NCBI RefSeq assembly: GCF_054482595.1 | Contig: NZ_CM137008.1 | Strand: one strand, 5' to 3' | DNA length: 64,000 bases | Part shown: one piece after another, positions 1 through 64,000 of the stretch | Numbering within the stretch: the first letter of the stretch is position 1 | Layout of the letters: the number at the start of each line of letters is the position of its first letter | Notes under the pieces: model-generated | Databases searched by the model: none | Told to the model about the DNA's origin: nothing | Seen by the model: the letters and a program-made list of their open reading frames with translations, nothing else | Made by a program: the position numbers and the translations under genes

Positions 1-130
1 TCGGATGTTAGTCTCTTCTTTGCAGGGAGGCAAGACATGTGTATATCACTGTAATTCGATATTTATGAGCAGCATCGAAAAATAGCCCGCTGATATCATC
101 GATAATACTAAAAAAACAGGGAGGCTATTA

Positions 131-2797
131 ATGGAACCTTTTAAATATATATGCCATTACTGGGGAAAATCCTCAAAAAGCCTGACGAAAGGAAATGATA
201 TTCATCTGTTAATTTATCATTGCCTTGATGTTGCTGCTGTTGCAGATTGCTGGTGGGATCAATCAGTCGTACTGCAAAATACTTTTTGCCGAAATGAAAT
301 GCTATCAAAACAGAGGGTGAAGGCCTGGCTGTTATTTTTCATTGCTCTTCATGATATTGGAAAGTTTGATATACGATTCCAATATAAATCAGCAGAAAGT
401 TGGCTGAAATTAAATCCTGCAACGCCATCACTTAATGGTCCATCAACACAAATGTGCCGTAAATTTAATCATGGTGCAGCCGGTCTGTATTGGTTTAACC
501 AGGATTCACTTTCAGAGCAATCTCCCGGGGATTTTTTCAGTTTTTTTGATGCCGCTCCTCATCCTTATGAGTCCTGGTTTCCATGGGTAGAGGCCGTTAC
601 AGGACATCATGGTTTTATATTACATTCCCAGGATCAAGATAAGTCGCGTTGGGAAATGCCAGCTTCTCTGGCATCTTATGCTGCGCAAGATAAACAGGCT
701 CGTGAGGAGTGGATATCTGTACTCGAAGCATTATTTTTAACGCCAGCCGGGTTATCTATAAACGATATACCACCTGATTGTTCATCACTGTTAGCAGGTT
801 TTTGCTCGCTTGCTGACTGGTTAGGTTCCTGGACCACAACGGATACCTTTCTTTTCAAAGAAGATGCACCTTCAGGAATACAAGCGCTAAGAACATATTT
901 TCAGGATAGACAGCAGGATGCGTGTCGGGTACTGGCGCTGAGTGGCCTTGTATCAAATAAGCGTCGTTATGACGGTGTACATGCCTTACTGGACAATGGC
1001 TATCAACCAAGACAATTACAGGTGTTGGTCGATGCTCTTCCTACAGCTCCCGGGCTGACGGTGATTGAGGCACCTACGGGATCAGGTAAAACCGAAACAG
1101 CGCTGGCCTATGCCTGGAAACTTATTGACCAACAACTTGCGGAGAGTGTTATTTTTGCCCTCCCTACACAAGCTACTGCAAATACAATGCTCAGCAGAAT
1201 GGAAGCGAACGCGAGCCGTTTATTTACCTCCCCAAATCTTATTCTTGCTCATGGTAATTCACGTTTTAACCACCTTTTTCAATCAATAAAATCACGCGCA
1301 TTTACTGAGCAGGGGCAAGAAGAAGCGTGGGTTCAGTGTTGTCAGTGGTTGTCACAAAGCAATAAGAAAGTGTTTCTTGGGCAAATCGGCGTTTGCACTA
1401 TTGATCAGGTGTTGATATCGGTATTGCCAGTTAAACACCGCTTTATCCGTGGTTTGGGAATTGGTCGAAGTGTTTTAATTGTTGATGAAGTTCATGCTTA
1501 CGACACCTATATGAACGGCTTGCTGGAGGCAGTGCTCAAGGCTCAGGCTGATGTGGGAGGGAGTGTTATTCTTCTTTCCGCAACCCTACCAATGAAACAA
1601 AAACAGAAACTTCTGGATACTTATGGTCTGCATACAGATCCAGTGGAAAATAACTCCGCATATCCACTTATTAACTGGCGAGGTGTGAATGGTGCGCAAC
1701 GTTTTGATCTGCCAGCTCATCCAGAACAACTCCCGCCCCGCTTTTCGATTCAGCCAGAACCTATTTATTTAGCTGACATGTTACCTGACCTTACGATGTT
1801 AGAGCGAATGATCGCAGCGGCAAACGCGGGTGCACAAGTCTGCCTCATTTGCAATTTGGTTGACGTTGCACAACTATGCTTCCAACGGCTAAAGGAACTA
1901 AATGACACGCAAGTAGATATAGATTTGTTTCATGCGCGCTTTACGCTGAACGATCGTCGTGAAAAAGAGAATCGTGTCATTAGCAATTTCGGAAAAAATG
2001 GGGAGCGAAATGTTGGACGAATACTTGTCGCCACCCAGGTCGTGGAACAATCACTCGATGTAGATTTTGATTGGTTAATTACCCAGCATTGTCCCGCTGA
2101 TTTGCTTTTCCAACGATTAGGCCGTTTACATCGCCATCATCGTAAATATCGTCCCGCCGGTTTTGAGATTCCTCTGGCAACCGTTTTGCTGCCTGATGGC
2201 GAAGGTTACGGACGACATGAGCATATTTATAGCAACGTTAGAGTCATGTGGCGGACGCAGCAACATATTGAGGAACTTAATGGAGCATCCTTATTTTTCC
2301 CTGATGCCTACCGGCAATGGCTGGATAGCATTTACGATGATGCTGAAATGGATGAGCCAGAATGGGTCATCAAAGGCATGGATAAGTTTGAAAGCGCTGA
2401 GTGTGAAAAGAGGTTCAAGGCTCGCAAGGTTCTGCAGTGGGCTGAAGAATATAGTTTGCAGGATAACGATGAAACCATTCTTGCGGTAACGAGGGATGGG
2501 GAAATGAGCCTGCCATTATTGCCTTATGTACAAACGTCTTCAGGTAAACAACTGCTCGATGGCCAGGTCTACGAGGACCTAAGTCATGAACAGCAGTATG
2601 AGGCTTTAGCACTTAATCGCGTCAATGTGCCATTTACCTGGAAACGTAGTTTTTCTGAAGTAGTCGATGAAGATGGGTTACTTTGGCTGGAAGGAAGGCA
2701 GAATCAGGATGGATGGATCTGGCAGGGTAACAGTATTGTTATTACCTACACTCGGGATGAAGGGATGACCAGAGTCATCCCTGCAAATCCCAAATAA
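131..2797 (+). CDS. cas3: Cas3 HD-nuclease/helicase, type I-E (888 aa)
   Basis: ORF translation matches remembered E. coli Cas3/YgcB at full length; followed by casABCDE-cas1-cas2 and CRISPR array. Confidence 0.95.
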   Translation: MEPFKYICHYWGKSSKSLTKGNDIHLLIYHCLDVAAVADCWWDQSVVLQNTFCRNEMLSKQRVKAWLLFFIALHDIGKFDIRFQYKSAESWLKLNPATPSLNGPSTQMCRKFNHGAAGLYWFNQDSLSEQSPGDFFSFFDAAPHPYESWFPWVEAVTGHHGFILHSQDQDKSRWEMPASLASYAAQDKQAREEWISVLEALFLTPAGLSINDIPPDCSSLLAGFCSLADWLGSWTTTDTFLFKEDAPSGIQALRTYFQDRQQDACRVLALSGLVSNKRRYDGVHALLDNGYQPRQLQVLVDALPTAPGLTVIEAPTGSGKTETALAYAWKLIDQQLAESVIFALPTQATANTMLSRMEANASRLFTSPNLILAHGNSRFNHLFQSIKSRAFTEQGQEEAWVQCCQWLSQSNKKVFLGQIGVCTIDQVLISVLPVKHRFIRGLGIGRSVLIVDEVHAYDTYMNGLLEAVLKAQADVGGSVILLSATLPMKQKQKLLDTYGLHTDPVENNSAYPLINWRGVNGAQRFDLPAHPEQLPPRFSIQPEPIYLADMLPDLTMLERMIAAANAGAQVCLICNLVDVAQLCFQRLKELNDTQVDIDLFHARFTLNDRREKENRVISNFGKNGERNVGRILVATQVVEQSLDVDFDWLITQHCPADLLFQRLGRLHRHHRKYRPAGFEIPLATVLLPDGEGYGRHEHIYSNVRVMWRTQQHIEELNGASLFFPDAYRQWLDSIYDDAEMDEPEWVIKGMDKFESAECEKRFKARKVLQWAEEYSLQDNDETILAVTRDGEMSLPLLPYVQTSSGKQLLDGQVYEDLSHEQQYEALALNRVNVPFTWKRSFSEVVDEDGLLWLEGRQNQDGWIWQGNSIVITYTRDEGMTRVIPANPK

Positions 2798-3211
2798 CTT
2801 CGGGAATGATTGGTATCAATGACGATAACAAGACCAATAACGGTTTATCCCTACTTAAGTAGGGAAGGTGCACAATGTACATCTTCTTTTAATTTCCCGG
2901 TATGAGATTTTATATTCGCAGTATGAATATTTTATGTAATAAAATTTATGGTAATTATTATAACTAAAAGTTTCTTTGATAATAAAACGAATAACTTGCA
3001 GATTTGAAATGCATGCATTATTGTCTTTAAACAATTCAACACATCTTAATATATGTATAGGTTAATTGTATTAAACCAATGAATATATTTTTGCAGTGAA
3101 TGTGATTATTGAATTAATTACGCCGTATTTTTTCTTTGTTTTTACCGATAACGGAAGTGTGCCGACGTATAGAAATGCAGGAGAAATGTCGGAGCATATG
3201 AAGGAGAACAA
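2798..3211. promoter_or_regulatory. AT-rich cas3-casA intergenic region; expected location of the cas operon promoter (H-NS/LeuO controlled in K-12); contains a 16-bp perfect palindrome at 2849-2864
   Basis: Position and AT-richness seen in sequence; promoter assignment by analogy to K-12, no motif mapped precisely. Confidence 0.45.
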
Positions 3212-4720
3212 ATGAATTTGCTTATTGATAACTGGATCCCTGTACGCCCGCGAAACGGGGGGAAAGTCCAAATCATAAATCTGCAATCGCTATACTGCAG
3301 TAGAGATCAGTGGCGATTAAGTTTGCCCCGTGACGATATGGAACTGGCCGCTTTAGCACTGCTGGTTTGCATTGGGCAAATTATCGACCCGGCAAAAGAT
3401 GACGTTGAATTTCGACATCGCATAATGAATCCGTTCACTGAAGATGGGTTTCAACAACTCATCGCGCCGTGGATAGATATGTTCTACCTTAATCACGCAG
3501 AACATCCCTTTATGCAGACCAAAGGTGTCAAAGCAAATGATGTGACTCCAATGGAAAAACTGTTGGCAGGGGTAAGCGGCGCGACGAATTGTGCTTTTGT
3601 CAATCAACCGGGTCAGGGTGAAGCATTATGTGGTGGATGCACTGCGATTGCGTTATTCAACCAGGCGAATCAGGCACCTGGTTTTGGTGGTGGCTTTAAA
3701 AGTGGTTTACGTGGAGGAACACCTATAACCACCTTCGTACGTGGGATCGATCTTCGCTCGACGGTGTTACTCAATGTCCTCACAATACCTCGTCTTCAAA
3801 AACAATTTCCCAATGAATCACATACGGAAAACCAACCTACCTGGGTTAAGCCTGTCAAACCCAATGAATCTGTGCCAGCTTCGTCAATTGGCTTTGTCCG
3901 CGGCTTATTCTGGCAACCAGCGCATATTGAATTATGCGACCCCATTGGGATTGGAAAATGTTCTTGCTGTGGGCAGGAAAGCAATTTGCGTTATACCGGT
4001 TTTCTTAAGGAAAAATTTACCTTTACAGTTAATGGGCTATGGCCCCATCCGCATTCCCCTTGTCTGGTAACAGTCAAGAAAGGGGAGGTTGAGGAAAAAT
4101 TTCTTGCTTTCACCACCTCCGCACCATCATGGACACAAATCAGCCGAGTTGTGGTAGATAAGATTATTCAAAATGAAAATGGAAATCGCGTGGCGGCGGT
4201 TGTGAATCAATTCAGAAATATTGCGCCGCAAAGTCCTCTTGAATTGATTATGGGGGGATATCGTAATAATCAAGCATCTATTCTTGAACGGCGTCATGAT
4301 GTGTTGATGTTTAATCAGGGGTGGCAACAATACGGCAATGTGATAAACGAAATAGTGACTGTTGGTTTGGGATATAAAACAGCCTTACGCAAGGCGTTAT
4401 ATACCTTTGCAGAAGGGTTTAAAAATAAAGACTTCAAAGGGGCCGGAGTTTCTGTTCATGAGACTGCAGAAAGGCATTTCTATCGACAGAGTGAATTATT
4501 AATTCCCGATGTACTGGCGAATATTAATTTTTCCCAGGCTGATGAGGTAATAGCTGATTTACGAGACAAACTTCATCAATTGTGTGAAATGCTATTTAAT
4601 CAATCTGTAGCTCCCTATGCACATCATCCTAAATTAATAAACACATTAGCGCTTGCCCGCGCCACGCTATACAAACATTTACGGGAGTTAAAACCGCAAG
4701 GAGGGCCATCAAATGGCTGA
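3212..4720 (+). CDS. casA: Cascade large subunit CasA/Cse1 (502 aa)
   Basis: ORF length and N-terminus MNLLIDNWIPVRPRNGGKVQIINL match E. coli CasA. Confidence 0.95.
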   Translation: MNLLIDNWIPVRPRNGGKVQIINLQSLYCSRDQWRLSLPRDDMELAALALLVCIGQIIDPAKDDVEFRHRIMNPFTEDGFQQLIAPWIDMFYLNHAEHPFMQTKGVKANDVTPMEKLLAGVSGATNCAFVNQPGQGEALCGGCTAIALFNQANQAPGFGGGFKSGLRGGTPITTFVRGIDLRSTVLLNVLTIPRLQKQFPNESHTENQPTWVKPVKPNESVPASSIGFVRGLFWQPAHIELCDPIGIGKCSCCGQESNLRYTGFLKEKFTFTVNGLWPHPHSPCLVTVKKGEVEEKFLAFTTSAPSWTQISRVVVDKIIQNENGNRVAAVVNQFRNIAPQSPLELIMGGYRNNQASILERRHDVLMFNQGWQQYGNVINEIVTVGLGYKTALRKALYTFAEGFKNKDFKGAGVSVHETAERHFYRQSELLIPDVLANINFSQADEVIADLRDKLHQLCEMLFNQSVAPYAHHPKLINTLALARATLYKHLRELKPQGGPSNG

Positions 4721-5195
4721 TGAAATTGATGCAATGGCTTTATATCGAGCCTGGCAACAACTGGATAATGGAGCATGTGCGCAAATTAGACGTGTTTCAG
4801 AACCTGATGAATTACGCGATATCCCTGCGTTTTATAGGCTGGTGCAACCTTTTGGTTGGGAAAACCCACGTCACCAGCAGGCTCTTTTGCGCATGGTGTT
4901 TTGCCTGAGCGCAGGAAAGAATGTCATCCGACATCAGGACAAAAAACCGGAGCAAACAACAGGTATCTCGTTGGGAAGAGCTTTAGCCAATAGTGGAAGA
5001 ATTAACGAGCGCCGTATCTTTCAATTAATTCGGGCTGACAGAACAGCCGATATGGTCCAGTTACGTCGATTACTTACTCACGCCGAACCCGTACTTGACT
5101 GGCCATTAATGGCCAGGATGTTGACCTGGTGGGGAAAGCGCGAACGCCAGCAACTTCTGGAAGATTTTGTATTGACCACAAACAAAAATGCGTAA
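4713..5195 (+). CDS. casB: Cascade small subunit CasB/Cse2 (160 aa)
   Basis: 160-aa ORF overlapping casA stop, operon position. Confidence 0.93.
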   Translation: MADEIDAMALYRAWQQLDNGACAQIRRVSEPDELRDIPAFYRLVQPFGWENPRHQQALLRMVFCLSAGKNVIRHQDKKPEQTTGISLGRALANSGRINERRIFQLIRADRTADMVQLRRLLTHAEPVLDWPLMARMLTWWGKRERQQLLEDFVLTTNKNA

Positions 5196-5207
5196 GGAAA
5201 CCTTTCT

Positions 5208-6299
5208 ATGTCTAACTTTATCAATATTCATGTTCTGATCTCTCACAGCCCTTCATGTCTGAACCGCGACGATATGAACATGCAGAAAGACGCTATTTTC
5301 GGCGGGAAAAGACGAGTAAGAATTTCAAGTCAAAGCCTTAAACGTGCGATGCGTAAAAGTGATTATTACGCACAAAATATTGGTGAATCCAGTCTCAGAA
5401 CAATTCATCTTGCACAATTACGTGATGTTCTTCGGCAAAAACTTGGTGAACGTTTTGACCAAAAAATCATCGATAAGACATTAGCGCTGCTCTCCGGTAA
5501 ATCAGTTGATGAAGCCGAAAAGATTTCTGCCGATGCGGTTACTCCCTGGGTTGTGGGAGAAATAGCCTGGTTCTGTGAGCAGGTTGCAAAAGCAGAGGCT
5601 GATAATCTGGATGATAAAAAGCTGCTCAAAGTTCTTAAGGAAGATATTGCCGCCATACGTGTGGATTTACAGCAGGGTGTTGATATTGCGCTTAGTGGAA
5701 GAATGGCAACCAGCGGCATGATGAGTGAGTTGGGAAAAGTTGATGGTGCAATGTCCATTGCGCATGCGATCACTACTCATCAGGTTGATTCTGATATTGA
5801 CTGGTTCACCGCTGTAGATGATTTACAGGAACAAGGTTCTGCACATCTGGGAACTCAGGAATTTTCATCGGGTGTTTTTTATCGTTATGCCAACATTAAC
5901 CTCGCTCAACTTCAGGAAAATTTAGGTGGTGCCTCCAGGGAGCAGGCTCTGGAAATTGCAACCCATGTTGTTCATATGCTGGCAACAGAGGTCCCTGGAG
6001 CAAAACAGCGTACTTATGCCGCTTTTAACCCTGCGGATATGGTAATGGTTAATTTCTCCGATATGCCACTTTCTATGGCAAATGCTTTTGAAAAAGCGGT
6101 TAAAGCGAAAGATGGCTTTTTGCAACCGTCTATACAGGCGTTTAATCAATATTGGGATCGCGTTGCCAATGGATATGGTCTGAACGGAGCTGCTGCGCAA
6201 TTCAGCTTATCTGATGTAGACCCAATTACTGCTCAAGTTAAACAAATGCCTACTTTAGAACAGTTAAAATCCTGGGTTCGTAATAATGGCGAGGCGTGA
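5208..6299 (+). CDS. casC: Cascade backbone subunit CasC/Cas7 (363 aa)
   Basis: 363-aa ORF, operon position. Confidence 0.95.
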
Positions 6300-6301
6300 A
6301 C

Positions 6302-6976
6302 ATGAGATCTTATTTGATCTTGCGGCTTGCTGGGCCAATGCAAGCCTGGGGGCAGCCGACCTTTGAAGGAACGCGACCTACCGGAAGATTTCCGACCCGA
6401 AGCGGGTTATTAGGGCTACTCGGGGCTTGTCTTGGGATCCAACGTGATGATACTTCTTCATTACAGGCGTTATCAGAGAGTGTGCAATTTGCAGTGCGCT
6501 GCGATGAACTCATTCTTGACGATCGTCGTGTGTCTGTAACGGGGTTGCGTGATTACCATACAGTCCTTGGAGCGCGAGAAGATTACCGTGGTTTGAAAAG
6601 TCATGAAACGATTCAAACATGGCGCGAATATTTATGTGATGCCTCCTTTACCGTCGCTCTCTGGTTAACACCCCATGCAACGATGGTTATCTCAGAACTT
6701 GAAAAAGCAGTATTAAAGCCTCGGTATACACCCTACCTGGGGCGGAGAAGTTGCCCACTAACACACCCGCTTTTTTTGGGGACATGTCAGGCATCGGATC
6801 CTCAGAAGGCGCTATTAAATTATGAGCCCGTTGGCGGCGATATATATAGTGAGGAATCAGTTACAGGGCATCATTTAAAATTTACGGCGCGCGACGAACC
6901 GATGATCACCTTACCTCGACAATTTGCTTCCCGAGAATGGTATGTGATTAAAGGAGGTATGGATGTATCTCAGTAA
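6302..6976 (+). CDS. casD: Cascade subunit CasD/Cas5 (224 aa from ATG at 6302)
   Basis: ORF 6296-6976; N-terminus MRSYLILRLAGPMQAWGQPTFEG from the ATG at 6302 matches CasD. Confidence 0.93.
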   Translation: MRSYLILRLAGPMQAWGQPTFEGTRPTGRFPTRSGLLGLLGACLGIQRDDTSSLQALSESVQFAVRCDELILDDRRVSVTGLRDYHTVLGAREDYRGLKSHETIQTWREYLCDASFTVALWLTPHATMVISELEKAVLKPRYTPYLGRRSCPLTHPLFLGTCQASDPQKALLNYEPVGGDIYSEESVTGHHLKFTARDEPMITLPRQFASREWYVIKGGMDVSQ

Positions 6977-7562
6977 AGTCATCATTGCCAGGGCCTGGAG
7001 CAGGGATCTTTACCAACTTCACCAGGGATTATGGCATTTATTTCCAAACAGACCGGATGCTGCTCGTGATTTTCTTTTTCATGTTGAGAAGCGAAACACA
7101 CCAGAAGGCTGTCATGTTTTATTGCAGTCAGCGCAAATGCCTGTTTCAACTGCCGTTGCGACAGTCATTAAAACTAAACAGGTTGAATTTCAACTTCAGG
7201 TTGGTGTTCCACTCTATTTTCGGCTTCGGGCAAATCCGATCAAAACTATTCTCGACAATCAAAAGCGCCTGGACAGTAAAGGGAATATTAAACGCTGTCG
7301 GGTTCCGTTAATAAAAGAAGCAGAACAAATCGCGTGGTTGCAACGTAAATTGGGCAATGCGGCGCGCGTTGAAGATGTGCATCCCATATCGGAACGGCCA
7401 CAGTATTTTTCTGGTGATGGTAAAAGTGGAAAGATCCAAACGGTTTGCTTTGAAGGTGTGCTCACCATCAACGACGCGCCAGCGTTAATAGATCTTGTAC
7501 AGCAAGGTATTGGGCCAGCTAAATCGATGGGATGTGGCTTGCTATCTTTGGCTCCACTGTGA
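6963..7562 (+). CDS. casE: CRISPR repeat endoribonuclease CasE/Cas6e (199 aa)
   Basis: 199-aa ORF, operon position. Confidence 0.95.
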   Translation: MYLSKVIIARAWSRDLYQLHQGLWHLFPNRPDAARDFLFHVEKRNTPEGCHVLLQSAQMPVSTAVATVIKTKQVEFQLQVGVPLYFRLRANPIKTILDNQKRLDSKGNIKRCRVPLIKEAEQIAWLQRKLGNAARVEDVHPISERPQYFSGDGKSGKIQTVCFEGVLTINDAPALIDLVQQGIGPAKSMGCGLLSLAPL

Positions 7563-7577
7563 TTGAGGTGTAATAAA

Positions 7578-8780
<1,203 letters not shown>

Positions 8781-8885
8781 AAACAAAGAATTAGCTGATC
8801 TTTAATAATAAGGAAATGTTACATTAAGGTTGGTGGGTTGTTTTTATGGGAAAAAATGCTTTCAGAACAAATGTATACTTTTAGA
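8781..8885 (+). promoter_or_regulatory. CRISPR leader, AT-rich, between cas2 and the first repeat
   Basis: AT-rich ~105 bp directly upstream of repeat 1; canonical repeats are leader-proximal. Confidence 0.7.
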
Positions 8886-9768
8886 GAGTTCCCCGCGCCA
8901 GCGGGGATAAACCGCATTTAATGCAAAACTAATTGCACAATAAATAGAGTTCCCCGCGCCAGCGGGGATAAACCGGCGATAAACCTCCTCATCGCTGATA
9001 TCAATAAGAGTTCCCCGCGCCAGCGGGGATAAACCGATAAAGGCTCGGCGGCGCAAAAAATGGCACGGGAGTTCCCCGCGCCAGCGGGGATAAACCGCTC
9101 TCGTTGTTGTGCCTCAGTACCGGTGCGCGGAGTTCCCCGCGCCAGCGGGGATAAACCGCACACCGGTGCGACGGGAAACGTTCAGCGGCCGAGTTCCCCG
9201 CGCCAGCGGGGATAAACCGGGAATAGTTAATTTCGGTGATGGCTGCGTAAAGAGTTCCCCGCGGCAGCGGGGATAAACCGAGTAATGCTGCGTTGAGATG
9301 ACCAGGCGGGCTGAGTTCCCCGCGGCAGCGGGGATAAACCGTTGACGCCAGCGGCGACCCGCGCCACGGGCTTGAGTTCCCCGCGCCAGCGGGGATAAAC
9401 CGTAGCCAGACGTACTCGCAATCTGTCGGCGGTCGAGTTCCCCGCGCCAGCGGGGATAAACCACCAGTTCTCCGTATTCTGTGGTTATCGTTGCTGAGTT
9501 CCCCGCGCCAGCGGGGATAAACCGGGAGTTCAGACATAGGTGGAATGATGGACTACGAGTTCCCCGCGTTAGCGGGGATAAACCGCCCGGTAGCCAGGTT
9601 TGCAACGCCTGAACCGAGAGTTCCCCGCGCCAGCAGGGATAAACCGGCAACGACGGTGAGATTTCACGCCTGACGCTGGTGTTCCCCGCGCCAGCGGGGA
9701 TAAACCGGGCGCACTGGATGCGATGATGGATATCACTGAGAATTCCCCGCCCCTGCGGTAGAACACCC
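8886..9768 (+). CRISPR. Type I-E CRISPR array: 15 repeats of 29 bp (GAGTTCCCCGCGCCAGCGGGGATAAACCG) and 14 spacers of 31-33 bp, period ~61 bp; terminal repeat at 9740-9768 is degenerate
   Basis: Repeat starts at 8886, 8947, 9007, 9069, 9130, 9191, 9252, 9313, 9374, 9435, 9496, 9557, 9618, 9679, 9740; variants in repeats 7, 8, 10, 12, 13, 14. Confidence 0.97.
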
Positions 9769-9788
9769 AGCTCCCATTTTCCAACCCA

Positions 9789-10826
9789 TCAAGACGCCTT
9801 CGCCAGCTCCTTCACCAACGGTAGCATTATCCGCATAACATCACGGCAGCGACGTTCTATTCTTCCAGGAAGTGCCTTATCAATATGTTGTTGATTATCC
9901 AGTCTTACGTCATGCCAGCTATTTCCCGCCGGGAAGGCAGGTGTTTTTGCGCGTTGCTGATAACCATCCTTATTCCCAAGATTCCAGTTAGTCGCTTCCA
10001 CCGAAAGTACAGCAATGCCCGCTTTGTCGAATATTTCTGCGTCATTACAACACCCAGTGCCTTTCGGATAATTTTTATTCAAACCCGGATTGGTCGTTGC
10101 GGCAATTCCATGACTACGCGCAATTGCCAGCGCCCTGTCGCGCGTTAATTTCCTTACTGCTTCAGGGGTTTTTACACCGCTGTTGAAATACAATTTATCG
10201 CCAACAATTAAGTTATCGAGATTAATCACCAGCAGCGTATTTTTCTTTTCGGTGTCACTCATCCGCTTGAGTAAATTCTCAGCGCCTAATTTCCCTTCCT
10301 CTTCGCCGCTGGTCGCCACAAATCGAATACCATACTCGGTAGGCGTATTTTTCAGGCGTTCTGCCAATTCCAGCATGACACCTAAACCTGCGGCGTTATC
10401 ATCCATTCCTTGTAACGTCAGCCCGCCGAGATTGGCATCGGCGTCAGCATCGCTCAGCGGGGCGTAAGTATCCAGATGCGCCATAATGATGATCTGCTGC
10501 GGGGCTTTGCCTTCATGAGCGGCAATCACCGTACTTCCCGTCACGTTATGCCAGCTCTTACGATTATCGCGGGCGGTATAAATATACCGACTATTAAATG
10601 TCCGAATATCACTGCGATAACCCATTTGCTGAAACTGTTGGCGAATATAATCGGCAGATAACATTTCTGCAGGAGTTCCGGTCATGCGTCCCGGAAAGAA
10701 AGTAGCAATATGTCGTGCCTGAGTATTAGCAAAATCGCCAGGTTTAGGTGACGAGGCGTGTACGGGGAGAATAAAGCATACGCCGAGCGCCAAGGCAGCG
10801 GTACGGTGGCGCAATGCGGAAAACAT
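9789..10826 (-). CDS. iap: Alkaline phosphatase isozyme conversion aminopeptidase (345 aa)
   Basis: 345-aa ORF with signal-peptide-like N-terminus MFSALRHRTAALALGVCFILPVHA; adjacent to CRISPR trailer as in E. coli. Confidence 0.9.
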   Translation of the reverse strand: MFSALRHRTAALALGVCFILPVHASSPKPGDFANTQARHIATFFPGRMTGTPAEMLSADYIRQQFQQMGYRSDIRTFNSRYIYTARDNRKSWHNVTGSTVIAAHEGKAPQQIIIMAHLDTYAPLSDADADANLGGLTLQGMDDNAAGLGVMLELAERLKNTPTEYGIRFVATSGEEEGKLGAENLLKRMSDTEKKNTLLVINLDNLIVGDKLYFNSGVKTPEAVRKLTRDRALAIARSHGIAATTNPGLNKNYPKGTGCCNDAEIFDKAGIAVLSVEATNWNLGNKDGYQQRAKTPAFPAGNSWHDVRLDNQQHIDKALPGRIERRCRDVMRIMLPLVKELAKAS

Positions 10827-11077
10827 AGTGAGTCCTTAAATACCATGCAAATTTTTTTACCGCCATAGTATGAAACTGCCGCTGCGCTAAAACAATTTCA
10901 AATCTTCCTAAACGCCCGAAATCCGGTGCCTTAAGCACTTTTTGATATTAGCTTTGCCAAATCGTTATTCCGTTAAGGAACTACTCATTCTAATTGGTAA
11001 TTTCATTCGTTCTCTTACGCTCCCTATAGTCGAAACATCTGATGGCAAGAAAATAGCGGTATTGCAAAGGAACGGTT

Positions 11078-11986
11078 ATGGATCAAAAACGACTTACTCA
11101 CCTGCGGCAACTGGAGGCGGAAAGCATCCACATTATTCGCGAGGTGGCGGCAGAATTCTCAAATCCGGTGATGCTCTACTCTATCGGTAAAGATTCCAGC
11201 GTCATGCTGCATCTGGCGCGCAAGGCGTTTTATCCAGGTACGCTGCCTTTCCCGTTGCTGCATGTTGATACCGGCTGGAAATTCCGCGAGATGTATGAGT
11301 TCCGCGATCGTACTGCTAAAGCCTACGGCTGCGAGCTGCTGGTGCATAAAAACCCGGAAGGCGTGGCGATGGGGATTAATCCATTCATACACGGCAGCGC
11401 GAAACATACCGATATTATGAAAACTGAAGGCCTGAAACAGGCCCTGAACAAATACGGTTTTGATGCCGCCTTCGGTGGTGCGCGCCGTGACGAAGAGAAA
11501 TCCCGCGCAAAAGAGCGAATCTACTCTTTCCGTGACCGCTTCCATCGCTGGGATCCGAAAAATCAGCGCCCGGAGCTGTGGCACAACTACAACGGGCAAA
11601 TTAACAAAGGCGAAAGCATCCGCGTCTTCCCGCTCTCTAACTGGACCGAGCAGGATATCTGGCAATACATCTGGCTGGAAAATATCGACATTGTGCCGCT
11701 GTATCTCGCTGCGGAACGTCCGGTTCTGGAACGCGACGGTATGTTGATGATGATTGATGACAACCGTATCGACCTGCAACCGGGCGAAGTGATCAAAAAA
11801 CGGATGGTGCGTTTCCGTACGCTGGGCTGCTGGCCGCTGACCGGTGCGGTGGAGTCAAATGCACAAACACTGCCGGAAATCATCGAAGAGATGCTGGTTT
11901 CCACCACCAGTGAACGTCAGGGTCGCGTGATTGACCGCGACCAGGCTGGTTCTATGGAGCTGAAAAAACGTCAGGGGTATTTTTAA
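11078..11986 (+). CDS. cysD: Sulfate adenylyltransferase subunit 2 (302 aa)
   Basis: 302-aa ORF, PAPS-reductase-like fold; cysDNC operon order. Confidence 0.95.
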
Positions 11987-11987
11987 G

Positions 11988-13415
11988 ATGAACACCGCAC
12001 TTGCACAACAAATCGCCAATGAAGGCGGCGTCGAAGCCTGGATGATTGCGCAACAACATAAAAGCCTGCTGCGTTTTCTGACCTGTGGTAGCGTCGATGA
12101 CGGCAAAAGTACCCTGATTGGTCGTCTGCTGCACGATACCCGCCAAATCTATGAAGATCAGCTCTCATCGCTGCATAACGACAGCAAACGACACGGTACC
12201 CAGGGCGAGAAACTGGATTTGGCGTTGCTGGTGGATGGCCTGCAAGCTGAACGCGAACAGGGTATTACTATCGACGTGGCTTACCGTTATTTCTCTACCG
12301 AGAAGCGTAAATTTATTATCGCCGACACCCCCGGGCACGAGCAGTATACCCGCAATATGGCGACCGGCGCCTCAACGTGTGAGCTGGCGATCTTATTGAT
12401 CGACGCCCGTAAAGGCGTGCTCGATCAAACCCGTCGTCACAGTTTTATCTCCACGCTGCTGGGGATCAAACATCTGGTCGTAGCGATCAACAAAATGGAT
12501 CTGGTGGATTACAGTGAAGAGACATTCACCCGCATTCGTGAAGACTACCTGACTTTCGCCGAACAGTTACCTGGCAATCTGGATATTCGCTTTGTGCCGC
12601 TCTCTGCGCTGGAAGGCGACAACGTGGCTTCGCAAAGTGAAAGTATGCCGTGGTACAGCGGTCCGACACTGCTCGAAGTGCTGGAAACCGTGGAGATCCA
12701 GCGAGTGGTGGATGTCCAGCCAATGCGCTTCCCAGTGCAGTACGTTAACCGCCCAAATCTCGATTTTCGTGGCTACGCCGGAACGCTGGCATCCGGTCGC
12801 GTGGAAGTCGGGCAACGTGTAAAAGTGCTGCCCTCTGGTGTGGAATCAAACGTCGCGCGGATCGTGACTTTTGATGGTGATCGCGAAGAAGCCTTTGCCG
12901 GAGAAGCGATCACCCTGGTGCTGACGGATGAGATCGACATCAGCCGTGGCGATCTGCTGCTGGCGGCAGACGAAGCGTTACCAGCTGTGCAGAGCGCGTC
13001 GGTGGATGTGGTATGGATGGCGGAACAGCCGCTTTCCCCGGGCCAGAGTTATGACATCAAAATTGCCGGTAAGAAGACGCGTGCTCGTGTTGATGGCATT
13101 CGTTATCAGGTTGATATTAATAACCTTACCCAACGCGAAGTTGAAAACCTGCCGCTGAACGGCATCGGCCTGGTGGATCTCACTTTTGACGAGCCACTGG
13201 TGTTAGATCGTTATCAGCAAAACCCGGTTACCGGTGGGCTGATTTTTATCGATCGCCTGAGCAATGTGACCGTAGGTGCCGGTATGGTGCATGAGCCAGT
13301 TAGCCAGGCAACTGCTGCGCCATCTGAATTTAGTGCATTCGAACTGGAATTGAATGCCCTGGTTCGCCGCCACTTTCCACACTGGGGCGCGCGCGATTTG
13401 CTGGGGGATAAATAA
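11988..13415 (+). CDS. cysN: Sulfate adenylyltransferase subunit 1, GTPase (475 aa)
   Basis: 475-aa ORF with GTPase motifs ([18 protein letters not shown]). Confidence 0.95.
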
Positions 13416-14020
13416 TGGCGCTGCATGACGAAAACGTCGTCTGGCATAGCCATCCGGTCACTGTGCAACAACGCGAGCTACACCACGGTCATCGTGGTGT
13501 AGTGCTGTGGTTTACCGGCCTCTCCGGGTCCGGTAAATCAACGGTCGCCGGGGCGCTGGAGGAGGCGTTACATAAACTCGGCGTTAGTACGTATCTGCTG
13601 GATGGCGATAATGTTCGCCACGGATTATGCAGCGATCTCGGTTTTAGCGATGCCGATCGTAAAGAGAATATCCGTCGCGTCGGTGAAGTGGCGAATTTGA
13701 TGGTTGAAGCCGGACTGGTGGTGCTGACCGCATTTATCTCGCCACACCGCGCCGAACGCCAGATGGTTCGCGAACGCGTAGGAGAAGGGCGCTTTATCGA
13801 AGTGTTTGTCGATACGCCGCTGGCGATTTGCGAAGCCCGCGATCCAAAAGGCTTATATAAGAAAGCGCGTGCCGGTGAACTGCGCAACTTTACGGGAATA
13901 GATTCCGTTTACGAAGCGCCTGAATCGGCAGAAATTCATCTCAATGGTGAACAATTAGTAACAAATTTGGTACAGCAATTATTAGATCTGTTGAGACAGA
14001 ACGATATTATCAGATCCTGA
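13415..14020 (+). CDS. cysC: Adenylylsulfate (APS) kinase (201 aa)
   Basis: 201-aa ORF with P-loop GLSGSGKST. Confidence 0.95.
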
Positions 14021-14069
14021 GACACCACCGGGTTTCCATGCCCGGTTCGTCAAAGTAACAGGATCAAAT

Positions 14070-14393
14070 ATGCGTAATAGCCATAACATTACACTAACAA
14101 ATAACGACAGCCTTACTGAGGATGAAGAAACCACATGGTCACTGCCTGGTGCCGTGGTCGGTTTTATCTCCTGGTTATTTGCGCTGGCGATGCCGATGTT
14201 GATTTATGGCTCTAACACGCTGTTCTTCTTTATCTACACCTGGCCTTTCTTTCTGGCACTGATGCCTGTCGCGGTAGTGGTGGGGATTGCGCTGCATTCA
14301 TTGATGGACGGAAAGCTACGCTACAGTATTGTTTTCACCCTGATGACAGTAGGCATTATGTTTGGCGCACTGTTTATGTGGCTACTGGGCTAA
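14070..14393 (+). CDS. ygbE: Small inner-membrane protein YgbE (107 aa)
   Basis: 107-aa hydrophobic ORF at conserved position. Confidence 0.8.
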   Translation: MRNSHNITLTNNDSLTEDEETTWSLPGAVVGFISWLFALAMPMLIYGSNTLFFFIYTWPFFLALMPVAVVVGIALHSLMDGKLRYSIVFTLMTVGIMFGALFMWLLG

Positions 14394-14586
14394 TTTGTAC
14401 TTTCCCGTCTCCTCTGTTCATAATTCAAACCGTAACTAATAATGAGATTATGTTCTGCACGCCCTGGGTATACGTAACAATGGACAAATGTGGTACATTT
14501 GCCCGCGTTGTCGCGGTATCCCCAACAGAGGATGTAGAGTCGTCTTCGGATGCATGGGATGATGATGCCGTTTTTCAGGGGGCAGG

Positions 14587-14898
14587 ATGGGTAAACTAAC
14601 GCTGCTGTTGCTGGCTATTCTGGTCTGGCTACAGTATTCGCTGTGGTTCGGTAAGAACGGTATACATGACTATACCCGCGTCAATGATGATGTGGCGGCA
14701 CAGCAAGCTACAAACGCGAAACTTAAAGCGCGAAACGATCAACTTTTTGCCGAAATTGACGATCTCAATGGCGGCCAGGAGGCGCTCGAAGAGCGTGCGC
14801 GTAATGAACTCAGCATGACCAGGCCGGGCGAAACTTTTTATCGTCTGGTACCTGACGCGTCGAAGCGCGCACAGTCTGCGGGGCAAAACAATCGATAA
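14587..14898 (+). CDS. ftsB: Cell division protein FtsB (103 aa)
   Basis: 103-aa ORF, N-terminal TM segment then coiled-coil. Confidence 0.9.
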
Positions 14899-14916
14899 AT
14901 CAGCCCGGGAATTAAC

Positions 14917-15627
14917 ATGGCAACCACTCATTTGGATGTTTGCGCCGTGGTTCCGGCGGCCGGATTTGGCCGTCGAATGCAAACGGAATGTCCTAAGCAA
15001 TATCTCTCAATCGGTAATCAAACCATTCTTGAACACTCGGTGCATGCGCTGCTGGCGCATCCCCGGGTGAAACGTGTCGTCATTGCCATAAGTCCTGGCG
15101 ATAGCCGTTTTGCACAACTTCCTCTGGCGAATCATCCGCAAATCACCGTTGTAGATGGCGGTGATGAGCGTGCCGATTCCGTGCTGGCAGGTTTGAAAGC
15201 CGCTGGCGACGCGCAGTGGGTATTGGTGCATGACGCCGCTCGTCCTTGTCTGCATCAGGATGACCTCGCGCGATTGTTGGCGTTGAGCGAAACCAGCCGC
15301 ACGGGAGGGATCCTAGCAGCACCAGTGCGCGATACTATGAAACGTGCCGAACCGGGCAAAAATGCCATTGCTCATACCGTTGATCGCAACGGCTTATGGC
15401 ACGCGCTGACGCCGCAATTTTTCCCTCGTGAGCTGTTACATGACTGTCTGACGCGCGCTCTAAATGAAGGCGCGACTATTACCGACGAAGCCTCGGCGCT
15501 GGAATATTGCGGATTCCATCCTCAGTTGGTCGAAGGCCGTGCGGATAACATTAAAGTCACGCGCCCGGAGGATTTGGCACTGGCCGAGTTTTACCTCACC
15601 CGAACCATCCATCAGGAGAATACATAA
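14917..15627 (+). CDS. ispD: 2-C-methyl-D-erythritol 4-phosphate cytidylyltransferase (236 aa)
   Basis: 236-aa ORF, synteny. Confidence 0.93.
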
Positions 15628-16106
15628 TGCGAATTGGACACGGTTTTGACGTACACGCCTTTGGCGGTGAAGGCCCAATTATCATTGGTGGCGTACGCAT
15701 TCCTTACGAAAAAGGATTGCTGGCGCATTCTGATGGCGACGTGGCGCTCCATGCGTTGACCGATGCATTGCTTGGCGCGGCGGCGCTGGGGGATATCGGC
15801 AAACTGTTCCCGGATACCGATCCGGCATTTAAAGGTGCCGATAGCCGCGAGCTGCTACGCGAAGCCTGGCGTCGTATTCAGGCGAAGGGTTATACCCTTG
15901 GCAACGTCGATGTCACTATCATAGCTCAGGCACCGAAGATGTTGCCGCACATTCCACAAATGCGCGTGTTTATTGCCGAAGATCTCGGCTGCCATATGGA
16001 TGATGTTAACGTGAAAGCCACTACTACGGAAAAACTTGGATTTACCGGACGTGGGGAAGGGATTGCCTGTGAAGCGGTGGCGCTACTCATTAAGGCAACA
16101 AAATGA
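15627..16106 (+). CDS. ispF: 2-C-methyl-D-erythritol 2,4-cyclodiphosphate synthase (159 aa)
   Basis: 159-aa [16 protein letters not shown] motif. Confidence 0.95.
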
Positions 16107-17132
16107 TTGAGTTTGATAATCTCACTTACCTCCACGGTAAACCGCAAGGCACCGGGCTGCTGAAAGCCAATCCGGAAGACTTTGTGGTGGTGGAAGATTT
16201 GGGCTTTGAGCCTGATGGTGAAGGTGAGCATATTCTGGTTAGAATCCTCAAAAACGGCTGCAATACCCGTTTTGTGGCGGATGCACTGGCGAAATTCCTG
16301 AAAATTCATGCCCGTGAAGTCAGCTTTGCTGGGCAAAAAGACAAACATGCTGTTACAGAACAGTGGTTATGCGCTCGCGTGCCGGGCAAGGAAATGCCCG
16401 ATCTGAGCGCCTTTCAATTGGAAGGCTGCCAGGTACTGGAGTATGCGCGGCACAAGCGCAAGCTGCGTTTAGGGGCGCTGAAAGGTAACGCCTTTACCCT
16501 GGTTCTGCGCGAAGTGAGCAATCGCGATGACGTTGAACAACGTCTGATCGATATTTGCGTAAAAGGTGTACCGAACTACTTCGGTGCCCAACGTTTTGGG
16601 ATTGGCGGTAGCAACTTGCAGGGCGCGCTGCGCTGGGCGCAAACCAATACTCCGGTGCGCGATCGCAATAAACGGAGTTTTTGGTTGTCGGCAGCCCGCA
16701 GTGCGTTGTTTAATCAGATTGTTGCTGAGCGCCTCAAAAAAGCAGACGTTAATCAAGTTGTTGACGGCGATGCGCTACAATTAGCCGGACGTGGTAGCTG
16801 GTTTGTAGCAACCACCGAAGAATTGGCGGAATTACAGCGTCGCGTCAACGATAAAGAGCTGATGATAACCGCCGCATTGCCGGGCAGTGGCGAATGGGGA
16901 ACTCAGCGTGAAGCGCTGGCATTCGAACAAGCAGCTGTCGCCGCAGAAACTGAATTACAAGCTTTACTGGTGCGCGAAAAAGTTGAAGCCGCGCGCAGAG
17001 CGATGCTGCTGTATCCGCAACAATTAAGCTGGAATTGGTGGGATGACGTCACCGTAGAGATCCGTTTCTGGCTTCCGGCGGGTAGTTTTGCAACCAGCGT
17101 TGTCAGGGAACTTATCAACACAACAGGTGATT

Positions 17133-17152
<20 letters not shown>
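16103..17152 (+). CDS. truD: tRNA pseudouridine-13 synthase (349 aa)
   Basis: 349-aa ORF, synteny. Confidence 0.92.
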
Positions 17153-18514
<1,362 letters not shown>

Positions 18515-18653
18515 AACGTGAGGAAATACCTGGATTTTTCCTGGTTATTTTGCCGCAGGTCAGCGTATCGTGAACATCTTTTCCAGTGTTCAGTATGGTG
18601 CCTTGCACGGTAATTATGTCACTGGTTATTAACCAATTTTTCCTGGGGGATAA

Positions 18654-19793
18654 ATGAGCGCGGGAAGCCCAAAATTCACCGTTCGCCGCATTGCGGCTTT
18701 GTCACTGGTTTCGCTATGGCTGGCAGGCTGTTCTGACACTTCAAATCCACCGGCACCGGTCAGCTCCGTTAATGGCAATGCGCCTGCAAATACCAATTCT
18801 GGTATGTTGATTACGCCGCCGCCGAAAATGGGGACGACGTCTACAGCGCAGCAACCGCAAATTCAGCCGGTACAGCAGCCACAAATTCAGGCTACTCAAC
18901 AACCGCAAATCCAGCCAGTGCAGCCAGTAGCTCAGCAGCCGGTACAGATGGAAAACGGACGAATCGTCTACAACCGTCAGTATGGGAACATTCCGAAAGG
19001 CAGTTATAGCGGCAGTACATACACCGTGAAAAAAGGCGACACACTTTTCTATATCGCCTGGATTACTGGCAACGATTTCCGTGACCTTGCTCAGCGCAAC
19101 AATATTCAGGCACCATACGCGCTGAACGTTGGTCAGACCTTACAGGTGGGGAATGCTTCCGGTACGCCAATCACTGGCGGAAATGCCATTACCCAGGCCG
19201 ACGCAGCAGAGCAAGGAGTTGTGATCAAGCCTGCACAAAATTCCACCGTTGCTGTTGCGTCGCAACCGACAATTACGTATTCTGAGTCTTCGGGTGAACA
19301 GAGTGCTAACAAAATGTTGCCGAACAACAAGCCAACTGCGACCACGGTCACAGCGCCTGTAACGGTACCAACAGCAAGCACAACCGAGCCGACTGTCAGC
19401 AGTACATCAACCAGTACGCCTATCTCCACCTGGCGCTGGCCGACTGAGGGCAAAGTGATCGAAACCTTTGGCGCTTCTGAGGGGGGCAACAAGGGGATTG
19501 ATATCGCAGGCAGCAAAGGACAGGCAATTATCGCGACCGCAGATGGCCGCGTTGTTTATGCTGGTAACGCGCTGCGCGGCTACGGTAATCTGATTATCAT
19601 CAAACATAATGATGATTACCTGAGTGCCTACGCCCATAACGACACAATGCTGGTCCGGGAACAACAAGAAGTGAAGGCGGGGCAAAAAATAGCAACCATG
19701 GGTAGCACCGGAACCAGTTCAACACGCTTGCATTTTGAAATTCGTTACAAGGGGAAATCCGTAAACCCGCTGCGTTATTTGCCGCAGCGATAA
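18654..19793 (+). CDS. nlpD: Murein hydrolase activator lipoprotein NlpD (379 aa); by K-12 analogy the rpoS promoter lies within this gene
   Basis: 379-aa ORF with lipobox LAGCS, Pro/Gln-rich repeats, LysM and M23-like C-terminus. Confidence 0.95.
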
Positions 19794-19855
19794 ATCGGCG
19801 GAACCAGGCTTTTGCTTGAATGTTCCGTCAAGGGATCACGGGTAGGAGCCACCTT

Positions 19856-20848
19856 ATGAGTCAGAATACGCTGAAAGTTCATGATTTAAATGAAGATGCG
19901 GAATTTGATGAGAACGGAGTTGAGGTTTTTGACGAAAAGGCCTTAGTAGAAGAGGAACCCAGTGATAACGATTTGGCCGAAGAGGAACTGTTATCGCAGG
20001 GAGCCACACAGCGTGTGTTGGACGCGACTCAGCTTTACCTTGGTGAGATTGGTTATTCACCACTGTTAACGGCCGAAGAAGAAGTTTATTTTGCGCGTCG
20101 CGCACTGCGTGGAGATGTCGCCTCTCGCCGCCGGATGATCGAGAGTAACTTGCGTCTGGTGGTAAAAATTGCCCGCCGTTATGGCAATCGTGGTCTGGCG
20201 TTGCTGGACCTTATCGAAGAGGGCAACCTGGGGCTGATCCGCGCGGTAGAGAAGTTTGACCCGGAACGTGGTTTCCGCTTCTCAACATACGCAACCTGGT
20301 GGATTCGCCAGACGATTGAACGGGCGATTATGAACCAAACCCGTACTATTCGTTTGCCGATTCACATCGTAAAGGAGCTGAACGTTTACCTGCGAACCGC
20401 ACGTGAGTTGTCCCATAAGCTGGACCATGAACCAAGTGCGGAAGAGATCGCAGAGCAACTGGATAAGCCAGTTGATGACGTCAGCCGTATGCTTCGTCTT
20501 AACGAGCGCATTACCTCGGTAGACACCCCGCTGGGTGGTGATTCCGAAAAAGCGTTGCTGGACATCCTGGCCGATGAAAAAGAGAACGGTCCGGAAGATA
20601 CCACGCAAGATGACGATATGAAGCAGAGCATCGTCAAATGGCTGTTCGAGCTGAACGCCAAACAGCGTGAAGTACTGGCACGTCGATTCGGTTTGCTGGG
20701 GTACGAAGCGGCAACACTGGAAGATGTAGGTCGTGAAATTGGCCTCACCCGTGAACGTGTTCGCCAGATTCAGGTTGAAGGCCTGCGCCGTTTGCGCGAA
20801 ATCCTGCAAACGCAGGGGCTGAATATCGAAGCGCTGTTCCGCGAATAA
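19856..20848 (+). CDS. rpoS: RNA polymerase sigma S (330 aa), intact
   Basis: [24 protein letters not shown]... full-length with no internal stop. Confidence 0.97.
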
Positions 20849-20863
20849 GTAAGCATCTGTCAG

Positions 20864-20898
20864 AAAGGCCAGTCTCAAGCGAGGCTGGCCTTTTTCTT
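20864..20898 (+). terminator. Rho-independent terminator after rpoS
   Basis: GC hairpin GGCCAG...CTGGCC followed by TTTTTCTTTT. Confidence 0.8.
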
Positions 20899-20967
20899 TT
20901 GTTTGGGAAGCTTGTGTTTTTGTCGCCTGGATAAGACACGTCAGCGTCCTACCCGGCAATTTGCATC

Positions 20968-21375
20968 CTATGTGTTCATCATCTTGCGCACCAGCTGCAC
21001 AAACAGCTCCTGCTCTTCTGCACTCAAACGCCCCAAAAATTCCTCATCCACGCTGTCACCAATCGGTATCGCCGCAGCAAGTATCTTTTCTCCTTCGGCA
21101 GTCAGCCAGACAAAGCGACGCCGCTTGTCAGCGGCATCATGTTCACGTCTGACTAAGCCACGATTCTCCATTCTTGCCAACATTTCTGCCAACGTTGCTT
21201 TGGTGCTGACTGCTGCTTCTATCAGTGCCACCTGTTCGATACCAGGCTTATCAGCAATGGCGCGCATCACCGCATACTGTGGTTTGGTCAGGTCAGGTAA
21301 CTCGTGCTGCCAGCGAGCCGTGTGCTGCTGAAAAAGCTGTCGTAACTGATGGAACGCTTTATTTCGTAACGCCAT
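20968..21375 (-). CDS. hosA: MarR/SlyA-family transcriptional regulator (135 aa from MALRNK...)
   Basis: Winged-helix MarR-like sequence; divergent from the UbiX/UbiD cassette, as in the O157-type rpoS-mutS region. Confidence 0.8.
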   Translation of the reverse strand: MALRNKAFHQLRQLFQQHTARWQHELPDLTKPQYAVMRAIADKPGIEQVALIEAAVSTKATLAEMLARMENRGLVRREHDAADKRRRFVWLTAEGEKILAAAIPIGDSVDEEFLGRLSAEEQELFVQLVRKMMNT

Positions 21376-21521
21376 GTAAACTCCGGGCAAACTATCTGCC
21401 GCTATCATAGCGGTTTTTCAGTGACGAAGGGGATGTTGTTACTTTTCAGTGCTTGCCGCAATGAGAACAGAGGCGTATTTTAATAATAACGTTCGTATAC
21501 GAACAATTAAGAGAGTAAGCA

Positions 21522-22115
21522 ATGAAACTGATCGTCGGTATGACAGGGGCTACCGGTGCGCCTCTTGGTGTGGCATTACTGCAAGCGCTGCGGGAGATGC
21601 CGAATGTCGAGACTCATCTGGTGATGTCGAAGTGGGCGAAAACCACCATTGAACTGGAAACGCCTTACAGCGCCCGCGATGTTGCTGCCCTCGCTGACTT
21701 CAGCCATAACCCGGCGGATCAGGCGGCGACCATCTCCTCAGGTTCCTTTCGTACCGACGGCATGATCGTTATTCCGTGCAGTATGAAAACGCTCGCCGGT
21801 ATCCGCGCTGGTTACGCTGATGGCCTGGTAGGGCGCGCGGCGGACGTCGTGCTCAAAGAAGGCCGCAAACTGGTGCTGGTGCCGCGTGAAATGCCGCTTA
21901 GCACCATCCATCTCGAAAATATGCTCGCACTTTCACGCATGGGCGTGGCGATGGTGCCGCCGATGCCTGCCTTTTATAACCATCCCGAAACGGTAGATGA
22001 CATTGTCCACCATGTAGTAGCCCGCGTGCTGGATCAATTTGGCCTCGAACATCCCCACGCCAGGCGCTGGCAAGGATTGCCGCAGGTCCGGAATTTTTAT
22101 CAGGAGAATGAATAA
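21522..22115 (+). CDS. ecdB: UbiX-like flavin prenyltransferase, decarboxylase B subunit (197 aa)
   Basis: MKLIVGMTGATGAPLGVALLQAL... UbiX/Pad1 family. Confidence 0.88.
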   Translation: MKLIVGMTGATGAPLGVALLQALREMPNVETHLVMSKWAKTTIELETPYSARDVAALADFSHNPADQAATISSGSFRTDGMIVIPCSMKTLAGIRAGYADGLVGRAADVVLKEGRKLVLVPREMPLSTIHLENMLALSRMGVAMVPPMPAFYNHPETVDDIVHHVVARVLDQFGLEHPHARRWQGLPQVRNFYQENE

Positions 22116-23542
22116 TGGCATTTGATGATTTACGCAGCTTTTTACAGGCGCTTGATGACCACGGCCAGTTACTGAAAATCAGCGAAGAGGTGAACGCGGA
22201 ACCGGATCTGGCTGCCGCTGCCAACGCCACCGGGCGTATCGGCGATGGTGCACCGGCGCTGTGGTTTGATAATATTCGCGGTTTTACCGATGCCCGCGTG
22301 GCGATGAATACCATCGGTTCCTGGCAGAACCACGCGATTTCCCTGGGCCTGCCGCCAAACACCCCGGTTAAAAAACAGATTGATGAGTTTATCCGCCGCT
22401 GGGATAACTTCCCGATCGCCCCGGAGCGCCGCGCCAATCCAGCCTGGGCGCAGAACACCGTCGATGGTGACGAGATTAATCTGTTCGATATCCTGCCGCT
22501 GTTTCGTTTAAACGACGGTGATGGCGGTTTCTATCTCGACAAAGCGTGCGTGGTTTCCCGCGATCCGCTCGACCCGGATAACTTCGGCAAGCAGAACGTC
22601 GGCATCTACCGCATGGAAGTGAAGGGCAAGCGTAAGCTCGGCCTGCAACCGGTGCCGATGCACGATATCGCCCTGCATCTGCATAAAGCAGAAGAGCGCG
22701 GTGAAGATCTACCTATTGCGATCACGCTCGGTAACGATCCGATCATCACGCTGATGGGCGCAACGCCACTGAAATACGATCAGTCTGAGTATGAAATGGC
22801 AGGCGCGCTGCGTGAAAGCCCGTACCCGATCGCCACCGCCCCGCTGACCGGTTTTGATGTGCCGTGGGGTTCAGAAGTGATCCTCGAAGGGGTCATCGAA
22901 AGCCGTAAACGCGAAATTGAAGGGCCGTTCGGTGAGTTTACCGGACACTACTCCGGCGGGCGTAACATGACCGTGGTGCGCATCGATAAAGTCTCTTACC
23001 GCACCAGGCCGATTTTCGAATCGCTGTACCTCGGCATGCCGTGGACCGAAATCGACTACCTGATGGGGCCAGCCACCTGTGTGCCGCTGTATCAGCAACT
23101 TAAAGCCGAGTTCCCGGAAGTACAGGCGGTGAACGCCATGTACACCCACGGCCTGCTGGCGATTATCTCCACCAAAAAACGCTACGGCGGCTTTGCCCGC
23201 GCGGTGGGCCTGCGTGCGATGACCACGCCGCACGGTCTGGGCTACGTAAAGATGGTGATTATGGTCGATGAAGACGTTGACCCGTTCAACCTGCCGCAGG
23301 TGATGTGGGCGCTCTCCTCGAAAGTAAATCCGGCAGGGGATTTGGTGCAGTTGCCGAATATGTCCGTGCTGGAACTCGACCCTGGCTCAAGCCCGGCGGG
23401 GATCACCGACAAGCTGATTATCGACGCCACCACGCCTGTCGCCCCGGACAACCGTGGTCACTACAGCCAGCCGGTGGTGGATTTGCCGGAAACCAAAGCC
23501 TGGGCTGAAAAACTGACCGCTATGCTGGCCGCACGTAAATAA
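22115..23542 (+). CDS. ecdC: UbiD-family (hydroxy)aromatic acid decarboxylase, C subunit (475 aa)
   Basis: 475-aa UbiD-like ORF translationally coupled to the UbiX-like gene. Confidence 0.88.
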   Translation: MAFDDLRSFLQALDDHGQLLKISEEVNAEPDLAAAANATGRIGDGAPALWFDNIRGFTDARVAMNTIGSWQNHAISLGLPPNTPVKKQIDEFIRRWDNFPIAPERRANPAWAQNTVDGDEINLFDILPLFRLNDGDGGFYLDKACVVSRDPLDPDNFGKQNVGIYRMEVKGKRKLGLQPVPMHDIALHLHKAEERGEDLPIAITLGNDPIITLMGATPLKYDQSEYEMAGALRESPYPIATAPLTGFDVPWGSEVILEGVIESRKREIEGPFGEFTGHYSGGRNMTVVRIDKVSYRTRPIFESLYLGMPWTEIDYLMGPATCVPLYQQLKAEFPEVQAVNAMYTHGLLAIISTKKRYGGFARAVGLRAMTTPHGLGYVKMVIMVDEDVDPFNLPQVMWALSSKVNPAGDLVQLPNMSVLELDPGSSPAGITDKLIIDATTPVAPDNRGHYSQPVVDLPETKAWAEKLTAMLAARK

Positions 23543-23552
23543 GGAGAACAAG

Positions 23553-23789
23553 ATGATTTGTCCACGTTGTGCCGATGAACAGATTGAAGTGATGGCGAAA
23601 TCGCCGGTGAAAGATGTCTGGACGGTATATCAGTGCCAGCATTGCCTTTATACCTGGCGCGATACCGAACCGCTGCGCCGTACCAGCCGCGAACATTATC
23701 CCGAAGCGTTCCGCATGACGCAGAAAGATATTGATGACGCGCCAATGGTGCCGAGCATCCCGCCGCTGCTGGCGGAAGGTAAGCGCTAA
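23553..23789 (+). CDS. ecdD: Small D subunit of the UbiD/UbiX-type decarboxylase (78 aa), Cys-rich
   Basis: 78-aa ORF with CPRC...CQHC motifs directly downstream of the UbiD-like gene. Confidence 0.75.
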   Translation: MICPRCADEQIEVMAKSPVKDVWTVYQCQHCLYTWRDTEPLRRTSREHYPEAFRMTQKDIDDAPMVPSIPPLLAEGKR

Positions 23790-23797
23790 TAAAAAGT

Positions 23798-23825
23798 GCC
23801 GGGTAGTGGCTTTGCTTTACCCGGC
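23798..23825. terminator. Hairpin between convergent ecdD and pphB, probably a terminator
   Basis: GCCGGGTAG...CTACCCGGC inverted repeat flanked by A/T runs. Confidence 0.55.
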
Positions 23826-23829
23826 CTCA

Positions 23830-24486
23830 TTACTTTATTTTATAAAATGACAGCCGCCCGCTTTTCGGCGATCCGGTATCAATATAAATCTGGTTAGCGA
23901 ACGTCTGAATGTTATCAAACATCATATGTCCAAATATAAAATAATCAGCGCCGTTTATTTGTTGTAACTCGCCATTAAGCGATTTCTGCACACGATCAAC
24001 AGGCCAGAGTAATTCGCTCTCCGCTATTTCTTTACCAAAGAGATATTCACTCCCCGGATAATCTGCATGTGCGATGACATATTTTATGTTGTCGTTAGTG
24101 ATTTCAATAATATGTGGAAGGTGATGGAATTTCAGCAACAGATCTGTAGCTTCTTTTTGCTCTGAATCATTTAAATCGAAAAACCAGTCACCACCGCTGG
24201 CAAGCCACATATTGCCATCGCCGGTCGCGAACGCATCCAGCGCCATTGCTTCGTGGTTGCCTTTAACGGAGATAAACCAGGGCTGGTTTAGCAGGCGCAG
24301 GACGTTAAGACTCTCCGGCCCACGATCAATATTATCGCCGACAGAAATAAGTAAGTCGGTTTCGGGGAAAAAAGAGAGTTGATGTAAGCGGGATTGTAAT
24401 AACTGATATTCACCATGAATATCACCAACGACCCATATATGGCGATAGTGATGGGCATTGATTTTTTGATAGCGTGTAGATGGCAT
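23830..24486 (-). CDS. pphB: Serine/threonine protein phosphatase 2 (218 aa)
   Basis: 218-aa ORF with metallophosphatase motifs (GDIHG, GDNIDRG, GNHE). Confidence 0.92.
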   Translation of the reverse strand: MPSTRYQKINAHHYRHIWVVGDIHGEYQLLQSRLHQLSFFPETDLLISVGDNIDRGPESLNVLRLLNQPWFISVKGNHEAMALDAFATGDGNMWLASGGDWFFDLNDSEQKEATDLLLKFHHLPHIIEITNDNIKYVIAHADYPGSEYLFGKEIAESELLWPVDRVQKSLNGELQQINGADYFIFGHMMFDNIQTFANQIYIDTGSPKSGRLSFYKIK

Positions 24487-24591
24487 GGTTTTACCCTGTA
24501 AAATAAGCTTTCCTATTATACAGGGTATTTTTATTTGATTCGTCAGTTATCGTTAATATTCCCGATAGCAAAAGACTATCGGGAATTATTA

Positions 24592-27153
24592 TTACACCAG
24601 ACTCTTCAGGCGATAAATCCATTCCAGCGCCTGACGCGGGGTGAGTGAATCCGGATCGAGGTTTTCCAGTGCCTCGACCGCAGGCGAGGTTTCTTCCGGT
24701 ACGGACAGCAAAGACATTTGTGTACCATCCACTTGCGTAGCGGCGGCGTTCGGCGAAATGCTTTCCAGCTCACGCAGTTTTTGCCGTGCGCGCTTAATCA
24801 CCTCTTTTGGCACGCCCGCCAGAGCTGCAACCGCCAGGCCGTAGCTTTTGCTCGCCGCGCCATCCTGCACGCTATGCATAAAGGCAATGGTGTCGCCGTG
24901 CTCCAGTGCATCGAGATGCACGTTGGCGACGCCTTCCATTTTCTCCGGTAACTGGGTCAGCTCGAAATAGTGGGTAGCAAACAGCGTCAATGCCTTAATC
25001 TTATTCGCCAGATTTTCCGCGCACGCCCATGCCAGTGACAGACCATCGTAAGTGGACGTTCCACGCCCGATCTCATCCATTAACACCAGACTGTATTCGG
25101 TGGCGTTATGTAAAATATTGGCGGTTTCAGTCATCTCCACCATAAAGGTTGAGCGCCCGGAAGCCAGGTCATCTGCCGCGCCTACGCGGGTAAAGATGCG
25201 ATCGATAGGTCCAATCTCGACTTTTTGTGCCGGTACATAGCTGCCGATGTAGGCCATCAGCGCAATCAGTGCGGTCTGGCGCATATAGGTACTTTTACCG
25301 CCCATGTTCGGGCCGGTAATAATCAACATCCGGCGCTGCGGTGACAGATTCAGCGGGTTGGCGATAAATGGCTCGTTCAGCACCTGTTCAACCACCGGAT
25401 GGCGGCCTTCGGTAATGCGAATGCCCGGTTTATCAATAAAGGTCGGGCAGGTGTAGTTCAGGGTATAGGCCCGTTCCGCCAGGTTCACCAGCACGTCGAG
25501 TTCCGCCAGCGCGCTCGCGCTCTGTTGCAACGCTTCCAGATGCGGCAACAGCAGGTCGAACAACTCTTCATAAAGCTGTTTTTCCAGTGCCAGTGCTTTG
25601 CCTTTTGAAGTGAGGACTTTGTCTTCGTACTCTTTCAGCTCTGGAATAATGTAACGCTCGGCGTTTTTCAGCGTCTGGCGACGCATGTAGTTGATGGGTG
25701 CCAGATGGCTTTGTCCACGGCTGATTTGAATGTAGTAGCCGTGCACCGCATTAAAGCCAACTTTCAGCGTGTCCAGGCCGGTACGTTCACGCTCGCGGAC
25801 TTCCAGACGCTCCAGATAATCGGTCGCGCCGTCAGCCAGCGCACGCCACTCATCCAGCTCTTCGTTATAGCCCGATGCGATAACACCACCGTCGCGTACC
25901 AGCACCGGCGGTGTGTCGATGATTGCTCGCTCCAGCAGATCGCGCAGCTCGGCAAACTCGCCCATCTTCTCACGCAGCGCCTGTACCGGTGCACTATCGA
26001 CAGTTTCTAACTGCGCACGCAGCTCCGGCAGTTGCTGGAAAGCGTGGCGCATACGGGCCAGATCGCGTGGGCGAGCAGTTCGTAAAGCCAGACGTGCCAG
26101 AATACGTTCCAGGTCGCCGACCTGACGCAGTACCGGCTGTAGCCCGGCGGTGAAATCCTGCAATGCGCCAATAGTTTGCTGGCGCTCAAGCAACACGCGG
26201 GTATCGCGCACTGGCATATGCAGCCAGCGTTTCAGCATACGGCTGCCCATCGGCGTGACGGTGCAGTCGAGCACAGAAGCCAGCGTATTTTCCGCACCAC
26301 CCGCCAGGTTCTGGGTGATTTCCAGATTACGACGCGTCGCGGCATCCATAATGATGCTGTCCTGCTCACGTTCCATGGTGATGGAACGAATATGCGGCAG
26401 AGTCGTACGTTGGGTATCTTTCGCATACTGCAACAGACAACCGGCAGCACAAAGTCCGCGCGGCGCGTTCTCGACGCCAAAACCGACCAGATCGCGGGTG
26501 CCAAATTGCAGATTCAACTGCTGGCGCGCGGTGTCGATTTCAAACTCCCACAGCGGGCGACGGCGCAGGCCGCGACGGCCTTCAATCAGCGACATCTCGG
26601 CGAAATCTTCTGCATACAGCAGTTCCGCCGGATTAGTGCGTTGCAATTCTGCCGCCATCGTTTCGCGGTCGGCCGGTTCGCTAAGGCGAAAACGCCCGGA
26701 ACTGATATCCAGCGTCGCGTAGCCGAAACCTTTGCTGTCCTGCCAGATAGCCGCCAGCAGGTTGTCCTGACGCTCCTGCAACAGGGCTTCATCGCTGATG
26801 GTGCCTGGCGTAACGATACGCACAACTTTGCGCTCAACCGGACCTTTGCTGGTCGCCGGATCGCCAATTTGTTCGCAGATGGCAACGGACTCGCCCTGAT
26901 TCACCAGTTTGGCGAGGTAGTTTTCCACCGCATGGTAGGGGATCCCCGCCATCGGGATCGGCTCTCCCGCTGAAGCACCTCGTTTGGTCAGTGAAATATC
27001 CAGCAGTTGCGACGCGCGTTTTGCGTCGTCATAAAACAGTTCATAAAAATCACCCATCCGGTAAAACAGCAGGATCTCGGGATGCTGGGCTTTCAGCTTG
27101 AGATACTGCTGCATCATGGGCGTATGGGCGTCGAAATTTTCTATTGCACTCAT
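24592..27153 (-). CDS. mutS: DNA mismatch repair protein MutS (853 aa), intact
   Basis: 853-aa [29 protein letters not shown]..., Walker [10 protein letters not shown]. Confidence 0.97.
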
Positions 27154-27439
27154 GGGGTTATGTCCGGTTCCCTGATATTAAATGGGGTGTGATGGTTTTT
27201 ATTTTCGTTGTAATCACATAAGGCGCACATGATACCGGAGTTAATCATTTCAGGGGAAGAAGCGAACGGCGAGTTCTTGATGCTGGTTCCGGGAAAGATG
27301 CTGTTTTGCAGCTTTTGCGTGATGCTTATGAAGCAAGTACGCAAAATTGTATCGGTTGGCGAACCCTTCTTCTTTAGAGTCATAGTGCCCTTTAAGATTA
27401 AGTTGTAATATAAATGCATCTTAATGAGGTGGAGGCATC

Positions 27440-27793
27440 ATGTCCGGCAAGCGTATCTCTCGTGAAAAACTGACGATTAAAAAAATGATCGATCTTTATC
27501 AAGCGAAATGCCCGCAGGCGTCAGCGGAGCCGAAGCATTACGAGGCGTTGTTTGTTTACGCGCAAAAGCGGCTGGATAAATGTGTGTTCGGCGAAGAGAA
27601 GCCAGCCTGTAAGCAGTGTCCGGTGCACTGTTACCAGCCTGCAAAGCGTGAAGAGATGAAACAGATTATGCGTTGGGCCGGGCCGAGAATGCTGTGGCGT
27701 CATCCGATCTTAACCGTGCGTCATCTCATCGATGACAAGCGTCCGGTGCCAGAACTGCCGGAAAAATATCGTCCGAAAAAACCTCGTGAATAG
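27440..27793 (+). CDS. ygbA: YgbA, small Cys-rich protein (117 aa)
   Basis: 117-aa ORF at conserved position between mutS and fhlA. Confidence 0.8.
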   Translation: MSGKRISREKLTIKKMIDLYQAKCPQASAEPKHYEALFVYAQKRLDKCVFGEEKPACKQCPVHCYQPAKREEMKQIMRWAGPRMLWRHPILTVRHLIDDKRPVPELPEKYRPKKPRE

Positions 27794-27795
27794 TA

Positions 27796-27819
27796 TGCCG
27801 GACAGTCAGATCTGTCCGG
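27796..27819. terminator. Hairpin between convergent ygbA and fhlA
   Basis: Perfect inverted repeat GCCGGACAG-TCAGAT-CTGTCCGGC. Confidence 0.55.
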
Positions 27820-27829
27820 CAATTTGCAG

Positions 27830-29908
27830 TTAAATCAATGCCGATTTATCAATTCCCAGTCGCTTCATCCGTGACAGCAGGGTCGTGCGTTTCAGCCCCA
27901 GACGTTGCGCAGCGCCTTTAGGCCCGGCAACCACGCCGTTAGTTTCTTTCAGCACGCGAACAATCAACTGATATTCATCTTCGCCCTCCTGAGCGACAAC
28001 CGTTGCGGCAGGCGGCGTTTCAGGCTCCGGTAAAGCAATATCTGGCAATGACAGCTGCAGCACGTTGCCGCGTGTTAGCAATACCGCGCGCTCAATGACG
28101 TTTTCCAGTTCGCGTACGTTACCCGGCCACTCCATATTGCTCAAGGTGCGCAACGTCTCGGCAGGAATGCTGTCGATATTGCGCCCCAGACGACGGGCAA
28201 TTTTGAAGGTAAAGGCTTTCGCCAGCAGCGGAATATCTTCCGGACGCTCGCGTAGTGGCGGAAGGTGAATCGGGAATACGTTCAGGCGGTAATAGAGATC
28301 GCTACGGAACTCACGGTCGGCGACCATTTTTTTCAGATCGCGGTTAGTCGCGGCGATTAGACGCACGTCCGTCTGAATGATTTTGTTGCTGCCGAGGCGT
28401 TCAAACTCCTGTTCCTGCAATACACGCAGCAACTTCGGCTGTAACTCCAGTGGCATATCGCCCACTTCGTCGAGGAACAGGGAGCTTTTATCCGCCAGTT
28501 CAAAACGACCGATACGCTGGGCGCTGGCACCGGTAAAAGCCCCACGCTCATGACCAAACAGATCGCTCTCCAGCAATCCGGCAGGCATCGCCGCGCAGTT
28601 CATTTTGACCATGCGGCGATTATTACGCCCACTGAGATTATGGATAGCACGGGCAATCAGCTCTTTACCCGTGCCAGTTTCACCGAGGATCAGCACGGTA
28701 CTGTCACTTTGCGCCACCATTTCAACTTGTTTAAGCACGCTGTACATGGCTTCGCTGCGGCCAATAATCTCGCCAAATTCACTATCAACATTGTTGAGCT
28801 GCTCGGTCAGGGCGAGGTTTTCATCAACCAGCCGTTCTTTCAGACGATGGATTTCCTGATAGGCGAGGGCGTTATCGACAGCGATTGCCACACGTTCGGC
28901 AATCTGGCGCAGTAAATTCAGATTGGTAGTGGTAAACACTTTCTCTTCACATTGCGCCAGTTTCAGCACGCCCAGCATGGTGTCGCCAGACATCAGCGGT
29001 AACAGGCACAAGGTTTGAATCTGGTTGCCCCAGGTATCGAACAACATGCGTTCATACGGGGCTAAATCATCCCGCTCGTGGAGATTAATCAGCAGCATCT
29101 CTTTACTTTTGAACACGCGTTCGGTGAGGGTTCCGGCTTCATCGACTTCGCTCTGTTCGTGGGCGGGATGCTGTTTATCAAGATAGTGAGTGGAGTAGAT
29201 GTTGAGTTTGTTTTTACGGTGGCTGCGTAAGACGATACTGATATCGTCAATATCGAAATAGTAATGGATTTCTTTGGCGACTTCGCTGACCAGTTCGTCC
29301 ATATCCAGGCGGGAAAGCACCGCGTTGGTGATGGCGACCAGGATGCGGAAGTTATCGCGTTCCCGGCATAACAACTCATAGTCGACATTGTTAACGACGC
29401 GGCTCTGGATTTGTTCGGTGACGACAGAAACGATCTGCGTAAATGTTTGCAGACGATTGAACTCTTTTTCGCTCCAGGGGCGATCGTCATAACGAATAAA
29501 TTCACAGCCACCAAAAATATGCCCTTCCGCCGCCAGTGGCATCAGGCAATAGTGACCAAATTTGGGGTATAGCCCACCTGCGGCCAGCTGCGGCCAGGTT
29601 TCACAAAATTCTTCGTAACTGCAATGCAGCGTATCAGGGCGCGACAAAATGCTGCGTACCGGACCGTGTGCCAGAACAGTTTCGTCTTCATATTTAATGG
29701 GGGTGTCTTTTTCACGCGATGCGTAATAAGACGCACGTTGAGTCTGCGCTTGCCACAACACAATAGCCGCGTTGTCGGCGAGCGCAGAACGCTTTACCAG
29801 TTGCGAAAGAGCCTCACACAGCGAGGCCAGATCGGGCTGCTGCAATAGTGTCCGAGTGATGTCGAACAACCCTTGCTGTCCGAGATCACTCATCGGTGTA
29901 TATGACAT
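27830..29908 (-). CDS. fhlA: Formate hydrogenlyase transcriptional activator, sigma54-dependent (692 aa from MSYTPMSDLG)
   Basis: GAF domains, AAA+ sigma54-activator domain ([14 protein letters not shown]) and C-terminal HTH. Confidence 0.95.
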   Translation of the reverse strand: MSYTPMSDLGQQGLFDITRTLLQQPDLASLCEALSQLVKRSALADNAAIVLWQAQTQRASYYASREKDTPIKYEDETVLAHGPVRSILSRPDTLHCSYEEFCETWPQLAAGGLYPKFGHYCLMPLAAEGHIFGGCEFIRYDDRPWSEKEFNRLQTFTQIVSVVTEQIQSRVVNNVDYELLCRERDNFRILVAITNAVLSRLDMDELVSEVAKEIHYYFDIDDISIVLRSHRKNKLNIYSTHYLDKQHPAHEQSEVDEAGTLTERVFKSKEMLLINLHERDDLAPYERMLFDTWGNQIQTLCLLPLMSGDTMLGVLKLAQCEEKVFTTTNLNLLRQIAERVAIAVDNALAYQEIHRLKERLVDENLALTEQLNNVDSEFGEIIGRSEAMYSVLKQVEMVAQSDSTVLILGETGTGKELIARAIHNLSGRNNRRMVKMNCAAMPAGLLESDLFGHERGAFTGASAQRIGRFELADKSSLFLDEVGDMPLELQPKLLRVLQEQEFERLGSNKIIQTDVRLIAATNRDLKKMVADREFRSDLYYRLNVFPIHLPPLRERPEDIPLLAKAFTFKIARRLGRNIDSIPAETLRTLSNMEWPGNVRELENVIERAVLLTRGNVLQLSLPDIALPEPETPPAATVVAQEGEDEYQLIVRVLKETNGVVAGPKGAAQRLGLKRTTLLSRMKRLGIDKSALI

Positions 29909-29981
29909 TTTGTTCTTCCAGGAAAGCACCGCAAAGCGGTGCAAAAGGTCATTGACTAACTATAGGAGATTTAGAATTTTA

Positions 29982-30992
29982 TTAGCATATACGCGGAAGC
30001 GGTTCGGCGTGTGGTAAATCGAGGGTTCGTTTCACGCCATATAGACCGGCAAGACGAACACCTTTACGTTCCACCACTTCACCAATCAGCGCCGCGTCTT
30101 TCCCCAGTGGATGGGAATGTAACGCTGCCAGCACTTGCTCTGCCGCGTTGCGTTCAACGGCGATCACCAGTTTGCCTTCGTTGGCAAAGTTCAGGGCGTC
30201 CAGTCCCAGCAATTCGCAAACGCCGCGCACGGCAGGTTTAACCGGCAGCGCTGATTCAGAAATTTCAATACCGCAACCGCAGGCTGCCGCGAACTCATGA
30301 ACCACCGCGTTTACACCACCACGGGTGGCATCACGCAGCGCTTTCACGCCGGGAATGTCACGCAGCGTCTGAATAAGCGGCGTCAGCACCGCGCAGTCGC
30401 TGACCAGTTCGCCATCCAGCCCCAGCTGCTCACGCAGGTTAAGGATAGTCGCCCCGTGGTCGCCGAGTGTACCGCTCACCAGCAATACATCGCCTGCGGT
30501 TAGCGTCTGTGCGCCCCAGTGAATATTCGCCGGAATTGCGCCCATGCCCGCGGTGTTGATAAACAGTTTATCTGCCGCGCCGCGCTGCACCACTTTAGTA
30601 TCGCCAGTAACGATGGCAATGCCTGCCGTGCGGGCGGTTTCTGCCATGCTGGTCACTACGGCTTTCAGTGTCTCCATCGGCAATCCTTCTTCGAGGATAA
30701 AGCCACAGGAGAGATAGCGCGGAATAGCGCCACTGACCGCAACGTCATTGGCGGTGCCGCAAATCGCCAGCTTGCCGATATTACCGCCAGGGAAGAACAG
30801 CGGGTCAATAACGTAACTGTCGGTGGAGAACGCCAGACGGTCGCCTTCCGCTACCAGCTGCGCCAGATCAAGACGTGCCTGATCTTCCTGCTCTGCCAGC
30901 CACGGGTTGGCAAAGGCTTCCATAAACAGGCTGTTGATTAATTGCTGCATCGCCTGGCCGCCGCTGCCGTGGGCGAGTTGGATATTATTCAC
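29982..30992 (-). CDS. hypE: Hydrogenase maturation protein HypE (336 aa)
   Basis: 336-aa ORF ending ...PRIC, hypABCDE order. Confidence 0.93.
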   Translation of the reverse strand: MNNIQLAHGSGGQAMQQLINSLFMEAFANPWLAEQEDQARLDLAQLVAEGDRLAFSTDSYVIDPLFFPGGNIGKLAICGTANDVAVSGAIPRYLSCGFILEEGLPMETLKAVVTSMAETARTAGIAIVTGDTKVVQRGAADKLFINTAGMGAIPANIHWGAQTLTAGDVLLVSGTLGDHGATILNLREQLGLDGELVSDCAVLTPLIQTLRDIPGVKALRDATRGGVNAVVHEFAAACGCGIEISESALPVKPAVRGVCELLGLDALNFANEGKLVIAVERNAAEQVLAALHSHPLGKDAALIGEVVERKGVRLAGLYGVKRTLDLPHAEPLPRIC

Positions 30993-32110
30993 GCTTCACT
31001 CTCCTGCTGACGATACTGATACCACGCGGCGCACGCTCCTTCGGAGGAAACCATCAGCGCACCAAACGCGGTTTGAGGATTACAGGTGTTACCAAACAGC
31101 GGGCATTGATGCGGCTTACATTTGCCCGTCAAGACTTCGCCACAACGCGCGCGCGGGTCATCGCAGACCTGCTGCGGTGCCGGGCGGAAATGTGCTTCGG
31201 CATCGAATCGTTGATAATCCGGCGTCAGGTGCACGCCAGAAGATTCAATCACGCCTAAGCCGCGCCATTCGCTGTCGCCGTTGACACAGAACACATCGGC
31301 AATCGCCTGTTGCGCCAGCAGGTTACCGGCATCCGGTACCACCCGACGATACTGATTCTCTACCTTGCTGTGGGCCGCTATTTTCTGCTCCACCAGCATC
31401 ACCACGCCTTGCAGTAGATCAAGGGGTTCGAAACCAGCGACCACCAGCGGACGATGAAAATCGCTGGCGATAAAATTATAGGCATCAGTGCCGATAACCA
31501 TACTAACGTGGCCCGGCGCGAGGAACGCGTCGATACCGTTATCCGGCTGTTCCAGCAAACTGCGAAGCGTCGGGATAAGCGTAATGTGCTGGCAGAAGAA
31601 GTAAAAATTCTGCACATCACGCGCTTTCGCCTGTTGCAGAGTGATAGCGGTGGTCGGCATGGTGGTTTCAAAACCTAAGCCGAAGAACACCACTTTGCGG
31701 GTTGGATTCTCCTGCGCCAGTTTCAACGCATCCATCGGCGAATAGACGATGCGCACATCGGCACCGCGTGCTTTTGCCTGCAACAGCGATCCCTGTTTCC
31801 CCGGCACGCGCATGGCGTCGCCAAAGGTACAGAAGATGACTTCCGGATGGCTGGCAATCTCCACGCAGGTGTCGATTCTGCCCATCGGCAGTACGCACAC
31901 CGGGCAACCCGGACCGTGGATAAACTCAACGTTTTCCGGCAGTAACTGGTCGAGGCCGAATTTAAAAATGGCGTGGGTATGACCACCGCACACTTCCATA
32001 ATCCGCAGAGGGCGTTCGGCGGTGTAAGAGAGATGTGAAGCACGTTCGCGCAGATGCTCAATTAACTGCATCACCTGTTCCGGCGCGCGATATTCATCAA
32101 CAAAACGCAT
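30989..32110 (-). CDS. hypD: Hydrogenase maturation protein HypD (373 aa)
   Basis: 373-aa ORF with conserved Cys motifs. Confidence 0.93.
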   Translation of the reverse strand: MRFVDEYRAPEQVMQLIEHLRERASHLSYTAERPLRIMEVCGGHTHAIFKFGLDQLLPENVEFIHGPGCPVCVLPMGRIDTCVEIASHPEVIFCTFGDAMRVPGKQGSLLQAKARGADVRIVYSPMDALKLAQENPTRKVVFFGLGFETTMPTTAITLQQAKARDVQNFYFFCQHITLIPTLRSLLEQPDNGIDAFLAPGHVSMVIGTDAYNFIASDFHRPLVVAGFEPLDLLQGVVMLVEQKIAAHSKVENQYRRVVPDAGNLLAQQAIADVFCVNGDSEWRGLGVIESSGVHLTPDYQRFDAEAHFRPAPQQVCDDPRARCGEVLTGKCKPHQCPLFGNTCNPQTAFGALMVSSEGACAAWYQYRQQESEA

Positions 32111-32382
32111 TATTTTTCCTCGCCATACAACAGCGCGCCGACATCCGGCTCAACGTCAAACATGTTTTGTAAGGCGTCGAGAGTGTCGCGTGCTTCGGCT
32201 TCATTAATTACGCTCATGGCAAAGCCAACGTGTACCAGTACCCACTGGCCCACGCGCGGCTGACCGTTTTCATCGCAGCTGCCGACTAACGTTAAATCGA
32301 CATCGCGCTGAATGCCGCAGACGTCGACTTTCGCCTGGTTGCCGTCAATGGTGCGGATCTGGCCGGGAACGCCTATGCACAT
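32110..32382 (-). CDS. hypC: Hydrogenase maturation chaperone HypC (90 aa from MCIGVPGQ)
   Basis: [14 protein letters not shown]... N-terminus. Confidence 0.9.
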
Positions 32383-33245
32383 CGCTGTGTCTCCAGCCAG
32401 TTCAGCCACTGGTCCATCCCTTCGCCGCTGGTGGCGGAAATAAGGATGATTTCAATTTCTGGATTGACTTCGCGGGCGCAGGCGATGCACTTCTCAACGT
32501 CAAAGTTGAGATACGGCAACAGGTCAACTTTGTTGAGCAGCATCAGCGAGGCGGCGGCAAACATATGCGGATATTTCAGCGGTTTGTCTTCACCTTCGGT
32601 AACGGAAAGCACCGCCACTTTGTGTTTTTCACCGAGATCGAAGCTCGCCGGGCATACGAGGTTGCCAACGTTTTCGATAAACAGAATACCGTTATCGTCC
32701 AGTGGCAGGCGCGGTGCGGCGTCAGCAATCATCTGTGCGTCAAGATGGCAGCCTTTACCGGTATTCACCTGAATCGCTGGTGTGCCGGTAGCGCGAATGC
32801 GTGCGGCATCGTTCACGGTTTGCTGGTCACCTTCAATAACCGCGCACGGAACGCTGTCTTTCAGGCGCATTAAGGTTTCCGTCAGCAGGGTGGTTTTACC
32901 GGAACCAGGGCTGGAAACCAGGTTGAGCACCAGTTGCTTGCGGGCAGCAAAGCGCGCGCGGTTGCGTTCAGCCAGACGGTTGTTTTTGTCCAGCACGTCA
33001 ATTTCGACTTCCAGCATCCGGCGCTGGCTCATGCCCGGTGCGTGAGTGCCCGCTTCGCCATGACCGTAATGCAGGTCGCCTTCTTCAGTCTGGCTGGGGG
33101 TAAATTCAGGCGCTTTAATGCCGGTGATTTTCATCTTCGGGCGTGCCGCCGGGGCAAATGGCGCGCTACGAAACGCGGAATGAGGGTTATGTTCATCACC
33201 CTCGATATACAGGTTGCCTTCACCGCAACCGCATGTTGTACACAT
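32373..33245 (-). CDS. hypB: Hydrogenase nickel-incorporation GTPase HypB (290 aa)
   Basis: His/Cys-rich N-terminus [10 protein letters not shown] and GTPase motif GSGKTT. Confidence 0.93.
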
Positions 33246-33248
33246 CGC

Positions 33249-33599
33249 TCACTCCTGGTCTATTTCTATCCGCCGAATCTGTAAACCGTCGTCTGCCACA
33301 ATCTGTAGCATGTCACCATGACACTGTGGACAGCGGCGGACGCGCTGGGTCAGTAGCGTCACATACTGTTGGCATGTTTCACACCAGCATTCGGCCTCTT
33401 GTTCTTCGAGGTGCAGTTTACAACCTTCCGCCACGCTGCCGCGGCAAACCAGATCAAAACAAAAGGCAAGAGAGCTGGTTTCGACACAAGAAAATGCGCC
33501 AATTTTGAGCCAGACCCCAGTTACGCGTTTTGCGCCGTGTTTTGCGGCCTGCTGTTCGATCAATTCCAGTGCCCGTTGGCAGAGGGTTATTTCGTGCAT
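33249..33599 (-). CDS. hypA: Hydrogenase nickel-insertion protein HypA (116 aa from MHEITLCQ)
   Basis: MHEITLCQRALELIE..., Zn-finger CxxC...CxxC. Confidence 0.92.
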   Translation of the reverse strand: MHEITLCQRALELIEQQAAKHGAKRVTGVWLKIGAFSCVETSSLAFCFDLVCRGSVAEGCKLHLEEQEAECWCETCQQYVTLLTQRVRRCPQCHGDMLQIVADDGLQIRRIEIDQE

Positions 33600-33621
33600 A
33601 TCGCCTCCCATTAACTATGGC

Positions 33622-33637
33622 CAGCTACAAGCAATAA
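33622..33637 (-). promoter_or_regulatory. Candidate sigma54 (-24/-12) promoter for the hyp operon
   Basis: Reverse complement reads CTGGCACAATTATTGC (TGGCAC-N5-TTGC) just upstream of hypA. Confidence 0.55.
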
Positions 33638-33757
33638 TTGTGCCAGTATTGATTATCCCTGCGGTGAATAATGTCGATGATGTCGAAATGACACGTCGAC
33701 ACGGCGACGAAATTCATCTTTAGCTTAAAAATCGTTTTAATAACAATGAATTAAAAG

Positions 33758-33774
33758 TTGGCACAGAAAATGCT
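33758..33774 (+). promoter_or_regulatory. Candidate sigma54 (-24/-12) promoter for the hyc operon
   Basis: TGGCACAGAAAATGCTT, GG and GC at consensus spacing, ~35 bp upstream of hycA ATG. Confidence 0.6.
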
Positions 33775-33810
33775 TAAAGCTGGCATCTCTGTTAAACGGG
33801 TAACCTGACA

Positions 33811-34272
33811 ATGACTATTTGGGAAATAAGCGAGAAAGCCGATTACATCGCACAGCGGCATCGTCGCCTACAGGACCAGTGGCACATCTACTGCAATTCG
33901 CTGGTTCAGGGGATCACGTTATCGAAAGCGCGCCTGCATCACGCCATGAGCTGCGCGCCGGACAAAGAACTCTGTTTCGTCCTTTTTGAACATTTTCGTA
34001 TTTACGTCACCCTGGCGGATGGCTTTAACAGCCACACCATCGAGTATTACGTCGAAACAAAAGAGGGCGAAGACAAACAGCGGATTGCGCAGGCGCAACT
34101 GAGCATTGACGGCATGATTGATGGCAAGGTCAACATCCGCGATCGCGAACAGGTTCTGGAACACTATCTCGAAAAAATCGCTGGCGTTTACGACAGCTTA
34201 TACACCGCTATTGAAAACAATGTGCCGGTGAATTTAAGCCAACTGGTAAAGGGACAAAGCCCGGCAGCATGA
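33811..34272 (+). CDS. hycA: Formate hydrogenlyase regulatory protein HycA (153 aa)
   Basis: 153-aa ORF, first gene of hyc operon. Confidence 0.9.
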   Translation: MTIWEISEKADYIAQRHRRLQDQWHIYCNSLVQGITLSKARLHHAMSCAPDKELCFVLFEHFRIYVTLADGFNSHTIEYYVETKEGEDKQRIAQAQLSIDGMIDGKVNIRDREQVLEHYLEKIAGVYDSLYTAIENNVPVNLSQLVKGQSPAA

Positions 34273-34396
34273 GCTGAGGCTTTGCCCGTTTTGCAGGCGT
34301 TACGCCTGTTTGGGGATGGGCGTGTCGATGAGTGTCGAAAATGACATTTCATCGGCATGTTTTCGTCAAAAATGACAATCACCTGAGGAATGCCTG

Positions 34397-35008
34397 GTGA
34401 ATCGTTTTGTAATTGCTGACTCCACGCTCTGTATCGGCTGCCACACCTGTGAGGCCGCCTGTTCAGAGACGCATCGCCAGCACGGCCTGCAATCAATGCC
34501 GCGCCTGAGAGTGATGCTAAATGAAAAAGAATCTGCGCCGCAGCTCTGTCACCACTGTGAAGATGCACCCTGCGCGGTGGTCTGCCCGGTTAACGCCATC
34601 ACCCGCGTTGATGGGGCCGTGCAGTTGAATGAAAGCCTGTGCGTAAGCTGCAAACTGTGCGGCATCGCCTGCCCGTTTGGCGCAATCGAATTTTCCGGCA
34701 GCCGTCCGCTGGATATTCCGGCAAACGCCAATACCCCGAAAGCGCCACCGGCACCGCCTGCTCCGGCGCGTGTCAGCACATTGCTTGACTGGGTGCCAGG
34801 TATTCGCGCGATCGCCGTCAAATGTGACCTTTGTAGCTTTGATGAACAAGGTCCGGCCTGCGTGCGGATGTGCCCGACTAAAGCCCTGCATCTGGTGGAT
34901 AACACCGATATCGCCCGCGTCAGCAAACGTAAGCGTGAGCTGACCTTTAACACGGACTTTGGCGATCTCACCTTGTTTCAGCAGGCTCAAAGTGGAGAGG
35001 CTAAATGA
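34397..35008 (+). CDS. hycB: FHL iron-sulfur subunit HycB (203 aa)
   Basis: Multiple CxxCxxCxxxCP ferredoxin motifs. Confidence 0.93.
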   Translation: MNRFVIADSTLCIGCHTCEAACSETHRQHGLQSMPRLRVMLNEKESAPQLCHHCEDAPCAVVCPVNAITRVDGAVQLNESLCVSCKLCGIACPFGAIEFSGSRPLDIPANANTPKAPPAPPAPARVSTLLDWVPGIRAIAVKCDLCSFDEQGPACVRMCPTKALHLVDNTDIARVSKRKRELTFNTDFGDLTLFQQAQSGEAK

Positions 35009-36831
35009 GCGCAATTTCCCTGATCAATAGCGGCGTGGCGTGGTTTGTCGCCGCCGCTGTTCTGGCATTTCTCTTTTCTTTTCAAAAGGCGCTAAGCGGC
35101 TGGATAGCCGGAATTGGCGGCGCGGTTGGTAGTCTGTATACGGCAGCCGCGGGCTTCACTGTACTGACTGGCGCGGTTGGCGTGAGCGGTGCGCTGTCGC
35201 TGGTAAGCTACGATGTGCAAATCTCTCCGCTTAACGCGATTTGGCTGATTACGCTCGGTCTGTGCGGTCTGTTTGTCAGCCTCTACAACATTGACTGGCA
35301 TCGCCACGCGCAGGTGAAGTGCAACGGCTTGCAGATCAATATGTTGATGGCTGCCGCCGTCTGCGCCGTCATCGCCAGCAACCTCGGCATGTTCGTGGTA
35401 ATGGCTGAAGTCATGGCCTTGTGTGCGGTGTTCCTTACCAGCAACAGCAAAGAGGGCAAACTGTGGTTTGCGCTGGGGCGTCTTGGCACTCTGCTGCTGG
35501 TGATTGCTTGCTGGCTGCTGTGGCAGCGTTATGGCACGCTGGATCTGCGCCTGCTGGATATGCGTATGCAACAGCTGCCGCTCGGTTCCGATATCTGGCT
35601 GCTCGGTGTGATTGGCTTTGGCCTGCTGGCCGGGATTATTCCGCTGCACGGCTGGGTGCCGCAGGCACATGCTAACGCCTCTGCGCCAGCTGCCGCGTTG
35701 TTTTCTACGGTAGTCATGAAAATTGGCCTGCTGGGCATTTTAACCCTGTCACTGCTGGGCGGTAATGCACCGCTGTGGTGGGGGATCGCGCTGCTGGTGC
35801 TCGGTATGATCACCGCGTTTGTCGGCGGTCTGTATGCGTTGATGGAACATAATATCCAGCGTCTACTGGCTTACCACACCCTGGAAAATATCGGCATTAT
35901 CCTGCTGGGGCTGGGCGCTGGCGTAACGGGTATCGCGCTCGAACAACCGGCGCTGATTGCTCTTGGCCTGGTCGGTGGTCTGTACCATCTGCTTAACCAT
36001 AGCCTGTTCAAAAGCGTACTGTTCCTCGGGGCGGGGAGCGTCTGGTTCCGTACCGGTCATCGCGATATCGAAAAACTCGGTGGTATTGGCAAGAAAATGC
36101 CGGTTATCTCCATCGCTATGTTAGTCGGGCTGATGGCAATGGCTGCACTGCCGCCGCTGAACGGTTTTGCCGGGGAATGGGTTATCTATCAATCCTTCTT
36201 CAAACTGAGCAATAGTGGCGCGTTTGTTGCCCGTCTGCTGGGGCCGCTGCTCGCTGTGGGTCTGGCAATTACCGGTGCGCTGGCGGTGATGTGTATGGCG
36301 AAAGTCTATGGCGTCACGTTCCTCGGCGCGCCGCGTACCAAAGAAGCCGAAAACGCCACCTGTGCACCGCTCCTGATGAGCGTAAGCGTAGTGGCACTGG
36401 CGATTTGCTGCGTAATTGGCGGTGTTGCTGCGCCGTGGCTACTGCCGATGCTCTCTGCTGCTGTACCTCTGCCGCTGGAGCCTGCTAACACCACCGTTTC
36501 TCAACCGATGATCACGTTGCTGCTGATTGCCTGCCCGCTGCTGCCATTCATCATTATGGCGATTTGCAAAGGCGATCGTTTGCCATCGCGTTCCCGCGGC
36601 GCGGCCTGGGTGTGCGGCTACGACCACGAAAAATCAATGGTGATTACCGCTCACGGTTTTGCCATGCCGGTGAAACAGGCGTTTGCGCCGGTGCTGAAAC
36701 TGCGCAAATGGCTGAATCCGGTGTCGCTGGTGCCGGGCTGGCAATGCGAAGGCAGTGCGTTGCTGTTCCGCCGGATGGCGCTGGTTGAACTGGCGGTACT
36801 GGTGGTGATTATTGTTTCACGAGGAGCCTGA
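35005..36831 (+). CDS. hycC: FHL membrane subunit HycC (608 aa)
   Basis: 608-aa polytopic membrane ORF, NuoL/M-like. Confidence 0.93.
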   Translation: MSAISLINSGVAWFVAAAVLAFLFSFQKALSGWIAGIGGAVGSLYTAAAGFTVLTGAVGVSGALSLVSYDVQISPLNAIWLITLGLCGLFVSLYNIDWHRHAQVKCNGLQINMLMAAAVCAVIASNLGMFVVMAEVMALCAVFLTSNSKEGKLWFALGRLGTLLLVIACWLLWQRYGTLDLRLLDMRMQQLPLGSDIWLLGVIGFGLLAGIIPLHGWVPQAHANASAPAAALFSTVVMKIGLLGILTLSLLGGNAPLWWGIALLVLGMITAFVGGLYALMEHNIQRLLAYHTLENIGIILLGLGAGVTGIALEQPALIALGLVGGLYHLLNHSLFKSVLFLGAGSVWFRTGHRDIEKLGGIGKKMPVISIAMLVGLMAMAALPPLNGFAGEWVIYQSFFKLSNSGAFVARLLGPLLAVGLAITGALAVMCMAKVYGVTFLGAPRTKEAENATCAPLLMSVSVVALAICCVIGGVAAPWLLPMLSAAVPLPLEPANTTVSQPMITLLLIACPLLPFIIMAICKGDRLPSRSRGAAWVCGYDHEKSMVITAHGFAMPVKQAFAPVLKLRKWLNPVSLVPGWQCEGSALLFRRMALVELAVLVVIIVSRGA

Positions 36832-36833
36832 GA

Positions 36834-37757
36834 ATGAGTGTTTTATATCCGTTAATTCAGGCGCTGGTGTTATTTGCCGTTGCGCCGCTGCTCTCCGGTA
36901 TTACCCGCGTGGCGCGCGCCCGCTTGCATAACCGTCGCGGGCCGGGCGTGTTGCAGGAGTATCGCGACATTATCAAACTGCTGGGTCGCCAGAGCGTTGG
37001 CCCGGATGCCTCCGGCTGGGTGTTCCGCCTGACGCCGTATGTGATGGTGGGCGTCATGCTGACTATCGCTACTGCGCTGCCGGTGGTGACCGTTGGTTCT
37101 CCGCTGCCGCAACTGGGTGATTTGATCACCTTACTGTATCTCTTTGCCATCGCGCGTTTCTTCTTTGCCATTTCCGGTCTGGATACCGGTAGCCCGTTTA
37201 CTGCTATCGGCGCGAGCCGTGAAGCGATGCTTGGCGTGCTGGTCGAACCGATGCTGCTGCTTGGTCTGTGGGTTGCCGCACAGGTTGCCGGTTCCACCAA
37301 CATCAGCAACATCACCGACACCGTTTATCACTGGCCGCTGAGCCAGAGCATCCCGCTGGTGCTGGCGCTTTGTGCCTGTGCGTTCGCCACTTTTATCGAA
37401 ATGGGCAAACTGCCGTTCGACCTGGCGGAAGCCGAGCAGGAGTTGCAGGAAGGTCCGCTCTCTGAGTATAGCGGCAGCGGCTTTGGCGTCATGAAATGGG
37501 GTATCAGCCTGAAACAGCTGGTGGTGCTGCAGATGTTCGTCGGCGTATTTATCCCGTGGGGACAGATGGAAACCTTCACCGCCGGTGGGCTGCTGCTGGC
37601 GCTGGTGATTGCCATCGTCAAACTGGTGGTCGGCGTCCTGGTTATCGCGCTGTTCGAAAACAGCATGGCCCGTCTGCGTCTTGATATTACTCCGCGCATT
37701 ACCTGGGCTGGGTTTGGCTTTGCATTTTTAGCGTTCGTCTCCTTGCTGGCGGCGTGA
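36834..37757 (+). CDS. hycD: FHL membrane subunit HycD (307 aa)
   Basis: 307-aa membrane ORF, NuoH-like. Confidence 0.93.
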   Translation: MSVLYPLIQALVLFAVAPLLSGITRVARARLHNRRGPGVLQEYRDIIKLLGRQSVGPDASGWVFRLTPYVMVGVMLTIATALPVVTVGSPLPQLGDLITLLYLFAIARFFFAISGLDTGSPFTAIGASREAMLGVLVEPMLLLGLWVAAQVAGSTNISNITDTVYHWPLSQSIPLVLALCACAFATFIEMGKLPFDLAEAEQELQEGPLSEYSGSGFGVMKWGISLKQLVVLQMFVGVFIPWGQMETFTAGGLLLALVIAIVKLVVGVLVIALFENSMARLRLDITPRITWAGFGFAFLAFVSLLAA

Positions 37758-37774
37758 TTAAAGAGAGTTTGAGC

Positions 37775-39484
37775 ATGTCTGAAGAAAAATTAGGTCAACA
37801 TTATCTCGCCGCGCTGAATGAGGCATTTCCGGGCGTCGTGCTGGACCACGCCTGGCAGACCAAAGATCAGCTGACTGTCACCGTAAAGGTGAACTACCTG
37901 CCGGAAGTGGTGGAGTTTCTTTACTACAAACAGGGTGGCTGGCTGTCGGTGCTGTTTGGTAACGACGAACGCAAACTGAATGGTCATTACGCCGTTTACT
38001 ACGTGCTGTCGATGGAGAAGGGTACTAAGTGCTGGGTAACGGTACGCGTCGAAGTTGACGCCAACAAACCGGAATATCCGTCCGTGACACCGCGCGTTCC
38101 GGCGGCGGTATGGGGCGAGCGTGAAGTGCGCGATATGTACGGTTTGATTCCGGTAGGGCTGCCGGATGAACGCCGTCTGGTGCTGCCGGATGACTGGCCG
38201 GATGAACTTTATCCGCTGCGTAAAGACAGCATGGATTATCGTCAACGTCCGGCACCGACCACCGATGCTGAAACCTACGAGTTCATCAACGAACTGGGCG
38301 ACAAGAAAAACAATGTCGTGCCGATTGGTCCGCTGCACGTCACTTCTGACGAACCGGGTCACTTCCGTCTGTTCGTCGATGGCGAAAACATTATCGACGC
38401 CGACTACCGTCTGTTCTATGTCCATCGCGGTATGGAAAAACTGGCAGAAACCCGCATGGGTTACAACGAAGTGACCTTCCTCTCTGACCGTGTGTGCGGG
38501 ATCTGCGGCTTTGCCCACAGCACCGCCTACACCACGTCGGTGGAAAACGCGATGGGTATCCAGGTACCAGAACGCGCGCAGATGATCCGCGCCATTCTGC
38601 TGGAGGTAGAACGCCTGCACTCGCATCTGCTCAACCTCGGCCTCGCCTGCCACTTTACCGGCTTCGACTCCGGCTTTATGCAGTTCTTCCGCGTGCGTGA
38701 AACCTCCATGAAAATGGCAGAGATCCTTACCGGTGCGCGTAAAACCTACGGCCTGAACCTGATCGGCGGGATTCGTCGCGATCTGCTGAAAGATGACATG
38801 ATCCAGACCCGTCAACTGGCGCAACAGATGCGTCGTGAAGTGCAGGAGCTGGTGGATGTGCTGCTGAGTACGCCGAACATGGAACAGCGCACTGTCGGCA
38901 TTGGTCGTCTGGACCCGGAAATCGCTCGCGACTTCAGTAACGTTGGCCCGATGGTCCGCGCCAGCGGTCACGCCCGCGATACCCGCGCCGATCACCCATT
39001 TGTCGGCTATGGCCTGCTGCCAATGGAAGTCCACAGCGAGCAGGGCTGCGACGTTATTTCCCGTCTGAAAGTGCGTATCAACGAAGTCTATACCGCGCTG
39101 AACATGATCGACTACGGTCTGGATAACCTGCCGGGTGGCCCACTGATGGTGGAAGGCTTTACTTACATTCCACACCGTTTCGCGCTGGGCTTTGCCGAAG
39201 CGCCGCGCGGCGATGATATCCACTGGAGCATGACCGGCGACAACCAGAAGCTGTACCGCTGGCGCTGCCGTGCCGCGACCTACGCGAACTGGCCGACCCT
39301 GCGCTACATGCTGCGTGGCAATACCGTTTCCGATGCGCCGCTGATTATCGGTAGCCTGGACCCGTGCTACTCCTGTACCGACCGCATGACCGTAGTCGAT
39401 GTACGTAAGAAGAAGAGCAAAGTGGTGCCGTACAAAGAACTCGAGCGCTACAGCATTGAGCGTAAAAACTCGCCGCTGAAATAA
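37775..39484 (+). CDS. hycE: Hydrogenase 3 large subunit HycE (569 aa from MSEEKLGQ)
   Basis: NiFe-hydrogenase large-subunit motifs (RVCGICGFAH; C-terminal DPCYSCTDR). Confidence 0.95.
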   Translation: MSEEKLGQHYLAALNEAFPGVVLDHAWQTKDQLTVTVKVNYLPEVVEFLYYKQGGWLSVLFGNDERKLNGHYAVYYVLSMEKGTKCWVTVRVEVDANKPEYPSVTPRVPAAVWGEREVRDMYGLIPVGLPDERRLVLPDDWPDELYPLRKDSMDYRQRPAPTTDAETYEFINELGDKKNNVVPIGPLHVTSDEPGHFRLFVDGENIIDADYRLFYVHRGMEKLAETRMGYNEVTFLSDRVCGICGFAHSTAYTTSVENAMGIQVPERAQMIRAILLEVERLHSHLLNLGLACHFTGFDSGFMQFFRVRETSMKMAEILTGARKTYGLNLIGGIRRDLLKDDMIQTRQLAQQMRREVQELVDVLLSTPNMEQRTVGIGRLDPEIARDFSNVGPMVRASGHARDTRADHPFVGYGLLPMEVHSEQGCDVISRLKVRINEVYTALNMIDYGLDNLPGGPLMVEGFTYIPHRFALGFAEAPRGDDIHWSMTGDNQKLYRWRCRAATYANWPTLRYMLRGNTVSDAPLIIGSLDPCYSCTDRMTVVDVRKKKSKVVPYKELERYSIERKNSPLK

Positions 39485-39493
39485 GGAATCGCC

Positions 39494-40036
39494 ATGTTTA
39501 CCTTTATCAAAAAAGTCATCAAAACCGGCACGGCGACCTCGTCTTATCCGCTGGAGCCGATTGCGGTTGATAAAAACTTCCGTGGTAAGCCAGAGCAGAA
39601 CCCGCAGCAGTGCATCGGCTGCGCGGCCTGCGTCAATGCCTGCCCGTCAAACGCCTTAACGGTTGAAACTGACCTCGCCACAGGAGAGCTTGCGTGGGAG
39701 TTTAATCTCGGGCGCTGCATCTTCTGTGGACGCTGCGAAGAAGTTTGCCCGACGGCGGCGATCAAACTGTCGCAAGAGTACGAACTGGCGGTGTGGAAGA
39801 AAGAAGACTTCCTGCAACAGTCTCGCTTCGCGCTGTGCAACTGTCGCGTCTGCAATCGTCCTTTCGCCGTTCAGAAAGAGATCGACTACGCCATTGCGCT
39901 GCTTAAGCACAACGGCGACAGCCGCGCGGAAAACCACCGCGAAAGCTTTGAGACTTGCCCGGAATGTAAGCGCCAGAAATGCCTGGTGCCGTCCGACCGT
40001 ATTGAACTGACTCGCCATATGAAAGAGGCCATCTGA
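39494..40036 (+). CDS. hycF: FHL iron-sulfur subunit HycF (180 aa)
   Basis: Two 4Fe-4S ferredoxin motifs. Confidence 0.93.
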
Positions 40037-40803
40037 TGAGCAATTTATTAGGCCCCCGTGACGCCAACGGCATTCCGGTCCCGATGACGGTGGATGAATC
40101 CATCGCCAGTATGAAGGCGTCGTTACTGAAAAAAATCAAACGCTCTGCCTACGTTTACCGCGTGGACTGCGGCGGCTGCAACGGCTGCGAAATCGAAATT
40201 TTCGCCACGCTTTCGCCGCTGTTTGATGCAGAACGCTTCGGCATTAAAGTCGTTCCTTCACCGCGTCATGCGGATATTTTACTGTTTACCGGCGCGGTCA
40301 CCCGTGCAATGCGATCCCCTGCGCTGCGTGCGTGGCAGTCCACGCCGGACCCGAAAATTTGTATCTCCTACGGTGCCTGCGGTAACAGCGGCGGGATCTT
40401 CCACGATCTCTACTGCGTGTGGGGCGGTACGGATAAAATCGTCCCGGTGGATGTCTACATTCCGGGGTGCCCGCCAACGCCTGCCGCCACGCTGTACGGC
40501 TTTGCAATGGCGCTCGGCCTGCTGGAGCAGAAAATTCACGCCCGTGGCCCGGGTGAGCAGGATGAACAACCGGCGGAGATCCTGCATGGCGATATGGTGC
40601 AGCCGCTGCGTGTGAAAGTGGATCGCGAAGCACGCCGCCTGGCAGGTTATCGTTACGGTCGCCAGATTGCCGATGACTTCCTGACACAGTTAGGGCAGGG
40701 CGAAGAACAGGTTGCACGCTGGCTGGAAGCGGAAAACGATCCGCGTCTGAACGAGATTGTCAGCCATCTGAATCATGTTGTTGAAGAGGCGCGTATCCGA
40801 TGA
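40036..40803 (+). CDS. hycG: Hydrogenase 3 small subunit HycG (255 aa)
   Basis: NuoB-like Cys motifs (CGGCNGC, GCPP). Confidence 0.93.
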
Positions 40804-41210
40804 GTGAAAAGGTGGTGTTCAGTCAACTGAGCCGTAAATTTATTGATGAGAACGATGCCACGCCCGCCGAGGCGCAGCAGGTGGTCTATTACAGCCTGGC
40901 GATTGGTCACCACCTTGGGGTTATCGATTGCCTGGAAGCGGCGCTCACCTGCCCATGGGATGACTATCTGGCATGGATTGCCACTCTGGAGGCGGGCAGC
41001 GAAGCCCGCCGCAAAATGGAAGGCGTACCGAAGTACGGTGAGATCGTCATCGACATTAACCATGTGCCGATGCTGGCCAATGCATTCGATAAAGCCCGGG
41101 CAGCGCAAACTTCGCAGCAGCAGGAATGGAGTACAATGCTGTTAAGTATGCTGCATGATATTCATCAGGAAAACGCCATCTATTTGATGGTGAGGAGACT
41201 GCGTGACTGA
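40800..41210 (+). CDS. hycH: FHL maturation protein HycH (136 aa)
   Basis: 136-aa ORF in operon. Confidence 0.9.
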
Positions 41211-41673
41211 CGTTTTACTCTGTGTTGGCAATAGCATGATGGGCGATGATGGCGCAGGTCCGCTGCTGGCGGAAAAGTGCGCCGCCGCGCCGAAAGGTAA
41301 CTGGGTGGTGATTGATGGCGGTAGTGCACCGGAAAACGACATCGTCGCCATCCGTGAACTGCGCCCTACACGACTGCTGATTGTCGATGCCACGGATATG
41401 GGGCTAAACCCCGGCGAAATCCGCATCATCGACCCGGATGATATCGCCGAGATGTTTATGATGACTACCCATAACATGCCGTTGAACTACCTTATCGATC
41501 AGTTGAAAGAAGACATTGGCGAAGTGATTTTCCTCGGCATCCAGCCGGATATCGTCGGCTTTTACTACCCGATGACCCAGCCGATTAAAGATGCGGTAGA
41601 AACCGTTTATCAACGGCTGGAAGGCTGGGAAGGGAACGGCGGCTTCGCGCAGTTAGCGGTGGAAGAAGAGTAG
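41203..41673 (+). CDS. hycI: Hydrogenase 3 maturation endopeptidase HycI (156 aa)
   Basis: 156-aa ORF, last gene of hyc operon. Confidence 0.92.
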   Translation: MTDVLLCVGNSMMGDDGAGPLLAEKCAAAPKGNWVVIDGGSAPENDIVAIRELRPTRLLIVDATDMGLNPGEIRIIDPDDIAEMFMMTTHNMPLNYLIDQLKEDIGEVIFLGIQPDIVGFYYPMTQPIKDAVETVYQRLEGWEGNGGFAQLAVEEE

Positions 41674-41744
41674 TTTTTCAATAAGGAATCAGGACAGGGA
41701 TGTTCTTGATGGGGTGAACCAGCTCTGATGCCAAATGCTAAATT

Positions 41745-41824
41745 GCCCGATGCGCTGCGCTTATCGGGCCTACATGTCGCACGAACTATGTAGGCCGGAT
41801 AAGGCGTTCACGCCGCATCCGGCA
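41745..41824. repeat. REP/BIME element (two inverted REP copies) between hycI and ascB
   Basis: GCCCGATGCGCTGCGCTTATCGGGCCTACA and TGTAGGCCGGATAAGGCGTTCACGCCGCATCCGGCA. Confidence 0.85.
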
Positions 41825-41831
41825 CGGTTGC

Positions 41832-44722
<2,891 letters not shown>

Positions 44723-44981
44723 CGGATTTTATCCTGTTATCAGTAGGGTAGATGTAGTTGTTATCAGTCGACGTGACGGAAAAATGCCGATGCTGAAACG
44801 GAATTAGGAAACCGGTTTCACAAAATCATGAATAGTTGTCACTAAATAAGCAAGAGAGTTAATTGTTCATTTTTTATATTTGTGAAACCGGTCACCTGAA
44901 TATTTTTCCCGCCGATTGCGCAAGGACAATCGGCAAACGGTGCAGTACACTGCGTTGATTGCGTGTAAAGGGATGAAAATG

Positions 44982-45992
44982 ATGACGACGATGCTGGAAG
45001 TGGCGAAGCGCGCCGGGGTTTCAAAAGCGACCGTTTCCCGCGTGCTTTCAGGTAATGGCTACGTCAGCCAGGAGACTAAAGATCGCGTGTTTCAGGCGGT
45101 AGAAGAGAGCGGTTACCGCCCAAACTTGCTGGCGCGCAATCTGTCGGCGAAGAGTACTCAGACGCTGGGGCTGGTAGTGACCAACACGCTTTACCACGGC
45201 ATTTATTTTAGTGAATTACTCTTTCATGCCGCGCGAATGGCGGAAGAGAAAGGGCGGCAGTTGCTATTGGCAGATGGTAAACACAGCGCCGAAGAAGAGC
45301 GCCAGGCGATTCAGTATCTGCTGGATTTGCGCTGCGACGCCATTATGATTTACCCGCGTTTTTTAAGCGTGGATGAGATCGATGACATCATTGACGCGCA
45401 CAGTCAGCCGATAATGGTGCTTAATCGCCGCCTGCGCAAAAACAGCAGCCATAGCGTCTGGTGCGATCATAAACAGACCAGTTTTAACGCCGTGGCAGAG
45501 TTGATAAACGCCGGGCATCAGGAGATTGCTTTCCTTACCGGCTCGATGGATTCCCCCACCAGCATTGAACGTCTTGCCGGGTATAAAGACGCGCTGTCGC
45601 AGCATGGTATTGCGCTCAATGAAAAACTTATCGCTAACGGTAAATGGACACCTGCCAGCGGGGCCGAAGGGGTAGAAATGTTGCTCGAACGTGGGGCTAA
45701 ATTTAGCGCGTTAGTTGCCAGTAACGACGATATGGCGATAGGTGCGATGAAAGCGTTACACGAGCGCGGCGTAGCGGTGCCAGAGCAGGTGTCAGTTATC
45801 GGATTCGATGATATCGCAATTGCCCCCTATATCGTTCCGGCGCTCTCCAGCGTAAAAATTCCGGTGACTGAGATGATTCAGGAAATTATTGGACGGCTGA
45901 TTTTTATGCTCGATGGCGGGGATTTCTCACCGCCGAAAACCTTCAGCGGAAAACTGATCCGCCGCGACTCACTCATTGCTCTTTCGCGATAA
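44982..45992 (+). CDS. ascG: LacI/GalR-family repressor of the asc operon (336 aa from MTTMLEV)
   Basis: N-terminal HTH MTTMLEVAKRAGVSKATVSRVL, divergent from ascFB. Confidence 0.92.
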   Translation: MTTMLEVAKRAGVSKATVSRVLSGNGYVSQETKDRVFQAVEESGYRPNLLARNLSAKSTQTLGLVVTNTLYHGIYFSELLFHAARMAEEKGRQLLLADGKHSAEEERQAIQYLLDLRCDAIMIYPRFLSVDEIDDIIDAHSQPIMVLNRRLRKNSSHSVWCDHKQTSFNAVAELINAGHQEIAFLTGSMDSPTSIERLAGYKDALSQHGIALNEKLIANGKWTPASGAEGVEMLLERGAKFSALVASNDDMAIGAMKALHERGVAVPEQVSVIGFDDIAIAPYIVPALSSVKIPVTEMIQEIIGRLIFMLDGGDFSPPKTFSGKLIRRDSLIALSR

Positions 45993-46140
45993 ACATTGTC
46001 ATCACATGTCATCGTCACTAGTGTCGATGACATCTTTTTTCCTGCATTACAGAAATTAATTTCCTTAAATAACAGTGAATTAAAAACTGGCATGATTTGT
46101 GAATGTATCGGCGCATTAACTGTCATTGCTGGAGAATTTG

Positions 46141-46668
46141 ATGAACCGTTTCATCATTGCTGACGCGAGTAAATGTATTGGTTGCCGTACCTGTGAAGTG
46201 GCGTGCGTGGTTTCTCATCAGGAAAATCAGGACTGTGCATCGCTGACCCCGGAAACATTTTTACCGCGTATCCATGTCATTAAAGGTGTGAACATTTCCA
46301 CGGCGACAGTTTGCCGTCAGTGTGAAGATGCACCGTGCGCTAACGTCTGCCCGAATGGTGCTATCAGCCGTGATAAAGGGTTTGTTCATGTGATGCAGGA
46401 ACGTTGCATTGGTTGCAAAACCTGCGTTGTGGCTTGCCCGTATGGCGCGATGGAAGTGGTGGTACGTCCGGTGATTCGCAACAGCGGCGCAGGGCTGAAT
46501 GTACGGGCTGACAAAGCCGAAGCCAATAAATGCGACCTGTGCAACCATCGTGAAGACGGCCCGGCGTGTATGGCGGCTTGCCCGACCCATGCGCTAATTT
46601 GTGTCGATCGCAATAAACTTGAACAACTGAGCGCAGAAAAACGCCGCCGTACGGCGCTGATGTTCTAA
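46141..46668 (+). CDS. hydN: Formate dehydrogenase-H-associated ferredoxin-type electron carrier HydN (175 aa from MNRFIIAD)
   Basis: Four CxxCxxCxxxCP clusters. Confidence 0.92.
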
Positions 46669-46820
46669 AAATCTTACAGAACTGTTCTGGCATCAAAGGA
46701 ATTCCCGGAAATATTCGTAGAATACGGAGCGGGCGGTATCGCCGACCTGTGACTGCCGGATGCGACGCTGTCGTGTCCGGCTGGGCGGGTTACGCAATTC
46801 ATGATGGCGGGAATAACTCA

Positions 46821-49073
46821 ATGTCAAAAAACACATCTTGCGGTGTTCAACTGCGTATTCGTGGCAAAGTGCAGGGCGTCGGTTTTCGTCCGTTTGTCTG
46901 GCAACTGGCACAGCAATTAAATCTTCACGGCGATGTCTGTAATGACGGCGATGGAGTAGAAGTCCGGCTGCTGGAAGACCCGGAAACGTTTCTTGTTCAA
47001 TTGCATCAGCACTGCCCGCCGCTGGCGCGTATTGATAGCGTCGAGCGTGAGCCGTACATCTGGTCACAACTGCCCACTGAGTTCACCATCCGCCAGAGCG
47101 CGGGAGGTGCCATGAATACGCAAATTGTCCCGGATGCCGCTACTTGCTCTGCTTGCCTTGCCGAAATGAATACCCCAGGCGAACGGCGTTATCGTTATCC
47201 ATTTATCAACTGTACCCACTGCGGCCCGCGCTTCACCATTATTCGCGCCATGCCTTACGATCGCCCGTTTACCGTGATGGCGGCGTTTCCGCTGTGTCCA
47301 GCCTGTGATAAAGAGTACCGCGACCCGCTCGATCGTCGCTTCCACGCCCAGCCGGTGGCCTGCCCGGAGTGTGGCCCGCATCTTGAATGGGTAAGTCATG
47401 GTGAACATGCGGAACAAGAGGCGGCATTACAGGCAGCTATCGCACAGCTAAAAGCGGGCAACATTGTCGCCATCAAAGGGATTGGCGGATTTCATCTTGC
47501 CTGCGATGCACGTAACAGTAACGCGGTGGCGACACTTCGGGCGCGCAAACATCGCCCGGCGAAACCGCTGGCGGTCATGTTGCCAGTGGCTGACGGTTTA
47601 CCAGACGCTGCGCGCCAGTTGCTTACCACGCCCGCCGCGCCGATTGTGCTGGTGGATAAAAAATACGTTCCTGAGCTTTGTGATGATATCGCCCCTGGCC
47701 TTAACGAAGTCGGGGTAATGTTGCCTGCGAACCCGCTCCAGCATTTGCTGTTACAGGAACTGCAATGCCCGCTGGTGATGACCTCCGGCAACCTGAGCGG
47801 TAAACCACCAGCTATCAGCAACGAACAGGCGCTGGCGGATTTGCAGGGCATTGCCGACGGATTCTTGATACATAACCGCGACATCGTGCAGCGGATGGAT
47901 GATTCGGTGGTGCGCGAAAGCGGCGAAATGCTGCGCCGTTCACGCGGGTATGTGCCGGATGCGCTGGTTTTGCCTCCGGGCTTTAAAAATGTTCCGCCTG
48001 TGCTGTGTCTTGGCGCGGATCTGAAAAACACCTTCTGCCTGGTGCGCGGTGAACAAGCGGTGTTGAGTCAGCATCTGGGCGATTTAAGTGACGATGGCAT
48101 CCAGATGCAGTGGCGCGAAGCGTTACGCCTGATGCAAAACATCTACGATTTCACTCCGCAATACGTTGTGCATGACGTGCATCCGGGCTATGTCTCCAGC
48201 CAGTGGGCGAGCGAAATGAATATGCCGACGCAAACGGTGCTGCATCATCATGCCCACGCAGCGGCGTGTCTGGCAGAGCATCAGTGGCCGCTGGATGGCG
48301 GTGATGTCATTGCTTTGACGCTCGATGGTATCGGTATGGGGGAGAACGGCGCTTTGTGGGGCGGCGAGTGTCTGCGGGTGAACTATCGCGAATGTGAGCA
48401 CCTGGGCGGCTTGCCTGCAGTGGCGCTTCCGGGTGGCGATTTGGCGGCGACGCAGCCGTGGCGAAACCTGCTGGTGCAGTGCCTGCGCTTTGTGCCGGAG
48501 TGGCAGAATTATTCTGAAACAGCAAGTGTGCAACAGCAAAACTGGAGCGTGCTGGCGCGGGCCATTGAGCGTGGAATTAACGCGCCGCTGGCGTCATCGT
48601 GTGGGCGGTTGTTCGATGCCGTGGCGGCGGCACTGGGCTGTGCGCCAGCCACGTTAAGTTATGAAGGTGAAGCGGCTTGTGCTCTGGAGGCACTCGCAGC
48701 TTCGTGCCACGGAGTGACGCATCCGGTGACAATGCCGCTGGTGGACAATCAACTGGATCTCGCCACTTTCTGGCAGCAGTGGCTGAACTGGCAGGCACCG
48801 GTTAATCAACGCGCGTGGGCGTTTCATGATGCGCTGGCGCAGGGTTTTGCCGCGTTGATGCGTGAGCAGGCCACGATGCGTGGTATCACTACGCTGGTAT
48901 TTAGCGGCGGGGTTATTCATAACCGTTTGCTGCGTGCACGTCTGGCGCATTATCTCGCTGATTTCACATTGCTCTTTCCACAGAGTTTACCGGCGGGTGA
49001 TGGCGGTTTGTCTCTGGGGCAGGGGGTTATTGCTGCGGCGCGTTGGTTAGCGGGTGAAGTCCAGAACGGATAA
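46821..49073 (+). CDS. hypF: [NiFe]-hydrogenase maturation carbamoyltransferase HypF (750 aa from MSKNTSCG)
   Basis: Acylphosphatase domain, two Zn-finger CxxC pairs, YrdC and Kae1-like domains. Confidence 0.95.
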
Positions 49074-49097
49074 AACGTGTTGCATTTGGACACCATT

Positions 49098-49180
<83 letters not shown>

Positions 49181-49200
49181 TTTTAGGCACAGTAGCCCAC

Positions 49201-50334
49201 CTACATAGGCAATGTTTTCAACAATCCAAATGCCTCTTTCATCCGATCCTCACTGACCACAAAGGCGCGAAGCTGGTCAGCATCGTCAACGCCGCGCGCC
49301 ACCATTCCCTGGCGTTCGGTATTAATTTGCCAGCGTAAATCCTGACGCTGGGTTTCGCCTGCCAGATGCAGCGGTAATTCCGGCGTTTTGATTTTCACCA
49401 GCATCGCCGGTAGTTTCAGTGGCGTGTTATTGCCGAGAAGATTTTTTGCCAGCACCATCGCGCTAAGTTGAATCGGCTGGAGGAACGGCAATACCTGACC
49501 GTTAATTTCCGCGCAATCGCCCAGCGCGTAAATATCGGCATTACTGGTTTGCAGATAACTATCGACGCAAACGCCGCGATTAATCGTCAGCCCGGCGCGT
49601 CGTGCCAGGGCGGTTTCCGGGCGCAGTCCGGTGGCGGCAATTACCGCATCCACTTCGATACTGCGCTGGCGGTCCAGCGTTGCCAGAATGCCAGAATCTG
49701 TTTTTTCCAGCCCCTGCAACTGAGATTTCAACAACAGATGAACGCCCATCTCCGTCAACCGATGCTGCAAGCGGCTGCTTACTTCCGGTGGCATTAATGA
49801 CGCCAGAATACTGGCAGCGTTGTCGATTAGCGTGACCGCTTTGCCTGCACGACAAAAATCCATCGCCAGTTCGCTACCAATCAAACCACCGCCAACAATC
49901 AACACGCGTCGGGCATCCCGCAGTTGCGTTTCACAGGCGCGATACTCTTGCTGACTATTTAACGTCAGCATTAACTCACGCCCAGGCACAGGCGGGACAA
50001 AGGCACTGGCACCGGTTGCCAGTACTAGCTTGTCGTATTGCCACTGATTATTCTGGCTTTTCACCACACGGGCTTCGGCATCGATATCCGTCACCCAGGT
50101 TTGTGGAAACAGGTGCAGATTAAACTGCTCGGCAAATTCACCCGCCGTCTGGCGGGTAAGGTCATCGGCACGTTGCCCCTGACTGATAACATGGCTGAGG
50201 TCAGGTTTGTTGTACTCATCCATGCTGTCGGCGGCAATCAGGGTTAATGGAATAGTGGCGTCCTGTTTGCGAATATTTTTCACCAGTTGGCGGGCGGCGA
50301 AGCCCGAACCGATGATCACAATGCCGTTACTCAT
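49201..50334 (-). CDS. norW: NADH:flavorubredoxin reductase (377 aa)
   Basis: 377-aa FAD/NAD-binding ORF ([10 protein letters not shown]) downstream of norV. Confidence 0.93.
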
Positions 50335-51770
50335 TTTGCCTCCGATGCCAGTTCTTCAAAGACGTCTTTGCCGAGGGAGCATTCCGGGCAGAGGAAGTTA
50401 TCCGGGACTTCACTCCACGGCGTTCCTGGCGCAACGTCCTGCATTGGCTCGCCTTTTGCCGGATCGTAAATCCACTGGCAGACGCTGCACTGCATCCGTG
50501 GGCCGAGGTCAGCCGTCGTGGTGGCAGAGGTTTCTTCTTTAACCACCGTATTCACCGTGCTCTGCGGCAGCGGCGCGAGCGCCCACTGACGGGCGATTTC
50601 GCGACCGTGTTCACGACATAACTCCAGAGCGTCCTGGTCTGGTCGCCATTTGGCTTTCAGGCTAAGCGACATTTCGAAACCCGCATCCTGCAGGCGCGTG
50701 GAAAGACGATCCACCGCACCGCCGCTCCAGCCGTGAGAGCCGAAAGCACTGGCGCGTTTGTTACGGAAGCGTAAACCAGTCATCTCCTCCACCAGCCCGG
50801 CGATTTTCGGCATCATCACGTTATTCATCGTCGAAGTGCCGACCAGCACGCCTTTTGAGCGGAAGACATTGGTCAGGATTTCGTTTTTATCGCTTCGGGC
50901 GACGTTGAAAATTTTCACCGCCACGCGTGGGTCGGTTTCCGCAATCCCCTGGGCGATAGCGTCAGCCATCATGCGGGTGTTATTCGACATGGTGTCGTAG
51001 AAAATGGTGATTCTGTCTTCCTGATAATCAGCGGCCCACTTCAGGTACAGCTCGACAATTTGCGTCGGGTTATCGCGCCAGACCACGCCGTGGGAGGTCG
51101 CTATCATATCGACTGGTAAGTTAAAGCCCAGGATCTCGGTAATTTTCGGCGTTACCAGGCGGCTGAACGGCGTCAGGATATTGGCGTAGTAACGCTGGCA
51201 CTGCTCGAAAAGCTCCGTCTGATCCACTTCATCGTTGAACAGATGCTCGTCGCAGTAGTGCTGACCGAAAGCATCGTTACTGAACAGCACCGCGTCGCCT
51301 GTCAGGTAAGTCATCATGCTGTCCGGCCAGTGCAGCATTGGTGTTTCGACAAAAATGAGCTGTTTGCCGTTGCCGATATCCAGCGTGTCGCCAGTTTTCA
51401 CCACATTAAAATTCCACTCCGGATGATGGTGATGACCATTTATCGAGTCGATAGCGTTGGCAGTACAGTAGATCGGCGTATCGGGAATTTGCGCCATCAG
51501 TTCGGTCAGCGCCCCAGCGTGGTCCTCTTCTGCATGGTTAATCACGATGTAATCGATATCCGCCAGATCGATTTCATTACGCAGGTTCTGCACAAATTCG
51601 CGGCTGAATTTATGGTCGACGGTGTCGATCAGCACGTTTTTTTCTTCGCGGATGAGGTAGCTGTTGTAGCTGCTGCCGCGCAGCGTTTTATATTCCGTGC
51701 CGTGAAAATCACGCACTTCCCAGTCACGTTGACCCACCCAATGAATGTTATTTTTCACCACAATAGACAT
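50331..51770 (-). CDS. norV: Anaerobic nitric oxide reductase flavorubredoxin (479 aa)
   Basis: Metallo-beta-lactamase plus flavodoxin domains and C-terminal rubredoxin CxxC...CPEC. Confidence 0.95.
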
Positions 51771-51817
51771 AGCAACCTCAATTTATTCAGCGTGTTCTAA
51801 AAAGATGTCTTGCTAAT

Positions 51818-51833
51818 TGCAGATTGCGTGCCA
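51818..51833 (-). promoter_or_regulatory. Candidate sigma54 promoter of norVW
   Basis: Reverse complement reads TGGCACGCAATCTGCA (TGGCAC-N5-CTGCA). Confidence 0.65.
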
Positions 51834-51888
51834 GTTTTTTATCTGATTGTTTTTACTCTATAAATAAAATTATGCTCATTAATGAGTA

Positions 51889-51944
51889 GTCAAAATGACT
51901 ATCAATCAAATGGTCAATATGACAATATCTATAGTCAAATTGAC
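51889..51944. promoter_or_regulatory. Three NorR enhancer sites (GTCA-N3-TGAC) in the norV-norR intergenic region
   Basis: GTCAAAATGAC at 51889-51899, GTCAATATGAC at 51913-51923, GTCAAATTGAC at 51934-51944. Confidence 0.8.
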
Positions 51945-51956
51945 AGTGAGGCAAAG

Positions 51957-53471
51957 ATGAGTTTTTCCGTTGATGTGCTGGCGAATATCGCCATCGAATT
52001 GCAGCGTGGGATTGGTCATCAGGATCGTTTTCAGCGCCTGATCACCACGCTACGTCAGGTGCTGGAGTGCGATGCGTCTGCGTTGCTACGTTACGATTCG
52101 CGGCAGTTTATTCCGCTTGCCATCGACGGTCTGGCAAAGGATGTACTCGGTAGACGCTTTGCGCTGGAAGGGCATCCACGCCTGGAAGCGATTGCCCGCG
52201 CCGGGGATGTGGTGCGCTTTCCCGCAGACAGCGAATTGCCCGATCCCTATGACGGTTTGATTCCTGGGCAGGAGAGTCTGAAGGTTCACGCCTGCGTTGG
52301 TCTGCCATTGTTTGCCGGGCAAAACCTGATCGGCGCACTGACGCTCGACGGGATGCAGCCCGATCAGTTCGATGTTTTCAGCGACGAAGAGCTACGGCTG
52401 ATTGCTGCGCTGGCGGCGGGAGCGTTAAGCAATGCGTTGCTGATTGAACAACTGGAAAGCCAGAATATGATGCCAGGCGATGCCACGCCGTTTGAAGCGG
52501 TGAAACAGACGCAGATGATTGGCTTGTCCCCTGGCATGACGCAACTGAAAAAAGAGATTGAGATTGTGGCGGCGTCCGATCTCAACGTCCTGATCAGCGG
52601 TGAGACGGGAACCGGTAAGGAGCTGGTGGCGAAAGCGATTCATGAAGCCTCGCCACGGGCGGTGAATCCGCTGGTCTATCTCAACTGTGCCGCACTGCCG
52701 GAAAGTGTGGCGGAAAGTGAACTGTTCGGGCATGTGAAAGGAGCGTTTACTGGCGCAATCAGTAACCGCAGCGGGAAGTTTGAAATGGCGGATAACGGCA
52801 CTCTGTTTCTGGATGAGATCGGCGAGTTGTCGTTGGCATTGCAGGCCAAGCTGCTGAGGGTGTTGCAGTATGGCGATATTCAGCGCGTTGGCGATGACCG
52901 CAGTTTGCGGGTCGATGTGCGCGTGCTGGCGGCGACTAACCGCGACTTACGCGAAGAGGTGCTGGCAGGGCGATTTCGCGCTGACTTGTTTCATCGCCTG
53001 AGCGTGTTTCCACTTTCGGTGCCGCCGCTGCGTGAGCGGGGCGATGATGTCATTCTGCTGGCGGGGTATTTCTGCGAGCAGTGTCGTTTGCGGCTGGGGC
53101 TCTCCCGCGTGGTATTAAGTGCCGGAGCGCGAAATTTACTGCAACACTATCGTTTTCCGGGGAACGTGCGCGAACTGGAACATGCTATTCATCGGGCGGT
53201 AGTGCTGTCGAGAGCCACCCGCAACGGCGATGAAGTGATTCTTGAGGCGCAACATTTTGCTTTTCCTGAGGTGACGTTGCCGACGCCAGAAGTGGCGGCG
53301 GTGCCCGTTGTTAAGCAAAACCTGCGTGAAGCGACAGAAGCGTTCCAGCGTGAAACTATTCGTCAGGCGCTGGCACAAAATCATCACAACTGGGCTGCCT
53401 GCGCGCGGATGCTGGAAACCGACGTCGCCAACCTGCATCGGCTGGCGAAACGTCTGGGAATGAAGGATTAA
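51957..53471 (+). CDS. norR: Anaerobic nitric oxide reductase transcriptional regulator, sigma54-dependent (504 aa from MSFSVDVL)
   Basis: GAF domain, AAA+ domain ([14 protein letters not shown]), C-terminal HTH. Confidence 0.95.
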
Positions 53472-54433
53472 ATAATCCCGGCCTGATAGAAATCCTGCAG
53501 GTTAATTGCGCCGGTGAGTTTGCCGTTTTCATCTACCACCGGTGCGGCAGTGATTTTGCGCTTCATCAGGATCTCTTTGGCGTCGATGGCGCGACTTTGT
53601 GCCTGTAATGTGGTGCCGCCTGTCGTCATCGCTTCATTGACTGGCGTGGTGAGTGCGCCGCCGCCAACCAGCCAGCGACGTAAATCGCCGTCGGTAAAGA
53701 CGCCTTGTACCTGTTGTTGAGCGTCACATACCGCCACCAGCCCCAGACCGGTGCGGCTGAGTTCCAGCATCGCATCCATCACGCTGGCGGTTAACGCCAC
53801 CTGTGGGATGGCATCGTCACGGCGCATCAGATGATGCACTTTATTCAGCAAGCGAGCGCCCAGTGCTCCAGCAGGGTGGGAGCGGGCAAAATCTTCTTCA
53901 TTAAATCCGCGCGCCTGCATGACTGCCATCGCCAGCGCGTCACCCATCATCAGGGTATTGACGGTGCTGGAGGTCGGCGCAAGGTGCATCGGGCAGGCTT
54001 CGCGTTCTACGGAGATATCCAGCACCGCTTTCGCCGCCAGGCCCAGCGGTGACGTCGGTTTGCCGGTCATCGCCAGCAGCGCGATAGATTTGTCTTCCAG
54101 ACGCGGAATAATCAGATCCAGTTCCTTCGCCCCACCGGAGTAAGAGATAAACAGCATCACATCGCGGCTTTCGATCATCCCCAGATCGCCGTGCAGCGCT
54201 TCTGCCGGATGGACAAAAAAAGCCGGTGTGCCGGTACTGGCAAGCGTTGCGGCGATTTTCTTACCAATGTGGCCCGATTTGCCAATTCCCGAAACCACCA
54301 CTTTGCCTTCGCAGTGCAGGATGATATTGGCGGCGCGAACAAAATCATCGCCCAGACGTTCCGGTAAACGGCTTGCTTCCTGCAATTCCAGCATTAACGT
54401 CTGACGTCCCGCGTTCAGTAGTGCTTCACTCAT
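53468..54433 (-). CDS. gutQ: D-arabinose 5-phosphate isomerase (321 aa)
   Basis: SIS domain plus tandem CBS domains. Confidence 0.92.
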
Positions 54434-55199
54434 TGCTCTCTCCGGTTATGATCACATCGATCCCTTTCTCTTCCAGCGCCTGACGAAACGCCGGATCGAT
54501 ATCTGCGTCGGTAATCAGCTTATCGACGCTTTCAAGACTGCAAACTACGTTGGGGCTTTTACGGCCAAACTTTGATGAGTCCGCCATCAAAATCACTTCG
54601 CGCGCGGCATTGCACATTGCCTTACTGACGGTATAGACCTCGTTGAAGGTGGTTACGCCCGCATTGAGATCGATGCCGTCAGTACCCATGAATAATTTGT
54701 CGAAGGTGAAATGCTCGAAGGCATTCTCTGCCAGCTGCCCGTGAAATGAGGCCGATTTTTTACGAAACGTTCCGCCTGGCATCAGGATAGTTTGTTCGTT
54801 ATCCAGTTCGGATAGCGCATTGACGATATGCAGGCTGTTGGTCATCACCGTGATGTTATTAAAGCGCGAGAGCAGAGGCACCATCTGCAAAACGGTGCTG
54901 CCAGCATCAAGAATGATCGAATCGCCATCATGAATAAAACCAACGGCAGCTTCTGCTATCAGCTCTTTCTTGTGGGTGTTGATGAGTGTTTTATGATCGA
55001 TAGGCGGATCGGATTCCTCTTTATTCAACACCACTCCGCCATAAGTACGAATGACGGTTCCGGCATGTTCCAGAATGACCAGATCTTTGCGAATGGTTGT
55101 GCCTGTGGTGTCAAAGTATTGCGCCAATTCTTCAACCGAGCATTTACCCTGCTTTTGCAGATACTCCAGAATGGCGGCCTGACGCTGACGAGGTTTCAT
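54426..55199 (-). CDS. srlR: DeoR-family glucitol operon repressor (257 aa)
   Basis: 257-aa ORF with N-terminal HTH, synteny. Confidence 0.92.
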
Positions 55200-55265
55200 G
55201 GGCGTGATTACCTGATTTAGGTTTCAAAATGATAACTTCGCAAGCAAGTAACATTCACAACGAAA

Positions 55266-55625
55266 TTATCCACGTTTCAGTTTAAGCGCCAATGATAGAG
55301 CATTCTGTGATAGTGGATCATGGGGAAAGATCACATCGGGCTGTAAATCACCCGCATGCATGCCGGTAATTGCGGGAATTTTTTGCGGTCGGGCGAAGAC
55401 GGTCAGTCCTTTCATAAACAAGGTGTCGGCGATGCGCTGCTGATCGTCCAGGGCGATGGCGACCACGACCCGCGGTTTAAAGCGCTCGCTGGAACGGCCC
55501 ACGCCAACCCGCCCTTGCTGGCATAGTGTGTCGAAGGCACGGTTAAAACGAGAAATTTGCCAGCCGCCTAAGGCCAGTTGCGCACACCAGGCGATAACGG
55601 CGACAGTGATGAGTGCGGATACCAT
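55266..55625 (-). CDS. gutM: Glucitol operon activator (119 aa)
   Basis: 119-aa ORF between srlD and srlR. Confidence 0.88.
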   Translation of the reverse strand: MVSALITVAVIAWCAQLALGGWQISRFNRAFDTLCQQGRVGVGRSSERFKPRVVVAIALDDQQRIADTLFMKGLTVFARPQKIPAITGMHAGDLQPDVIFPHDPLSQNALSLALKLKRG

Positions 55626-55655
55626 AACTTTTCCTTAATGTAGTGGCGGAAGTCC

Positions 55656-55686
55656 TGTAGGCCTGATGAGCGTAGCGCATCAGGCA
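55656..55686. repeat. REP element between srlD and gutM, followed by a 9-bp-stem hairpin at 55700-55722
   Basis: TGTAGGCCTGATGAGCGTAGCGCATCAGGCA; hairpin CGGAGATCC-TTAAC-GGATCTCCG. Confidence 0.75.
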
Positions 55687-55730
55687 TTCTATTAGTCTCA
55701 CGGAGATCCTTAACGGATCTCCGCTGTTAA

Positions 55731-56885
<1,155 letters not shown>

Positions 56886-56895
56886 GTTTCAGCCT

Positions 56896-58433
<1,538 letters not shown>

Positions 58434-58670
58434 TTATTGTTTTATTACCAAACGGCAACCTAATCTAATCAGATTGAAAGATTTAAAAGTGTTATTTTGA
58501 TCGCAAAATGAAAGATAAATATTTTAATTTGAAAGTTTGAGTAAAAGGATAGCGAGGAGAATGAGTTGAGTTATGTAAAGTCCGTATCGGGCAGTGACTA
58601 CCGCTTCCTTGTGCGGGGCGTGATGCTTTACCATACTTGCCCCTGGTTGAATCTGTTAAATGGACCCCTC

Positions 58671-59756
58671 ATGTTCAAGCGTCGTTATGTAACATTGCTT
58701 CCCCTTTTTGTGTTGCTTGCCGCCTGTAGCAGCAAGCCAAAACCTACTGAGACTGAAACGACCACCGGAACGCCGTCTGGCGGCTTCCTGCTTGAGCCGC
58801 AGCACAATGTGATGCAGATGGGCGGCGATTTCGCTAATAACCCGAATGCCCAGCAGTTCATCGACAAAATGGTGAACAAACACGGTTTCGATCGTCAGCA
58901 GTTGCAGGAAATTCTCTCCCAGGCGAAACGTCTGGATTCGGTACTGCGGCTGATGGATAACCAGGCACCAACGACATCGGTGAAACCGCCATCAGGTCCG
59001 AACGGCGCATGGCTGCGTTATCGCAAAAAATTTATTACGCCGGACAATGTACAGAACGGTGTGGTTTTCTGGAATCAGTATGAAGATGCGTTGAATCGCG
59101 CGTGGCAGGTGTATGGCGTACCGCCGGAAATTATCGTCGGGATTATCGGCGTTGAAACCCGCTGGGGGCGCGTGATGGGGAAAACTCGCATCCTCGATGC
59201 GCTGGCAACGCTGTCATTTAACTACCCACGCCGCGCGGAGTATTTCTCTGGCGAGCTGGAAACCTTCCTGTTGATGGCGCGCGACGAGCAGGACGATCCG
59301 CTCAATCTGAAAGGTTCCTTTGCCGGGGCGATGGGCTACGGACAGTTTATGCCGTCGTCTTACAAACAATATGCAGTGGATTTCAGCGGCGATGGGCATA
59401 TCAACCTGTGGGAGCCGGTTGATGCGATCGGTAGCGTGGCGAACTATTTCAAAGCGCACGGCTGGGTGAAAGGCGATCAGGTCGCGGTAATGGCAAACGG
59501 TCAGGCTCCAGGCTTGCCAAATGGCTTCAAAACCAAGTACAGCATTTCGCAGCTTGCCGCGGCAGGTTTAACGCCACAGCAGCCGCTGGGCAACCATCAA
59601 CAAGCCAGCCTGCTGCGTCTGGATGTCGGTACCGGTTACCAGTACTGGTACGGTATGCCGAACTTCTACACCATTACCCGTTATAACCACAGCACCCATT
59701 ACGCAATGGCGGTCTGGCAGTTAGGACAAGCCGTGGCGCTGGCGCGCGTGCAGTAA
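58671..59756 (+). CDS. mltB: Membrane-bound lytic murein transglycosylase B (361 aa from MFKRRYVTLL)
   Basis: Lipoprotein signal LLAACSS; the listed ORF 58566-59756 is an upstream extension. Confidence 0.92.
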   Translation: MFKRRYVTLLPLFVLLAACSSKPKPTETETTTGTPSGGFLLEPQHNVMQMGGDFANNPNAQQFIDKMVNKHGFDRQQLQEILSQAKRLDSVLRLMDNQAPTTSVKPPSGPNGAWLRYRKKFITPDNVQNGVVFWNQYEDALNRAWQVYGVPPEIIVGIIGVETRWGRVMGKTRILDALATLSFNYPRRAEYFSGELETFLLMARDEQDDPLNLKGSFAGAMGYGQFMPSSYKQYAVDFSGDGHINLWEPVDAIGSVANYFKAHGWVKGDQVAVMANGQAPGLPNGFKTKYSISQLAAAGLTPQQPLGNHQQASLLRLDVGTGYQYWYGMPNFYTITRYNHSTHYAMAVWQLGQAVALARVQ

Positions 59757-59900
59757 CTATTTGCAAGAGGGGGGCGTGAGCTTCCCTCTGGCTAATCAGC
59801 TTTTTTCTGAATCCTCCTCGTAAAATTGCAACGCCAACACCATCTTCCTGACGAAAGTGCTATCTTGTCCGGCATAAATTTTTGACTGACAGAGGTTGTG

Positions 59901-60398
59901 ATGACTGACAGTGAACTGATGCAGTTAAGCGAACAGGTTGGGCAGGCGCTGAAAGCCCGTGGCGCAACCGTAACAACTGCTGAGTCTTGTACCGGCGGTT
60001 GGGTAGCGAAAGTGATTACCGATATTGCCGGCAGTTCCGCCTGGTTTGAACGCGGATTTGTCACCTACAGTAACGAAGCGAAAGCGCAAATGATCGGCGT
60101 ACGCGAAGAGACGCTGGCGCAGCATGGCGCGGTGAGCGAACCCGTCGTGGTGGAAATGGCGATAGGCGCACTGAAAGCGGCTCGTGCTGATTACGCCGTG
60201 TCTATTAGTGGTATCGCCGGGCCGGATGGCGGCAGTGAAGAGAAGCCTGTCGGCACCGTCTGGTTTGCTTTTGCCACTGCCCGCGGTGAAGGCATTACCC
60301 GGCGGGAATGCTTCAGCGGCGACCGTGATGCGGTGCGTCGTCAGGCTACTGCGTATGCATTGCAGACCTTGTGGCAACAATTTCTACAAAACACTTGA
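59901..60398 (+). CDS. pncC: NMN amidohydrolase, CinA C-terminal-domain family (165 aa)
   Basis: MTDSELMQLSEQVGQALKARGATVTTAESCTGGW... Confidence 0.9.
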   Translation: MTDSELMQLSEQVGQALKARGATVTTAESCTGGWVAKVITDIAGSSAWFERGFVTYSNEAKAQMIGVREETLAQHGAVSEPVVVEMAIGALKAARADYAVSISGIAGPDGGSEEKPVGTVWFAFATARGEGITRRECFSGDRDAVRRQATAYALQTLWQQFLQNT

Positions 60399-61539
<1,141 letters not shown>

Positions 61540-61540
61540 T

Positions 61541-61730
61541 CGTTCGTTATTGATGATAATAGATAATGTGTGCACGGACGGTCCCCTCGCCCCTTTGGGG
61601 AGAGGGTTAGGGTGAGGGGAACAGGCCAGCACTGGCGTGAAAAATTACTCTCACCTCGATCCTCTAACGAATTGGGCCTGCGGGAACATTCTGCACACTC
61701 ATTGACTATTAAATCTGTTTATCAGCAAAA
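61541..61730. other. Extra ~190-bp segment between recA stop and the recA terminator, containing a GC-rich imperfect palindrome (61582-61620); possible small intergenic repeat or MITE-like insertion
   Basis: recA stop to recX ATG is 242 bp here versus ~70 bp as I recall for K-12; palindrome TCCCCTCGCCCC-TTT-GGGGAGAGGG then TTAGGGTGAGGGGA. Confidence 0.5.
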
Positions 61731-61733
61731 CCT

Positions 61734-61763
61734 GGGTCGCATCTGCGGCCCTTTTGCTTTTTT
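61734..61763 (+). terminator. Hairpin plus T-tract between recA and recX (recA terminator/attenuator)
   Basis: GGGTCGC-ATCT-GCGGCCC followed by TTTTGCTTTTTT. Confidence 0.8.
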
Positions 61764-61781
61764 AAGTTGTAAGGATATGCC

Positions 61782-62282
61782 ATGACAGAATCAACGTCCC
61801 GTCGCCCGGCATATGCTCGCCTGTTGGATCGTGCGGTACGCATTCTGGCGGTGCGCGATCACAGTGAGCAAGAACTGCGACGTAAACTCGCGGCACCGAT
61901 TATGGGCAAAAATGGCCCGGAAGAGATTGATGCCACGGAAGAAGATTACGAGCGCGTTATTGCCTGGTGCCATGAACATGGCTATCTCGATGACAGCCGA
62001 TTTGTTGCGCGCTTTATCGCCAGCCGTAGCCGCAAAGGTTATGGACCTGCGCGTATTCGCCAGGAACTGAATCAGAAAGGTATTTCCCGCGAAGCGACAG
62101 AAAAAGCGATGCGTGAATGTGACATCGACTGGTGCGCACTGGCGCGCGATCAGGCGACGCGAAAATATGGTGAACCTTTGTCAACTGTCTTTTCAGAAAA
62201 AGTTAAGATCCAGCGTTTTCTGCTCTATCGTGGCTATCTGATGGAAGATATCCAGGATATTTGGCGAAATTTTGCCGACTGA
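61782..62282 (+). CDS. recX: RecA regulator RecX (166 aa)
   Basis: 166-aa ORF directly downstream of recA. Confidence 0.93.
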
Positions 62283-62409
62283 ACGCATACGGTATTTTAC
62301 TTCCCAGTCAAGAAAACTTATCTTATTCCCACTTTTCAGTTACCAGCCCGGCGGTTAAGACACGCTGGAGCTGGTGGCGATATTTCGTTAGCTTGATTTC
62401 AGGATAATT

Positions 62410-64000
62410 ATGAGCAAGAGCACCGCTGAGATCCGTCAGGCGTTTCTCGACTTTTTCCATAGTAAGGGACATCAGGTAGTTGCCAGCAGCTCCCTGGTAC
62501 CCCATAACGACCCAACTTTGTTGTTTACCAACGCCGGGATGAACCAGTTCAAGGATGTGTTCCTTGGGCTCGACAAGCGTAATTATTCCCGCGCTACCAC
62601 TTCCCAACGCTGTGTGCGTGCGGGTGGTAAACACAACGACCTGGAAAACGTCGGTTACACCGCGCGTCACCATACCTTCTTCGAAATGCTGGGCAACTTC
62701 AGCTTCGGCGACTATTTCAAACACGATGCCATTCAGTTTGCATGGGAACTGCTGACCAGCGAAAAATGGTTTGCCCTGCCGAAAGAGCGTCTGTGGGTTA
62801 CCGTCTATGAAAGCGACGACGAAGCCTACGAAATCTGGGAAAAAGAAGTCGGGATCCCGCGCGAACGTATTATTCGCATCGGCGATAACAAAGGTGCGCC
62901 ATACGCATCTGACAACTTCTGGCAGATGGGTGACACTGGTCCGTGCGGCCCGTGCACCGAAATCTTCTACGATCACGGCGACCACATTTGGGGTGGCCCT
63001 CCGGGAAGTCCGGAAGAAGACGGCGACCGCTACATTGAGATCTGGAACATCGTCTTCATGCAGTTCAACCGCCAGGCCGATGGCACGATGGAACCGCTGC
63101 CGAAGCCGTCTGTAGATACCGGTATGGGTCTGGAGCGTATTGCTGCGGTGCTGCAACACGTTAACTCTAACTATGACATCGACCTGTTCCGCACGTTGAT
63201 CCAGGCGGTAGCGAAAGTCACTGGCGCGACCGATCTTAGCAATAAATCGCTGCGCGTAATCGCTGACCACATTCGTTCTTGTGCGTTCCTGATCGCGGAT
63301 GGCGTAATGCCGTCCAATGAAAACCGTGGTTATGTACTGCGTCGTATCATTCGTCGCGCAGTGCGTCACGGTAATATGCTCGGCGCGAAAGAAACCTTCT
63401 TCTACAAACTGGTTGGTCCGCTGATCGACGTTATGGGCTCTGCGGGTGAAGACCTGAAACGCCAGCAGGCGCAGGTTGAGCAGGTGCTGAAGACTGAAGA
63501 AGAGCAGTTTGCTCGTACTCTGGAGCGCGGTCTGGCGTTGCTGGATGAAGAGCTGGCAAAACTTTCTGGTGATACGCTGGATGGTGAAACTGCTTTCCGT
63601 CTGTACGACACCTATGGCTTCCCGGTTGACCTGACGGCTGATGTTTGTCGTGAGCGCAACATCAAAGTTGACGAAGCTGGTTTTGAAGCTGCAATGGAAG
63701 AGCAGCGTCGTCGCGCGCGCGAAGCCAGCGGCTTTGGTGCCGATTACAACGCAATGATCCGTGTTGACAGTGCATCTGAATTTAAAGGCTATGACCATCT
63801 GGAACTGAACGGCAAAGTGACCGCGCTGTTTGTTGATGGTAAAGCGGTTGATGCCATCAATGCAGGCCAGGAAGCTGTGGTCGTGCTGGATCAAACGCCA
63901 TTCTATGCGGAATCCGGCGGTCAGGTTGGTGATAAAGGCGAACTGAAAGGCGCTAACTTCTCCTTCGTGGTGGAAGATACGCAGAAATACGGCCAGGCGA
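62410..64000 (+). CDS. alaS: Alanine--tRNA ligase, 5' portion (runs off the window end)
   Basis: Open frame from ATG at 62410 translating [51 protein letters not shown]...; not in the ORF track because no stop occurs within the window. Confidence 0.93.

Follow-up and report, generated by a model that had tools for sequence, protein, structure and literature searches.

[quoted passage not shown] 2023 (PMC10120712; NAR 2023). According to the accessible part of that preprint, it is composed of two repeat-like sequences antisense to cas3, of which the upstream one is better preserved, and its target carries an AAG PAM and sixth-position mismatches and overlaps an H-NS site immediately upstream of the casA promoter (Pcas); the evidence presented there for the E. 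coli locus is computational. In Salmonella enterica, the type I-E CreR represses PcasA 8.6-fold with the Cascade of E. coli MG1655, and overexpressing a crRNA or AcrIE8 lifts this repression (Liu et al. 2023, bioRxiv 10.1101/2023.03.10.532045). CreA of the type I-B CreTA system of Haloarcula (Li et al. 2021, as summarised in later work) is a crRNA-like RNA from a degenerate mini-array that places Cascade on a partially matching, PAM-flanked promoter, resulting in repression without cleavage; its main target is the promoter of a toxin gene (creT), which renders the cas genes addictive. Finally, phage-encoded Racr/Cracr elements (bioRxiv 10.1101/2024.10.29.618823) provide repeat-like RNAs that are loaded into Cas effectors; the I-E Cracrs mimic the host CreR and undergo Cas-dependent maturation with an 8-nt handle.

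The present analysis concerns a perfect palindrome in the cas3-casA intergenic region of a 64-kb stretch of DNA (the window), for which a sequence-only reading had proposed either a regulator binding site or a structure of the cas3 3′ end. We consider it about 80% probable that the palindrome corresponds to the stem-loop of psiR1 within a degenerate CRISPR mini-array of two repeats (psiR1-psiS-psiR2, psiR1 being the better preserved), located between cas3 and casA on the minus strand (2869→2781), and that this element is CreR-like and regulatory. It appears to be the same object as the mini-array in the accessible part of Shmakov et al. 2023, the features of which were re-derived independently here; the feature is real and functionally meaningful, but already known. 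Its repeat ancestry, architecture and strand, the PAM-flanked partial target and the co-evolution of spacer and target are established in the present analysis. Beyond the accessible content of the preprint are the spacer/target covariation within E. coli, the private spacer-target pairs of four other genera, the overlap of PAM and −35 element, the strand asymmetry of psiR2, and a hairpin in cas3.

With Salmonella CreR, the E. coli element shares a degenerate mini-CRISPR upstream of casA, a 5′ handle from psiR1, a 3′ hairpin from psiR2, and an AAG-flanked site at PcasA to which psiS matches in part. However, the cas locus variant, spacer and target are different, the Salmonella target comprising 15 consecutive matches ~140 bp upstream of casA, and CreR has been tested experimentally, whereas the E. 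coli element is known here from sequence. In contrast to CreA, it is the putative Pcas that adjoins the target, and no toxin partner is evident. Unlike Racr/Cracr, which reside on phages or plasmids and act against the host, the mini-array is chromosomal, and no copy of it was found in a phage collection.

The sequence CCCTACTTAAGTAGGG at 2849-2864 is indeed its own reverse complement over 16 bp; the perfect dyad reaches one base further on each side, yielding an 18-bp palindrome, TCCCTACTTAAGTAGGGA, at 2848-2865. The cas3 ORF (888 aa, plus strand, 131-2797), annotated in the matching RefSeq genomes, ends at 2797, so that the 16-mer starts 51 nt past the last stop-codon base, in agreement with the ~50 bp originally given; casA (plus strand, 3212-4720) is likewise supported by its ORF and the matching RefSeq genomes. 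The initial placement within the AT-rich region expected to hold the casA promoter stands only in part, as the palindrome is intergenic but occupies the cas3-proximal, less AT-rich edge (GC content 0.39 for 2798-2890 versus 0.23 for 2891-3130), ~165-180 bp upstream of the putative transcription start site (TSS) of casA. The argument that a perfect palindrome of this kind is unlikely by chance fails: on average, first-order Markov shuffles of the 64-kb window contained 1.3 perfect palindromes of at least 16 bp and 0.29 of at least 18 bp, with at least one of the latter in 25% of the shuffled windows. Another 18-bp palindrome in the window, inside casB (5099-5116), is not kept as a palindrome in other genera and looks coincidental. 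What makes the palindrome non-random is its match to the CRISPR repeat of its own locus and not the palindromy itself; that the symmetry is perfect over 16/18 bp is a mere by-product of a tetraloop that happens to read TTAA.

An intrinsic (Rho-independent) terminator was rejected for 2848-2865, where a GC-rich hairpin followed by a U-run is not present; a consensus scan found no terminator-like site there on either strand and, as had been observed before, no T-run follows the palindrome, the next bases being AGGTGCAC (plus strand) and TAAACCGT (minus strand). A REP/BIME-like dispersed palindrome was equally rejected, given its occurrence in one place per genome in 1127/1127 matching genomes and zero occurrences on plasmids.

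On the minus strand, the palindrome is embedded in psiR1 (2869→2841), a degenerate type I-E CRISPR repeat, ACCTTCCCTACTTAAGTAGGGATAAACCG, with 19/29 identity to the array repeat GAGTTCCCCGCGCCAGCGGGGATAAACCG. The latter belongs to a genuine CRISPR array of 14 repeats with a period of 61 (plus strand, 8886-9707), which is oriented opposite to the mini-array and provides the parent repeat of psiR1 and psiR2. In psiR1, the palindrome provides both the 7-bp stem and the UUAA tetraloop (minus strand, 2848-2865; U CCCUAC UUAA GUAGGG A). While the upper stem and loop of psiR1 are unlike those of the canonical repeat (10/29 bases differ; loop UUAA versus GCCA; fold −10.3 versus −15.1 kcal/mol), two stem pairs are swapped compensatorily, and the 3′ portion GGGATAAACCG, including the 8-nt crRNA 5′ handle, is intact. 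Specifically, the minus-strand 3′ end of psiR1 reads exactly GGGAUAAACCG, within which the handle AUAAACCG matches at 8/8 positions. For psiR1 and the array repeat, an identical dot-bracket structure is predicted in a common TTCCC...GGGATAAACCG frame. The pattern TCCC-N10-GGGATAAACCG, with 15 specified bases, matches only the CRISPR array repeats and the palindrome site, with 0.00 matches expected by chance. A covariance model trained on the array's 14 repeats returned psiR1 as the top non-array match (15.4 bits; E ~0.012, an E-value of rough calibration) and missed psiR2. A search of 2500-3500 with Rfam gave four chance matches to snoRNA models only (E 1.5-8.3) and no CRISPR direct-repeat family.

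Downstream of psiR1 on the minus strand follows psiS (2840→2810), a 31-nt pseudo-spacer, TTATTGGTCTTGTTATCGTCATTGATACCAA, the length of which lies within the range of 31-34 nt given for E. coli spacers in a review. It is preceded by CCG, which is no PAM; hence, psiS is without self-targeting. Exactly one 31-nt spacer downstream of psiR1, psiR2 (minus strand, 2809→2781) is a second repeat in a state of strong decay, TCATTCCCGAAGTTATTTGGGATTTGCAG, and overlaps with the stop codon of cas3 (2795-2797). It retains 14/29 identity and has lost the handle (UUUGCAG), with TTCCC...GGGA, the 7-bp stem and a tetraloop being kept. The psiR2 hairpin forms fully on the minus strand only (−8.5 kcal/mol, including a G.U pair, versus −4.3 kcal/mol on the plus strand). 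The mini-array lies outside of any array and on the strand opposite to the array, lacks a leader for spacer uptake, and contains a single, fixed pseudo-spacer. Taken as a CreR-type element, it shows a repeat-derived sequence in the cas locus outside of the array, a second degenerate repeat one spacer away, the 5′ handle in psiR1, the 3′ hairpin in psiR2, and a seed-matched, PAM-flanked site next to the predicted position of the cas promoter.

The best match of the psiS seed in the whole 64-kb window is a predicted Cascade target on the minus strand at 2964-2997, comprising a canonical AAG PAM (2997→2995) and a protospacer (2994→2964). Pairing extends over 14/15 base-pairing positions at 2994→2978 (psiS positions 1-5, 7-8, 10-11, 13-17); the mismatches are the flipped-out positions 6, 12 and 18, plus position 9. 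This match is discontinuous and located ~216 bp upstream of casA, and 0/20000 shuffled versions of psiS reach at least 13/15. From the LrhA/LeuO site numbering, the 7-5-7 palindrome mentioned below and the sequence, the putative Pcas is placed on the plus strand at 2996-3024, with the −35 element TTGCAG at 2996-3001, the −10 element TATTGT at 3019-3024, and a TSS at ~3029-3031; the target PAM would then overlap the −35 element by two bases. On the minus strand, a consensus scan points to a sigma-70-like promoter at 2954-2982 (−35 TTATCA, 17 nt, −10 AATAAT), a candidate for the anti-Pcas promoter discussed below, of which the −35 element overlaps the predicted Cascade target. A second promoter-like site from the consensus scan (minus strand, 2979-3008; −35 TTCAAA, 18 nt, −10 TATTAT) has its −10 element inside that target.

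Fragments of the cas3-casA intergenic region are known to be bound by SlyA, LeuO and LrhA. On Pcas numbering, the LrhA/LeuO sites LBS II and LBS I are at about −116 to −101 and +40 to +55, which would correspond to about 2912-2930 and about 3068-3086 in the window; the SlyA site, TTATTGAATTAA, is 100 bp upstream of casA. The 7-5-7 palindrome ATATTCGCAGTATGAATAT at 2912-2930 is probably the core of LeuO site IIa, which in K-12 is the perfect ATATTCA-CAGTA-TGAATAT. Regarding coding capacity, the program-made list contains the intergenic minus-strand ORFs 2855-3034 (59 aa), 3071-3286 and 3142-3276, none of which was recognised as a toxin; an RNA toxin would not show up in such a list.

The conservation check across E. 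coli asked for in the sequence-only reading came out in favour of a conserved element. Among the 1127 E. coli genomes carrying psiR1, in which it is unannotated in RefSeq, 1125 have a 100% identical copy, and 464/1133 genomes differ by 1-5% over the whole intergenic region. BLAST for distant E. coli variants gave none beyond the 1133 genomes; the intergenic region of the other cas variants of E. coli is unrelated. In two divergent haplotypes of E. coli, position 7 changes jointly in psiS and in the target (G:G to A:A), and the mismatch at position 9 is repaired. In K-12, psiS and target pair at 13/15 positions. All E. coli variants, as well as other genera, retain the psiR2 stem.

A scan of species-representative genomes with CasA, in the results of which E. 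coli was absent and Citrobacter amalonaticus was the closest relative (61%), revealed no perfect palindromes of at least 12 bp in the intergenic regions of these relatives. The non-conservation outside of E. coli suggested by this absence was overturned by an alignment showing a compensated hairpin in C. amalonaticus, where the stem of the psiR1 counterpart is held by compensatory changes, the loop CGGT is non-palindromic, and the asymmetric flank ACGGTTTAT is conserved. In C. amalonaticus, two Pantoea and Edaphovirga, a minus-strand repeat-like element of the same architecture is present with unrelated spacers. The handle in the other genera is ATAAACCG, with ATAAACCA in Pantoea 1.19, i.e., it agrees with AUAAACCG at 8/8 positions in 3/4 other genera and at 7/8 in Pantoea 1.19. 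For each of these spacers, there is a separate matching site with an AAG flank at a distance of 55-88 nt, with permutation counts of 0/5000, 1/5000, 173/5000 and 0/5000; the target match in Pantoea 1.19 is weak (10/15, p ~0.035). In 4/5 genera, the complement of the PAM continues into a −35-like hexamer, TTGnnn. Across genera, 94% of the cells of the hairpin alignment are paired versus 77.6% in shuffles, a value reached by 0/500 shuffles. In relatives with a cas3-casA overlap of 4 nt, a mini-array-like element is absent.

At the RNA level, the minus-strand RNA 2950→2750 folds with z = −4.34, and 0/200 shuffles fold as well; for the palindrome region, z is −3.06 on the minus strand versus −1.5 on the plus strand. 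Inside the 3′-terminal part of the coding sequence of cas3, a GC-rich hairpin, GGGAUGAC UCUG GUCAUCCC, is predicted on the minus strand at 2758-2785 (core 2762-2781; −15.5 kcal/mol, z −4.45), and hairpins of different sequence occur at the equivalent place of cas3 in Citrobacter, Pantoea and Edaphovirga. Assignment as a third repeat, psiR3, was rejected for the hairpin at 2762-2781, since it is out of register with the 60-nt period; therefore, it is treated as a 3′-end structure at which the mini-array RNA may end or be terminated.

For E. coli K-12, reviews of Pul et al. 2010 describe anti-Pcas, a promoter of divergent orientation that is repressed by H-NS and situated directly downstream of cas3, with a highly structured RNA of 150-200 nt antisense to the cas3 3′ end; its role was stated as unknown as late as 2023 in a review. 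With a predicted start at ~2947-2972 and an end at the hairpin at ~2758, the mini-array RNA would measure ~190-215 nt, and location, strand and size of both transcripts fit. Thus, anti-Pcas is probably the mini-array transcript, the start sites of Pcas and anti-Pcas being predicted positions as well. With somewhat less confidence than for the CreR-like nature of the element, we favour the reading that the anti-Pcas RNA of 2010 is the primary transcript of the CreR-like mini-array and ends at the cas3-embedded hairpin, and that its product puts Cascade on Pcas and on its own promoter, which would establish a double negative feedback once H-NS silencing is lifted. A link between the two was not found in the accessible literature on the mini-array prediction and on anti-Pcas; in the accessible part of the preprint of Shmakov et al. 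2023 (PMC10120712), anti-Pcas has 0 occurrences. The K-12 Term-seq tables (Adams 2021 supplement) contain no 3′ end in the intergenic region, and list a Rho-dependent signal inside casA (K-12 2883848). Considering that the locus is H-NS-silenced there, the empty region is uninformative rather than contrary.

Mechanistically, the divergent anti-Pcas promoter would drive transcription of the mini-array in antisense orientation to cas3, and Cas6e would cut at the base of both hairpins, releasing a crRNA-like RNA of ~60 nt composed of 5′-AUAAACCG, 31 nt and UCAUUCCCGAAGUUAUUUGGG-3′; this predicted product starts with AUAAACCGUUAUUGG. For Salmonella I-E CreR with E. coli Cascade, and likewise for I-E Cracr RNAs, maturation by Cas6, uptake into the effector and effector-dependent repression are on record. 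The protein likeliest to bind at the palindrome site would hence be Cas6e, acting on the RNA hairpin. Cascade loaded with this RNA may bind the AAG-flanked site 2997→2978 via 14 seed-proximal base pairs, which would place Cse1 on the −35 element of Pcas and on the promoter of the mini-array itself. As pairing would stop after position 17, the R-loop would remain incomplete and Cas3 unlicensed, so that no cleavage would ensue, the predicted outcome being transcriptional autorepression of the Cascade operon and the mini-array. Relief could occur as in the CreR model, when ordinary crRNAs compete or when Cascade is lost to anti-CRISPRs. According to Cooper et al. 2018, AAG plus seed are enough for Cascade binding in vivo, partial matches being bound without interference or priming, and short off-target binding of Cascade is without effect on expression. 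Their strains carried a cas3 deletion cassette and expressed the other cas genes constitutively; hence, the native promoter was presumably not intact, and their ChIP-seq is no test of the model.

Other explanations of the palindrome have to be weighed against the regulatory mini-array. The one retaining the repeat ancestry, a decaying, non-functional relic of ectopic CRISPR repeats that drift between cas3 and casA, would account for the low identity of psiR2 (14/29) and its being missed by the covariance model, and the accessible part of Shmakov et al. 2023 mentions a sporadic origin of stand-alone repeats and, for type III, examples that resemble degraded, non-functional repeats. We regard such a relic as unlikely, given the invariance of psiR1 (1125/1127 genomes) within an intergenic region that differs by 1-5% in 464/1133 genomes, the compensatory changes maintaining the stems across genera, the occurrence of a different spacer with its own PAM-flanked target in each genus, and, within E. 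coli, the covariation of spacer and target together with a target match far above chance. At the other extreme, a meaningless chance palindrome is what the shuffled windows (~1.3 palindromes of at least 16 bp per window; 18 bp in 25%) and the seemingly coincidental casB palindrome would suggest if the symmetry were considered in isolation; as the CRISPR-repeat match reaches beyond the palindrome (0.00 expected) and is accompanied by the architecture, the target and cross-genus conservation, this can practically be dismissed.

The two mechanisms offered by the sequence-only reading, a protein operator and a cas3 3′ structure, are mostly wrong, although its expectation of a non-random element, conserved and linked to cas regulation, was justified. 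A plus-strand hairpin in the cas3 3′ UTR that stops or stabilises the transcript, which could also be an additional role of the element, is improbable, albeit not to the degree of the operator. The symmetric hairpin is equally good on the plus strand (−10.3 kcal/mol) and situated ~50 nt past the cas3 stop, and the discoverers of anti-Pcas suggested, according to a review, that the RNA could interfere with cas3 termination or translation; yet the evidence points to an RNA of the opposite strand, as no T-run and no plus-strand terminator-like call exist, plus-strand folding is ordinary (z −1.5 versus −3.06), the conserved flanking bases are a crRNA handle on the minus strand, psiR2 is a good hairpin on that strand only, and the Term-seq tables, for an H-NS-silenced locus, have no 3′ end at the palindrome. 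A palindromic DNA operator for a dimeric factor (an H-NS antagonist, LeuO, SlyA, LrhA, CRP or an unknown regulator) would explain the perfect two-fold symmetry in a region crowded with regulator sites, but is very improbable. The sites mapped or proposed for SlyA, LeuO and LrhA lie at other positions, the palindrome is ~165-180 bp upstream of the putative TSS, GC-rich and thus unlike H-NS or LeuO sites, and present once per genome; moreover, C. amalonaticus has replaced inner stem bases and the loop CGGT, yet the asymmetric flank ACGGTTTAT is conserved.

Type I-E CRISPR is studied with E. coli K-12 as the reference system, in which the cas3-casA intergenic region has been analysed in detail for control by H-NS, LeuO, CRP, SlyA, StpA and LrhA. 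If Cascade represses itself via a built-in guide RNA, this would bear on how results from hns-deficient or LeuO-overproducing cells are read; reporter fusions with and without the mini-array or its target could differ in behaviour, and so could strains with replacements of both cas3 and the native promoter. For annotation, short palindromes near cas promoters should be checked, strand by strand, against the CRISPR repeat of the same locus. If true, the regulatory reading would also provide a function for the anti-Pcas RNA of 2010 and explain the invariance of psiR1 in more than 1100 genomes.

The 16-mer CCCTACTTAAGTAGGG at 2849-2864 is its own reverse complement, as stated in the sequence-only reading, and extends to a full perfect palindrome of 18 bp (TCCCTACTTAAGTAGGGA, 2848-2865). 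Since the cas3 ORF (888 aa) occupies 131-2797, the palindrome starts 50-51 nt past the cas3 stop, matching the ~50 bp noted earlier, and lies ahead of the casA ORF (3212-4720). The reported lack of a T-tract is equally borne out, with no T-run following the palindrome and no terminator-like site called there on either strand. The observation is confirmed, and its interpretation is partly supported. Taken alone, the bare palindrome is unremarkable: Markov shuffles of the window contain on average 1.3 perfect palindromes of at least 16 bp and 0.29 of at least 18 bp, and a second perfect 18-bp palindrome (CTGGCCATTAATGGCCAG, 5099-5116) lies inside casB (4713-5195), so that the claim of it being unlikely by chance does not hold. 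The casB palindrome codes for D-W-P-L-M-A-R and looks coincidental, because the corresponding codons of six other genera do not preserve the palindrome; two 18-bp palindromes per window occur in 3.5% of shuffles.

The palindrome lies within a degenerate CRISPR repeat on the minus strand, psiR1 (2869->2841, ACCTTCCCTACTTAAGTAGGGATAAACCG). The genuine CRISPR array of the window (8886-9707, plus strand) comprises 14 repeats, GAGTTCCCCGCGCCAGCGGGGATAAACCG, with a period of 61. Identity between psiR1 and this repeat is 19/29, with a 7-bp stem and a tetraloop in common and two stem pairs swapped compensatorily. The 3' end of psiR1, GGGATAAACCG, is identical to the array repeat and contains the 8-nt crRNA 5' handle AUAAACCG. 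Scored with a covariance model of the 14 array repeats, the psiR1 site reaches 15.4 bits (E about 0.012, roughly calibrated), more than any other non-array position in the window. The perfect DNA symmetry is incidental, because the tetraloop is TTAA.

Exactly 31 nt beyond psiR1 along the minus strand follows psiR2 (2809->2781, TCATTCCCGAAGTTATTTGGGATTTGCAG), a hairpin of the same design, which retains TTCCC...GGGA, has 14/29 identity to the repeat and covers the cas3 stop codon. Given this second repeat-type hairpin, the unit is psiR1-psiS-psiR2, psiS being the pseudo-spacer (2840->2810, minus strand, TTATTGGTCTTGTTATCGTCATTGATACCAA). The complete 7-bp psiR2 hairpin forms only on the minus strand, via a G.U pair (-8.5 vs -4.3 kcal/mol); therefore, the minus strand is the RNA strand. 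CreA and CreR show the same pattern of a handle kept in psiR1 and a hairpin kept in psiR2 (Liu et al. 2023). In the twelve repeat-like sequences collected from five genera, pairing holds in 94% of stem cells vs 77.6% in shuffles (0/500 as high), with covariation in the upper three stem pairs, and the minus-strand RNA 2950->2750 folds much more stably than shuffled sequences (z = -4.34). We put the probability that the element is, by ancestry and architecture, a CreR-like degenerate CRISPR mini-array at about 95%; the earlier proposal of a cas regulatory element was partly right in spirit but wrong in mechanism.

The psiR2 loop (2795-2798) overlaps the cas3 stop codon; in E. coli AHM8C212RI (cas locus L033, 301-320) it reads GCUG instead of GUUA, which leaves the psiR2 stem intact but abolishes the stop, and Cas3 is annotated there with 4 additional residues. 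A GC-rich hairpin in the last ~12 cas3 codons (2758-2785, core 2762-2781; GGGATGAC-CAGA-GTCATCCC, -15.5 kcal/mol) recurs at the same cas3 3'-end place in loci of Citrobacter, Pantoea and Edaphovirga (L009 1146-1169; L011 1100-1122; L012 1127-1147; L027 1128-1155). Since the stem sequences differ among genera, conservation seems to lie in the structure and not in the peptide; the hairpin may form the terminator or 3' end of the mini-array's antisense RNA.

When psiS was scanned against both strands of the whole window, one site stood out as the best seed match, at 2994->2964 on the minus strand, with the canonical I-E PAM AAG directly in front of it (2997->2995). Positions 1-5, 7-8, 10-11 and 13-17 match, none past position 18 does, and the mismatches fall on positions 6, 12 and 18, which are unpaired in Cascade, as remarked for the E. 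coli locus (Shmakov et al. 2023), and on position 9. Against the observed 14/15, 0/20000 shuffled spacers attained 13/15 at an intergenic site bearing a functional PAM. The target overlaps two minus-strand promoter-like sites from a promoter scan. We infer that the TTGCAG hexamer overlapped by the target PAM is the -35 of Pcas: LeuO/LrhA sites are published at -116..-101 and +40..+55 relative to the Pcas start; together with a 7-5-7 palindrome at 2912-2930, this numbering places the start near 3029-3031. K-12 has a perfect 7-5-7 palindrome (ATATTCA CAGTA TGAATAT) as its probable high-affinity LeuO core site; at window 2918 (K-12 2884432), as in strain E2528-C1, G replaces A in its left half-site, which might weaken LeuO activation. 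Farther downstream, at window ~3502 (K-12 2883848), a casA-strand signal internal to casA is listed in the supplement of Adams et al. 2021, in a table that appears to hold Rho-dependent (bicyclomycin-sensitive) sites, which suggests premature termination in the first 300 nt of casA.

The window derives from an E. coli with a K-12-type I-E cas locus. Its 426-bp cas3-casA interval is 100% identical to that of strain XH990 and 98.8% to K-12, and was found in 1133/5426 complete E. coli genomes, single-copy and chromosomal in every case. Conservation across these intergenic regions, suggested earlier as a check, is evident: the palindrome (K-12 2884485-2884502; K-12 coordinate = 2887350 - window position) falls within a 56-column block that is invariant in an alignment of six variants, one at 88.5% identity, and a 40-nt query spanning it is 100% identical in 1125/1127 genomes, without any annotated feature. 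Across seven variants, psiR1 and the PAM are unchanged and psiS/target positions 6 and 12 are free to vary. Position 7 is A in both psiS and target of two divergent haplotypes, JNE151685 and AHM8C212RI, and G in both elements of the other variants; in these two haplotypes, position 9 is also matched. Strain 1506 (locus L006, 4001-4868) is a natural knockout of the entire regulatory region: an IS1 is inserted 38 nt past the cas3 stop (breakpoint at window 2835), the remaining intergenic region and casA are gone, removing psiR1, target and Pcas, and cas7e is split by a second IS1.

Relatives were sought in 24 loci gathered via CasA relatives in species-representative genomes. In most of the more distant ones, the cas3 stop and casA start overlap by 4 nt, without an intergenic region (L010, L013, L014, L016, L018-L025 and L030, position ~1500). 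Only six loci have an interval of 180-370 nt, namely those of Citrobacter amalonaticus, two Pantoea, Edaphovirga, Erwinia sp. OLFS4 (183 nt) and a Thiotrichaceae MAG, and none of the six contains a perfect palindrome. C. amalonaticus has ACGGTTTA-TCCCCGC-CGGT-GCGGGGA-AG, aligned to ACGGTTTA-TCCCTAC-TTAA-GTAGGGA-AG in E. coli; flanks are identical and the stem is retained through compensatory changes, but palindromy is lost because the loop CGGT is non-palindromic. [quoted passage not shown] Four of the five Enterobacterales loci with an interval have a clear minus-strand mini-array with the handle ATAAACC(G/A) and unrelated spacers, each with a private, AAG-flanked partial target located 55-88 nt away in the direction of casA: C. 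amalonaticus (14/15 matches; permutation 0/5000), Pantoea GD03673 (13/15; 1/5000), Pantoea 1.19 (10/15; 173/5000) and Edaphovirga (13/15; 0/5000). In 4/5 genera, CTT, the complement of the PAM, continues into TTGnnn, a -35-like hexamer. No repeat-like sequence was found in the Erwinia interval (L028). The cas3-casA spacer of the Thiotrichaceae MAG, a distant gammaproteobacterium, holds a repeat-like hairpin with a differing handle (TTGTTCCCCACATCCGTGGGGATGAGGGC, L026 1168-1196), for which no convincing PAM-flanked target was found.

Against this background, a chance palindrome is excluded, given that the pattern TCCC-N10-GGGATAAACCG matches the array repeats and the psiR1 site only (0.00 expected). 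A DNA operator bound by a regulator, one of the two earlier proposals, would draw on the symmetry itself and is contradicted by the compensated stem and non-palindromic loop of the Citrobacter orthologue as well as by known regulator sites lying at other positions. Because the stem can form on either strand, the other proposal, a cas3 3'-end structure, may apply as an additional role; it is not supported as the main reading: a U-run is missing, and both psiR2 and the conserved flank belong to the minus strand. Descent from a CRISPR repeat would also fit a functionless relic, which is, however, contradicted by psiR1 invariance, compensatory changes in the stems and spacer/target co-evolution.

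The CreR-like mini-array has already been described, as a prediction: Shmakov et al. 2023 report that the stretch from cas3 to cas8e in the E. coli I-E locus holds a mini-array read in the opposite direction to cas3; its target is AAG-flanked, shows sixth-position mismatches and overlaps the H-NS site directly upstream of Pcas. In the literature consulted, no experiment on the native E. coli element was found. According to reviews, work from 2010 reported a divergent anti-Pcas promoter that is repressed by H-NS and situated just downstream of cas3, and its structured RNA of 150-200 nt was still said to have an unknown role in 2023. The Shmakov et al. preprint makes no mention of anti-Pcas, and no link to mini-arrays was found in the consulted papers that use that term; by location, strand and size, the mini-array transcript is compatible with the anti-Pcas RNA.

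The element has the anatomy of a crRNA-like regulatory RNA. In E. coli in vivo, AAG plus seed pairing is enough for Cascade binding, and partial matches trigger no interference and no priming (Cooper et al. 2018). A Salmonella I-E CreR with MG1655 Cascade represses its PcasA 8.6-fold, and either an excess of crRNA or AcrIE8 lifts this repression (Liu et al. 2023). A corresponding mechanism is likely for the native element: the anti-Pcas promoter would drive mini-array transcription, Cas6e would cut at the bases of both hairpins, and the resulting ~60-nt RNA would be loaded into Cascade, which would bind the AAG-flanked site via about 14 seed-proximal pairs, thereby occluding Pcas and the mini-array's own promoter without licensing Cas3, so that Cascade would repress its own cas genes.

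Follow-up and report, generated by a model that had tools for sequence, protein, structure and literature searches.

How does a CRISPR array of Escherichia coli come to carry repeat variants that crowd towards its trailer end, and why do two neighbouring repeats share one and the same base change? The question is raised by an array in a 64,000-nt stretch of DNA (NCBI RefSeq assembly GCF_054482595.1, contig NZ_CM137008.1), which we refer to as the window and whose relevant features are collected in Table 1. The answer developed here is that the locus is very probably an ordinary E. coli CRISPR-1 array of the K-12-type (E2) type I-E system, in which the repeat variants are historical markers and not a functional design.

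Table 1. Features of the CRISPR-1 locus in the window (coordinates are those of the window; repeats are numbered R1 to R15 from the leader).
Feature	Position	Strand	Remarks
Type I-E interference genes, as a block	131-7562	+	
cas3	131-2797	+	intact; ORF list, RefSeq annotation of TUM18780
casA/cse1	3212-4720	+	intact; ORF list, RefSeq annotation of TUM18780
casB/cse2	4713-5195	+	intact; ORF list, RefSeq annotation of TUM18780
cas7e	5208-6299	+	intact; ORF list, RefSeq annotation of TUM18780
cas5e	6302-6976	+	intact; ORF list, RefSeq annotation of TUM18780
cas6e/casE	6963-7562	+	intact; ORF list, RefSeq annotation of TUM18780
cas1e pseudogene	7578-8494	+	1-nt deletion between 8017 and 8018
cas2e	8496-8780	+	intact; ORF list, RefSeq annotation
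Leader	8781-8885	+	105 nt, AT-rich, K-12 (E2) type; comparison with K-12
CRISPR-1 (CRISPR2.1) array	8886-9768	+	15 repeats and 14 spacers, 61-nt period
Spacer 2	8976-9007	+	32/32 match to a prophage replicative-helicase gene, AAG PAM
R7, spacer 7, R8	9252-9341	+	R7 9252-9280, R8 9313-9341; loop change C13G in both (bases 9264, 9325)
Spacer 8	9342-9373	+	G+C-rich; 31/32 match to a prophage tail-fibre gene
R10 and spacer 10	9435-9495	+	last base of R10 is A (base 9463)
R12	9557-9585	+	loop change CC13,14TT
R13	9618-9646	+	stem change G18A (base 9635), giving a C9/A18 mismatch
R14, spacer 14, R15	9679-9768	+	R14 begins GTG (9679); R15 starts at 9740
iap	9789-10826	-	borders the array on its trailer side

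Reading of the sequence and an independent repeat finder both gave repeats of 29 nt, spacers that are all 32 nt long and a strict 61-nt period. R1 to R6, R9 and R11 read GAGTTCCCCGCGCCAGCGGGGATAAACCG and are the eight copies identical to the consensus. Measured against that consensus (GWGTTCCCCGCGCCAGCGGGGATAAACCG), six further repeats have one or two differences, and the remaining one is the degenerate terminal repeat R15, in which 20 of 29 positions agree. An earlier note on this DNA had listed the canonical set together with the changes in R7/R8, R10 and R12 to R15, and every detail of that list agrees with the sequence and with the repeat finder. The clustering of variant repeats towards the trailer, which the same note had pointed out, is likewise seen in an exact rank-sum test (p = 0.003), with the restriction that the test treats the repeats as independent, which as events they are not. 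Tandem Repeats Finder reported no array, its units being less than 70% alike owing to the spacers, which is a limit of the tool and not counter-evidence. Searches against Rfam returned no CRISPR-DR family, either at E<=1 between 8600 and 9900 or at gathering score in the whole window, and gave chance-level matches only; a 29-nt repeat scores too little. The E. coli repeat consensus GWGTT... and polymorphisms of the repeat have been described before (PMC3338789).

The assignment to CRISPR-1, already proposed in the earlier note, is confirmed by the order cas2-leader-array-iap and by cas genes and a leader of K-12 type. Eight complete genomes are 100% identical to the window across positions 8700 to 9900, and a CRISPR is annotated there between cas2e and iap; TUM18780 differs from the window at 2 positions in the 19,400 bases compared. 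Interference has its full module, adaptation a broken one: cas3, casA to casE and cas2 are intact, and cas1 is a pseudogene. Aligned with its K-12 counterpart, cas1 shows 98.7% identity and one gap, a deletion at nt 441 of K-12 cas1, by which the frame is lost after about residue 147 and a stop follows soon after. The gene is also annotated as frameshifted in TUM18780, Santai, THO-010, XH990 and GF66.1, i.e. in all close relatives that were read.

The leader agrees with that of K-12 in 105 of 106 nt (8780-8885), the sole difference being an A>C exchange at position -23 (base 8863). This exchange was found in 17 of the 1,214 genomes with this leader type, and these are exactly the 17 that carry spacers 6, 9 and 10. 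It could be a neutral clade marker. A sigma-70 scan of positions 8600 to 9900 detected no consensus promoter; the known leader promoter is weak, and a simple scan is uninformative here. The type I-E cas operon of E. coli is normally silenced by H-NS. We also observed a 20-nt direct repeat (TTAAGGTTGGTG...) with one copy at the end of cas2 (8751-8770) and one in the leader (8824-8843), 73 nt apart and 85% identical.

The variants at the trailer end turned out to be widely shared. K-12 MG1655 has spacers 11 to 14 with the TT, G18A and GTG variants at the corresponding repeats, and the TT variant of R12 precedes the same spacer in K-12 MG1655, TUM12357 and 32F4. Of the 655 complete genomes that hold the unit spacer 12-R13(G18A)-spacer 13, 646 have it in exact form; MG1655, BW25113 and DH5-alpha derivatives are among them, as are numerous isolates of clinical or environmental origin. 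The block from R12 to R15 is covered to 80% or more in 737 genomes, and at least its end is matched in 4,055. Arrays beside the other cas variant, as in O157:H7, O104:H4 and others, have GTG in all their repeats and close with the spacer 14 and the degenerate repeat found here. CRISPR-A and CRISPR-T have been described as the two main forms of the repeat (PMC3737337), and the iap-proximal tandem of degenerate repeat and spacer is known as an anchor that is present whatever the cas variant (PMC3903273). Judged by sequence, R14 is the published CRISPR-T repeat type and R15 with spacer 14 is the published, species-wide anchor unit. K-12 has these variants at corresponding positions, and so have about 650 genomes for R12 and R13 and thousands for R14 and R15, the very pattern by which the earlier note had proposed to recognize an ancestral polymorphism without functional meaning, and its reading therefore does not stand for R12 to R15. 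On this comparison these four variants are ancestral lineage markers, not recent changes.

A different origin applies to the final base of R10. In type I-E systems the incoming spacer brings along the final repeat nucleotide, which is the last one of its PAM (PMC3338789, PMC10011333); repeats that end in CCA are found where the PAM is AAA or CGA, and the next repeat does not take over the change (PMC3338789). In every relative read the terminal A of R10 goes with spacer 10, even in THO-010, in which spacer 9 is deleted, and the remaining carriers match this stretch exactly. Repeat position 29 is variable in other arrays as well, where it is A, C or T. The final A is thus probably a PAM-derived nucleotide and not a repeat mutation, and would point to a non-AAG PAM ending in A. 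The protospacer of spacer 10 was not found among phages, plasmids, complete E. coli genomes or in IMG/VR. The arrangement is the one described by Swarts 2012 (PMC3338789), with a CCA-ending repeat before one spacer and a canonical repeat next to it on the leader side, except that the non-AAG PAM is in our case one that we infer. The earlier note was right that R10 ends in A; its classification as a point-mutated repeat is not supported, since by published type I-E behaviour this base would come from the PAM.

How the array has changed in its recent past can be read from its relatives. In 14 relatives we found five array forms, which differ only by deletions of units (spacers 2-3; spacer 9) and by duplications (spacer 4; spacers 4-5; spacers 11-13), and the junction of the last of these duplications carries the R14 marker. 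All five forms read have spacer 1 beside the leader, and no genome of the lineage contains a spacer foreign to the set. With cas1 frameshifted, the array is therefore frozen and does not grow any further; the same spacer 1, the lack of any new spacer and the frameshifted cas1 in the relatives indicate that adaptation has been dead since before the lineage diversified. As the comparison of the array forms shows for this lineage, the frozen array is altered now only by repeat-to-repeat deletions and duplications. The units of spacers 4 and 5 are the ones most often duplicated in relatives. These two spacers (9098-9129 and 9159-9190) also have the 9-mer ACCGGTGCG in common, which is about chance level over 91 spacer pairs.

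The spacers themselves are what would be expected of such an array. A perfect protospacer of spacer 2 occurs in about 418 complete E. coli genomes, including the ST131 strains EC958 and JJ1886; its context and PAM were read in EC958. The protospacer of spacer 8 is preceded by AGG, i.e. by AAG shifted by one, and spacer 12 has a 29/32 match with an AAG PAM in an IMG/VR contig. Spacers 2, 8 and 12 are genuine spacers, with targets in mobile elements next to AAG-type PAMs. E. coli spacers mainly target prophages (PMC10910852), and the targets found here agree with this. Two 9-mers within spacer 8 (CGCCAGCGG and CCCGCGCCA) are identical to parts of the repeat; an artefact derived from the repeat was considered and rejected in view of the 31/32 match to the tail-fibre gene. 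The CRISPR-2 array of VL40 independently holds a spacer that overlaps the spacer 8 site on the opposite strand, with an AAG PAM. No protospacer match was obtained for spacers 1, 3-7, 9, 10 and 13; for spacers 11 and 14 the search covered phages and plasmids only. The search of the whole array against phages and plasmids that the earlier note had recommended brought up nothing but other CRISPR arrays in misfiled records and chance matches, and the targets came from E. coli genomes (spacers 2 and 8) and IMG/VR (spacer 12).

A functional meaning of the variants would have to show in the processing of the transcript. The repeat RNA is predicted (ViennaRNA) to form a hairpin in which positions 5-11 pair with 16-22 as a 7-bp stem and positions 12-15 are a 4-nt loop, in agreement with the published 7-bp stem and tetraloop of the CasE substrate (PMC5965381) and with the earlier placing of C13G and TT in the loop and of G18A in the stem. 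Canonical, C13G, TT, G29A and A2T repeats share the same predicted fold of 7 bp and tetraloop at -15.1 kcal/mol, compared with -8.9 kcal/mol for G18A with its one C9/A18 mismatch; the predicted stem of R15 has only 4 bp. With the flanking spacers included, the G18A hairpin still forms with a probability of about 0.93. The weakest predicted hairpin in context is that of R8 (about 0.56), owing to predicted competition from spacer 8, which is G+C-rich and repeat-like. G18A is thus predicted to weaken the hairpin but not to abolish it, and may affect CasE processing. A minimum free energy fold of the full-length pre-crRNA (about 950 nt), in which distant repeats pair with each other, was discarded as not trustworthy at that length. 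Counts of crRNA clones per spacer were reportedly given by Brouns in 2008. In K-12, crRNA usage is very uneven, and the units that flank the G18A repeat are not singled out (PMC5904413). The CRISPR-2 arrays of strains 104 and D10 have runs of five and three leader-proximal repeats with the stem mismatch G10A together with C13T (local coordinates 1435-1707 and 1557-1707, respectively); stem-disrupting repeat variants can therefore spread by acquisition and persist in nature.

It is very improbable that degenerate repeats were selected here because a block of CasE processing silences certain spacers, such as self-targeting ones. The loss of 6.2 kcal/mol in predicted hairpin stability by G18A, the idea of degraded repeats beside self-targeting spacers, as cited in PMC3338789, and the uneven representation of K-12 crRNAs (PMC5904413) are in line with it. 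However, a second match to spacers 12 and 13 is practically absent from 5,426 E. coli genomes (656 places in 655 genomes), and the window holds none; changes in the loop or at the ends do not alter the predicted fold, the hairpin of G18A persists in context, and the variants are retained in lineages with a silent system or a dead cas1.

The C13G pair in R7 and R8 is the only variant of this array without a documented origin. Spacers 7 and 8 with the G13 repeats were found in 14 complete genomes only, always in the order spacer 6-G13-spacer 7-G13-spacer 8, and the pair is private to these genomes. In three isolates from Swiss farms, whose cas1 is intact, spacers 6 and 9 are neighbours with a canonical repeat in between, a junction that can be either a deletion or the ancestral state. 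Neither the 5,426 complete genomes nor the metagenome scan (exact, for spacer 8) showed spacer 7 or spacer 8 in a different context.

According to the earlier note, one mutation shared by adjacent repeats is not what duplication of the leader repeat predicts. We come to the opposite view: copying of the first repeat predicts just that, and runs of two to five neighbouring repeats with a common change are seen in other E. coli arrays. Strain 104 has five leader-proximal repeats with G10A and C13T; in strain 2 HS-C, three successive internal repeats carry A2T and two carry T4C. The change shared by R7 and R8 would accordingly be the trace to be expected when a mutated leader-proximal repeat is copied. 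The puzzle is not that neighbours share it but that R1 to R6, on the leader side of the pair, are canonical. Recombination between repeats, within or between lineages, is the likeliest, if unproven, way by which R1 to R6 returned to the canonical form, and is favoured because such events are plainly frequent in this array. The alternative named in the earlier note, unit duplication or recombination, therefore holds in part: spacers 7 and 8 are unrelated, which excludes unit duplication as the source of the pair, and recombination between repeats does reshape the array in relatives. The 5,426 complete genomes and the metagenome scan contained neither the proposed intermediate array nor a donor array for the G13 pair, and IMG/VR scans for spacers 7, 10 and 13 gave nothing that separates the possible origins.

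Three other origins of the pair were weighed against copying at the leader. It is unlikely that a single mutation was spread when a repeat-spacer unit was duplicated or when the neighbouring repeat underwent gene conversion: the unit duplications of spacer 4, spacers 4-5 and spacers 11-13 prove that such events exist in relatives, but every duplication observed copies the spacer too, so that the unrelated spacers 7 and 8 would need a later replacement of spacers, and conversion without crossover between 29-bp repeats 61 nt apart finds no support in the sampled arrays. Two independent C13G mutations in neighbouring repeats, with loop position 13 as a mutational hotspot, are hardly to be expected. 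Position 13 is indeed the most variable internal position among 122 distinct units, and 104 genomes have C13G, with five or more different spacer contexts among those read, one of them in the CRISPR-2 array of TUM18780 (same strain); the change would also render the centre of the palindrome more symmetric, as a template-switch mutation would. Against this, a C13G frequency of a few per thousand units makes two adjacent independent hits very unlikely, G13 occurs singly elsewhere, and the pair is uniform in 14 of 14 carriers. The C13G repeat of the TUM18780 CRISPR-2 array lies outside the window (local coordinate 11858) and is the only one in that array.

Quite improbable, too, is an internal (ectopic) integration, in which spacer 7 was inserted at an internal G13 repeat and duplicated that repeat, the exchange at -23 having loosened leader-proximal targeting. 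The exchange lies in the published IHF-site interval of the leader (-9 to -35; PMC10011333) and is the only sign of a possibly relaxed integration polarity in this clade. The neighbourhood of spacers 6 and 9 in the sister lineage, with a canonical repeat between them, and the restriction of -23C to the 17 genomes with spacers 6, 9 and 10 are compatible with such an event. Furthermore, Cas1-Cas2 integrates at all repeats in vitro when IHF is lacking (PMC10011333), and ectopic integration is documented in other systems: in S. pyogenes leader mutants and in S. thermophilus CRISPR3 a new internal spacer lies between two copies of an internal repeat, like the G13 pair (PMC8047081). These precedents are type II systems, in contrast to the type I-E system studied here, for which no such event is documented. 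Ectopic integration would also demand two successive internal insertions at one spot (spacer 8, then spacer 7) with the mutation in between, it presupposes a putative effect of -23C on IHF binding, and an intermediate array is missing from the 5,426 complete genomes and the metagenome scan. Moreover, spacers 1 to 5, and spacer x23 of the sister lineage, are leader-proximal as normal.

Copying of a mutated leader-proximal repeat, followed by recombination, would thus complete the following history of the array. R15 and spacer 14 are the ancient anchor unit and R14 is the 'T' form typical of the other E. coli cas variant. R12 and R13 represent old point mutations in internal repeats, inherited unchanged by the lineages that kept these spacers, K-12 included, and the last base of R10 probably arrived together with spacer 10, the PAM of its protospacer having ended in A. 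A leader-proximal repeat most likely mutated to C13G and was copied once at the next acquisition; afterwards recombination between repeats may have made the leader-proximal part canonical again or may have moved the block of spacers 7 and 8. If the operon is expressed, the array would be transcribed from the leader, and CasE would cut each repeat at the 3' base of the hairpin, yielding 61-nt crRNAs that guide Cascade and Cas3.

The closest known system is CRISPR-1 of K-12 MG1655 (CRISPR2.1 / CRISPR-I), with the same cas2-leader-array-iap locus, the same repeat and a leader identical at 105 of 106 positions. Also alike are trailer spacers 11 to 14, the repeats with TT, G18A and GTG, and the presence of a degenerate repeat at the end. 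In contrast, the ten leader-proximal spacers differ, the K-12 repeat before spacer 14 has two extra changes, and K-12 has an intact cas1 and lacks the A>C exchange at -23. R14 and the tandem of spacer 14 and R15 are like the CRISPR-T variant and the anchor described previously (Diez-Villasenor 2013, PMC3737337; Almendros 2014, PMC3903273) and differ from them in nothing material; compared with the published anchor, spacer 14 and R15 show single-base differences between lineages. Each class of variant found here has already been described for E. coli CRISPR arrays, and the array is already known in kind.

For the biology of E. coli, these results have several implications. The G18A repeat with its stem mismatch is present in K-12 itself and may bear on the uneven usage of crRNAs there (PMC5904413). 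The leader with the private -23C is a natural variant relevant to IHF-guided integration; if ectopic integration, improbable as it is, were true, the C13G pair would mark a natural case of it in an E. coli type I-E array, perhaps permitted by this leader. Finally, the repeat variants mark the places of crossover, and an array with a dead cas1 is still being reshaped by deletions and duplications.

Follow-up and report, generated by a model that had tools for sequence, protein, structure and literature searches.

Which DNA does a strongly AT-rich spacer at the leader end of a CRISPR array record, and does that position make it a recent acquisition? These questions are raised by spacer 1 of the iap-side array in the 64,000-nt stretch analysed here (contig NZ_CM137008.1 of RefSeq assembly GCF_054482595.1; hereafter 'the window'), which is Escherichia coli chromosome, with 1,101 bp that are 100% identical in eight RefSeq genomes (for example, TUM18780). 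The locus itself, a type I-E array of E. coli, is ordinary and has been annotated before, as 'CRISPR' in TUM18780, whose locus is identical. The original prediction placed a leader-proximal spacer of about 22% GC at 8915–8946, and its coordinates and sequence proved exact. The array and its leader are built as follows.

8781–8885, plus strand: leader, 105 nt, 27.6% GC, one SNP relative to K-12
8886–9768, plus strand: iap-side CRISPR array in full; 15 repeats, the last of them degenerate, with 14 spacers
8886–8914, plus strand: repeat 1, GAGTTCCCCGCGCCAGCGGGGATAAACCG
8915–8946, plus strand: spacer 1, leader-proximal, 32 nt, 21.9% GC (7/32 G+C), sequence CATTTAATGCAAAACTAATTGCACAATAAATA
8947–8975, plus strand: repeat 2, source of the 3' handle hairpin in the spacer-1 crRNA

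The array shows the type I-E layout throughout, with a 29-nt palindromic repeat that fits the consensus GWGTTCCCCGCGCCAGCGGGGATAAACCG (as quoted in PMC3338789), 32-nt spacers and a period of strictly 61 nt. Its polarity is set by the AT-rich leader, which lies between cas2 and repeat 1, as the prediction had also read it, and iap, on the minus strand, follows downstream. At exactly 32 nt, spacer 1 keeps the 61-nt register and has a consensus repeat on either side; no second copy was found within the window, leader included, at up to three mismatches, and the array matched no Rfam family at gathering thresholds. Repeat 1 ends in G, the base that type I-E takes from the protospacer-adjacent motif (PAM), the final repeat base in these systems being PAM-derived (Swarts 2012, PMC3338789). 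Repeat 10 (9435–9463), which precedes spacer 10 (9464–9495), ends in A rather than G, and because this base is PAM-derived, spacer 10 was probably taken beside a non-consensus PAM ending in A. The repeats are polymorphic elsewhere as well: repeats 7–8 (9252–9341) carry GCGGCAGC, repeat 12 (9557–9585) has TT for CC in the loop, repeat 13 (9618–9646) has A for G in the stem, repeat 14 (9679–9707) begins GTG and the terminal repeat (9740–9768) is degenerate.

The closest known system is that of K-12, whose type I-E genes follow the same order (cas3-casA-casB-cas7-cas5-cas6e-cas1-cas2-leader-array-iap) and whose iap-side array (CRISPR1, also 'CRISPR2.1') has the same 29-nt repeat behind a leader one SNP apart, a variant named CRISPR-T/leader-T (Diez-Villasenor 2013, PMC3737337). 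Spacers 11–13 of the window (9525–9678) recur unchanged in K-12, as the last three spacers recovered there, and, on this identity, read as the shared ancestral trailer end, in contrast to the clone-specific leader-proximal spacers. The window departs from K-12 in its ten leader-proximal spacers and in a 1-nt deletion in cas1. The 3' end of cas2 (8751–8770) and the middle of the leader (8824–8843) share a directly repeated 20-nt sequence (TTAAGGTTGGTG..., 85% identity), which is also found in K-12.

The operon spans 131–8780, directly before the leader, and places all eight type I-E genes (cas3, cse1, cse2, cas7, cas5, cas6e, cas1 and cas2) beside the array.

131–2797, plus strand: cas3, full-length reading frame
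3212–4720, plus strand: casA, full-length reading frame
4713–5195, plus strand: casB, full-length reading frame
5208–6299, plus strand: cas7e, full-length reading frame
6302–6976, plus strand: cas5e, full-length reading frame
6963–7562, plus strand: cas6e, full-length reading frame
7578–8494, plus strand: cas1e pseudogene, 1-nt deletion and frameshift
8496–8780, plus strand: cas2e, intact, 94 aa (TIGR01873, 142.9 bits)

NCBIfam equivalogs scored above cut-off for seven of the cas genes, the eighth, cas1, being in two fragments. Its deletion lies at 8018/8019, where K-12 GGGCAACC has become GGGCACC (8014–8020); the frame shifts at codon 147/148 and runs into a stop at 8049–8051, and neither half (182 and 164 bits) reaches the TIGR03638 cut-off of 215.6. 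The catalytic residues of Cas1, H208 and D221, lie beyond residue 150. The locus thus has no intact Cas1 integrase, and with cas1 dead the array is frozen, nothing having been added after spacer 1. The reading frames of cas3, Cascade, cas6e and cas2 are full-length, and interference could, as far as these frames tell, still work if the operon were derepressed; E. coli type I-E systems are normally silenced by H-NS. Among the related loci that we read, TUM12357 has a cas6e with an internal stop (L014, 26499–27098), A41 and SA31-1 have an IS3 element next to their queE-side array (L017, 26675–27837; L018, 26575–27737), and where the other cas variant is present, a Hok/Gef toxin gene separates cysH from cas3 (L016, 8147–8299).

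The distribution of spacer 1 was assessed by blastn against a panel of 5,426 complete E. coli genomes (RefSeq). Exact copies were present in 14 of them, in a CRISPR feature every time, and the same 14 genomes, among 1,020 that match the relevant cas1 segment, were the only ones with the cas1 deletion allele. Spacers 4–6 were likewise confined to these 14 genomes, and spacers 2–3 to 11 of them. Cas1 was annotated as 'frameshifted' in all five RefSeq carriers examined, and the flanks held no SNPs over 2.1 kb in the five genomes checked, so that the carriers form one clone, recovered from humans, chickens, pigs and ducks in Japan, China and Switzerland. In each of the six arrays read, from the window and five RefSeq genomes, spacer 1 came first after the leader, and it lay at an equal offset from cas2 in the other genomes listed. 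The arrays read vary solely by internal deletions and duplications, and given flanks free of SNPs, array rearrangement outpaces point mutation in this clone, which is without Cas1. Spacer duplications (4–5, 4, 11–13) and deletions (2–3, 9) were seen in XH990, THO-010, GF66.1 and Santai.

Spacer 1 is thus the last acquisition of this array and older than the spread of the clone. Because acquisition requires Cas1, the order of events would have been gain of spacer 1 and then the cas1 frameshift. The prediction had called spacer 1 the most recent acquisition, and array polarity bears this out in the sense of last added, but not in the sense of recent: although leader-proximal, it is common to all 14 clone genomes, every one of them cas1-dead, and is fixed there beside the frameshift.

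The prediction had also placed spacer 1 far below its host and the other spacers in GC content, which the window as a whole (52.5% GC) and the other 13 spacers (41–75% GC; mean 56.0%, s.d. 10.3%) confirm, spacer 1 lying 3.3 s.d. below the latter (z = −3.3). Stretches of 32 nt with seven or fewer G+C make up 0.55% of the 32-mers of the window, and the probability of at least one such spacer among 14 would be ~0.07 if spacers were drawn from host-like DNA. To place this value among spacers rather than host DNA, we used a comparison set of 74 unique E. coli type I-E spacers from both arrays of 10 strains (mean 50.6% GC, s.d. 13), three of which (3/74) had a GC content of 22% or less, with a minimum of 15.6%; on this background, ~44% of 14-spacer arrays are expected to hold one such spacer. 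At a looser threshold, 13 of the 74 had 35% GC or less, versus 5.8% of host 32-mers with 34% or less. E. coli type I-E spacers therefore show a fat AT-rich tail, and spacer 1 falls within it: it is a clear outlier in its own array and an ordinary member of the low-GC tail among E. coli spacers. GC bias is absent from spacer selection by Cas1-Cas2 in E. coli K-12 (Swarts 2012, PMC3338789), and with spacer choice GC-neutral, the composition of a spacer mirrors the local composition of its source DNA.

A search of sequence databases for the target, as the prediction had proposed, yielded no protospacer in any collection. Blastn with a word size of 11 and E values up to 10 gave no credible match among 50,697 phage records (best E = 0.3) or 72,556 plasmids (best E = 0.06, Acinetobacter). 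The 5,426 complete E. coli genomes, plasmids included, contained no credible copy of spacer 1 outside CRISPR arrays at these settings; the non-CRISPR matches were limited to look-alikes upstream of fhuE and in rfbA (best E = 0.1). In IMG/VR, none of six patterns matched, these being the 30-mer shared with a related spacer described below (the 'twin'), the 22-mer core, both 20-mer ends and two wobble-degenerate patterns built on the open frame GIYCAISFALN. Neither the 22-mer core nor the wobble pattern matched GTDB representative genomes, the core being absent from representative genomes of 100,044 species. The wobble pattern found three matches in JGI metagenomes, in which third codon positions and flanks disagree, and all three are chance matches. 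The spacer 1 string was not found in a literature search.

In sum, a protospacer of at least ~90% identity with an AWG PAM in a phage, plasmid or prophage was absent from these searches, with the large scans limited to exact patterns: the three largest collections were scanned for exact cores of 20–30 nt only, and a diverged target could be missed. The prediction had held that finding no match anywhere would count against its reading; this is formally what was found, but such a standard is too strict where a match rate of 2–7% is the norm, matched spacers in E. coli and Salmonella amounting to 7% for CRISPR1 and 2% for CRISPR2 (Touchon & Rocha 2010, PMC2886076). An absent protospacer is the usual outcome for E. 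coli type I-E spacers. The orphan spacers of that study resemble spacer 1 in their absent protospacers and slow turnover, and its arrays were likewise shared within clonal groups, with frequent partial or pseudogenised cas sets (17/40 type I-E systems were partial; PMC2886076). Unlike those orphans, spacer 1 has a composition at the low extreme and an oppositely oriented second sample in another lineage.

This second sample is the twin GGTATTTATTGTGCAATTAGCTTTGCATTAAA, which ~15 other E. coli genomes (13 full 29/30 alignments and one slightly shorter) carry near the old end of their queE-side array and which was read directly in three strains. The twin (28% GC) is the reverse complement of positions 3–32 of spacer 1 at 29/30 identity; relative to reverse-complemented spacer 1, it gains CC at one end and is without CA at the other, and the implied prespacers, 33 bp each, are displaced by 3 bp with a single base difference. 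In AMSHJX01 it lies at 2501–2532 of L001 (also in L016, L017 and L018) as the second-oldest of ten spacers, and its three neighbours in that array are also AT-rich (22, 34 and 31% GC); a concatenated query of the twin and these neighbours matched nothing in phages or plasmids. The three twin strains with cas regions fetched carry the other type I-E variant (GTG-type repeat, larger CasA, intact cas1). Since recombination cannot invert and shift a spacer, the two are separate, independent captures of the same, probably foreign, locus.

Shmakov et al. (2014, in NAR) reportedly described oppositely oriented ('flipped') and shifted ('slipped') spacers in type I-E adaptation. Flipped spacers likewise place two spacers over the same DNA on opposite strands, but a flip is the same prespacer inserted backwards, whereas spacer 1 and the twin are separated by a 3-bp offset and one base and lie in different arrays, lineages and system variants. 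Each was presumably captured with its own PAM (AAG for spacer 1; AWG for the twin's CRISPR-A variant, PMC3737337), the acquisition motif of that variant being CWT/AWG (Diez-Villasenor 2013, PMC3737337). From the two captures we reconstructed a 34-nt target, AAGCATTTAATGCAAARCTAATTGCACAATAAATACCCWT, and deduce the full site as 5'-(AA)G-CATTTAATGCAAA[A/G]CTAATTGCACAATAAATACC-C(WT)-3', in which the PAM bases in round brackets are predicted. A coding target was considered and rejected: one of the six frames is open and the A/G difference between spacer 1 and the twin is synonymous in it, with about two open frames expected by chance (our own estimate). An operator or palindrome was likewise rejected, the TGCAA-N6-TTGCA hairpin reaching −3.3 kcal/mol (z = −1.4), with 21 of 200 shuffled sequences folding equally.

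What kind of element supplies such spacers can be read from two AT-rich E. coli spacers that are traceable. One of the twin's neighbours (GATCTAAAAAGGATCTGCGGAACTGAAAAAAT, 34% GC) finds perfect protospacers (32/32, AAG PAM) in three IMG/VR contigs, and a spacer of 15.6% GC from the iap-side arrays of A41 and SA31-1 matches one contig (L023) perfectly, with an ATG PAM. The protospacer sites lie at 262–293 (plus strand) and 1023–1054 (minus strand) of L023, also in L021, and around 14090–14120 of L022. Both sites in L023 are non-coding and fall within a ~1-kb patch of 30–45% GC that adjoins baseplate and tail genes of 55–60% GC, in a contig of 52% GC overall; the protospacer-bearing contigs are myovirus-like and 47–52% GC overall. 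The same two spacers had no match in the GenBank phage collection, and the examined parts of the protospacer-bearing contigs held no sequence like spacer 1. Because AT-rich spacers can thus come from a contig of ~52% GC, the composition of spacer 1 does not prove a wholly AT-rich element, and, more generally, the GC content of a source element cannot be read off a single 32-nt spacer. Spacer 1 may, by analogy with these two spacers, stem from a GC-normal temperate phage in which an intergenic or accessory ('moron') stretch is AT-rich. The prediction's AT-rich mobile element or intergenic target thus holds in part: locally AT-rich foreign DNA is the best reading, and the element need not be AT-rich overall.

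The source might instead be AT-rich along its whole length, as a low-GC plasmid or a virulent phage could be, and not just in one patch of a GC-ordinary element; this reading stays near the prediction's own words, and we take it seriously without favouring it. The low GC content of both spacer 1 (21.9%) and the twin (28%) would suit it, and the twin's three AT-rich neighbours fit repeated sampling of one invader; yet the spacers of 34% and 15.6% GC map to contigs of 47–52% GC, falling there within a 1-kb patch of 30–45% GC, and the AT-rich coliphages in the phage collection gave no match. We consider it very unlikely that spacer 1 is chromosomal, from self or a sister species, and has since eroded. 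The candidates for such a source were the region upstream of fhuE, where the fhuE–hinT intergenic region of GF4-3 matches at 28/33 with one gap (E = 0.1) and that of K-12 at 25/33, and the 3' end of rfbA in the O-antigen cluster of O91-type strains, which matches at 27/31 with a 2-nt gap (E = 2). Matches of equal strength (E = 0.06–0.3) occur in unrelated Acinetobacter plasmids and Serratia and Erwinia phages, both candidates are gapped and lack an AWG PAM (TTG and TCT), the twin matches spacer 1 at 29/30 and not fhuE, and the 22-nt core is in none of the 100,044 species' representative genomes; we rejected both sites as chance-level, gapped and PAM-less.

Hardly any weight falls to the notion that spacer 1 was never acquired at all, being leader-derived or filler between duplicated repeats, or an assembly artefact. 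Its 22% GC does resemble the 27.6% GC of the leader, but its exact 32 nt, its 61-nt register and its two flanking consensus repeats speak against filler, as does its lack of similarity to the leader or the rest of the window; an artefact would not recur identically in 14 independent assemblies, and a leader duplication cannot yield an opposite-strand twin in a different array and lineage. A foreign origin is, by contrast, likely, to judge from GC-neutral spacer choice, the lack of a non-CRISPR copy in E. coli and the opposite-strand twin.

We therefore think it probable, with good confidence, that spacer 1 is a genuine type I-E spacer from locally AT-rich foreign DNA, the last taken up before cas1 was lost, and passively inherited. 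Cas1-Cas2 would have placed it next to the leader in the iap-side array, from a locally AT-rich foreign source absent from the databases searched; the 1-nt deletion would then have killed cas1 in the ancestor of the clonal lineage, and spacer 1 would have been inherited passively since. The prerequisites for a guide are present in the sequence (leader, repeats, and intact frames for cas6e, Cascade and cas3). Were the H-NS-silenced operon expressed, leader-driven transcription would allow Cas6e to cut a 61-nt crRNA, which would load into Cascade, whose genes are all intact, and guide Cas3 to the target. This crRNA is placed as follows.

8907–8967, plus strand: predicted mature crRNA, 61 nt; 8-nt 5' handle AUAAACCG, spacer 1 and a 21-nt 3' handle

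These ends are presumed from Cas6e processing in K-12. The 3' handle contains a CCCCGC/GCGGGG hairpin, and the repeat hairpin appears in the fold. A crRNA length of 61 nt is also given in PMC3338789. We infer the PAM of the spacer-1 target, the expression of the operon and its competence for interference.

The mildly notable results at this locus are two, namely the twin spacer and the perfect linkage of spacer 1 to the cas1 frameshift. For the biology of these arrays, the linkage means that a leader-proximal position is not evidence of recent acquisition, the adaptation gene being dead here, and it makes spacer 1 and the cas1 deletion a clone marker, both picking out the same 14 of 5,426 genomes. 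The twin raises a more speculative idea, to which we give a small chance: the ~37-bp AT-rich site, captured independently and on opposite strands by the two divergent E. coli type I-E variants, may be a natural hot spot from which prespacers are taken, on an enterobacterial mobile element that is widespread but has yet to be sequenced. One capture is an old spacer on the queE side, the other the last spacer on the iap side. Such a site could be, for example, an origin, a nick site or an operator region, set between AAG and CWT. The 34-nt reconstructed target and its predicted PAMs provide a query for future viromes and plasmidomes. If the idea is true, orphan AT-rich spacers would mark a class of elements that is missing from current databases.

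Follow-up and report, generated by a model that had tools for sequence, protein, structure and literature searches.

The window, by which we mean the whole 64-kb stretch of DNA analyzed here, contains a hosA regulator gene and a divergent ecdBCD operon within the known rpoS-mutS polymorphic site, where a preliminary description had placed them. The open reading frames match that description exactly in gene identity, strand, and coordinates (20968-23789), and the translational coupling it proposed for ecdBCD is also borne out: the ecdB stop and ecdC start codons share a single base (TAATG), AGGAG lies 8 nt upstream, and 10 nt separate ecdC from ecdD, whose ATG is preceded by AAGGAG. By these distances the three genes form a contiguous B-C-D operon. 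Homology to K-12 ends at 20894 and restarts at 23831, and neither this alignment nor the open reading frames reveal ygbI-N between the rpoS terminator and pphB, in agreement with the preliminary description. A K-12-like background was rejected because the flanks, at approximately 98% identity to K-12, are nearer to O157:H7; the earlier assignment to a non-K-12 strain with an O157:H7-like arrangement stands. Coordinates of all features are collected in Table 1.

Table 1. Genes and sequence features of the rpoS-mutS site in the window, with the basis for each assignment.
Feature	Position	Strand	Basis
rpoS, left boundary gene	19856..20848	+	ORF; annotated rpoS in identical Santai record
rpoS intrinsic terminator hairpin	20862..20895	+	terminator scan; fold -24.5 kcal/mol, z = -5.8
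REP-like imperfect palindrome (GCCTGGATAAGAC...CCTACCCGGC) between rpoS terminator and hosA stop	20925..20957	.	read from sequence
hosA, MarR-family repressor, 135 aa	20968..21375	-	Pfam MarR; PDB 8AGA; RefSeq annotated start
Candidate hosA promoter -10 hexamer TATGAT	21404..21409	-	block TATCATAG conserved, 18 genera or strains aligned
Candidate ecdB promoter: -35 TTGCCG (21453-21458), 17-nt spacer, -10 TATTTT (21476-21481)	21453..21481	+	
HosA operator, perfect 14-bp palindrome GTTCGTATACGAAC	21491..21504	.	published site; 17 nt upstream of ecdB ATG
ecdB (pad1), UbiX-type flavin prenyltransferase making prFMN, 197 aa	21522..22115	+	NCBIfam VdcB; PDB 1SBZ
ecdC (yclC), UbiD-family decarboxylase, catalytic subunit, 475 aa	22115..23542	+	NCBIfam VdcC; PDB 7AE4 chain A
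ecdD, zinc-ribbon activator subunit, 78 aa	23553..23789	+	NCBIfam VdcD; ShdD (PDB 7AE4 chain a)
Hairpin between convergent ecdD and pphB	23795..23827	.	folds -18.4 and -19.9 kcal/mol, z = -3.2 and -3.9
pphB, right boundary gene	23830..24486	-	NCBIfam PRK09968 473 bits, cut-off 332; K-12 alignment
mutS	24592..27153	-	ORF

The hairpin beyond ecdD is followed by a U-run on the minus strand, which makes it terminator-like for pphB. Strain M10 carries an element related to the REP-like palindrome at the same location. Scanning the whole window against Rfam at gathering thresholds gave no matches; the window also holds a CRISPR array, which was seen by repeat search and missed by Tandem Repeats Finder.

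HosA has a winged-helix MarR domain (Pfam MarR, 45.4 bits; cut-off 24.6) and is identical at 133 of 135 residues to the crystallized “Transcriptional regulator HosA” from EPEC (PDB 8AGA), the differences being two conservative substitutions, V98I and M126V. An upstream ATG at 21408 would lengthen the annotated protein to 146 aa. The gene had been called “MarR/SlyA-type”; the MarR part of that label holds, and the SlyA part does not, as the SlyA orthologue model NF002926 gives 30 bits (cut-off 120).

All three ecd products fall in the Vdc families, and the search for UbiX and UbiD signatures that had been set beforehand found them: the Pfam domains agree with the NCBIfam Vdc matches, which all pass their cut-offs. 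EcdB matches Pfam Flavoprotein/UbiX and NCBIfam VdcB (NF041206; 312.3 bits, cut-off 290) and aligns over its full length of 197 residues with Pad1 of E. coli O157:H7 (PDB 1SBZ, E = 3.7e-128). EcdC contains the Pfam domains UbiD_N, UbiD, and UbiD_C, matches VdcC (NF041204; 790.5 bits, cut-off 650) and PDB 7AE4 chain A (E = 2e-160), and carries the R...E-x4-E catalytic motif and the metal and prenylated FMN (prFMN) ligands in the segments NVGIYR (161), SEYE (224), and EGPFGE (269), segments that could be aligned to both ShVdcC and UbiD of E. coli. We take these motifs to correspond to R173, E277, and E282 of Fdc1. UbiD proper, the 4-hydroxy-3-polyprenylbenzoate decarboxylase, was rejected as an identity for EcdC (NF008175, 173.7 bits against an equivalog cut-off of 788). 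EcdD matches VdcD (NF041205; 121.2 bits, cut-off 30) and ShdD, and its cysteines at positions 3, 6, 28, and 31 form two CXXC knuckles that coincide with the zinc ligand positions of ShVdcD (ligands from PMC8379154). The earlier “78-aa Cys-rich” wording is right in length; with four cysteines, the protein is better termed a zinc ribbon than Cys-rich.

With VdcBCD, BsdBCD, KpdBCD, and ShdBCD, the locus shares the B-C-D operon, prFMN chemistry, and the ERE motif, and the VdcBCD-type D subunit is a zinc ribbon with cysteines at positions identical to those of EcdD. The 7AE4 structure comes from a Gram-positive anaerobe, whereas the E. coli enzyme has no solved CD structure. UbiD and UbiX of E. coli, which act in ubiquinone biosynthesis, belong to the same two superfamilies as EcdC and EcdB and use the same cofactor, but EcdBCD differs from them in having a soluble substrate that is not polyprenylated, in needing a D subunit, and in being a regulated operon.

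The 14-bp palindrome ahead of ecdB is the sole match to its sequence at two or fewer mismatches in the 64-kb window and, together with its flanks, is the same as the HosA oligonucleotide in Table S1 of PMC6261655; an exact search detected it and an inverted-repeat finder missed it. HosA of E. coli UMN026 binds this palindrome and is released from it by 4-hydroxybenzoate, with a KD of 4.7 uM (PMC6261655), and the operator sequences of the UMN026 and EPEC proteins (PDB 8AGA and others) are identical to that of the window. Work summarized in a preprint (10.1101/2024.04.24.590444) has HosA repressing the ecd operon from a site downstream of the transcription start, with induction by 4-HBA. In the candidate ecdB promoter, the TTG in the -35 hexamer and the TA...T in the -10 hexamer do not vary among the 18 sequences of a cross-genus alignment. 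This promoter scores 8/12, below threshold, and a consensus promoter scan of the hosA-ecdB intergenic region returned none at threshold; the putative hosA -10 hexamer likewise is proposed from sequence conservation.

Conservation of this control region extends well beyond E. coli. In other Enterobacterales, some 75 of 80 loci retain the GTTCG-N4-CGAAC operator core; a second, upstream HosA site is found in other genera and is degenerate in E. coli. The hosA-operator-ecd order is kept in the same proportion of loci, drawn from many nonpathogenic genera, and the palindrome there always adjoins the first ecd gene, which argues against HosA being chiefly a global regulator of motility or virulence with ecdBCD as an incidental neighbor. 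We think such a role very unlikely to be the main one, even though motility effects in EPEC are announced in the title of Ferrandiz 2005 (as cited in PMC5491219) and the site has served to mark pathotypes (PMC4209514). Those motility effects do suggest that HosA could have targets beyond the ecd operon.

The cassette is intact and under strong purifying selection. The comparison with public genomes called for earlier showed a 2931-bp stretch to be 100% identical, with the same annotation, in 14 E. coli chromosomes. O157:H16 Santai was rejected as the source of the window, given a divergence of about 0.9% in the cas region and a 9-bp indel in fhlA. The nearest described counterpart is the O157:H7 “2.9-kb” slyA(hosA)-pad1-yclC segment (pattern I, PMC4209514), which has the same genes, order, and both junctions; ecdD and the pphB junction are 100% identical, and nucleotide divergence over the cassette is approximately 1.3%, mostly in a synonymous ecdC patch at 22501-23000. 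Amino-acid differences number one in HosA and three in EcdB, and the EcdC proteins are identical despite 26 synonymous differences (0 non-synonymous). Across three alleles examined closely, EcdC shows 0-1 amino-acid changes against 26-62 synonymous ones (pN/pS from about 0 to 0.006); its identity is 89-99% across Enterobacterales and 96-97% to the Klebsiella and Enterobacter proteins.

Because EcdC is the most conserved part and has so few amino-acid changes, it is the selected function of the operon. This pattern weighs against a main role in back-up prFMN supply, in which EcdB would take the place of UbiX during ubiquinone synthesis, leaving EcdCD secondary or idle. EcdB does clear the cut-offs of the general UbiX subfamily by a wide margin (257 and 246 bits), and E. 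coli UbiD already requires prFMN. In addition, ecdB is missing from 12 of 80 related loci, which must depend on the housekeeping UbiX and so show that the two prenyltransferases are interchangeable. Control of the operon by 4-hydroxybenzoate rather than by quinone status nevertheless also speaks against this role, and we judge it highly improbable.

We are instead quite confident that the region is a HosA-controlled, substrate-inducible aromatic-acid decarboxylase module. The present analysis showed the gene content, the protein families, which operator is present and how well it is conserved, purifying selection, the frequencies in the population, and synteny, and the behavior of HosA with DNA and ligand, the VdcCD mechanism, and the substrate come from literature on near-identical or homologous proteins; from these we infer the promoter hexamers, the activity of the window's allele, and its physiological role. 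A HosA dimer on the operator, between the ecdB promoter and start codon, would block transcription until 4-hydroxybenzoate bound to HosA and took it off the DNA. EcdB would then supply prFMN to EcdC, probably a hexamer, which would convert 4-hydroxybenzoate reversibly to phenol and CO2 and probably decarboxylate vanillate as well, with the EcdD zinc ribbon clamped on EcdC and holding the catalytic Glu-Arg-Glu loops in position. Given that the enzyme class is oxygen-sensitive, the anaerobic gut would be the most likely setting for the pathway.

The proposed substrate, 4-hydroxybenzoate, is suggested by the 96-97% identical homologues and by the identity of the inducer. In Klebsiella, kpdBCD turns 4-hydroxybenzoate into phenol (Lupa 2005, cited in PMC6424909), and with the HosA ligand (PMC6261655) this makes the earlier statement that substrate and role are poorly defined out of date. 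The literature examined contained no kinetics for E. coli EcdCD, and co-expression of a D subunit had inconsistent effects with AroY, a different UbiD enzyme (PMC5779730).

Four patterns of the rpoS-mutS site are known (PMC4209514), and the window has pattern I (O157:H7-type): hosA-ecdBCD lies beside rpoS, ygbN (o454) is absent, and ecdD is directly beside pphB. It is not pattern III (B2-type), which has MBL-fold hydrolase and flavodoxin genes (c3302-c3304) between ygbN and rpoS. CFT073 has an MBL-fold hydrolase, a flavodoxin, and ygbI-N downstream of rpoS, with no hosA or ecdBCD, and this region shares none of the cassette; PMC4209514 reports the MBL-fold hydrolase/flavodoxin pattern as exclusive to B2 and slyA/hosA as confined to the O157 and EPEC patterns. 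The description “O157/B2-type” is therefore correct for O157 and wrong for B2.

A survey of 5426 complete E. coli genomes found hosA-ecdBCD and ygbI-N side by side (the long form) in 1602 and hosA-ecdBCD without ygbI-N (the short form, as in the window and O157:H7) in 804 (approximately 15%), with about 3000 lacking hosA-ecdBCD; ygbI-N is present in 4603, and the exact allele of the window in 14. Although ygbI-N is absent here, as had been stated, the 1602 genomes with both show that the two are not alternative cassettes, which “rather than ygbI-N” had implied.

The long form lacks any equivalent of the short-form junction of ecdD, hairpin, and pphB (~40 bp). Homologous junctions occur in divergent short-form lineages of E. 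coli as well as in Escherichia sp. E1V33 and two Pseudocitrobacter genomes; in Citrobacter werkmanii only the hairpin occurs after ecdD. Because the junction recurs beyond E. coli, in other Escherichia and in Pseudocitrobacter, the short form looks old and not like the product of a recent deletion. The order nlpD-rpoS-hosA-ecdBCD-mutS is common to many Enterobacteriaceae genera, ygbI-N is missing between ecdD and mutS in most of the other genera, and ecdC nucleotide identity is 93-94% between Escherichia and Pseudocitrobacter and approximately 86% to Citrobacter, Klebsiella, and Salmonella. In our judgment there is an even chance that the junction predates E. coli diversification, that ygbI-N entered or replaced it later, and that ecdC-ecdD-pphB moved between Escherichia and Pseudocitrobacter.

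Herbelin et al. in 2000 are said to have held that the short form arose by recent deletion of ygbI-N. Such a deletion from the long form within E. coli would fit the twofold greater frequency of the long form and the presence of ygbI homologues close to the cassette in Salmonella arizonae and diarizonae. The junction sequence, however, is not one that a new deletion would regenerate, and both the spread of that junction across lineages and genera and the lack of ygbI-N in most other genera count against a recent deletion, which we consider somewhat unlikely. An old short form, if true, would revise the published history of the site and contradict the claim in the preprint 10.1101/2024.04.24.590444 that hosA was acquired from Shigella.

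As a locus, hosA-ecdBCD beside rpoS is ordinary and already described. The cross-genus gene order and the sharing of the ecdD-hairpin-pphB junction with other Escherichia and Pseudocitrobacter go slightly past the literature examined, and the new question is limited to a modest revision of how the site evolved. The HosA/operator pair is already in use as a 4-hydroxybenzoate biosensor, and the cassette without ygbI-N conveniently marks strain background. For the organism, the prediction is that 4-hydroxybenzoate of dietary or tyrosine origin is turned anaerobically into phenol, which PMC6424909 and PMC8745165 describe as a gut-derived uremic toxin.

The hosA-ecdBCD cassette at the rpoS-mutS site is real and already known, a textbook polymorphism with characterised parts. 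Its genes and flanks are listed in the table; the ORF list and RefSeq annotation agree exactly with the layout in the preliminary description, which had placed a regulator and a divergent decarboxylase cassette at 20968-23789 and whose naming was mostly right. ecdB and ecdC share one base (TAATG), a 10-nt gap separates ecdC from ecdD, and each of the latter two is preceded by a Shine-Dalgarno sequence of its own.

Positions of hosA-ecdBCD and flanking features
Feature	Position	Strand	Remarks
rpoS	19856-20848		left flank
rpoS terminator	20862-20895
hosA	20968-21375	minus	RefSeq annotation, 135 aa; ORF list gives 20968-21408
ecdB	21522-22115	plus	ORF list, 197 aa
ecdC	22115-23542	plus	ORF list, 475 aa
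ecdD	23553-23789	plus	ORF list, 78 aa
pphB	23830-24486	minus	right flank
mutS	24592-27153	minus	right flank

The proposed UbiX/UbiD signatures are present: Pfam assigns the 197-aa protein to Flavoprotein (UbiX fold) and three UbiD domains to the 475-aa protein, and all three enzyme subunits exceed curated NCBIfam cut-offs for VdcB (EcdB, 312 bits; cut-off 290), VdcC (EcdC, 790; 650), and VdcD (EcdD, 121; 30). The regulator, described as MarR/SlyA-type, is MarR by Pfam and was not recognised by the NCBIfam SlyA model; models for UbiD proper and BagM/BagN likewise gave no assignment. EcdC retains the motifs NVGIYR, SEYE, and EGPFGE, which from Fdc1 and UbiD we take to hold the ligands for metal and prFMN together with the catalytic Glu-Arg-Glu residues. 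EcdB matches O157:H7 Pad1 over its full length (PDB 1SBZ; E = 3.7e-128), EcdC matches Sedimentibacter VdcC (PDB 7AE4; E = 2e-160), EcdD matches ShdD of the same complex (7AE4; E = 3e-11), and 133 of 135 HosA residues match PDB 8AGA. The EcdD cysteines, 3, 6, 28, and 31, are exactly the zinc-ligand positions of ShVdcD (PMC8379154).

Between the window and O157:H7, ecdC has 26 synonymous and 0 non-synonymous differences (pS 0.08), and between the window and strain M10, 55 and 1 (pS 0.16); EcdC identity across Enterobacterales is 89-99%. ecdC is intact and under strong constraint. Of the differences from O157:H7, 21 of 26, every one synonymous, fall within 500 bp (22501-23000), which looks like a small recombination patch. 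Proteins 89-91% identical to E. coli EcdC also occur in a contig labelled Martelella alba from an alphaproteobacterial assembly (L073) and in Vibrio salinus (L080), presumably through either contamination or long-range transfer.

A perfect palindrome, GTTCGTATACGAAC (21491-21504), lies in the intergenic region 17 nt upstream of the ecdB ATG, has no other match at <=2 mismatches anywhere in the 64-kb window, and is contained with identical flanks in the HosA oligonucleotide of Table S1 of PMC6261655. HosA has a 14-bp site and is freed from DNA by 4-hydroxybenzoate (KD 4.7 uM; PMC6261655). As summarised from primary work in 10.1101/2024.04.24.590444, HosA represses the decarboxylase operon and hosA itself, the operon inducer is 4-hydroxybenzoate, and the HosA site is downstream of the transcription start. 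About 75 of 80 loci from other Enterobacterales have GTTCG-N4-CGAAC beside their first ecd gene; most of the remainder are truncated upstream. An 18-sequence alignment is invariant at TTG (21453-21455), at TA...T (21476-21481, with a 17-nt spacer to the -35 hexamer), and in the operator half-sites, which fits a putative sigma-70 promoter for ecdB with its transcription start just upstream of the operator; a consensus promoter scan did not call this promoter. The conserved stretch TATCATAG (~21403-21410), TATGAT when read on the minus strand, is a candidate -10 element of hosA; if it is one, the 135-aa HosA start would be favoured. In many genera, another HosA-like site, GATCGTRTACGAAC, precedes the main operator by ~57 nt (e.g. 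L018 7320, L026 7324, L037 7320); of this second site, the ACGAAG half alone is left in E. coli (~21420-21433).

The best-supported reading of the module is a 4-hydroxybenzoate-inducible, HosA-gated, oxygen-sensitive prFMN decarboxylase making phenol, with literature support (PMC8379154, PMC6424909). That the module is a spare UbiX, or that HosA is mainly a motility regulator, is much less likely, as which parts are conserved weighs against both. ecdB is missing from 12 of the 80 loci (L007-L086), hosA directly adjoining ecdC (e.g. L043, L055, L056, L065, L067, L070; further L076, L078, L081, L085, L086), in Rahnella, Erwinia, Chimaeribacter, Cedecea, Pluralibacter, and others, which would imply dependence on housekeeping UbiX.

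The K-12 order is rpoS / ygbN...ygbI / pphB, and homology between K-12 and the window ends at 20894 and restarts at 23831. O157:H7 has the window's arrangement; M10 carries both modules (rpoS / hosA ecdBCD / ygbN...ygbI / pphB); and the B2 strain CFT073 has rpoS / flavodoxin, MBL hydrolase / ygbN...ygbI / pphB, without the cassette. These O157:H7, K-12, CFT073, and M10 arrangements are patterns I to IV, respectively, of PMC4209514, which links B2 to pattern III and restricts slyA/hosA to patterns I and IV. Across 5426 complete E. coli genomes, the cassette is present in 2417 and ygbI-N in 4603; ecdD is directly beside pphB (short form) in 804 and directly beside ygbN (long form) in 1602. Together, these results contradict the earlier label of B2-type content; ygbI-N is indeed absent from the window by K-12 alignment, but the two cassettes are not mutually exclusive.

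Several variants were seen around the site. The matched segment of E. coli O158:H23 CFIAFB20140388 is annotated as ecdD / hypothetical protein / MarR regulator, pointing to an internal ecdB-ecdC deletion. In strain 10035776-3, pphB and mutS are separated by a TPR-protein gene (L087 5213-6076), and in WB61, ygbA and fhlA are separated by a TOBE-domain gene (L088 8524-8952). In the window, a 59-aa ORF between mutS and ygbA (27229-27408) is annotated in the O157:H16 strain Santai as hypothetical protein WP_000611933.1 and, in a shorter version, in O157:H7. fhlA (27830-29908) is intact; Santai fhlA, with a 9-bp insertion at window position 28743, is annotated as a pseudogene with an internal stop. 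A Type I-E CRISPR array (8886-9768; ~15 repeats of 29 nt, 61-nt period) adjoins a cas operon (~1-8800) whose region shares ~95.6% identity with K-12 and 99.1% with Santai.

The order nlpD-rpoS-hosA-ecdBCD-...-mutS is also found in Citrobacter, Klebsiella, Enterobacter, Kluyvera, Leclercia, Atlantibacter, Kosakonia, Franconibacter, Mangrovibacter, and Pseudocitrobacter; the cassette is inverted, ecdD toward rpoS, in Salmonella diarizonae/arizonae (L023, L025) and Phytobacter (L020, L049, L051). A ygbI homologue adjoins hosA in these Salmonella loci. Since the order recurs across genera, we consider the cassette ancestral at the site on synteny. Acquisition of hosA from Shigella has been proposed (10.1101/2024.04.24.590444); the recurring order argues against a Shigella origin of the cassette.

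The 40-bp ecdD-pphB spacer of the short form folds as a hairpin (23795-23827). This hairpin is missing from the long form, and the spacer has homologues in WB61 and 10035776-3, which are divergent E. coli of the short form, in Escherichia sp. E1V33, and in two Pseudocitrobacter genomes; in Citrobacter werkmanii, the hairpin alone is kept after ecdD. Herbelin (2000) reportedly saw the short form as a deletion product. The distribution of the spacer argues against a fresh deletion and for an old short junction whose place ygbI-N took. Part of the sharing with Pseudocitrobacter may be intergeneric exchange: ecdC there (L009, L010) has 93-94% nucleotide identity to its E. coli counterparts, a level like that among the E. 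coli alleles themselves (P. vendiensis vs. the window, 93.5%; Citrobacter/Klebsiella/Salmonella, ~86%), but HosA identity is only 76-77% (P. vendiensis, 76%), which suggests that the ecdC-ecdD-pphB stretch (22115-24486) was exchanged between genera. The junction and synteny evidence offers a possible, modest revision of the history of this site.

Follow-up and report, generated by a model that had tools for sequence, protein, structure and literature searches.

The window, by which we mean the whole 64,000-nucleotide stretch of DNA that was analysed, derives from Escherichia coli. Many annotated genomes match its segment 33500-33900 with 100% identity and label it hypA and hycA; this sequence is found in 5425 of 5426 complete genomes. 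The window is collinear with K-12 MG1655 over 23831-46246, in reverse orientation and at ~98% identity, with 98-99% identity in the hypA-hycA region. The 211-bp spacer between the divergent genes hypA and hycA takes up exactly positions 33600-33810, which correspond to K-12 2850436-2850646. The two spacers differ by six SNPs, none of which falls in the GG and GC dinucleotides of the promoter elements or in the core of the putative enhancer described below; the six include one each at the predicted hyp +1, in the spacer of the hyc element and in an IHF-like box. The region is the long-established hyp/hyc system, here in an E. coli strain other than K-12; its divergent sigma-54 promoters respond to the formate sensor FhlA and serve the hydrogenase-3 (hyc) and hydrogenase-maturation (hyp) operons. 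The genes that frame and presumably control it are as follows.

33249-33599, minus strand: hypA coding sequence, 116 aa, ATG at 33599 (NF002979, 241.8 bits)
33811-34272, plus strand: hycA coding sequence, 153 aa, anti-activator of FhlA, ATG at 33811 (NF007567, 300.6 bits)
27830-29908, minus strand: fhlA, sigma-54 enhancer-binding activator (NCBIfam NF011958, FhlA equivalog, 1548 bits over 1-692)

The fhlA gene follows hypE and closes the hypABCDE-fhlA transcription unit, has the same annotated position in NZ_CP033401 and K-12, and encodes the cognate enhancer-binding ATPase for sigma-54 promoters that is present in this genome. An earlier reading made from the sequence alone had taken the spacer for the hypA-hycA control region and had placed fhlA at the far end of the hyp operon; the identity to annotated E. 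coli genomes and the place of fhlA after hypE bear out both statements.

Two divergent sigma-54 promoters

Each strand of the spacer carries a -24/-12 element directed towards its own gene.

33645 to 33631, minus strand: P_hyp sigma-54 -24/-12 element TGGCACAATTATTGC, 0 mismatches to TGGCACNNNNNTTGC; ChIP-seq site OS28 in K-12
33759-33773, plus strand: P_hyc sigma-54 -24/-12 element TGGCACAGAAAATGC, 1 mismatch; ChIP-seq site OS27 in K-12

Compared with the consensus TGGCAC-N5-TTGC, both hyp and hyc agree, with GG and GC exactly 10 bp apart, and the single mismatch of P_hyc is an A for T before GC. The P_hyp element is identical to that of K-12, and P_hyc carries G at spacer position 33766, where K-12 has A. 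Between the two 15-mers lie 113 nt; counted from one -24 T to the other, the interval is 114 bp. The sequence-only reading was therefore right to see good elements on both strands, and its figure of about 120 bp between them was a fair one.

Within the window the -24/-12 motif is not significant by itself: 10 matches at no more than one mismatch compare with 7.5 expected, and TGGCAYN6TGC is matched four times against an expectation of 1.95. These four matches are P_hyp, P_hyc, the known norV promoter (51819-51833) and a site inside hycA (33880-33894). Two matches within one 211-bp spacer have an expectation of about 0.006, and each of them faces its own gene at 31-38 bp from the ATG. It is thus the context, namely the common spacer, the orientation, the distance and the conservation, that lifts the pair above chance, and not the rarity of the motif.

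The further match in hycA (TGGCACATCTACTGC, plus strand) lies 121 bp downstream of P_hyc. We rejected it as a promoter: the match arises from the codons W-H-I-Y-C, and about half of the orthologs lack it (His to Arg/Gln, TGC to TGT). It is probably a coincidence, although sigma-54 ChIP would not have separated it from the nearby peaks. Elsewhere in the window, TGGCACGCAATCTGC at 51819-51833 (minus strand) matches the published norV promoter ChIP-seq site OS25, and TGGCGCGTTTGTTGC at 36216-36230 (plus strand) matches the published intragenic hycC ChIP-seq site IS31.

For comparison, 80 orthologous loci from other Enterobacteriaceae species were fetched with HycA as the query, which together with the window and K-12 gave a set of 82 sequences. 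The hypA and hycA genes are divergent in all 80 loci, with spacers of 188-223 bp, and every one of the 82 spacers contains exactly one TGGCA[CT]N6TGC per strand in the same place. From the C of the -12 GC to the hypA ATG the distance is 30-36 bp in 81 of the 82 sequences (44 bp in the one outlier), and to the hycA ATG it is 36-39 bp throughout. TGGCA and TGC are invariant in the 82 sequences, while the bases of the element spacer vary freely, as expected from selection on -24/-12 only.

Published data place sigma-54 at both elements. The K-12 sigma-54 ChIP-seq study lists the two sites, flagged as experimentally confirmed in EcoCyc; OS28 at hypA (CTGGCACAATTATTGCT) has an FAT of 201 and a PSSM score of 14.09, both the top values among 42 intergenic sense sites, and OS27 at hycA has an FAT of 91. 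In another K-12 study the two appear as known sigma-54 promoters, at -46..-29 relative to the start codon of hypA and at -52..-35 relative to that of hycA, positions that match the window, and genomic SELEX (gSELEX) finds a holoenzyme peak within the hycA/hypA spacer. In Salmonella Typhimurium, sigma-54 binds the orthologous hyp and hyc sites (ChIP-chip signals of 71 and 31), and with a promiscuous activator supplied, hycABCDEFGHI and hypABCDE are 26-fold and 5.6-fold higher, respectively, in the wild type than in the rpoN mutant. For the original description, that Salmonella paper refers to Lutz et al. 1990 (Mol Microbiol 4:13, 'Characterization of divergent NtrA-dependent promoters...'). The divergent sigma-54 pair proposed from the letters of the window thus holds, being conserved in the 82 sequences and occupied at both sites in K-12 and Salmonella.

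It is very improbable that one or both motifs are non-productive sigma-54 sites and that the operons are transcribed from other promoters, for instance of the sigma-70 or FNR type. Such a reading could draw on an internal FNR-dependent promoter inside hypA, which presumably supplies hypBCDE-fhlA, and on the motif being no rarer than chance in the window; an FNR box, however, does not occur inside hypA at up to 2 mismatches. The ChIP-seq study in K-12 also reports many E. coli sigma-54 sites that are not known promoters, but the two motifs here keep fixed distances from their start codons in 82 species, both operons respond to rpoN in Salmonella, and both promoters carry the EcoCyc flag. As for sigma-70, the spacer holds one sigma-70-like site, not a convincing one, against a shuffled expectation of 1.3, and a scan of 33200-34450 for sigma-70-type promoters or terminators gave nothing above the shuffled expectation.

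Predicted starts and leaders

Transcription starts were predicted by placing +1 at 12 nt past the C of the -12 GC, which yields two leaders.

33600-33619, minus strand: predicted hypA 5' UTR, 20 nt, start 33619, as derived from the -12 element; the ChIP-seq table likewise gives 'Distance 20'
33785-33810, plus strand: predicted hycA 5' UTR, 26 nt, start 33785, as derived from the -12 element; the ChIP-seq table likewise gives 'Distance 26'

The predicted hypA leader reads 5'-CATAGTTAATGGGAGGCGAT-ATG. Its Shine-Dalgarno sequence GGGAGG (CCTCCC on the plus strand, 33605-33610) is invariant in 82 of 82 sequences, and the remainder of the leader is not conserved. The very short hypA 5' UTR suggested earlier is real as a prediction, at 20 nt and with the narrow range of -12-to-ATG distances seen in 81 of the 82 sequences. 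The accompanying statement that the element ends about 22 bp from the hypA start must be corrected: the -12 element ends 31 bp before the ATG, and it is the predicted leader that measures about 20 nt. Other sigma-54 leaders of E. coli measure 18 (rutA), 21 (zraS), 25 (zraP), 25 (pspG), 27 (hydN) and 28 nt (rtcB); in view of these similar lengths, the hypA leader stands at the short end and is no outlier. The list of open reading frames also offers an in-frame ATG at 33611, upstream of the hypA start, which is absent in other genera, so the annotated hypA start stands.

At the predicted hyp +1 (33619), the transcribed strand has C here and A in K-12, a SNP that might shift the hyp start by one base. 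The hycA 5' leader (TGTTAAACGGGTAACCTGACA, 33790-33810) is conserved across genera far beyond the hypA leader. An RNA-level explanation for this conservation was rejected: the hycA leader matches no Rfam family and shows neither a conserved fold nor covariation.

Candidate enhancers in and beyond the spacer

Apart from the two promoters and the Shine-Dalgarno sequence of hypA, the footprint of the 82 spacers comprises four conserved blocks: the core of a candidate upstream activating sequence (UAS-1), the GACGAAATTCA arm, an A/T-rich tract with an IHF-like box, and the hycA leader. Together with a second copy of the first block beyond hycA, the candidate control sites are as follows.

33664-33716, no strand assigned: UAS-1, putative FhlA-type enhancer, TGWCR/YGWCA repeats and a conserved block
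33741-33753, plus strand: IHF-like box TAACAATGAATTA, 1 mismatch to the IHF consensus WATCARNNNNTTR
34320-34377, no strand assigned: UAS-2, putative second FhlA-type site cluster, near copy of the UAS-1 core

The UAS-1 core ATGTCGATGATGTCGAAATGACACGTCGACA occupies 33671-33702, with TGWCR/YGWCA units at 33672, 33681, 33689 and 33697, spaced 8-9 bp, and with GACA at 33690-33693 invariant in the 82-sequence footprint. It contains the palindrome TGTCGA-N9-TCGACA, for which Salmonella and Citrobacter have the version TGACGA-N9-TCGTCA. The GACGAAATTCA arm (33705-33716) is less conserved, its conservation being limited to Escherichia, Salmonella and a part of Citrobacter. The published 16-bp FhlA consensus CATTTCGTACGAAATG (Leonhartsberger 2000, in the form quoted in another paper) has no match at up to 3 mismatches in the 64 kb, and only half-site-like pieces of it occur, TCGAAATG at 33683-33690 and ACGAAATT at 33708-33715. 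With no CATTTCGTACGAAATG match, UAS-1 and UAS-2 are assigned to FhlA by half-site-like units recognized post hoc. Clusters of at least 4 units per 40 bp number two in the 64 kb against 0.28 expected, a statistic that is indicative only because the unit was defined after inspecting these regions; one cluster lies in the hyp-hyc spacer (33662-33711) and the other upstream of hydN (45987-46046), whose promoter is FhlA-dependent as well. Such units also crowd the fdhF upstream region of K-12. Taken together with the conservation, this composition leads us to infer that UAS-1 is bound by FhlA, and the FhlA upstream activating sequence that the sequence-only reading proposed to look for between the promoters would be this FhlA-type enhancer at 33664-33716.

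The IHF-like box sits in the A/T-rich tract at 33720-33757 and ends 5 bp before the hyc -24 element, a position unusually close to that element. A strict match to WATCARNNNNTTR at the same offset (-18/-19 from TGGCA) is present in 33 of the 82 species. Hopper and colleagues are said to have described IHF binding at hyc in 1994. A further enhancer candidate, inside hycA at ~33960-34010 with TTTCGT motifs like those of the fdhF UAS, was rejected: its synonymous sites are the least conserved in the gene, with a third-position identity of 0.31-0.40 against a gene mean of 0.59.

The same order of sites recurs 12 kb away in the window.

45993-46114: hydN-hypF control region, units 45997-46032, box AATAACAGTGAATTAAAA 46069-46086, then CTGGCATGATTTGTGAA; predicted leader 27 nt

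As at hyc, a TGWCR cluster is followed by an A/T-rich tract with AATAACARTGAATTAAAA and then by the -24/-12 element. The units lie at -84 to -115 at hydN and at -86 to -111 at hyc, the leaders are 27 and 26 nt long, respectively, and the box AATAACARTGAATTAAAA abuts the hydN -24 element and is almost identical to the hyc IHF-like box. The hydN-hypF region differs from hyp/hyc in having a single promoter instead of a divergent pair, and a weaker -12 (GTGAA).

UAS-2, composed of GTGTCGATGAGTGTCGAAAATGACA ... TTTCGTCAAAAATGACA, ends 20 bp before the hycB GTG (34397). It repeats the UAS-1 core with two single-base insertions, and the unit scan finds five units in the hycA-hycB spacer. The pattern TGTCGATGAN{0,1}TGTCGAAAN{0,1}TGACA, written for both copies, matches only UAS-1 and UAS-2, with 0 matches expected. 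In 81 orthologous hycA-hycB spacers, which range over 67-146 bp and whose 5' parts are unalignable, UAS-2 is nearly invariant and thereby better conserved than UAS-1. No -24/-12 motif is found near it on either strand, and it lies about 730 bp upstream of the P_hyp start, behind hycA. Being conserved and without an adjoining promoter, UAS-2 may be a distal enhancer of P_hyp, may serve P_hyc as a looping partner or as an enhancer from downstream, or may have some other role.

In the same hycA-hycB spacer, a hairpin CAGGCGTTACGCCTG followed by TTTGGGG (34292-34312) directly follows the hycA stop, in a segment present only in Escherichia-like sequences; it resembles a weak terminator or attenuator placed between the two genes, and went unflagged in the consensus terminator scan.

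The distances between these sites vary in a stepwise manner. From -24 to -24, the promoters of the 82 species are 92 bp (3 species), 102-103 bp (19) or 112-116 bp (60) apart, with nothing in between, so the steps amount to about one helical turn (10-11 bp). The UAS-1 units stand at -55, -64, -72 and -80 (±2) from the predicted hyp start, a fixed spacing seen in Escherichia, Enterobacter, Citrobacter, Salmonella, Pseudescherichia and Kosakonia; some lineages, such as Klebsiella and Kluyvera, have a different pattern of UAS-1 units. Relative to the hyc start, UAS-1 is shifted by about 11 bp in the Citrobacter freundii group, by 22 bp in Pseudescherichia and by about 9 bp in Kosakonia. These alignments suggest that in most lineages UAS-1 is rigidly coupled in space to P_hyp, and that its spacing may fit the face-of-the-helix constraints typical of enhancer-dependent promoters. 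The pattern is suggestive rather than a test, given that it comes from few events (about 3-4 lineages) in related species.

Regulatory circuit and related systems

We consider it about 95% probable that the spacer is the hyp-hyc control region, with P_hyp and P_hyc as back-to-back, FhlA-driven sigma-54 promoters within a self-regulating circuit. As background, sigma-54 closed complexes need an AAA+ enhancer-binding protein, that of the formate regulon is the formate-responsive FhlA, and the literature describes P_hyp as FhlA-dependent too. In our model, RNA polymerase-sigma-54 binds P_hyp and P_hyc as closed complexes, as published ChIP shows for the K-12 allele, and fires only once the formate-activated enhancer-binding ATPase FhlA contacts the polymerase. 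FhlA would occupy the TGWCR units of UAS-1 (33664-33716), as composition and conservation suggest, and the IHF-like box would bend the DNA such that FhlA at about -86 to -111 may reach P_hyc. Transcripts are predicted to start near 33619 with a 20-nt leader from P_hyp, and near 33785 with a 26-nt leader from P_hyc. The position of fhlA as the last gene of the hyp operon would create positive feedback, and negative feedback would come from hycA, the gene of the FhlA antagonist, which stands first in the hyc operon. Counting against this model are the lack of a match to the published FhlA consensus, the one mismatch of the IHF-like box and its unusual closeness to the -24 element, and the mere 55-80 bp between UAS-1 and the hyp start, a short distance for DNA looping. 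The enhancer of P_hyp could be UAS-1, UAS-2 or both.

The odds are about even that the two promoters have separate enhancers, with UAS-1 acting through the IHF bend on P_hyc only and the distal UAS-2 acting on P_hyp with hycA in between. This arrangement would account for UAS-2 as an almost invariant near copy of the UAS-1 core that lacks a sigma-54 promoter of its own nearby, and would agree with the closeness of UAS-1 to P_hyp (-55 to -80). The distance of UAS-1 and the box before P_hyc moreover match the hydN enhancer before P_hydN. The Böck laboratory, in the work of Lutz in 1990 and Schlensog in 1994, reportedly assigned an FhlA site between hycA and hycB as the hyp enhancer. The spacing data speak against the arrangement, in that UAS-1 is in most lineages fixed to the hyp start and moves by ~9-22 bp, roughly one or two helical turns, relative to the hyc start, which would be unexpected if UAS-1 were irrelevant to P_hyp.

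Somewhat less probable, though still a serious candidate, is a shared enhancer, in which one FhlA assembly on UAS-1 would serve both promoters, as proposed for ZraR at zraP/zraSR; UAS-2 would then act as an FhlA reservoir, as a looping partner or in hycB control. Here the location of UAS-1 between the promoters, its conservation, its rigid placement relative to P_hyp in most lineages and the promoter-to-promoter steps of about 10-11 bp all fall into place. However, a shared enhancer gives no account of UAS-2 as the better-conserved copy, 55-80 bp is short for an enhancer-binding protein, and with few indel events (about 3-4 lineages) the spacing argument is statistically weak. We regard as unlikely a third arrangement, in which UAS-1 and UAS-2, 650 bp apart, are looped together by an FhlA oligomer that coordinates both promoters. 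UAS-1 would then be held at -55 to -80 from P_hyp and, through indels of whole turns only, stay on the same helical face with respect to P_hyc; if true, the loop would enclose hycA, the gene of FhlA's own antagonist.

The FhlA-driven circuit proposed above has its closest analogue elsewhere in E. coli at zraP/zraSR. The two share back-to-back sigma-54 promoters in one spacer (OS38 and OS39 at zraP/zraSR), short leaders (25 and 21 nt at zraP/zraSR) and an activator encoded in one of the two operons. They differ in the activator, which is ZraR, in the signal, which is zinc, and in the distance between motif centers, 154 bp as against 128 bp at hyp/hyc. To our knowledge, no second distal enhancer copy is known at zraP/zraSR.

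The hyp/hyc divergent sigma-54 promoters have been textbook formate-regulon material since 1990 and are present in EcoCyc (hypAp, hycAp), and the literature of 1990-2000 probably accords with, or already contains, both UAS-2 and the helical-turn spacing. The present comparison adds a quantitative picture of the bases and distances under selection, which is useful for engineering formate-inducible expression or hydrogen production and may help with the long-standing question of the enhancer used by hyp. It also illustrates that sigma-54 promoter pairs can be recognized from raw sequence alone.

In K-12 the locus, the 211-bp spacer, the flanking genes and the hypABCDE-fhlA order are the same; the hyp element and the enhancer core are identical, and the hyc element differs by one spacer base. 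Among strains, some E. coli carry a hypothetical gene and a HigB-family toxin/HTH antitoxin pair between hycI and ascB (NZ_CP033401, 28199-29861); the corresponding window positions 41669-41725 are, like K-12, without the HigB-family toxin insertion. Between rpoS and pphB/mutS (20894-23831) the window departs from K-12: in place of ygbI-ygbN it has hydroxyarylic acid decarboxylase B/C/D genes along with a gene for a MarR-family regulator. E. coli strains vary in this segment, and about 2378 of 5426 genomes share the version of the window.

Follow-up and report, generated by a model that had tools for sequence, protein, structure and literature searches.

The recA-recX spacer and its surroundings

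In the window (the whole 64,000-nt stretch of DNA analysed here), 242 bp separate the recA stop codon TAA (61537-61539) from the recX ATG (61782). The features of this region are listed below.

60399-60418: LexA box 5' of recA, 16/20 to consensus
60478-61539, + strand: recA coding sequence, translation ending in ...GVAETNEDF and stop
61540-61549, + strand: remnant of the old spacer, TCGTTCGTTA, diverged from K-12 TCGTCTTGTT (filled and empty alleles compared by hand)
61550-61733: whole BoxC doublet, a mosaic forming a long imperfect palindrome (end-to-end alignment with doublets at five other loci)
61570-61785, + strand: 71-aa open reading frame with GTG start, a repeat artefact made of repeat sequence that runs through the terminator into recX
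61734-61763, + strand: recA terminator, which is also the recX attenuator, GGGTCGC-ATCT-GCGGCCC followed by TTTTGCTTTTTT (terminator scan)
61782-62282, + strand: recX coding sequence

The corresponding spacer is 68 bp in K-12 MG1655, 68 bp in a B strain and 67 bp in O157:H7. The net gain over the K-12 spacer is 174 bp, and the element as delimited here (61550-61733) is about 184 bp long. These measurements bear out much of the first-pass annotation, which had given the gap as 242 bp, had put the K-12 spacer at about 70 bp holding only the terminator, and had placed the attenuating terminator at 61734-61763. It had also described a GC-rich imperfect palindrome in the extra DNA, TCCCCTCGCCCC-TTT-GGGGAGAGGG and then TTAGGGTGAGGGG, which lies at 61583-61619, and the ends it gave to the extra segment (61541-61730) are only a few bases off those defined here.

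The terminator consists of a hairpin at 61734-61751 and a T tract reaching to about 61763, and has the same sequence in short alleles. A terminator scan of 61400-61900 found this pre-existing hairpin as the sole terminator-like site; the hairpins of the BoxC element have no T tract, and the extra segment is thus not an intrinsic terminator. No sigma-70 promoter-like sites were found across 61400-61900, no LexA box was found within the recA-recX spacer, and an Rfam 15 covariance-model search of 60300-62500 gave 0 matches at E <= 1. When the window was shuffled 100 times, the 23-nt core was matched in none of the shuffled versions. Together with the fold statistics and the recurrence of the sequence in E. 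coli genomes, both given below, this places the segment outside what chance would produce.

Identification of the extra DNA as a BoxC repeat

On sequence grounds, the extra recA-recX DNA is a worn copy of the known BoxC repeat, a family published since 1992 whose name had been missed in the earlier annotation. The motif has been named BoxC (Bergler 1992), PIT for potential intrastrand triplex element (Hoyne & Maher 2000, 2002), TMECO, and HPG1/HPG2, the last described as a 'G-quadruplex-hairpin-duplex switch' (Kaplan et al. 2016, PMC5100583). Its core of 34-37 nt reads CCCTC(G/T)CCC - loop - GGG(A/T)GAGGG - TTA or CCG - GGGTGAGGG (PMC4666352), and Table 1 of Holder et al. 2015 lists 23 'TMECO' motifs in K-12 (PMC4666352). 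This core is present at 61584-61619 (CCCTCGCCCCTTTGGGGAGAGGGTTAGGGTGAGGGG), where it is identical (36/36) to K-12 TMECO nos. 7, 11 and 15, type 'A mm', of that table. The A core on the + strand faces an inverted B-type partner on the - strand (61648-61684), whose place in the alignment is that of the B cores in five full doublets, so that the A/B pairing of the family is kept, though the partner agrees with its consensus at only 25 of 37 positions. When the recA-recX segment was compared by blastn with 5426 complete E. coli genomes, matches were found in 5399, the median genome having 15 such places, and none of the 60 matches listed falls under an annotated gene. The segment is therefore not a unique sequence outside any repeat family, and the other copies that the first-pass annotation had proposed to look for do exist, dispersed and intergenic as is typical of BoxC.

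The likeness to BoxC/PIT/TMECO thus comprises the identical 36-nt core, the intergenic site, the pairing of the A core with an inverted B core (as at five K-12 loci), and presence or absence from strain to strain, which has been published for 62 loci in 56 strains (PMC4666352). The recA-recX copy differs in that its B partner is badly decayed, and in that the literature describes a core of 34-37 nt, whereas here we recognize a unit of about 180 bp with conserved spacer and termini. Within the HPG nomenclature, the window core is of HPG1 type, with loop TTA and four G tracts, and motifs paired across the two strands at a distance below 50 bp have been remarked there (PMC5100583). However, the regulatory or terminator-like role proposed in PMC5100583 is based on position statistics, and is not supported here. 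For an identical sequence, folding in vitro into an intrastrand triplex of the purine motif, or into a G-quadruplex/hairpin, has been published (PMC4666352; PMC5100583); in the window, the G-quadruplex motif is confirmed, as a sequence motif, at 61597-61619 on the mRNA-sense strand.

Other enterobacterial repeats resemble the element in architecture. Like ERIC/IRU, it is an imperfect palindrome of more than 100 bp in transcribed intergenic DNA, but the two have no sequence similarity, the best ungapped match to the ERIC core being 21/44. The resemblance to REP/BIME comprises two inverted GC-rich palindromic units with a short linker, AT-rich outer motifs common to both (GATGACAAA / TTTGT.A.CAA), and positions in 3' UTRs beside terminators. 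Nevertheless, the REP (PU) consensus is not in the window element (best ungapped match 18/34), and REP-derived Rfam families are absent from the window spacer, in contrast to the recA-recX alleles of E. albertii and Escherichia sp. MOD1-EC7003, where ES036 and naRNA4 are matched.

Polymorphism of BoxC among E. coli strains is already published. The recA-recX locus, in turn, is not named in Holder et al. 2015, and recA, recX and oraA are absent from the portion of its supplementary material covered by our search; a literature search for the recA-recX intergenic region in E. coli gave nothing relevant. The points that are new here are modest: the locus beside the recX attenuator, the frequency of 30%, the polarity of the change, and the anatomy of the full doublet of about 180 bp with its decayed partner.

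Anatomy of the doublet and its decay

The recA-recX spacer was aligned with BoxC copies at gcvP-ygfF, yggL-yggN, yijF-gldA, fepB-entC, alx-sstT and other loci, and identities are given to the consensus of five full doublets. The full repeated unit is a doublet of about 175-185 bp made up of five parts, far longer than the published core, and the window copy keeps all five parts in register.

61550-61583, + strand: left AT-rich flank and terminus, 20/30 to consensus (over 61552-61583); pairs with the right flank in the predicted fold
61584-61619, + strand: intact A-type core, CCCTCGCCCCTTTGGGGAGAGGGTTAGGGTGAGGGG, 36/36 to the family consensus
61620-61647, + strand: central spacer, AACAGGCCAGCACTGGCGTGAAAAATTA, 24/27 to the doublet consensus
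61648-61684, - strand: decayed inverted B-type core with its G and C runs broken, 25/37 to consensus
61685-61733, + strand: right AT-rich flank and terminus (...CTGTTTATCAGCAAAACCT), adjoining the terminator stem, 26/43 to consensus

The AT-rich left terminus of the doublets has the consensus GATGACAAAGT.AAAAAG.GCTCGGACAGTC, the 28-nt spacer AACAGGCCAGCACTGG.GCGAATATTTA, and the right terminus, also AT-rich, ...TTTGTTAGCAATCTCA. In the window, the family terminus GATGACAAA is represented by GATGATAA at 61552-61559. At the other end, Escherichia sp. E1V33, which has a similar allele, ends in ...CAGCAATCTCT, nearer to the family consensus CAGCAATCTCA than the window end is.

The decay of the window copy is asymmetric. 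The A core is preserved at all 36 positions, while the B core and the flanks are at about 60-68%, and the B cores of the five reference doublets agree with the consensus at 32-36 of 37 positions, as compared to 25 in the window. Judged from its sequence, the window copy is an old, worn doublet that is pristine only in the A core and, largely, in the spacer. Since uniform neutral decay is not expected to leave 36/36 beside 60-68%, the A core must be either under constraint or subject to conversion with other copies. The 'extraordinary' identity of BoxC cores has been remarked by Holder et al. 2015 (PMC4666352).

Frequency of the long allele

With a 501-bp query spanning the spacer, and the long allele defined by a coverage of at least 80%, 1634 of the 5426 complete E. 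coli genomes (about 30%) carry the long allele. The remaining genomes, as sampled, carry a 326-327-bp short form of the query with flanks 99-99.7% identical. The possibility that most E. coli share the 242-bp spacing, which the first-pass annotation had named as a refutation, is thus set aside. The number of BoxC copies varies from 1 to 26 places per genome, with few in UTI89, ATCC 25922, Nissle and O145 and many in K-12-like strains, and the long recA-recX allele was found in both BoxC-poor (O145) and BoxC-rich backgrounds.

The long allele of Escherichia sp. E1V33 is that of the window, down to the decay of the B core, apart from a handful of differences, and Escherichia sp. MOD1-EC7003 has a further-decayed BoxC remnant followed by five tandem units, each made of a terminator-like hairpin and a REP pair. 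The presence of the long allele or its remnant in these other Escherichia lineages indicates that the insertion is old. Either the long allele persists as a trans-lineage polymorphism, or recombination has carried it from one Escherichia lineage to another.

Predicted RNA structure and read-through into recX

By RNA fold prediction, the 184-nt element alone forms one long imperfect hairpin of -73.7 kcal/mol, which agrees with the earlier suggestion that the extra DNA could add structure to the recA-recX transcript. For a context of 281 nt, the fold has a z-score of -5.3, and 0 of 200 shuffled sequences reach its stability. In a 461-nt context, the terminator stem has a predicted base-pair probability of 1.0, without any anti-terminator fold predicted to compete with it; the stability of the local hairpin changes little overall (-19.0 vs -17.4 kcal/mol). 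The foot of the terminator is altered from AA...UU, with 9 contiguous bp, to CU...UU, with 7 bp, and the terminal AGCAAAA of the element can, by prediction, pair with UUUUGCU of the U tract. Since the insertion turns AA into CU at the stem foot and adds an A tract, an effect of the element on recX read-through is possible according to these models. RecX limits RecA filament extension, and Pagès and colleagues reportedly found in 2003 that recX is expressed by read-through of this terminator, which is reported to set much of its dosage in K-12.

Taking these results together, we consider it probable that the extra DNA is an old, partly decayed BoxC doublet in an ancestral short spacer, polymorphic at about 30%, and most likely a near-neutral passenger. 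A BoxC doublet would have entered the ancestral spacer of about 68 bp within the genus Escherichia, directly 5' of the terminator stem, replacing about 15 bp. It would then be transcribed within the recA 3' UTR and the recA-recX read-through RNA, and its RNA would fold into a long imperfect hairpin within the transcript. Family identity, architecture, polymorphism, polarity and the intactness of the terminator are shown by the data above. The element itself is most likely a near-neutral passenger, as other members of the BoxC family are, and would shift attenuation or mRNA stability modestly at most. Possible routes for such a shift are the shortening of the contiguous terminator stem from 9 to 7 bp, the pairing of the upstream AGCAAAA with the U tract, and the long hairpin as a potential RNase III substrate. 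Three observations sit less well with this reading: the junctions are not clean (see below), the A core is perfect beside a decayed B core and flanks, and the changed stem foot and added A tract leave room for an effect on read-through.

Alternatively, the element may be a functional cis-acting RNA/DNA module that tunes RecX dosage, in which case long-allele strains would have a different RecX:RecA ratio. Acting along with the altered terminator foot, the hairpin or a G-quadruplex of the A core would affect attenuation or give rise to a processing site. Such a role is favored by the position inside the transcribed recA 3' UTR adjoining the attenuator, by the strength of the predicted structure (-73.7 kcal/mol, z = -5.3), by the G-rich A core with its G-quadruplex motif on the mRNA-sense strand, by the loss of two contiguous base pairs from the terminator stem along with the new AGCAAAA/UUUUGCU extension, and by an A core that stands at 36/36 amid decayed surroundings in an allele that is common (30%) and also occurs in another Escherichia lineage. 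Nevertheless, we regard this role as unlikely. The K-12 copies of the family are spread over every kind of gene context and favor no orientation, distance or class of gene (Holder 2015, PMC4666352), and PIT elements, according to the account of Hoyne & Maher 2002 given in PMC4666352, had no promoter or terminator activity in assays and no effect on RNA polymerase in vivo. Furthermore, the terminator stem keeps its probability of 1.0 with no rival anti-terminator fold predicted, the element is absent from 70% of E. coli and from nearly all other Enterobacteriaceae, and REP and ERIC sequences in the same slot elsewhere suggest a permissive site rather than a specific function.

Because a common natural allele makes the recA 3' UTR about 174 nt longer and alters the terminator foot, the locus offers a ready-made test of BoxC effects on expression. 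If there is no effect on expression, it is one more polymorphic BoxC site.

Junctions and the mode of insertion

The junctions were read by hand, since automatic alignment of filled and empty alleles misplaces the gap. The short allele reads TAATCGT-CTTGTTTGATACACAA-GGGTCGC and the long allele TAATCGT-TCGTTAT-(TGATGATAA ... CAGCAAAACCT)-GGGTCGC, with the element in parentheses. The long allele has thus lost 15-16 bp (CTTGTTTGATACACAA) of the short spacer to the element, and the right end of the element directly adjoins the terminator stem. When the alleles of E. coli, E1V33, MOD1-EC7003, E. albertii and other genera were compared, no target-site duplication could be defined; the duplication that the first-pass annotation had proposed to look for is not there between filled and empty alleles, where a replacement is seen with no direct repeat. 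Its description of the extra DNA as a small intergenic repeat or MITE therefore stands as to a dispersed enterobacterial intergenic repeat, but not as to a MITE that inserted cleanly, given the replaced 15-16 bp and the lack of a target-site duplication.

A classical MITE would be a non-autonomous element mobilised by a transposase, moving by cut-and-paste via its terminal inverted repeats and making a target-site duplication. The BoxC element is like MITEs in being small, non-coding and dispersed, in the presence/absence polymorphism of its copies, and in its long terminal inverted repeats: 61550-61575 pairs with 61690-61728 in the predicted fold, and the termini GATGATAA...TTATCAGC are common to other copies. 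In addition, several copies adjoin terminator hairpins, which suggests a target preference. It differs from them at the junctions, where part of the target was replaced instead of duplicated. The flanks of the copies, at 60-67% to consensus, show no sign of recent transposition, and the alternation of BoxC doublets and REP pairs at two loci (see below) looks more like cassette replacement. To our knowledge, no parent insertion sequence, autonomous relative or cognate transposase exists for BoxC. A MITE origin seems to us improbable on balance, and Holder et al. 2015 found no association of the motif with mobile elements (PMC4666352). Since GATACACAA of the short spacer resembles the family terminus GATGACAAA, homology-assisted insertion is possible.

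The slot as a repeat hot spot, and BoxC and REP at other loci

Small repeats of several kinds have entered the DNA that separates the recA stop from the terminator in Enterobacteriaceae, which makes this slot a hot spot, and all insertions lie upstream of the terminator. Besides BoxC in Escherichia, it holds an ERIC copy in Silvania confinis (L021:1306-1500) with remnants of ERIC in two further genomes, hairpins resembling REP in Salmonella and Citrobacter, and a REP pair with a duplicated, decayed terminator in E. albertii (L012:1263-1500). In MOD1-EC7003, the five tandem units extend the spacer to 1022 bp (L010:479-1500). The REP pairs of E. albertii and MOD1-EC7003 are those that match the REP-derived Rfam families ES036 and naRNA4.

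BoxC doublets and REP pairs also replace each other at other loci. At yggL-yggN they are allelic alternatives between the same termini, GATGACAAA ... TTTGTTATC (L004:1466-1701 vs L087:167-349), and at yijF-gldA they alternate at the same position (L005:1381-1710 vs L088:162-435). The yijF-gldA REP-pair allele is without the terminal motifs, and only the bordering chromosomal TTTCAGA ... TCAAACTCCCGG is common to the two alleles. The BoxC allele is present in 65 of 5426 genomes at yggL-yggN and in 641 of 5426 at yijF-gldA. Downstream of gcvP, ygfF is absent in O157:H7 EDL933 and many other strains (L003:1435-1700 vs L101:820-1010); homology to K-12 stops at the gcvP terminator, exactly at the start of the BoxC doublet, and REP-containing sequence then follows. 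Bachellier and colleagues are said to have described boxC insertions at BIME sites in 1997.

Three alleles were found at alx-sstT (L091 vs L099, L100). K-12 has a full BoxC doublet; the second allele has a 75-bp deletion, by which the doublet is collapsed to a single CCCTCTCCCC/GGGGCGAGGG hairpin; and the third is an unrelated GC-rich replacement, with a region of 818 bp and no Rfam match. The collapse fits the 'palindrome effect' of Holder et al. (PMC4666352), who also reported that BoxC loci are hypervariable among strains (Holder 2015, PMC4666352). The 'single' BoxC sites of K-12 are truncated doublets or BoxC-REP chimeras: in the chimeras at fimH-gntP (L098), frlR-yhfS (L096) and pstB-pstA (L097), the A core with the left terminus is joined directly to a REP unit, and the truncated doublet at adk-hemH (L094) runs straight from its A core into the right terminus and a terminator. 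Many BoxC copies adjoin terminator hairpins. BoxC cores also occur on a few E. coli plasmids (28/70165 places, e.g. NZ_CP074792.1:1627-1664 and NZ_CP083871.1:17138-17178); the motif was not found on plasmids by Holder et al. (2015, PMC4666352).

The shared slots, the allelic alternation, the collapse at alx-sstT and the adjacency to terminators point to a kinship between BoxC doublets and BIMEs as cassettes. It is tempting to go further and to speculate that BoxC doublets are REPIN-like, sharing termini and terminator-side slots with REP doublets/BIMEs and being exchanged by the same machinery or by terminus-guided recombination, with the A core kept by conversion or selection, and that the recA-recX cassette alters the RecX:RecA ratio. 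As a whole, this extended proposal is a long shot. If it were true, the attenuator foot would have been remodelled and a long double-stranded RNA hairpin added at recA-recX, and the strains with the element, 30% of E. coli, would inherit a RecX:RecA ratio and an SOS set-point unlike those of the others.

Polarity of the insertion

The recX loci were taken from 79 species-representative genomes, and the spacer was measured in 78 Enterobacteriaceae species (L008-L086). The modal spacer among these 78 species is 66-72 bp, with about 20 nt from the recA stop to the conserved terminator. Because about 60 other Enterobacteriaceae species have a spacer of about 68 bp (66-72 bp), and because the K-12 spacer TAATCGTCTTGTTTGATACACAAGGGTCGC is collinear with Leclercia TAATCGGATGTCATATACAAGGGTCGC, we take the short form as ancestral and the element as an insertion. 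Within the genus, E. whittamii carries the short form. E. albertii has a K-12-like spacer and a decayed terminator copy, followed by its REP pair, which ends in ...TTTGTCAGCAAAACCT immediately before GGGTCGC, so that the right junction of this REP pair is the same as that of the window element.

The opposite polarity, in which the long form came first and was shortened by a deletion in K-12-type strains, would account for the long allele in E. coli, in E1V33 and, decayed, in MOD1-EC7003, and for the age of the copy as judged by the decay of its B core and flanks. The resemblance of GATACACAA in the short spacer to the family terminus GATGACAAA could then be that of a scar, and BoxC sites are prone to deletion, as in the 75-bp collapse at alx-sstT. 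Yet the 66-72-bp spacers of the other species, the collinearity of the K-12 and Leclercia spacers, the short form of E. whittamii, and the K-12-like spacer that lies upstream of E. albertii's own REP insertion make a deletion very unlikely. The K-12 short spacer as a deletion scar was rejected on this outgroup evidence, albeit not with certainty.

The 71-aa open reading frame

That the 71-aa open reading frame encodes a small protein is scarcely credible: it is open in both the window and E1V33, but it is built of repeat sequence, extends past the terminator into recX, starts at a GTG that no Shine-Dalgarno sequence precedes, had no match in an NCBIfam search, has no RefSeq annotation in 18 sampled element-carrying genomes, and is absent from 70% of E. 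coli, so that the first-pass annotation was right to doubt it as a gene. The practical value of the recA-recX element lies in annotation: it is not a gene, not an sRNA and most likely not a new regulator, and it may serve as a strain marker.
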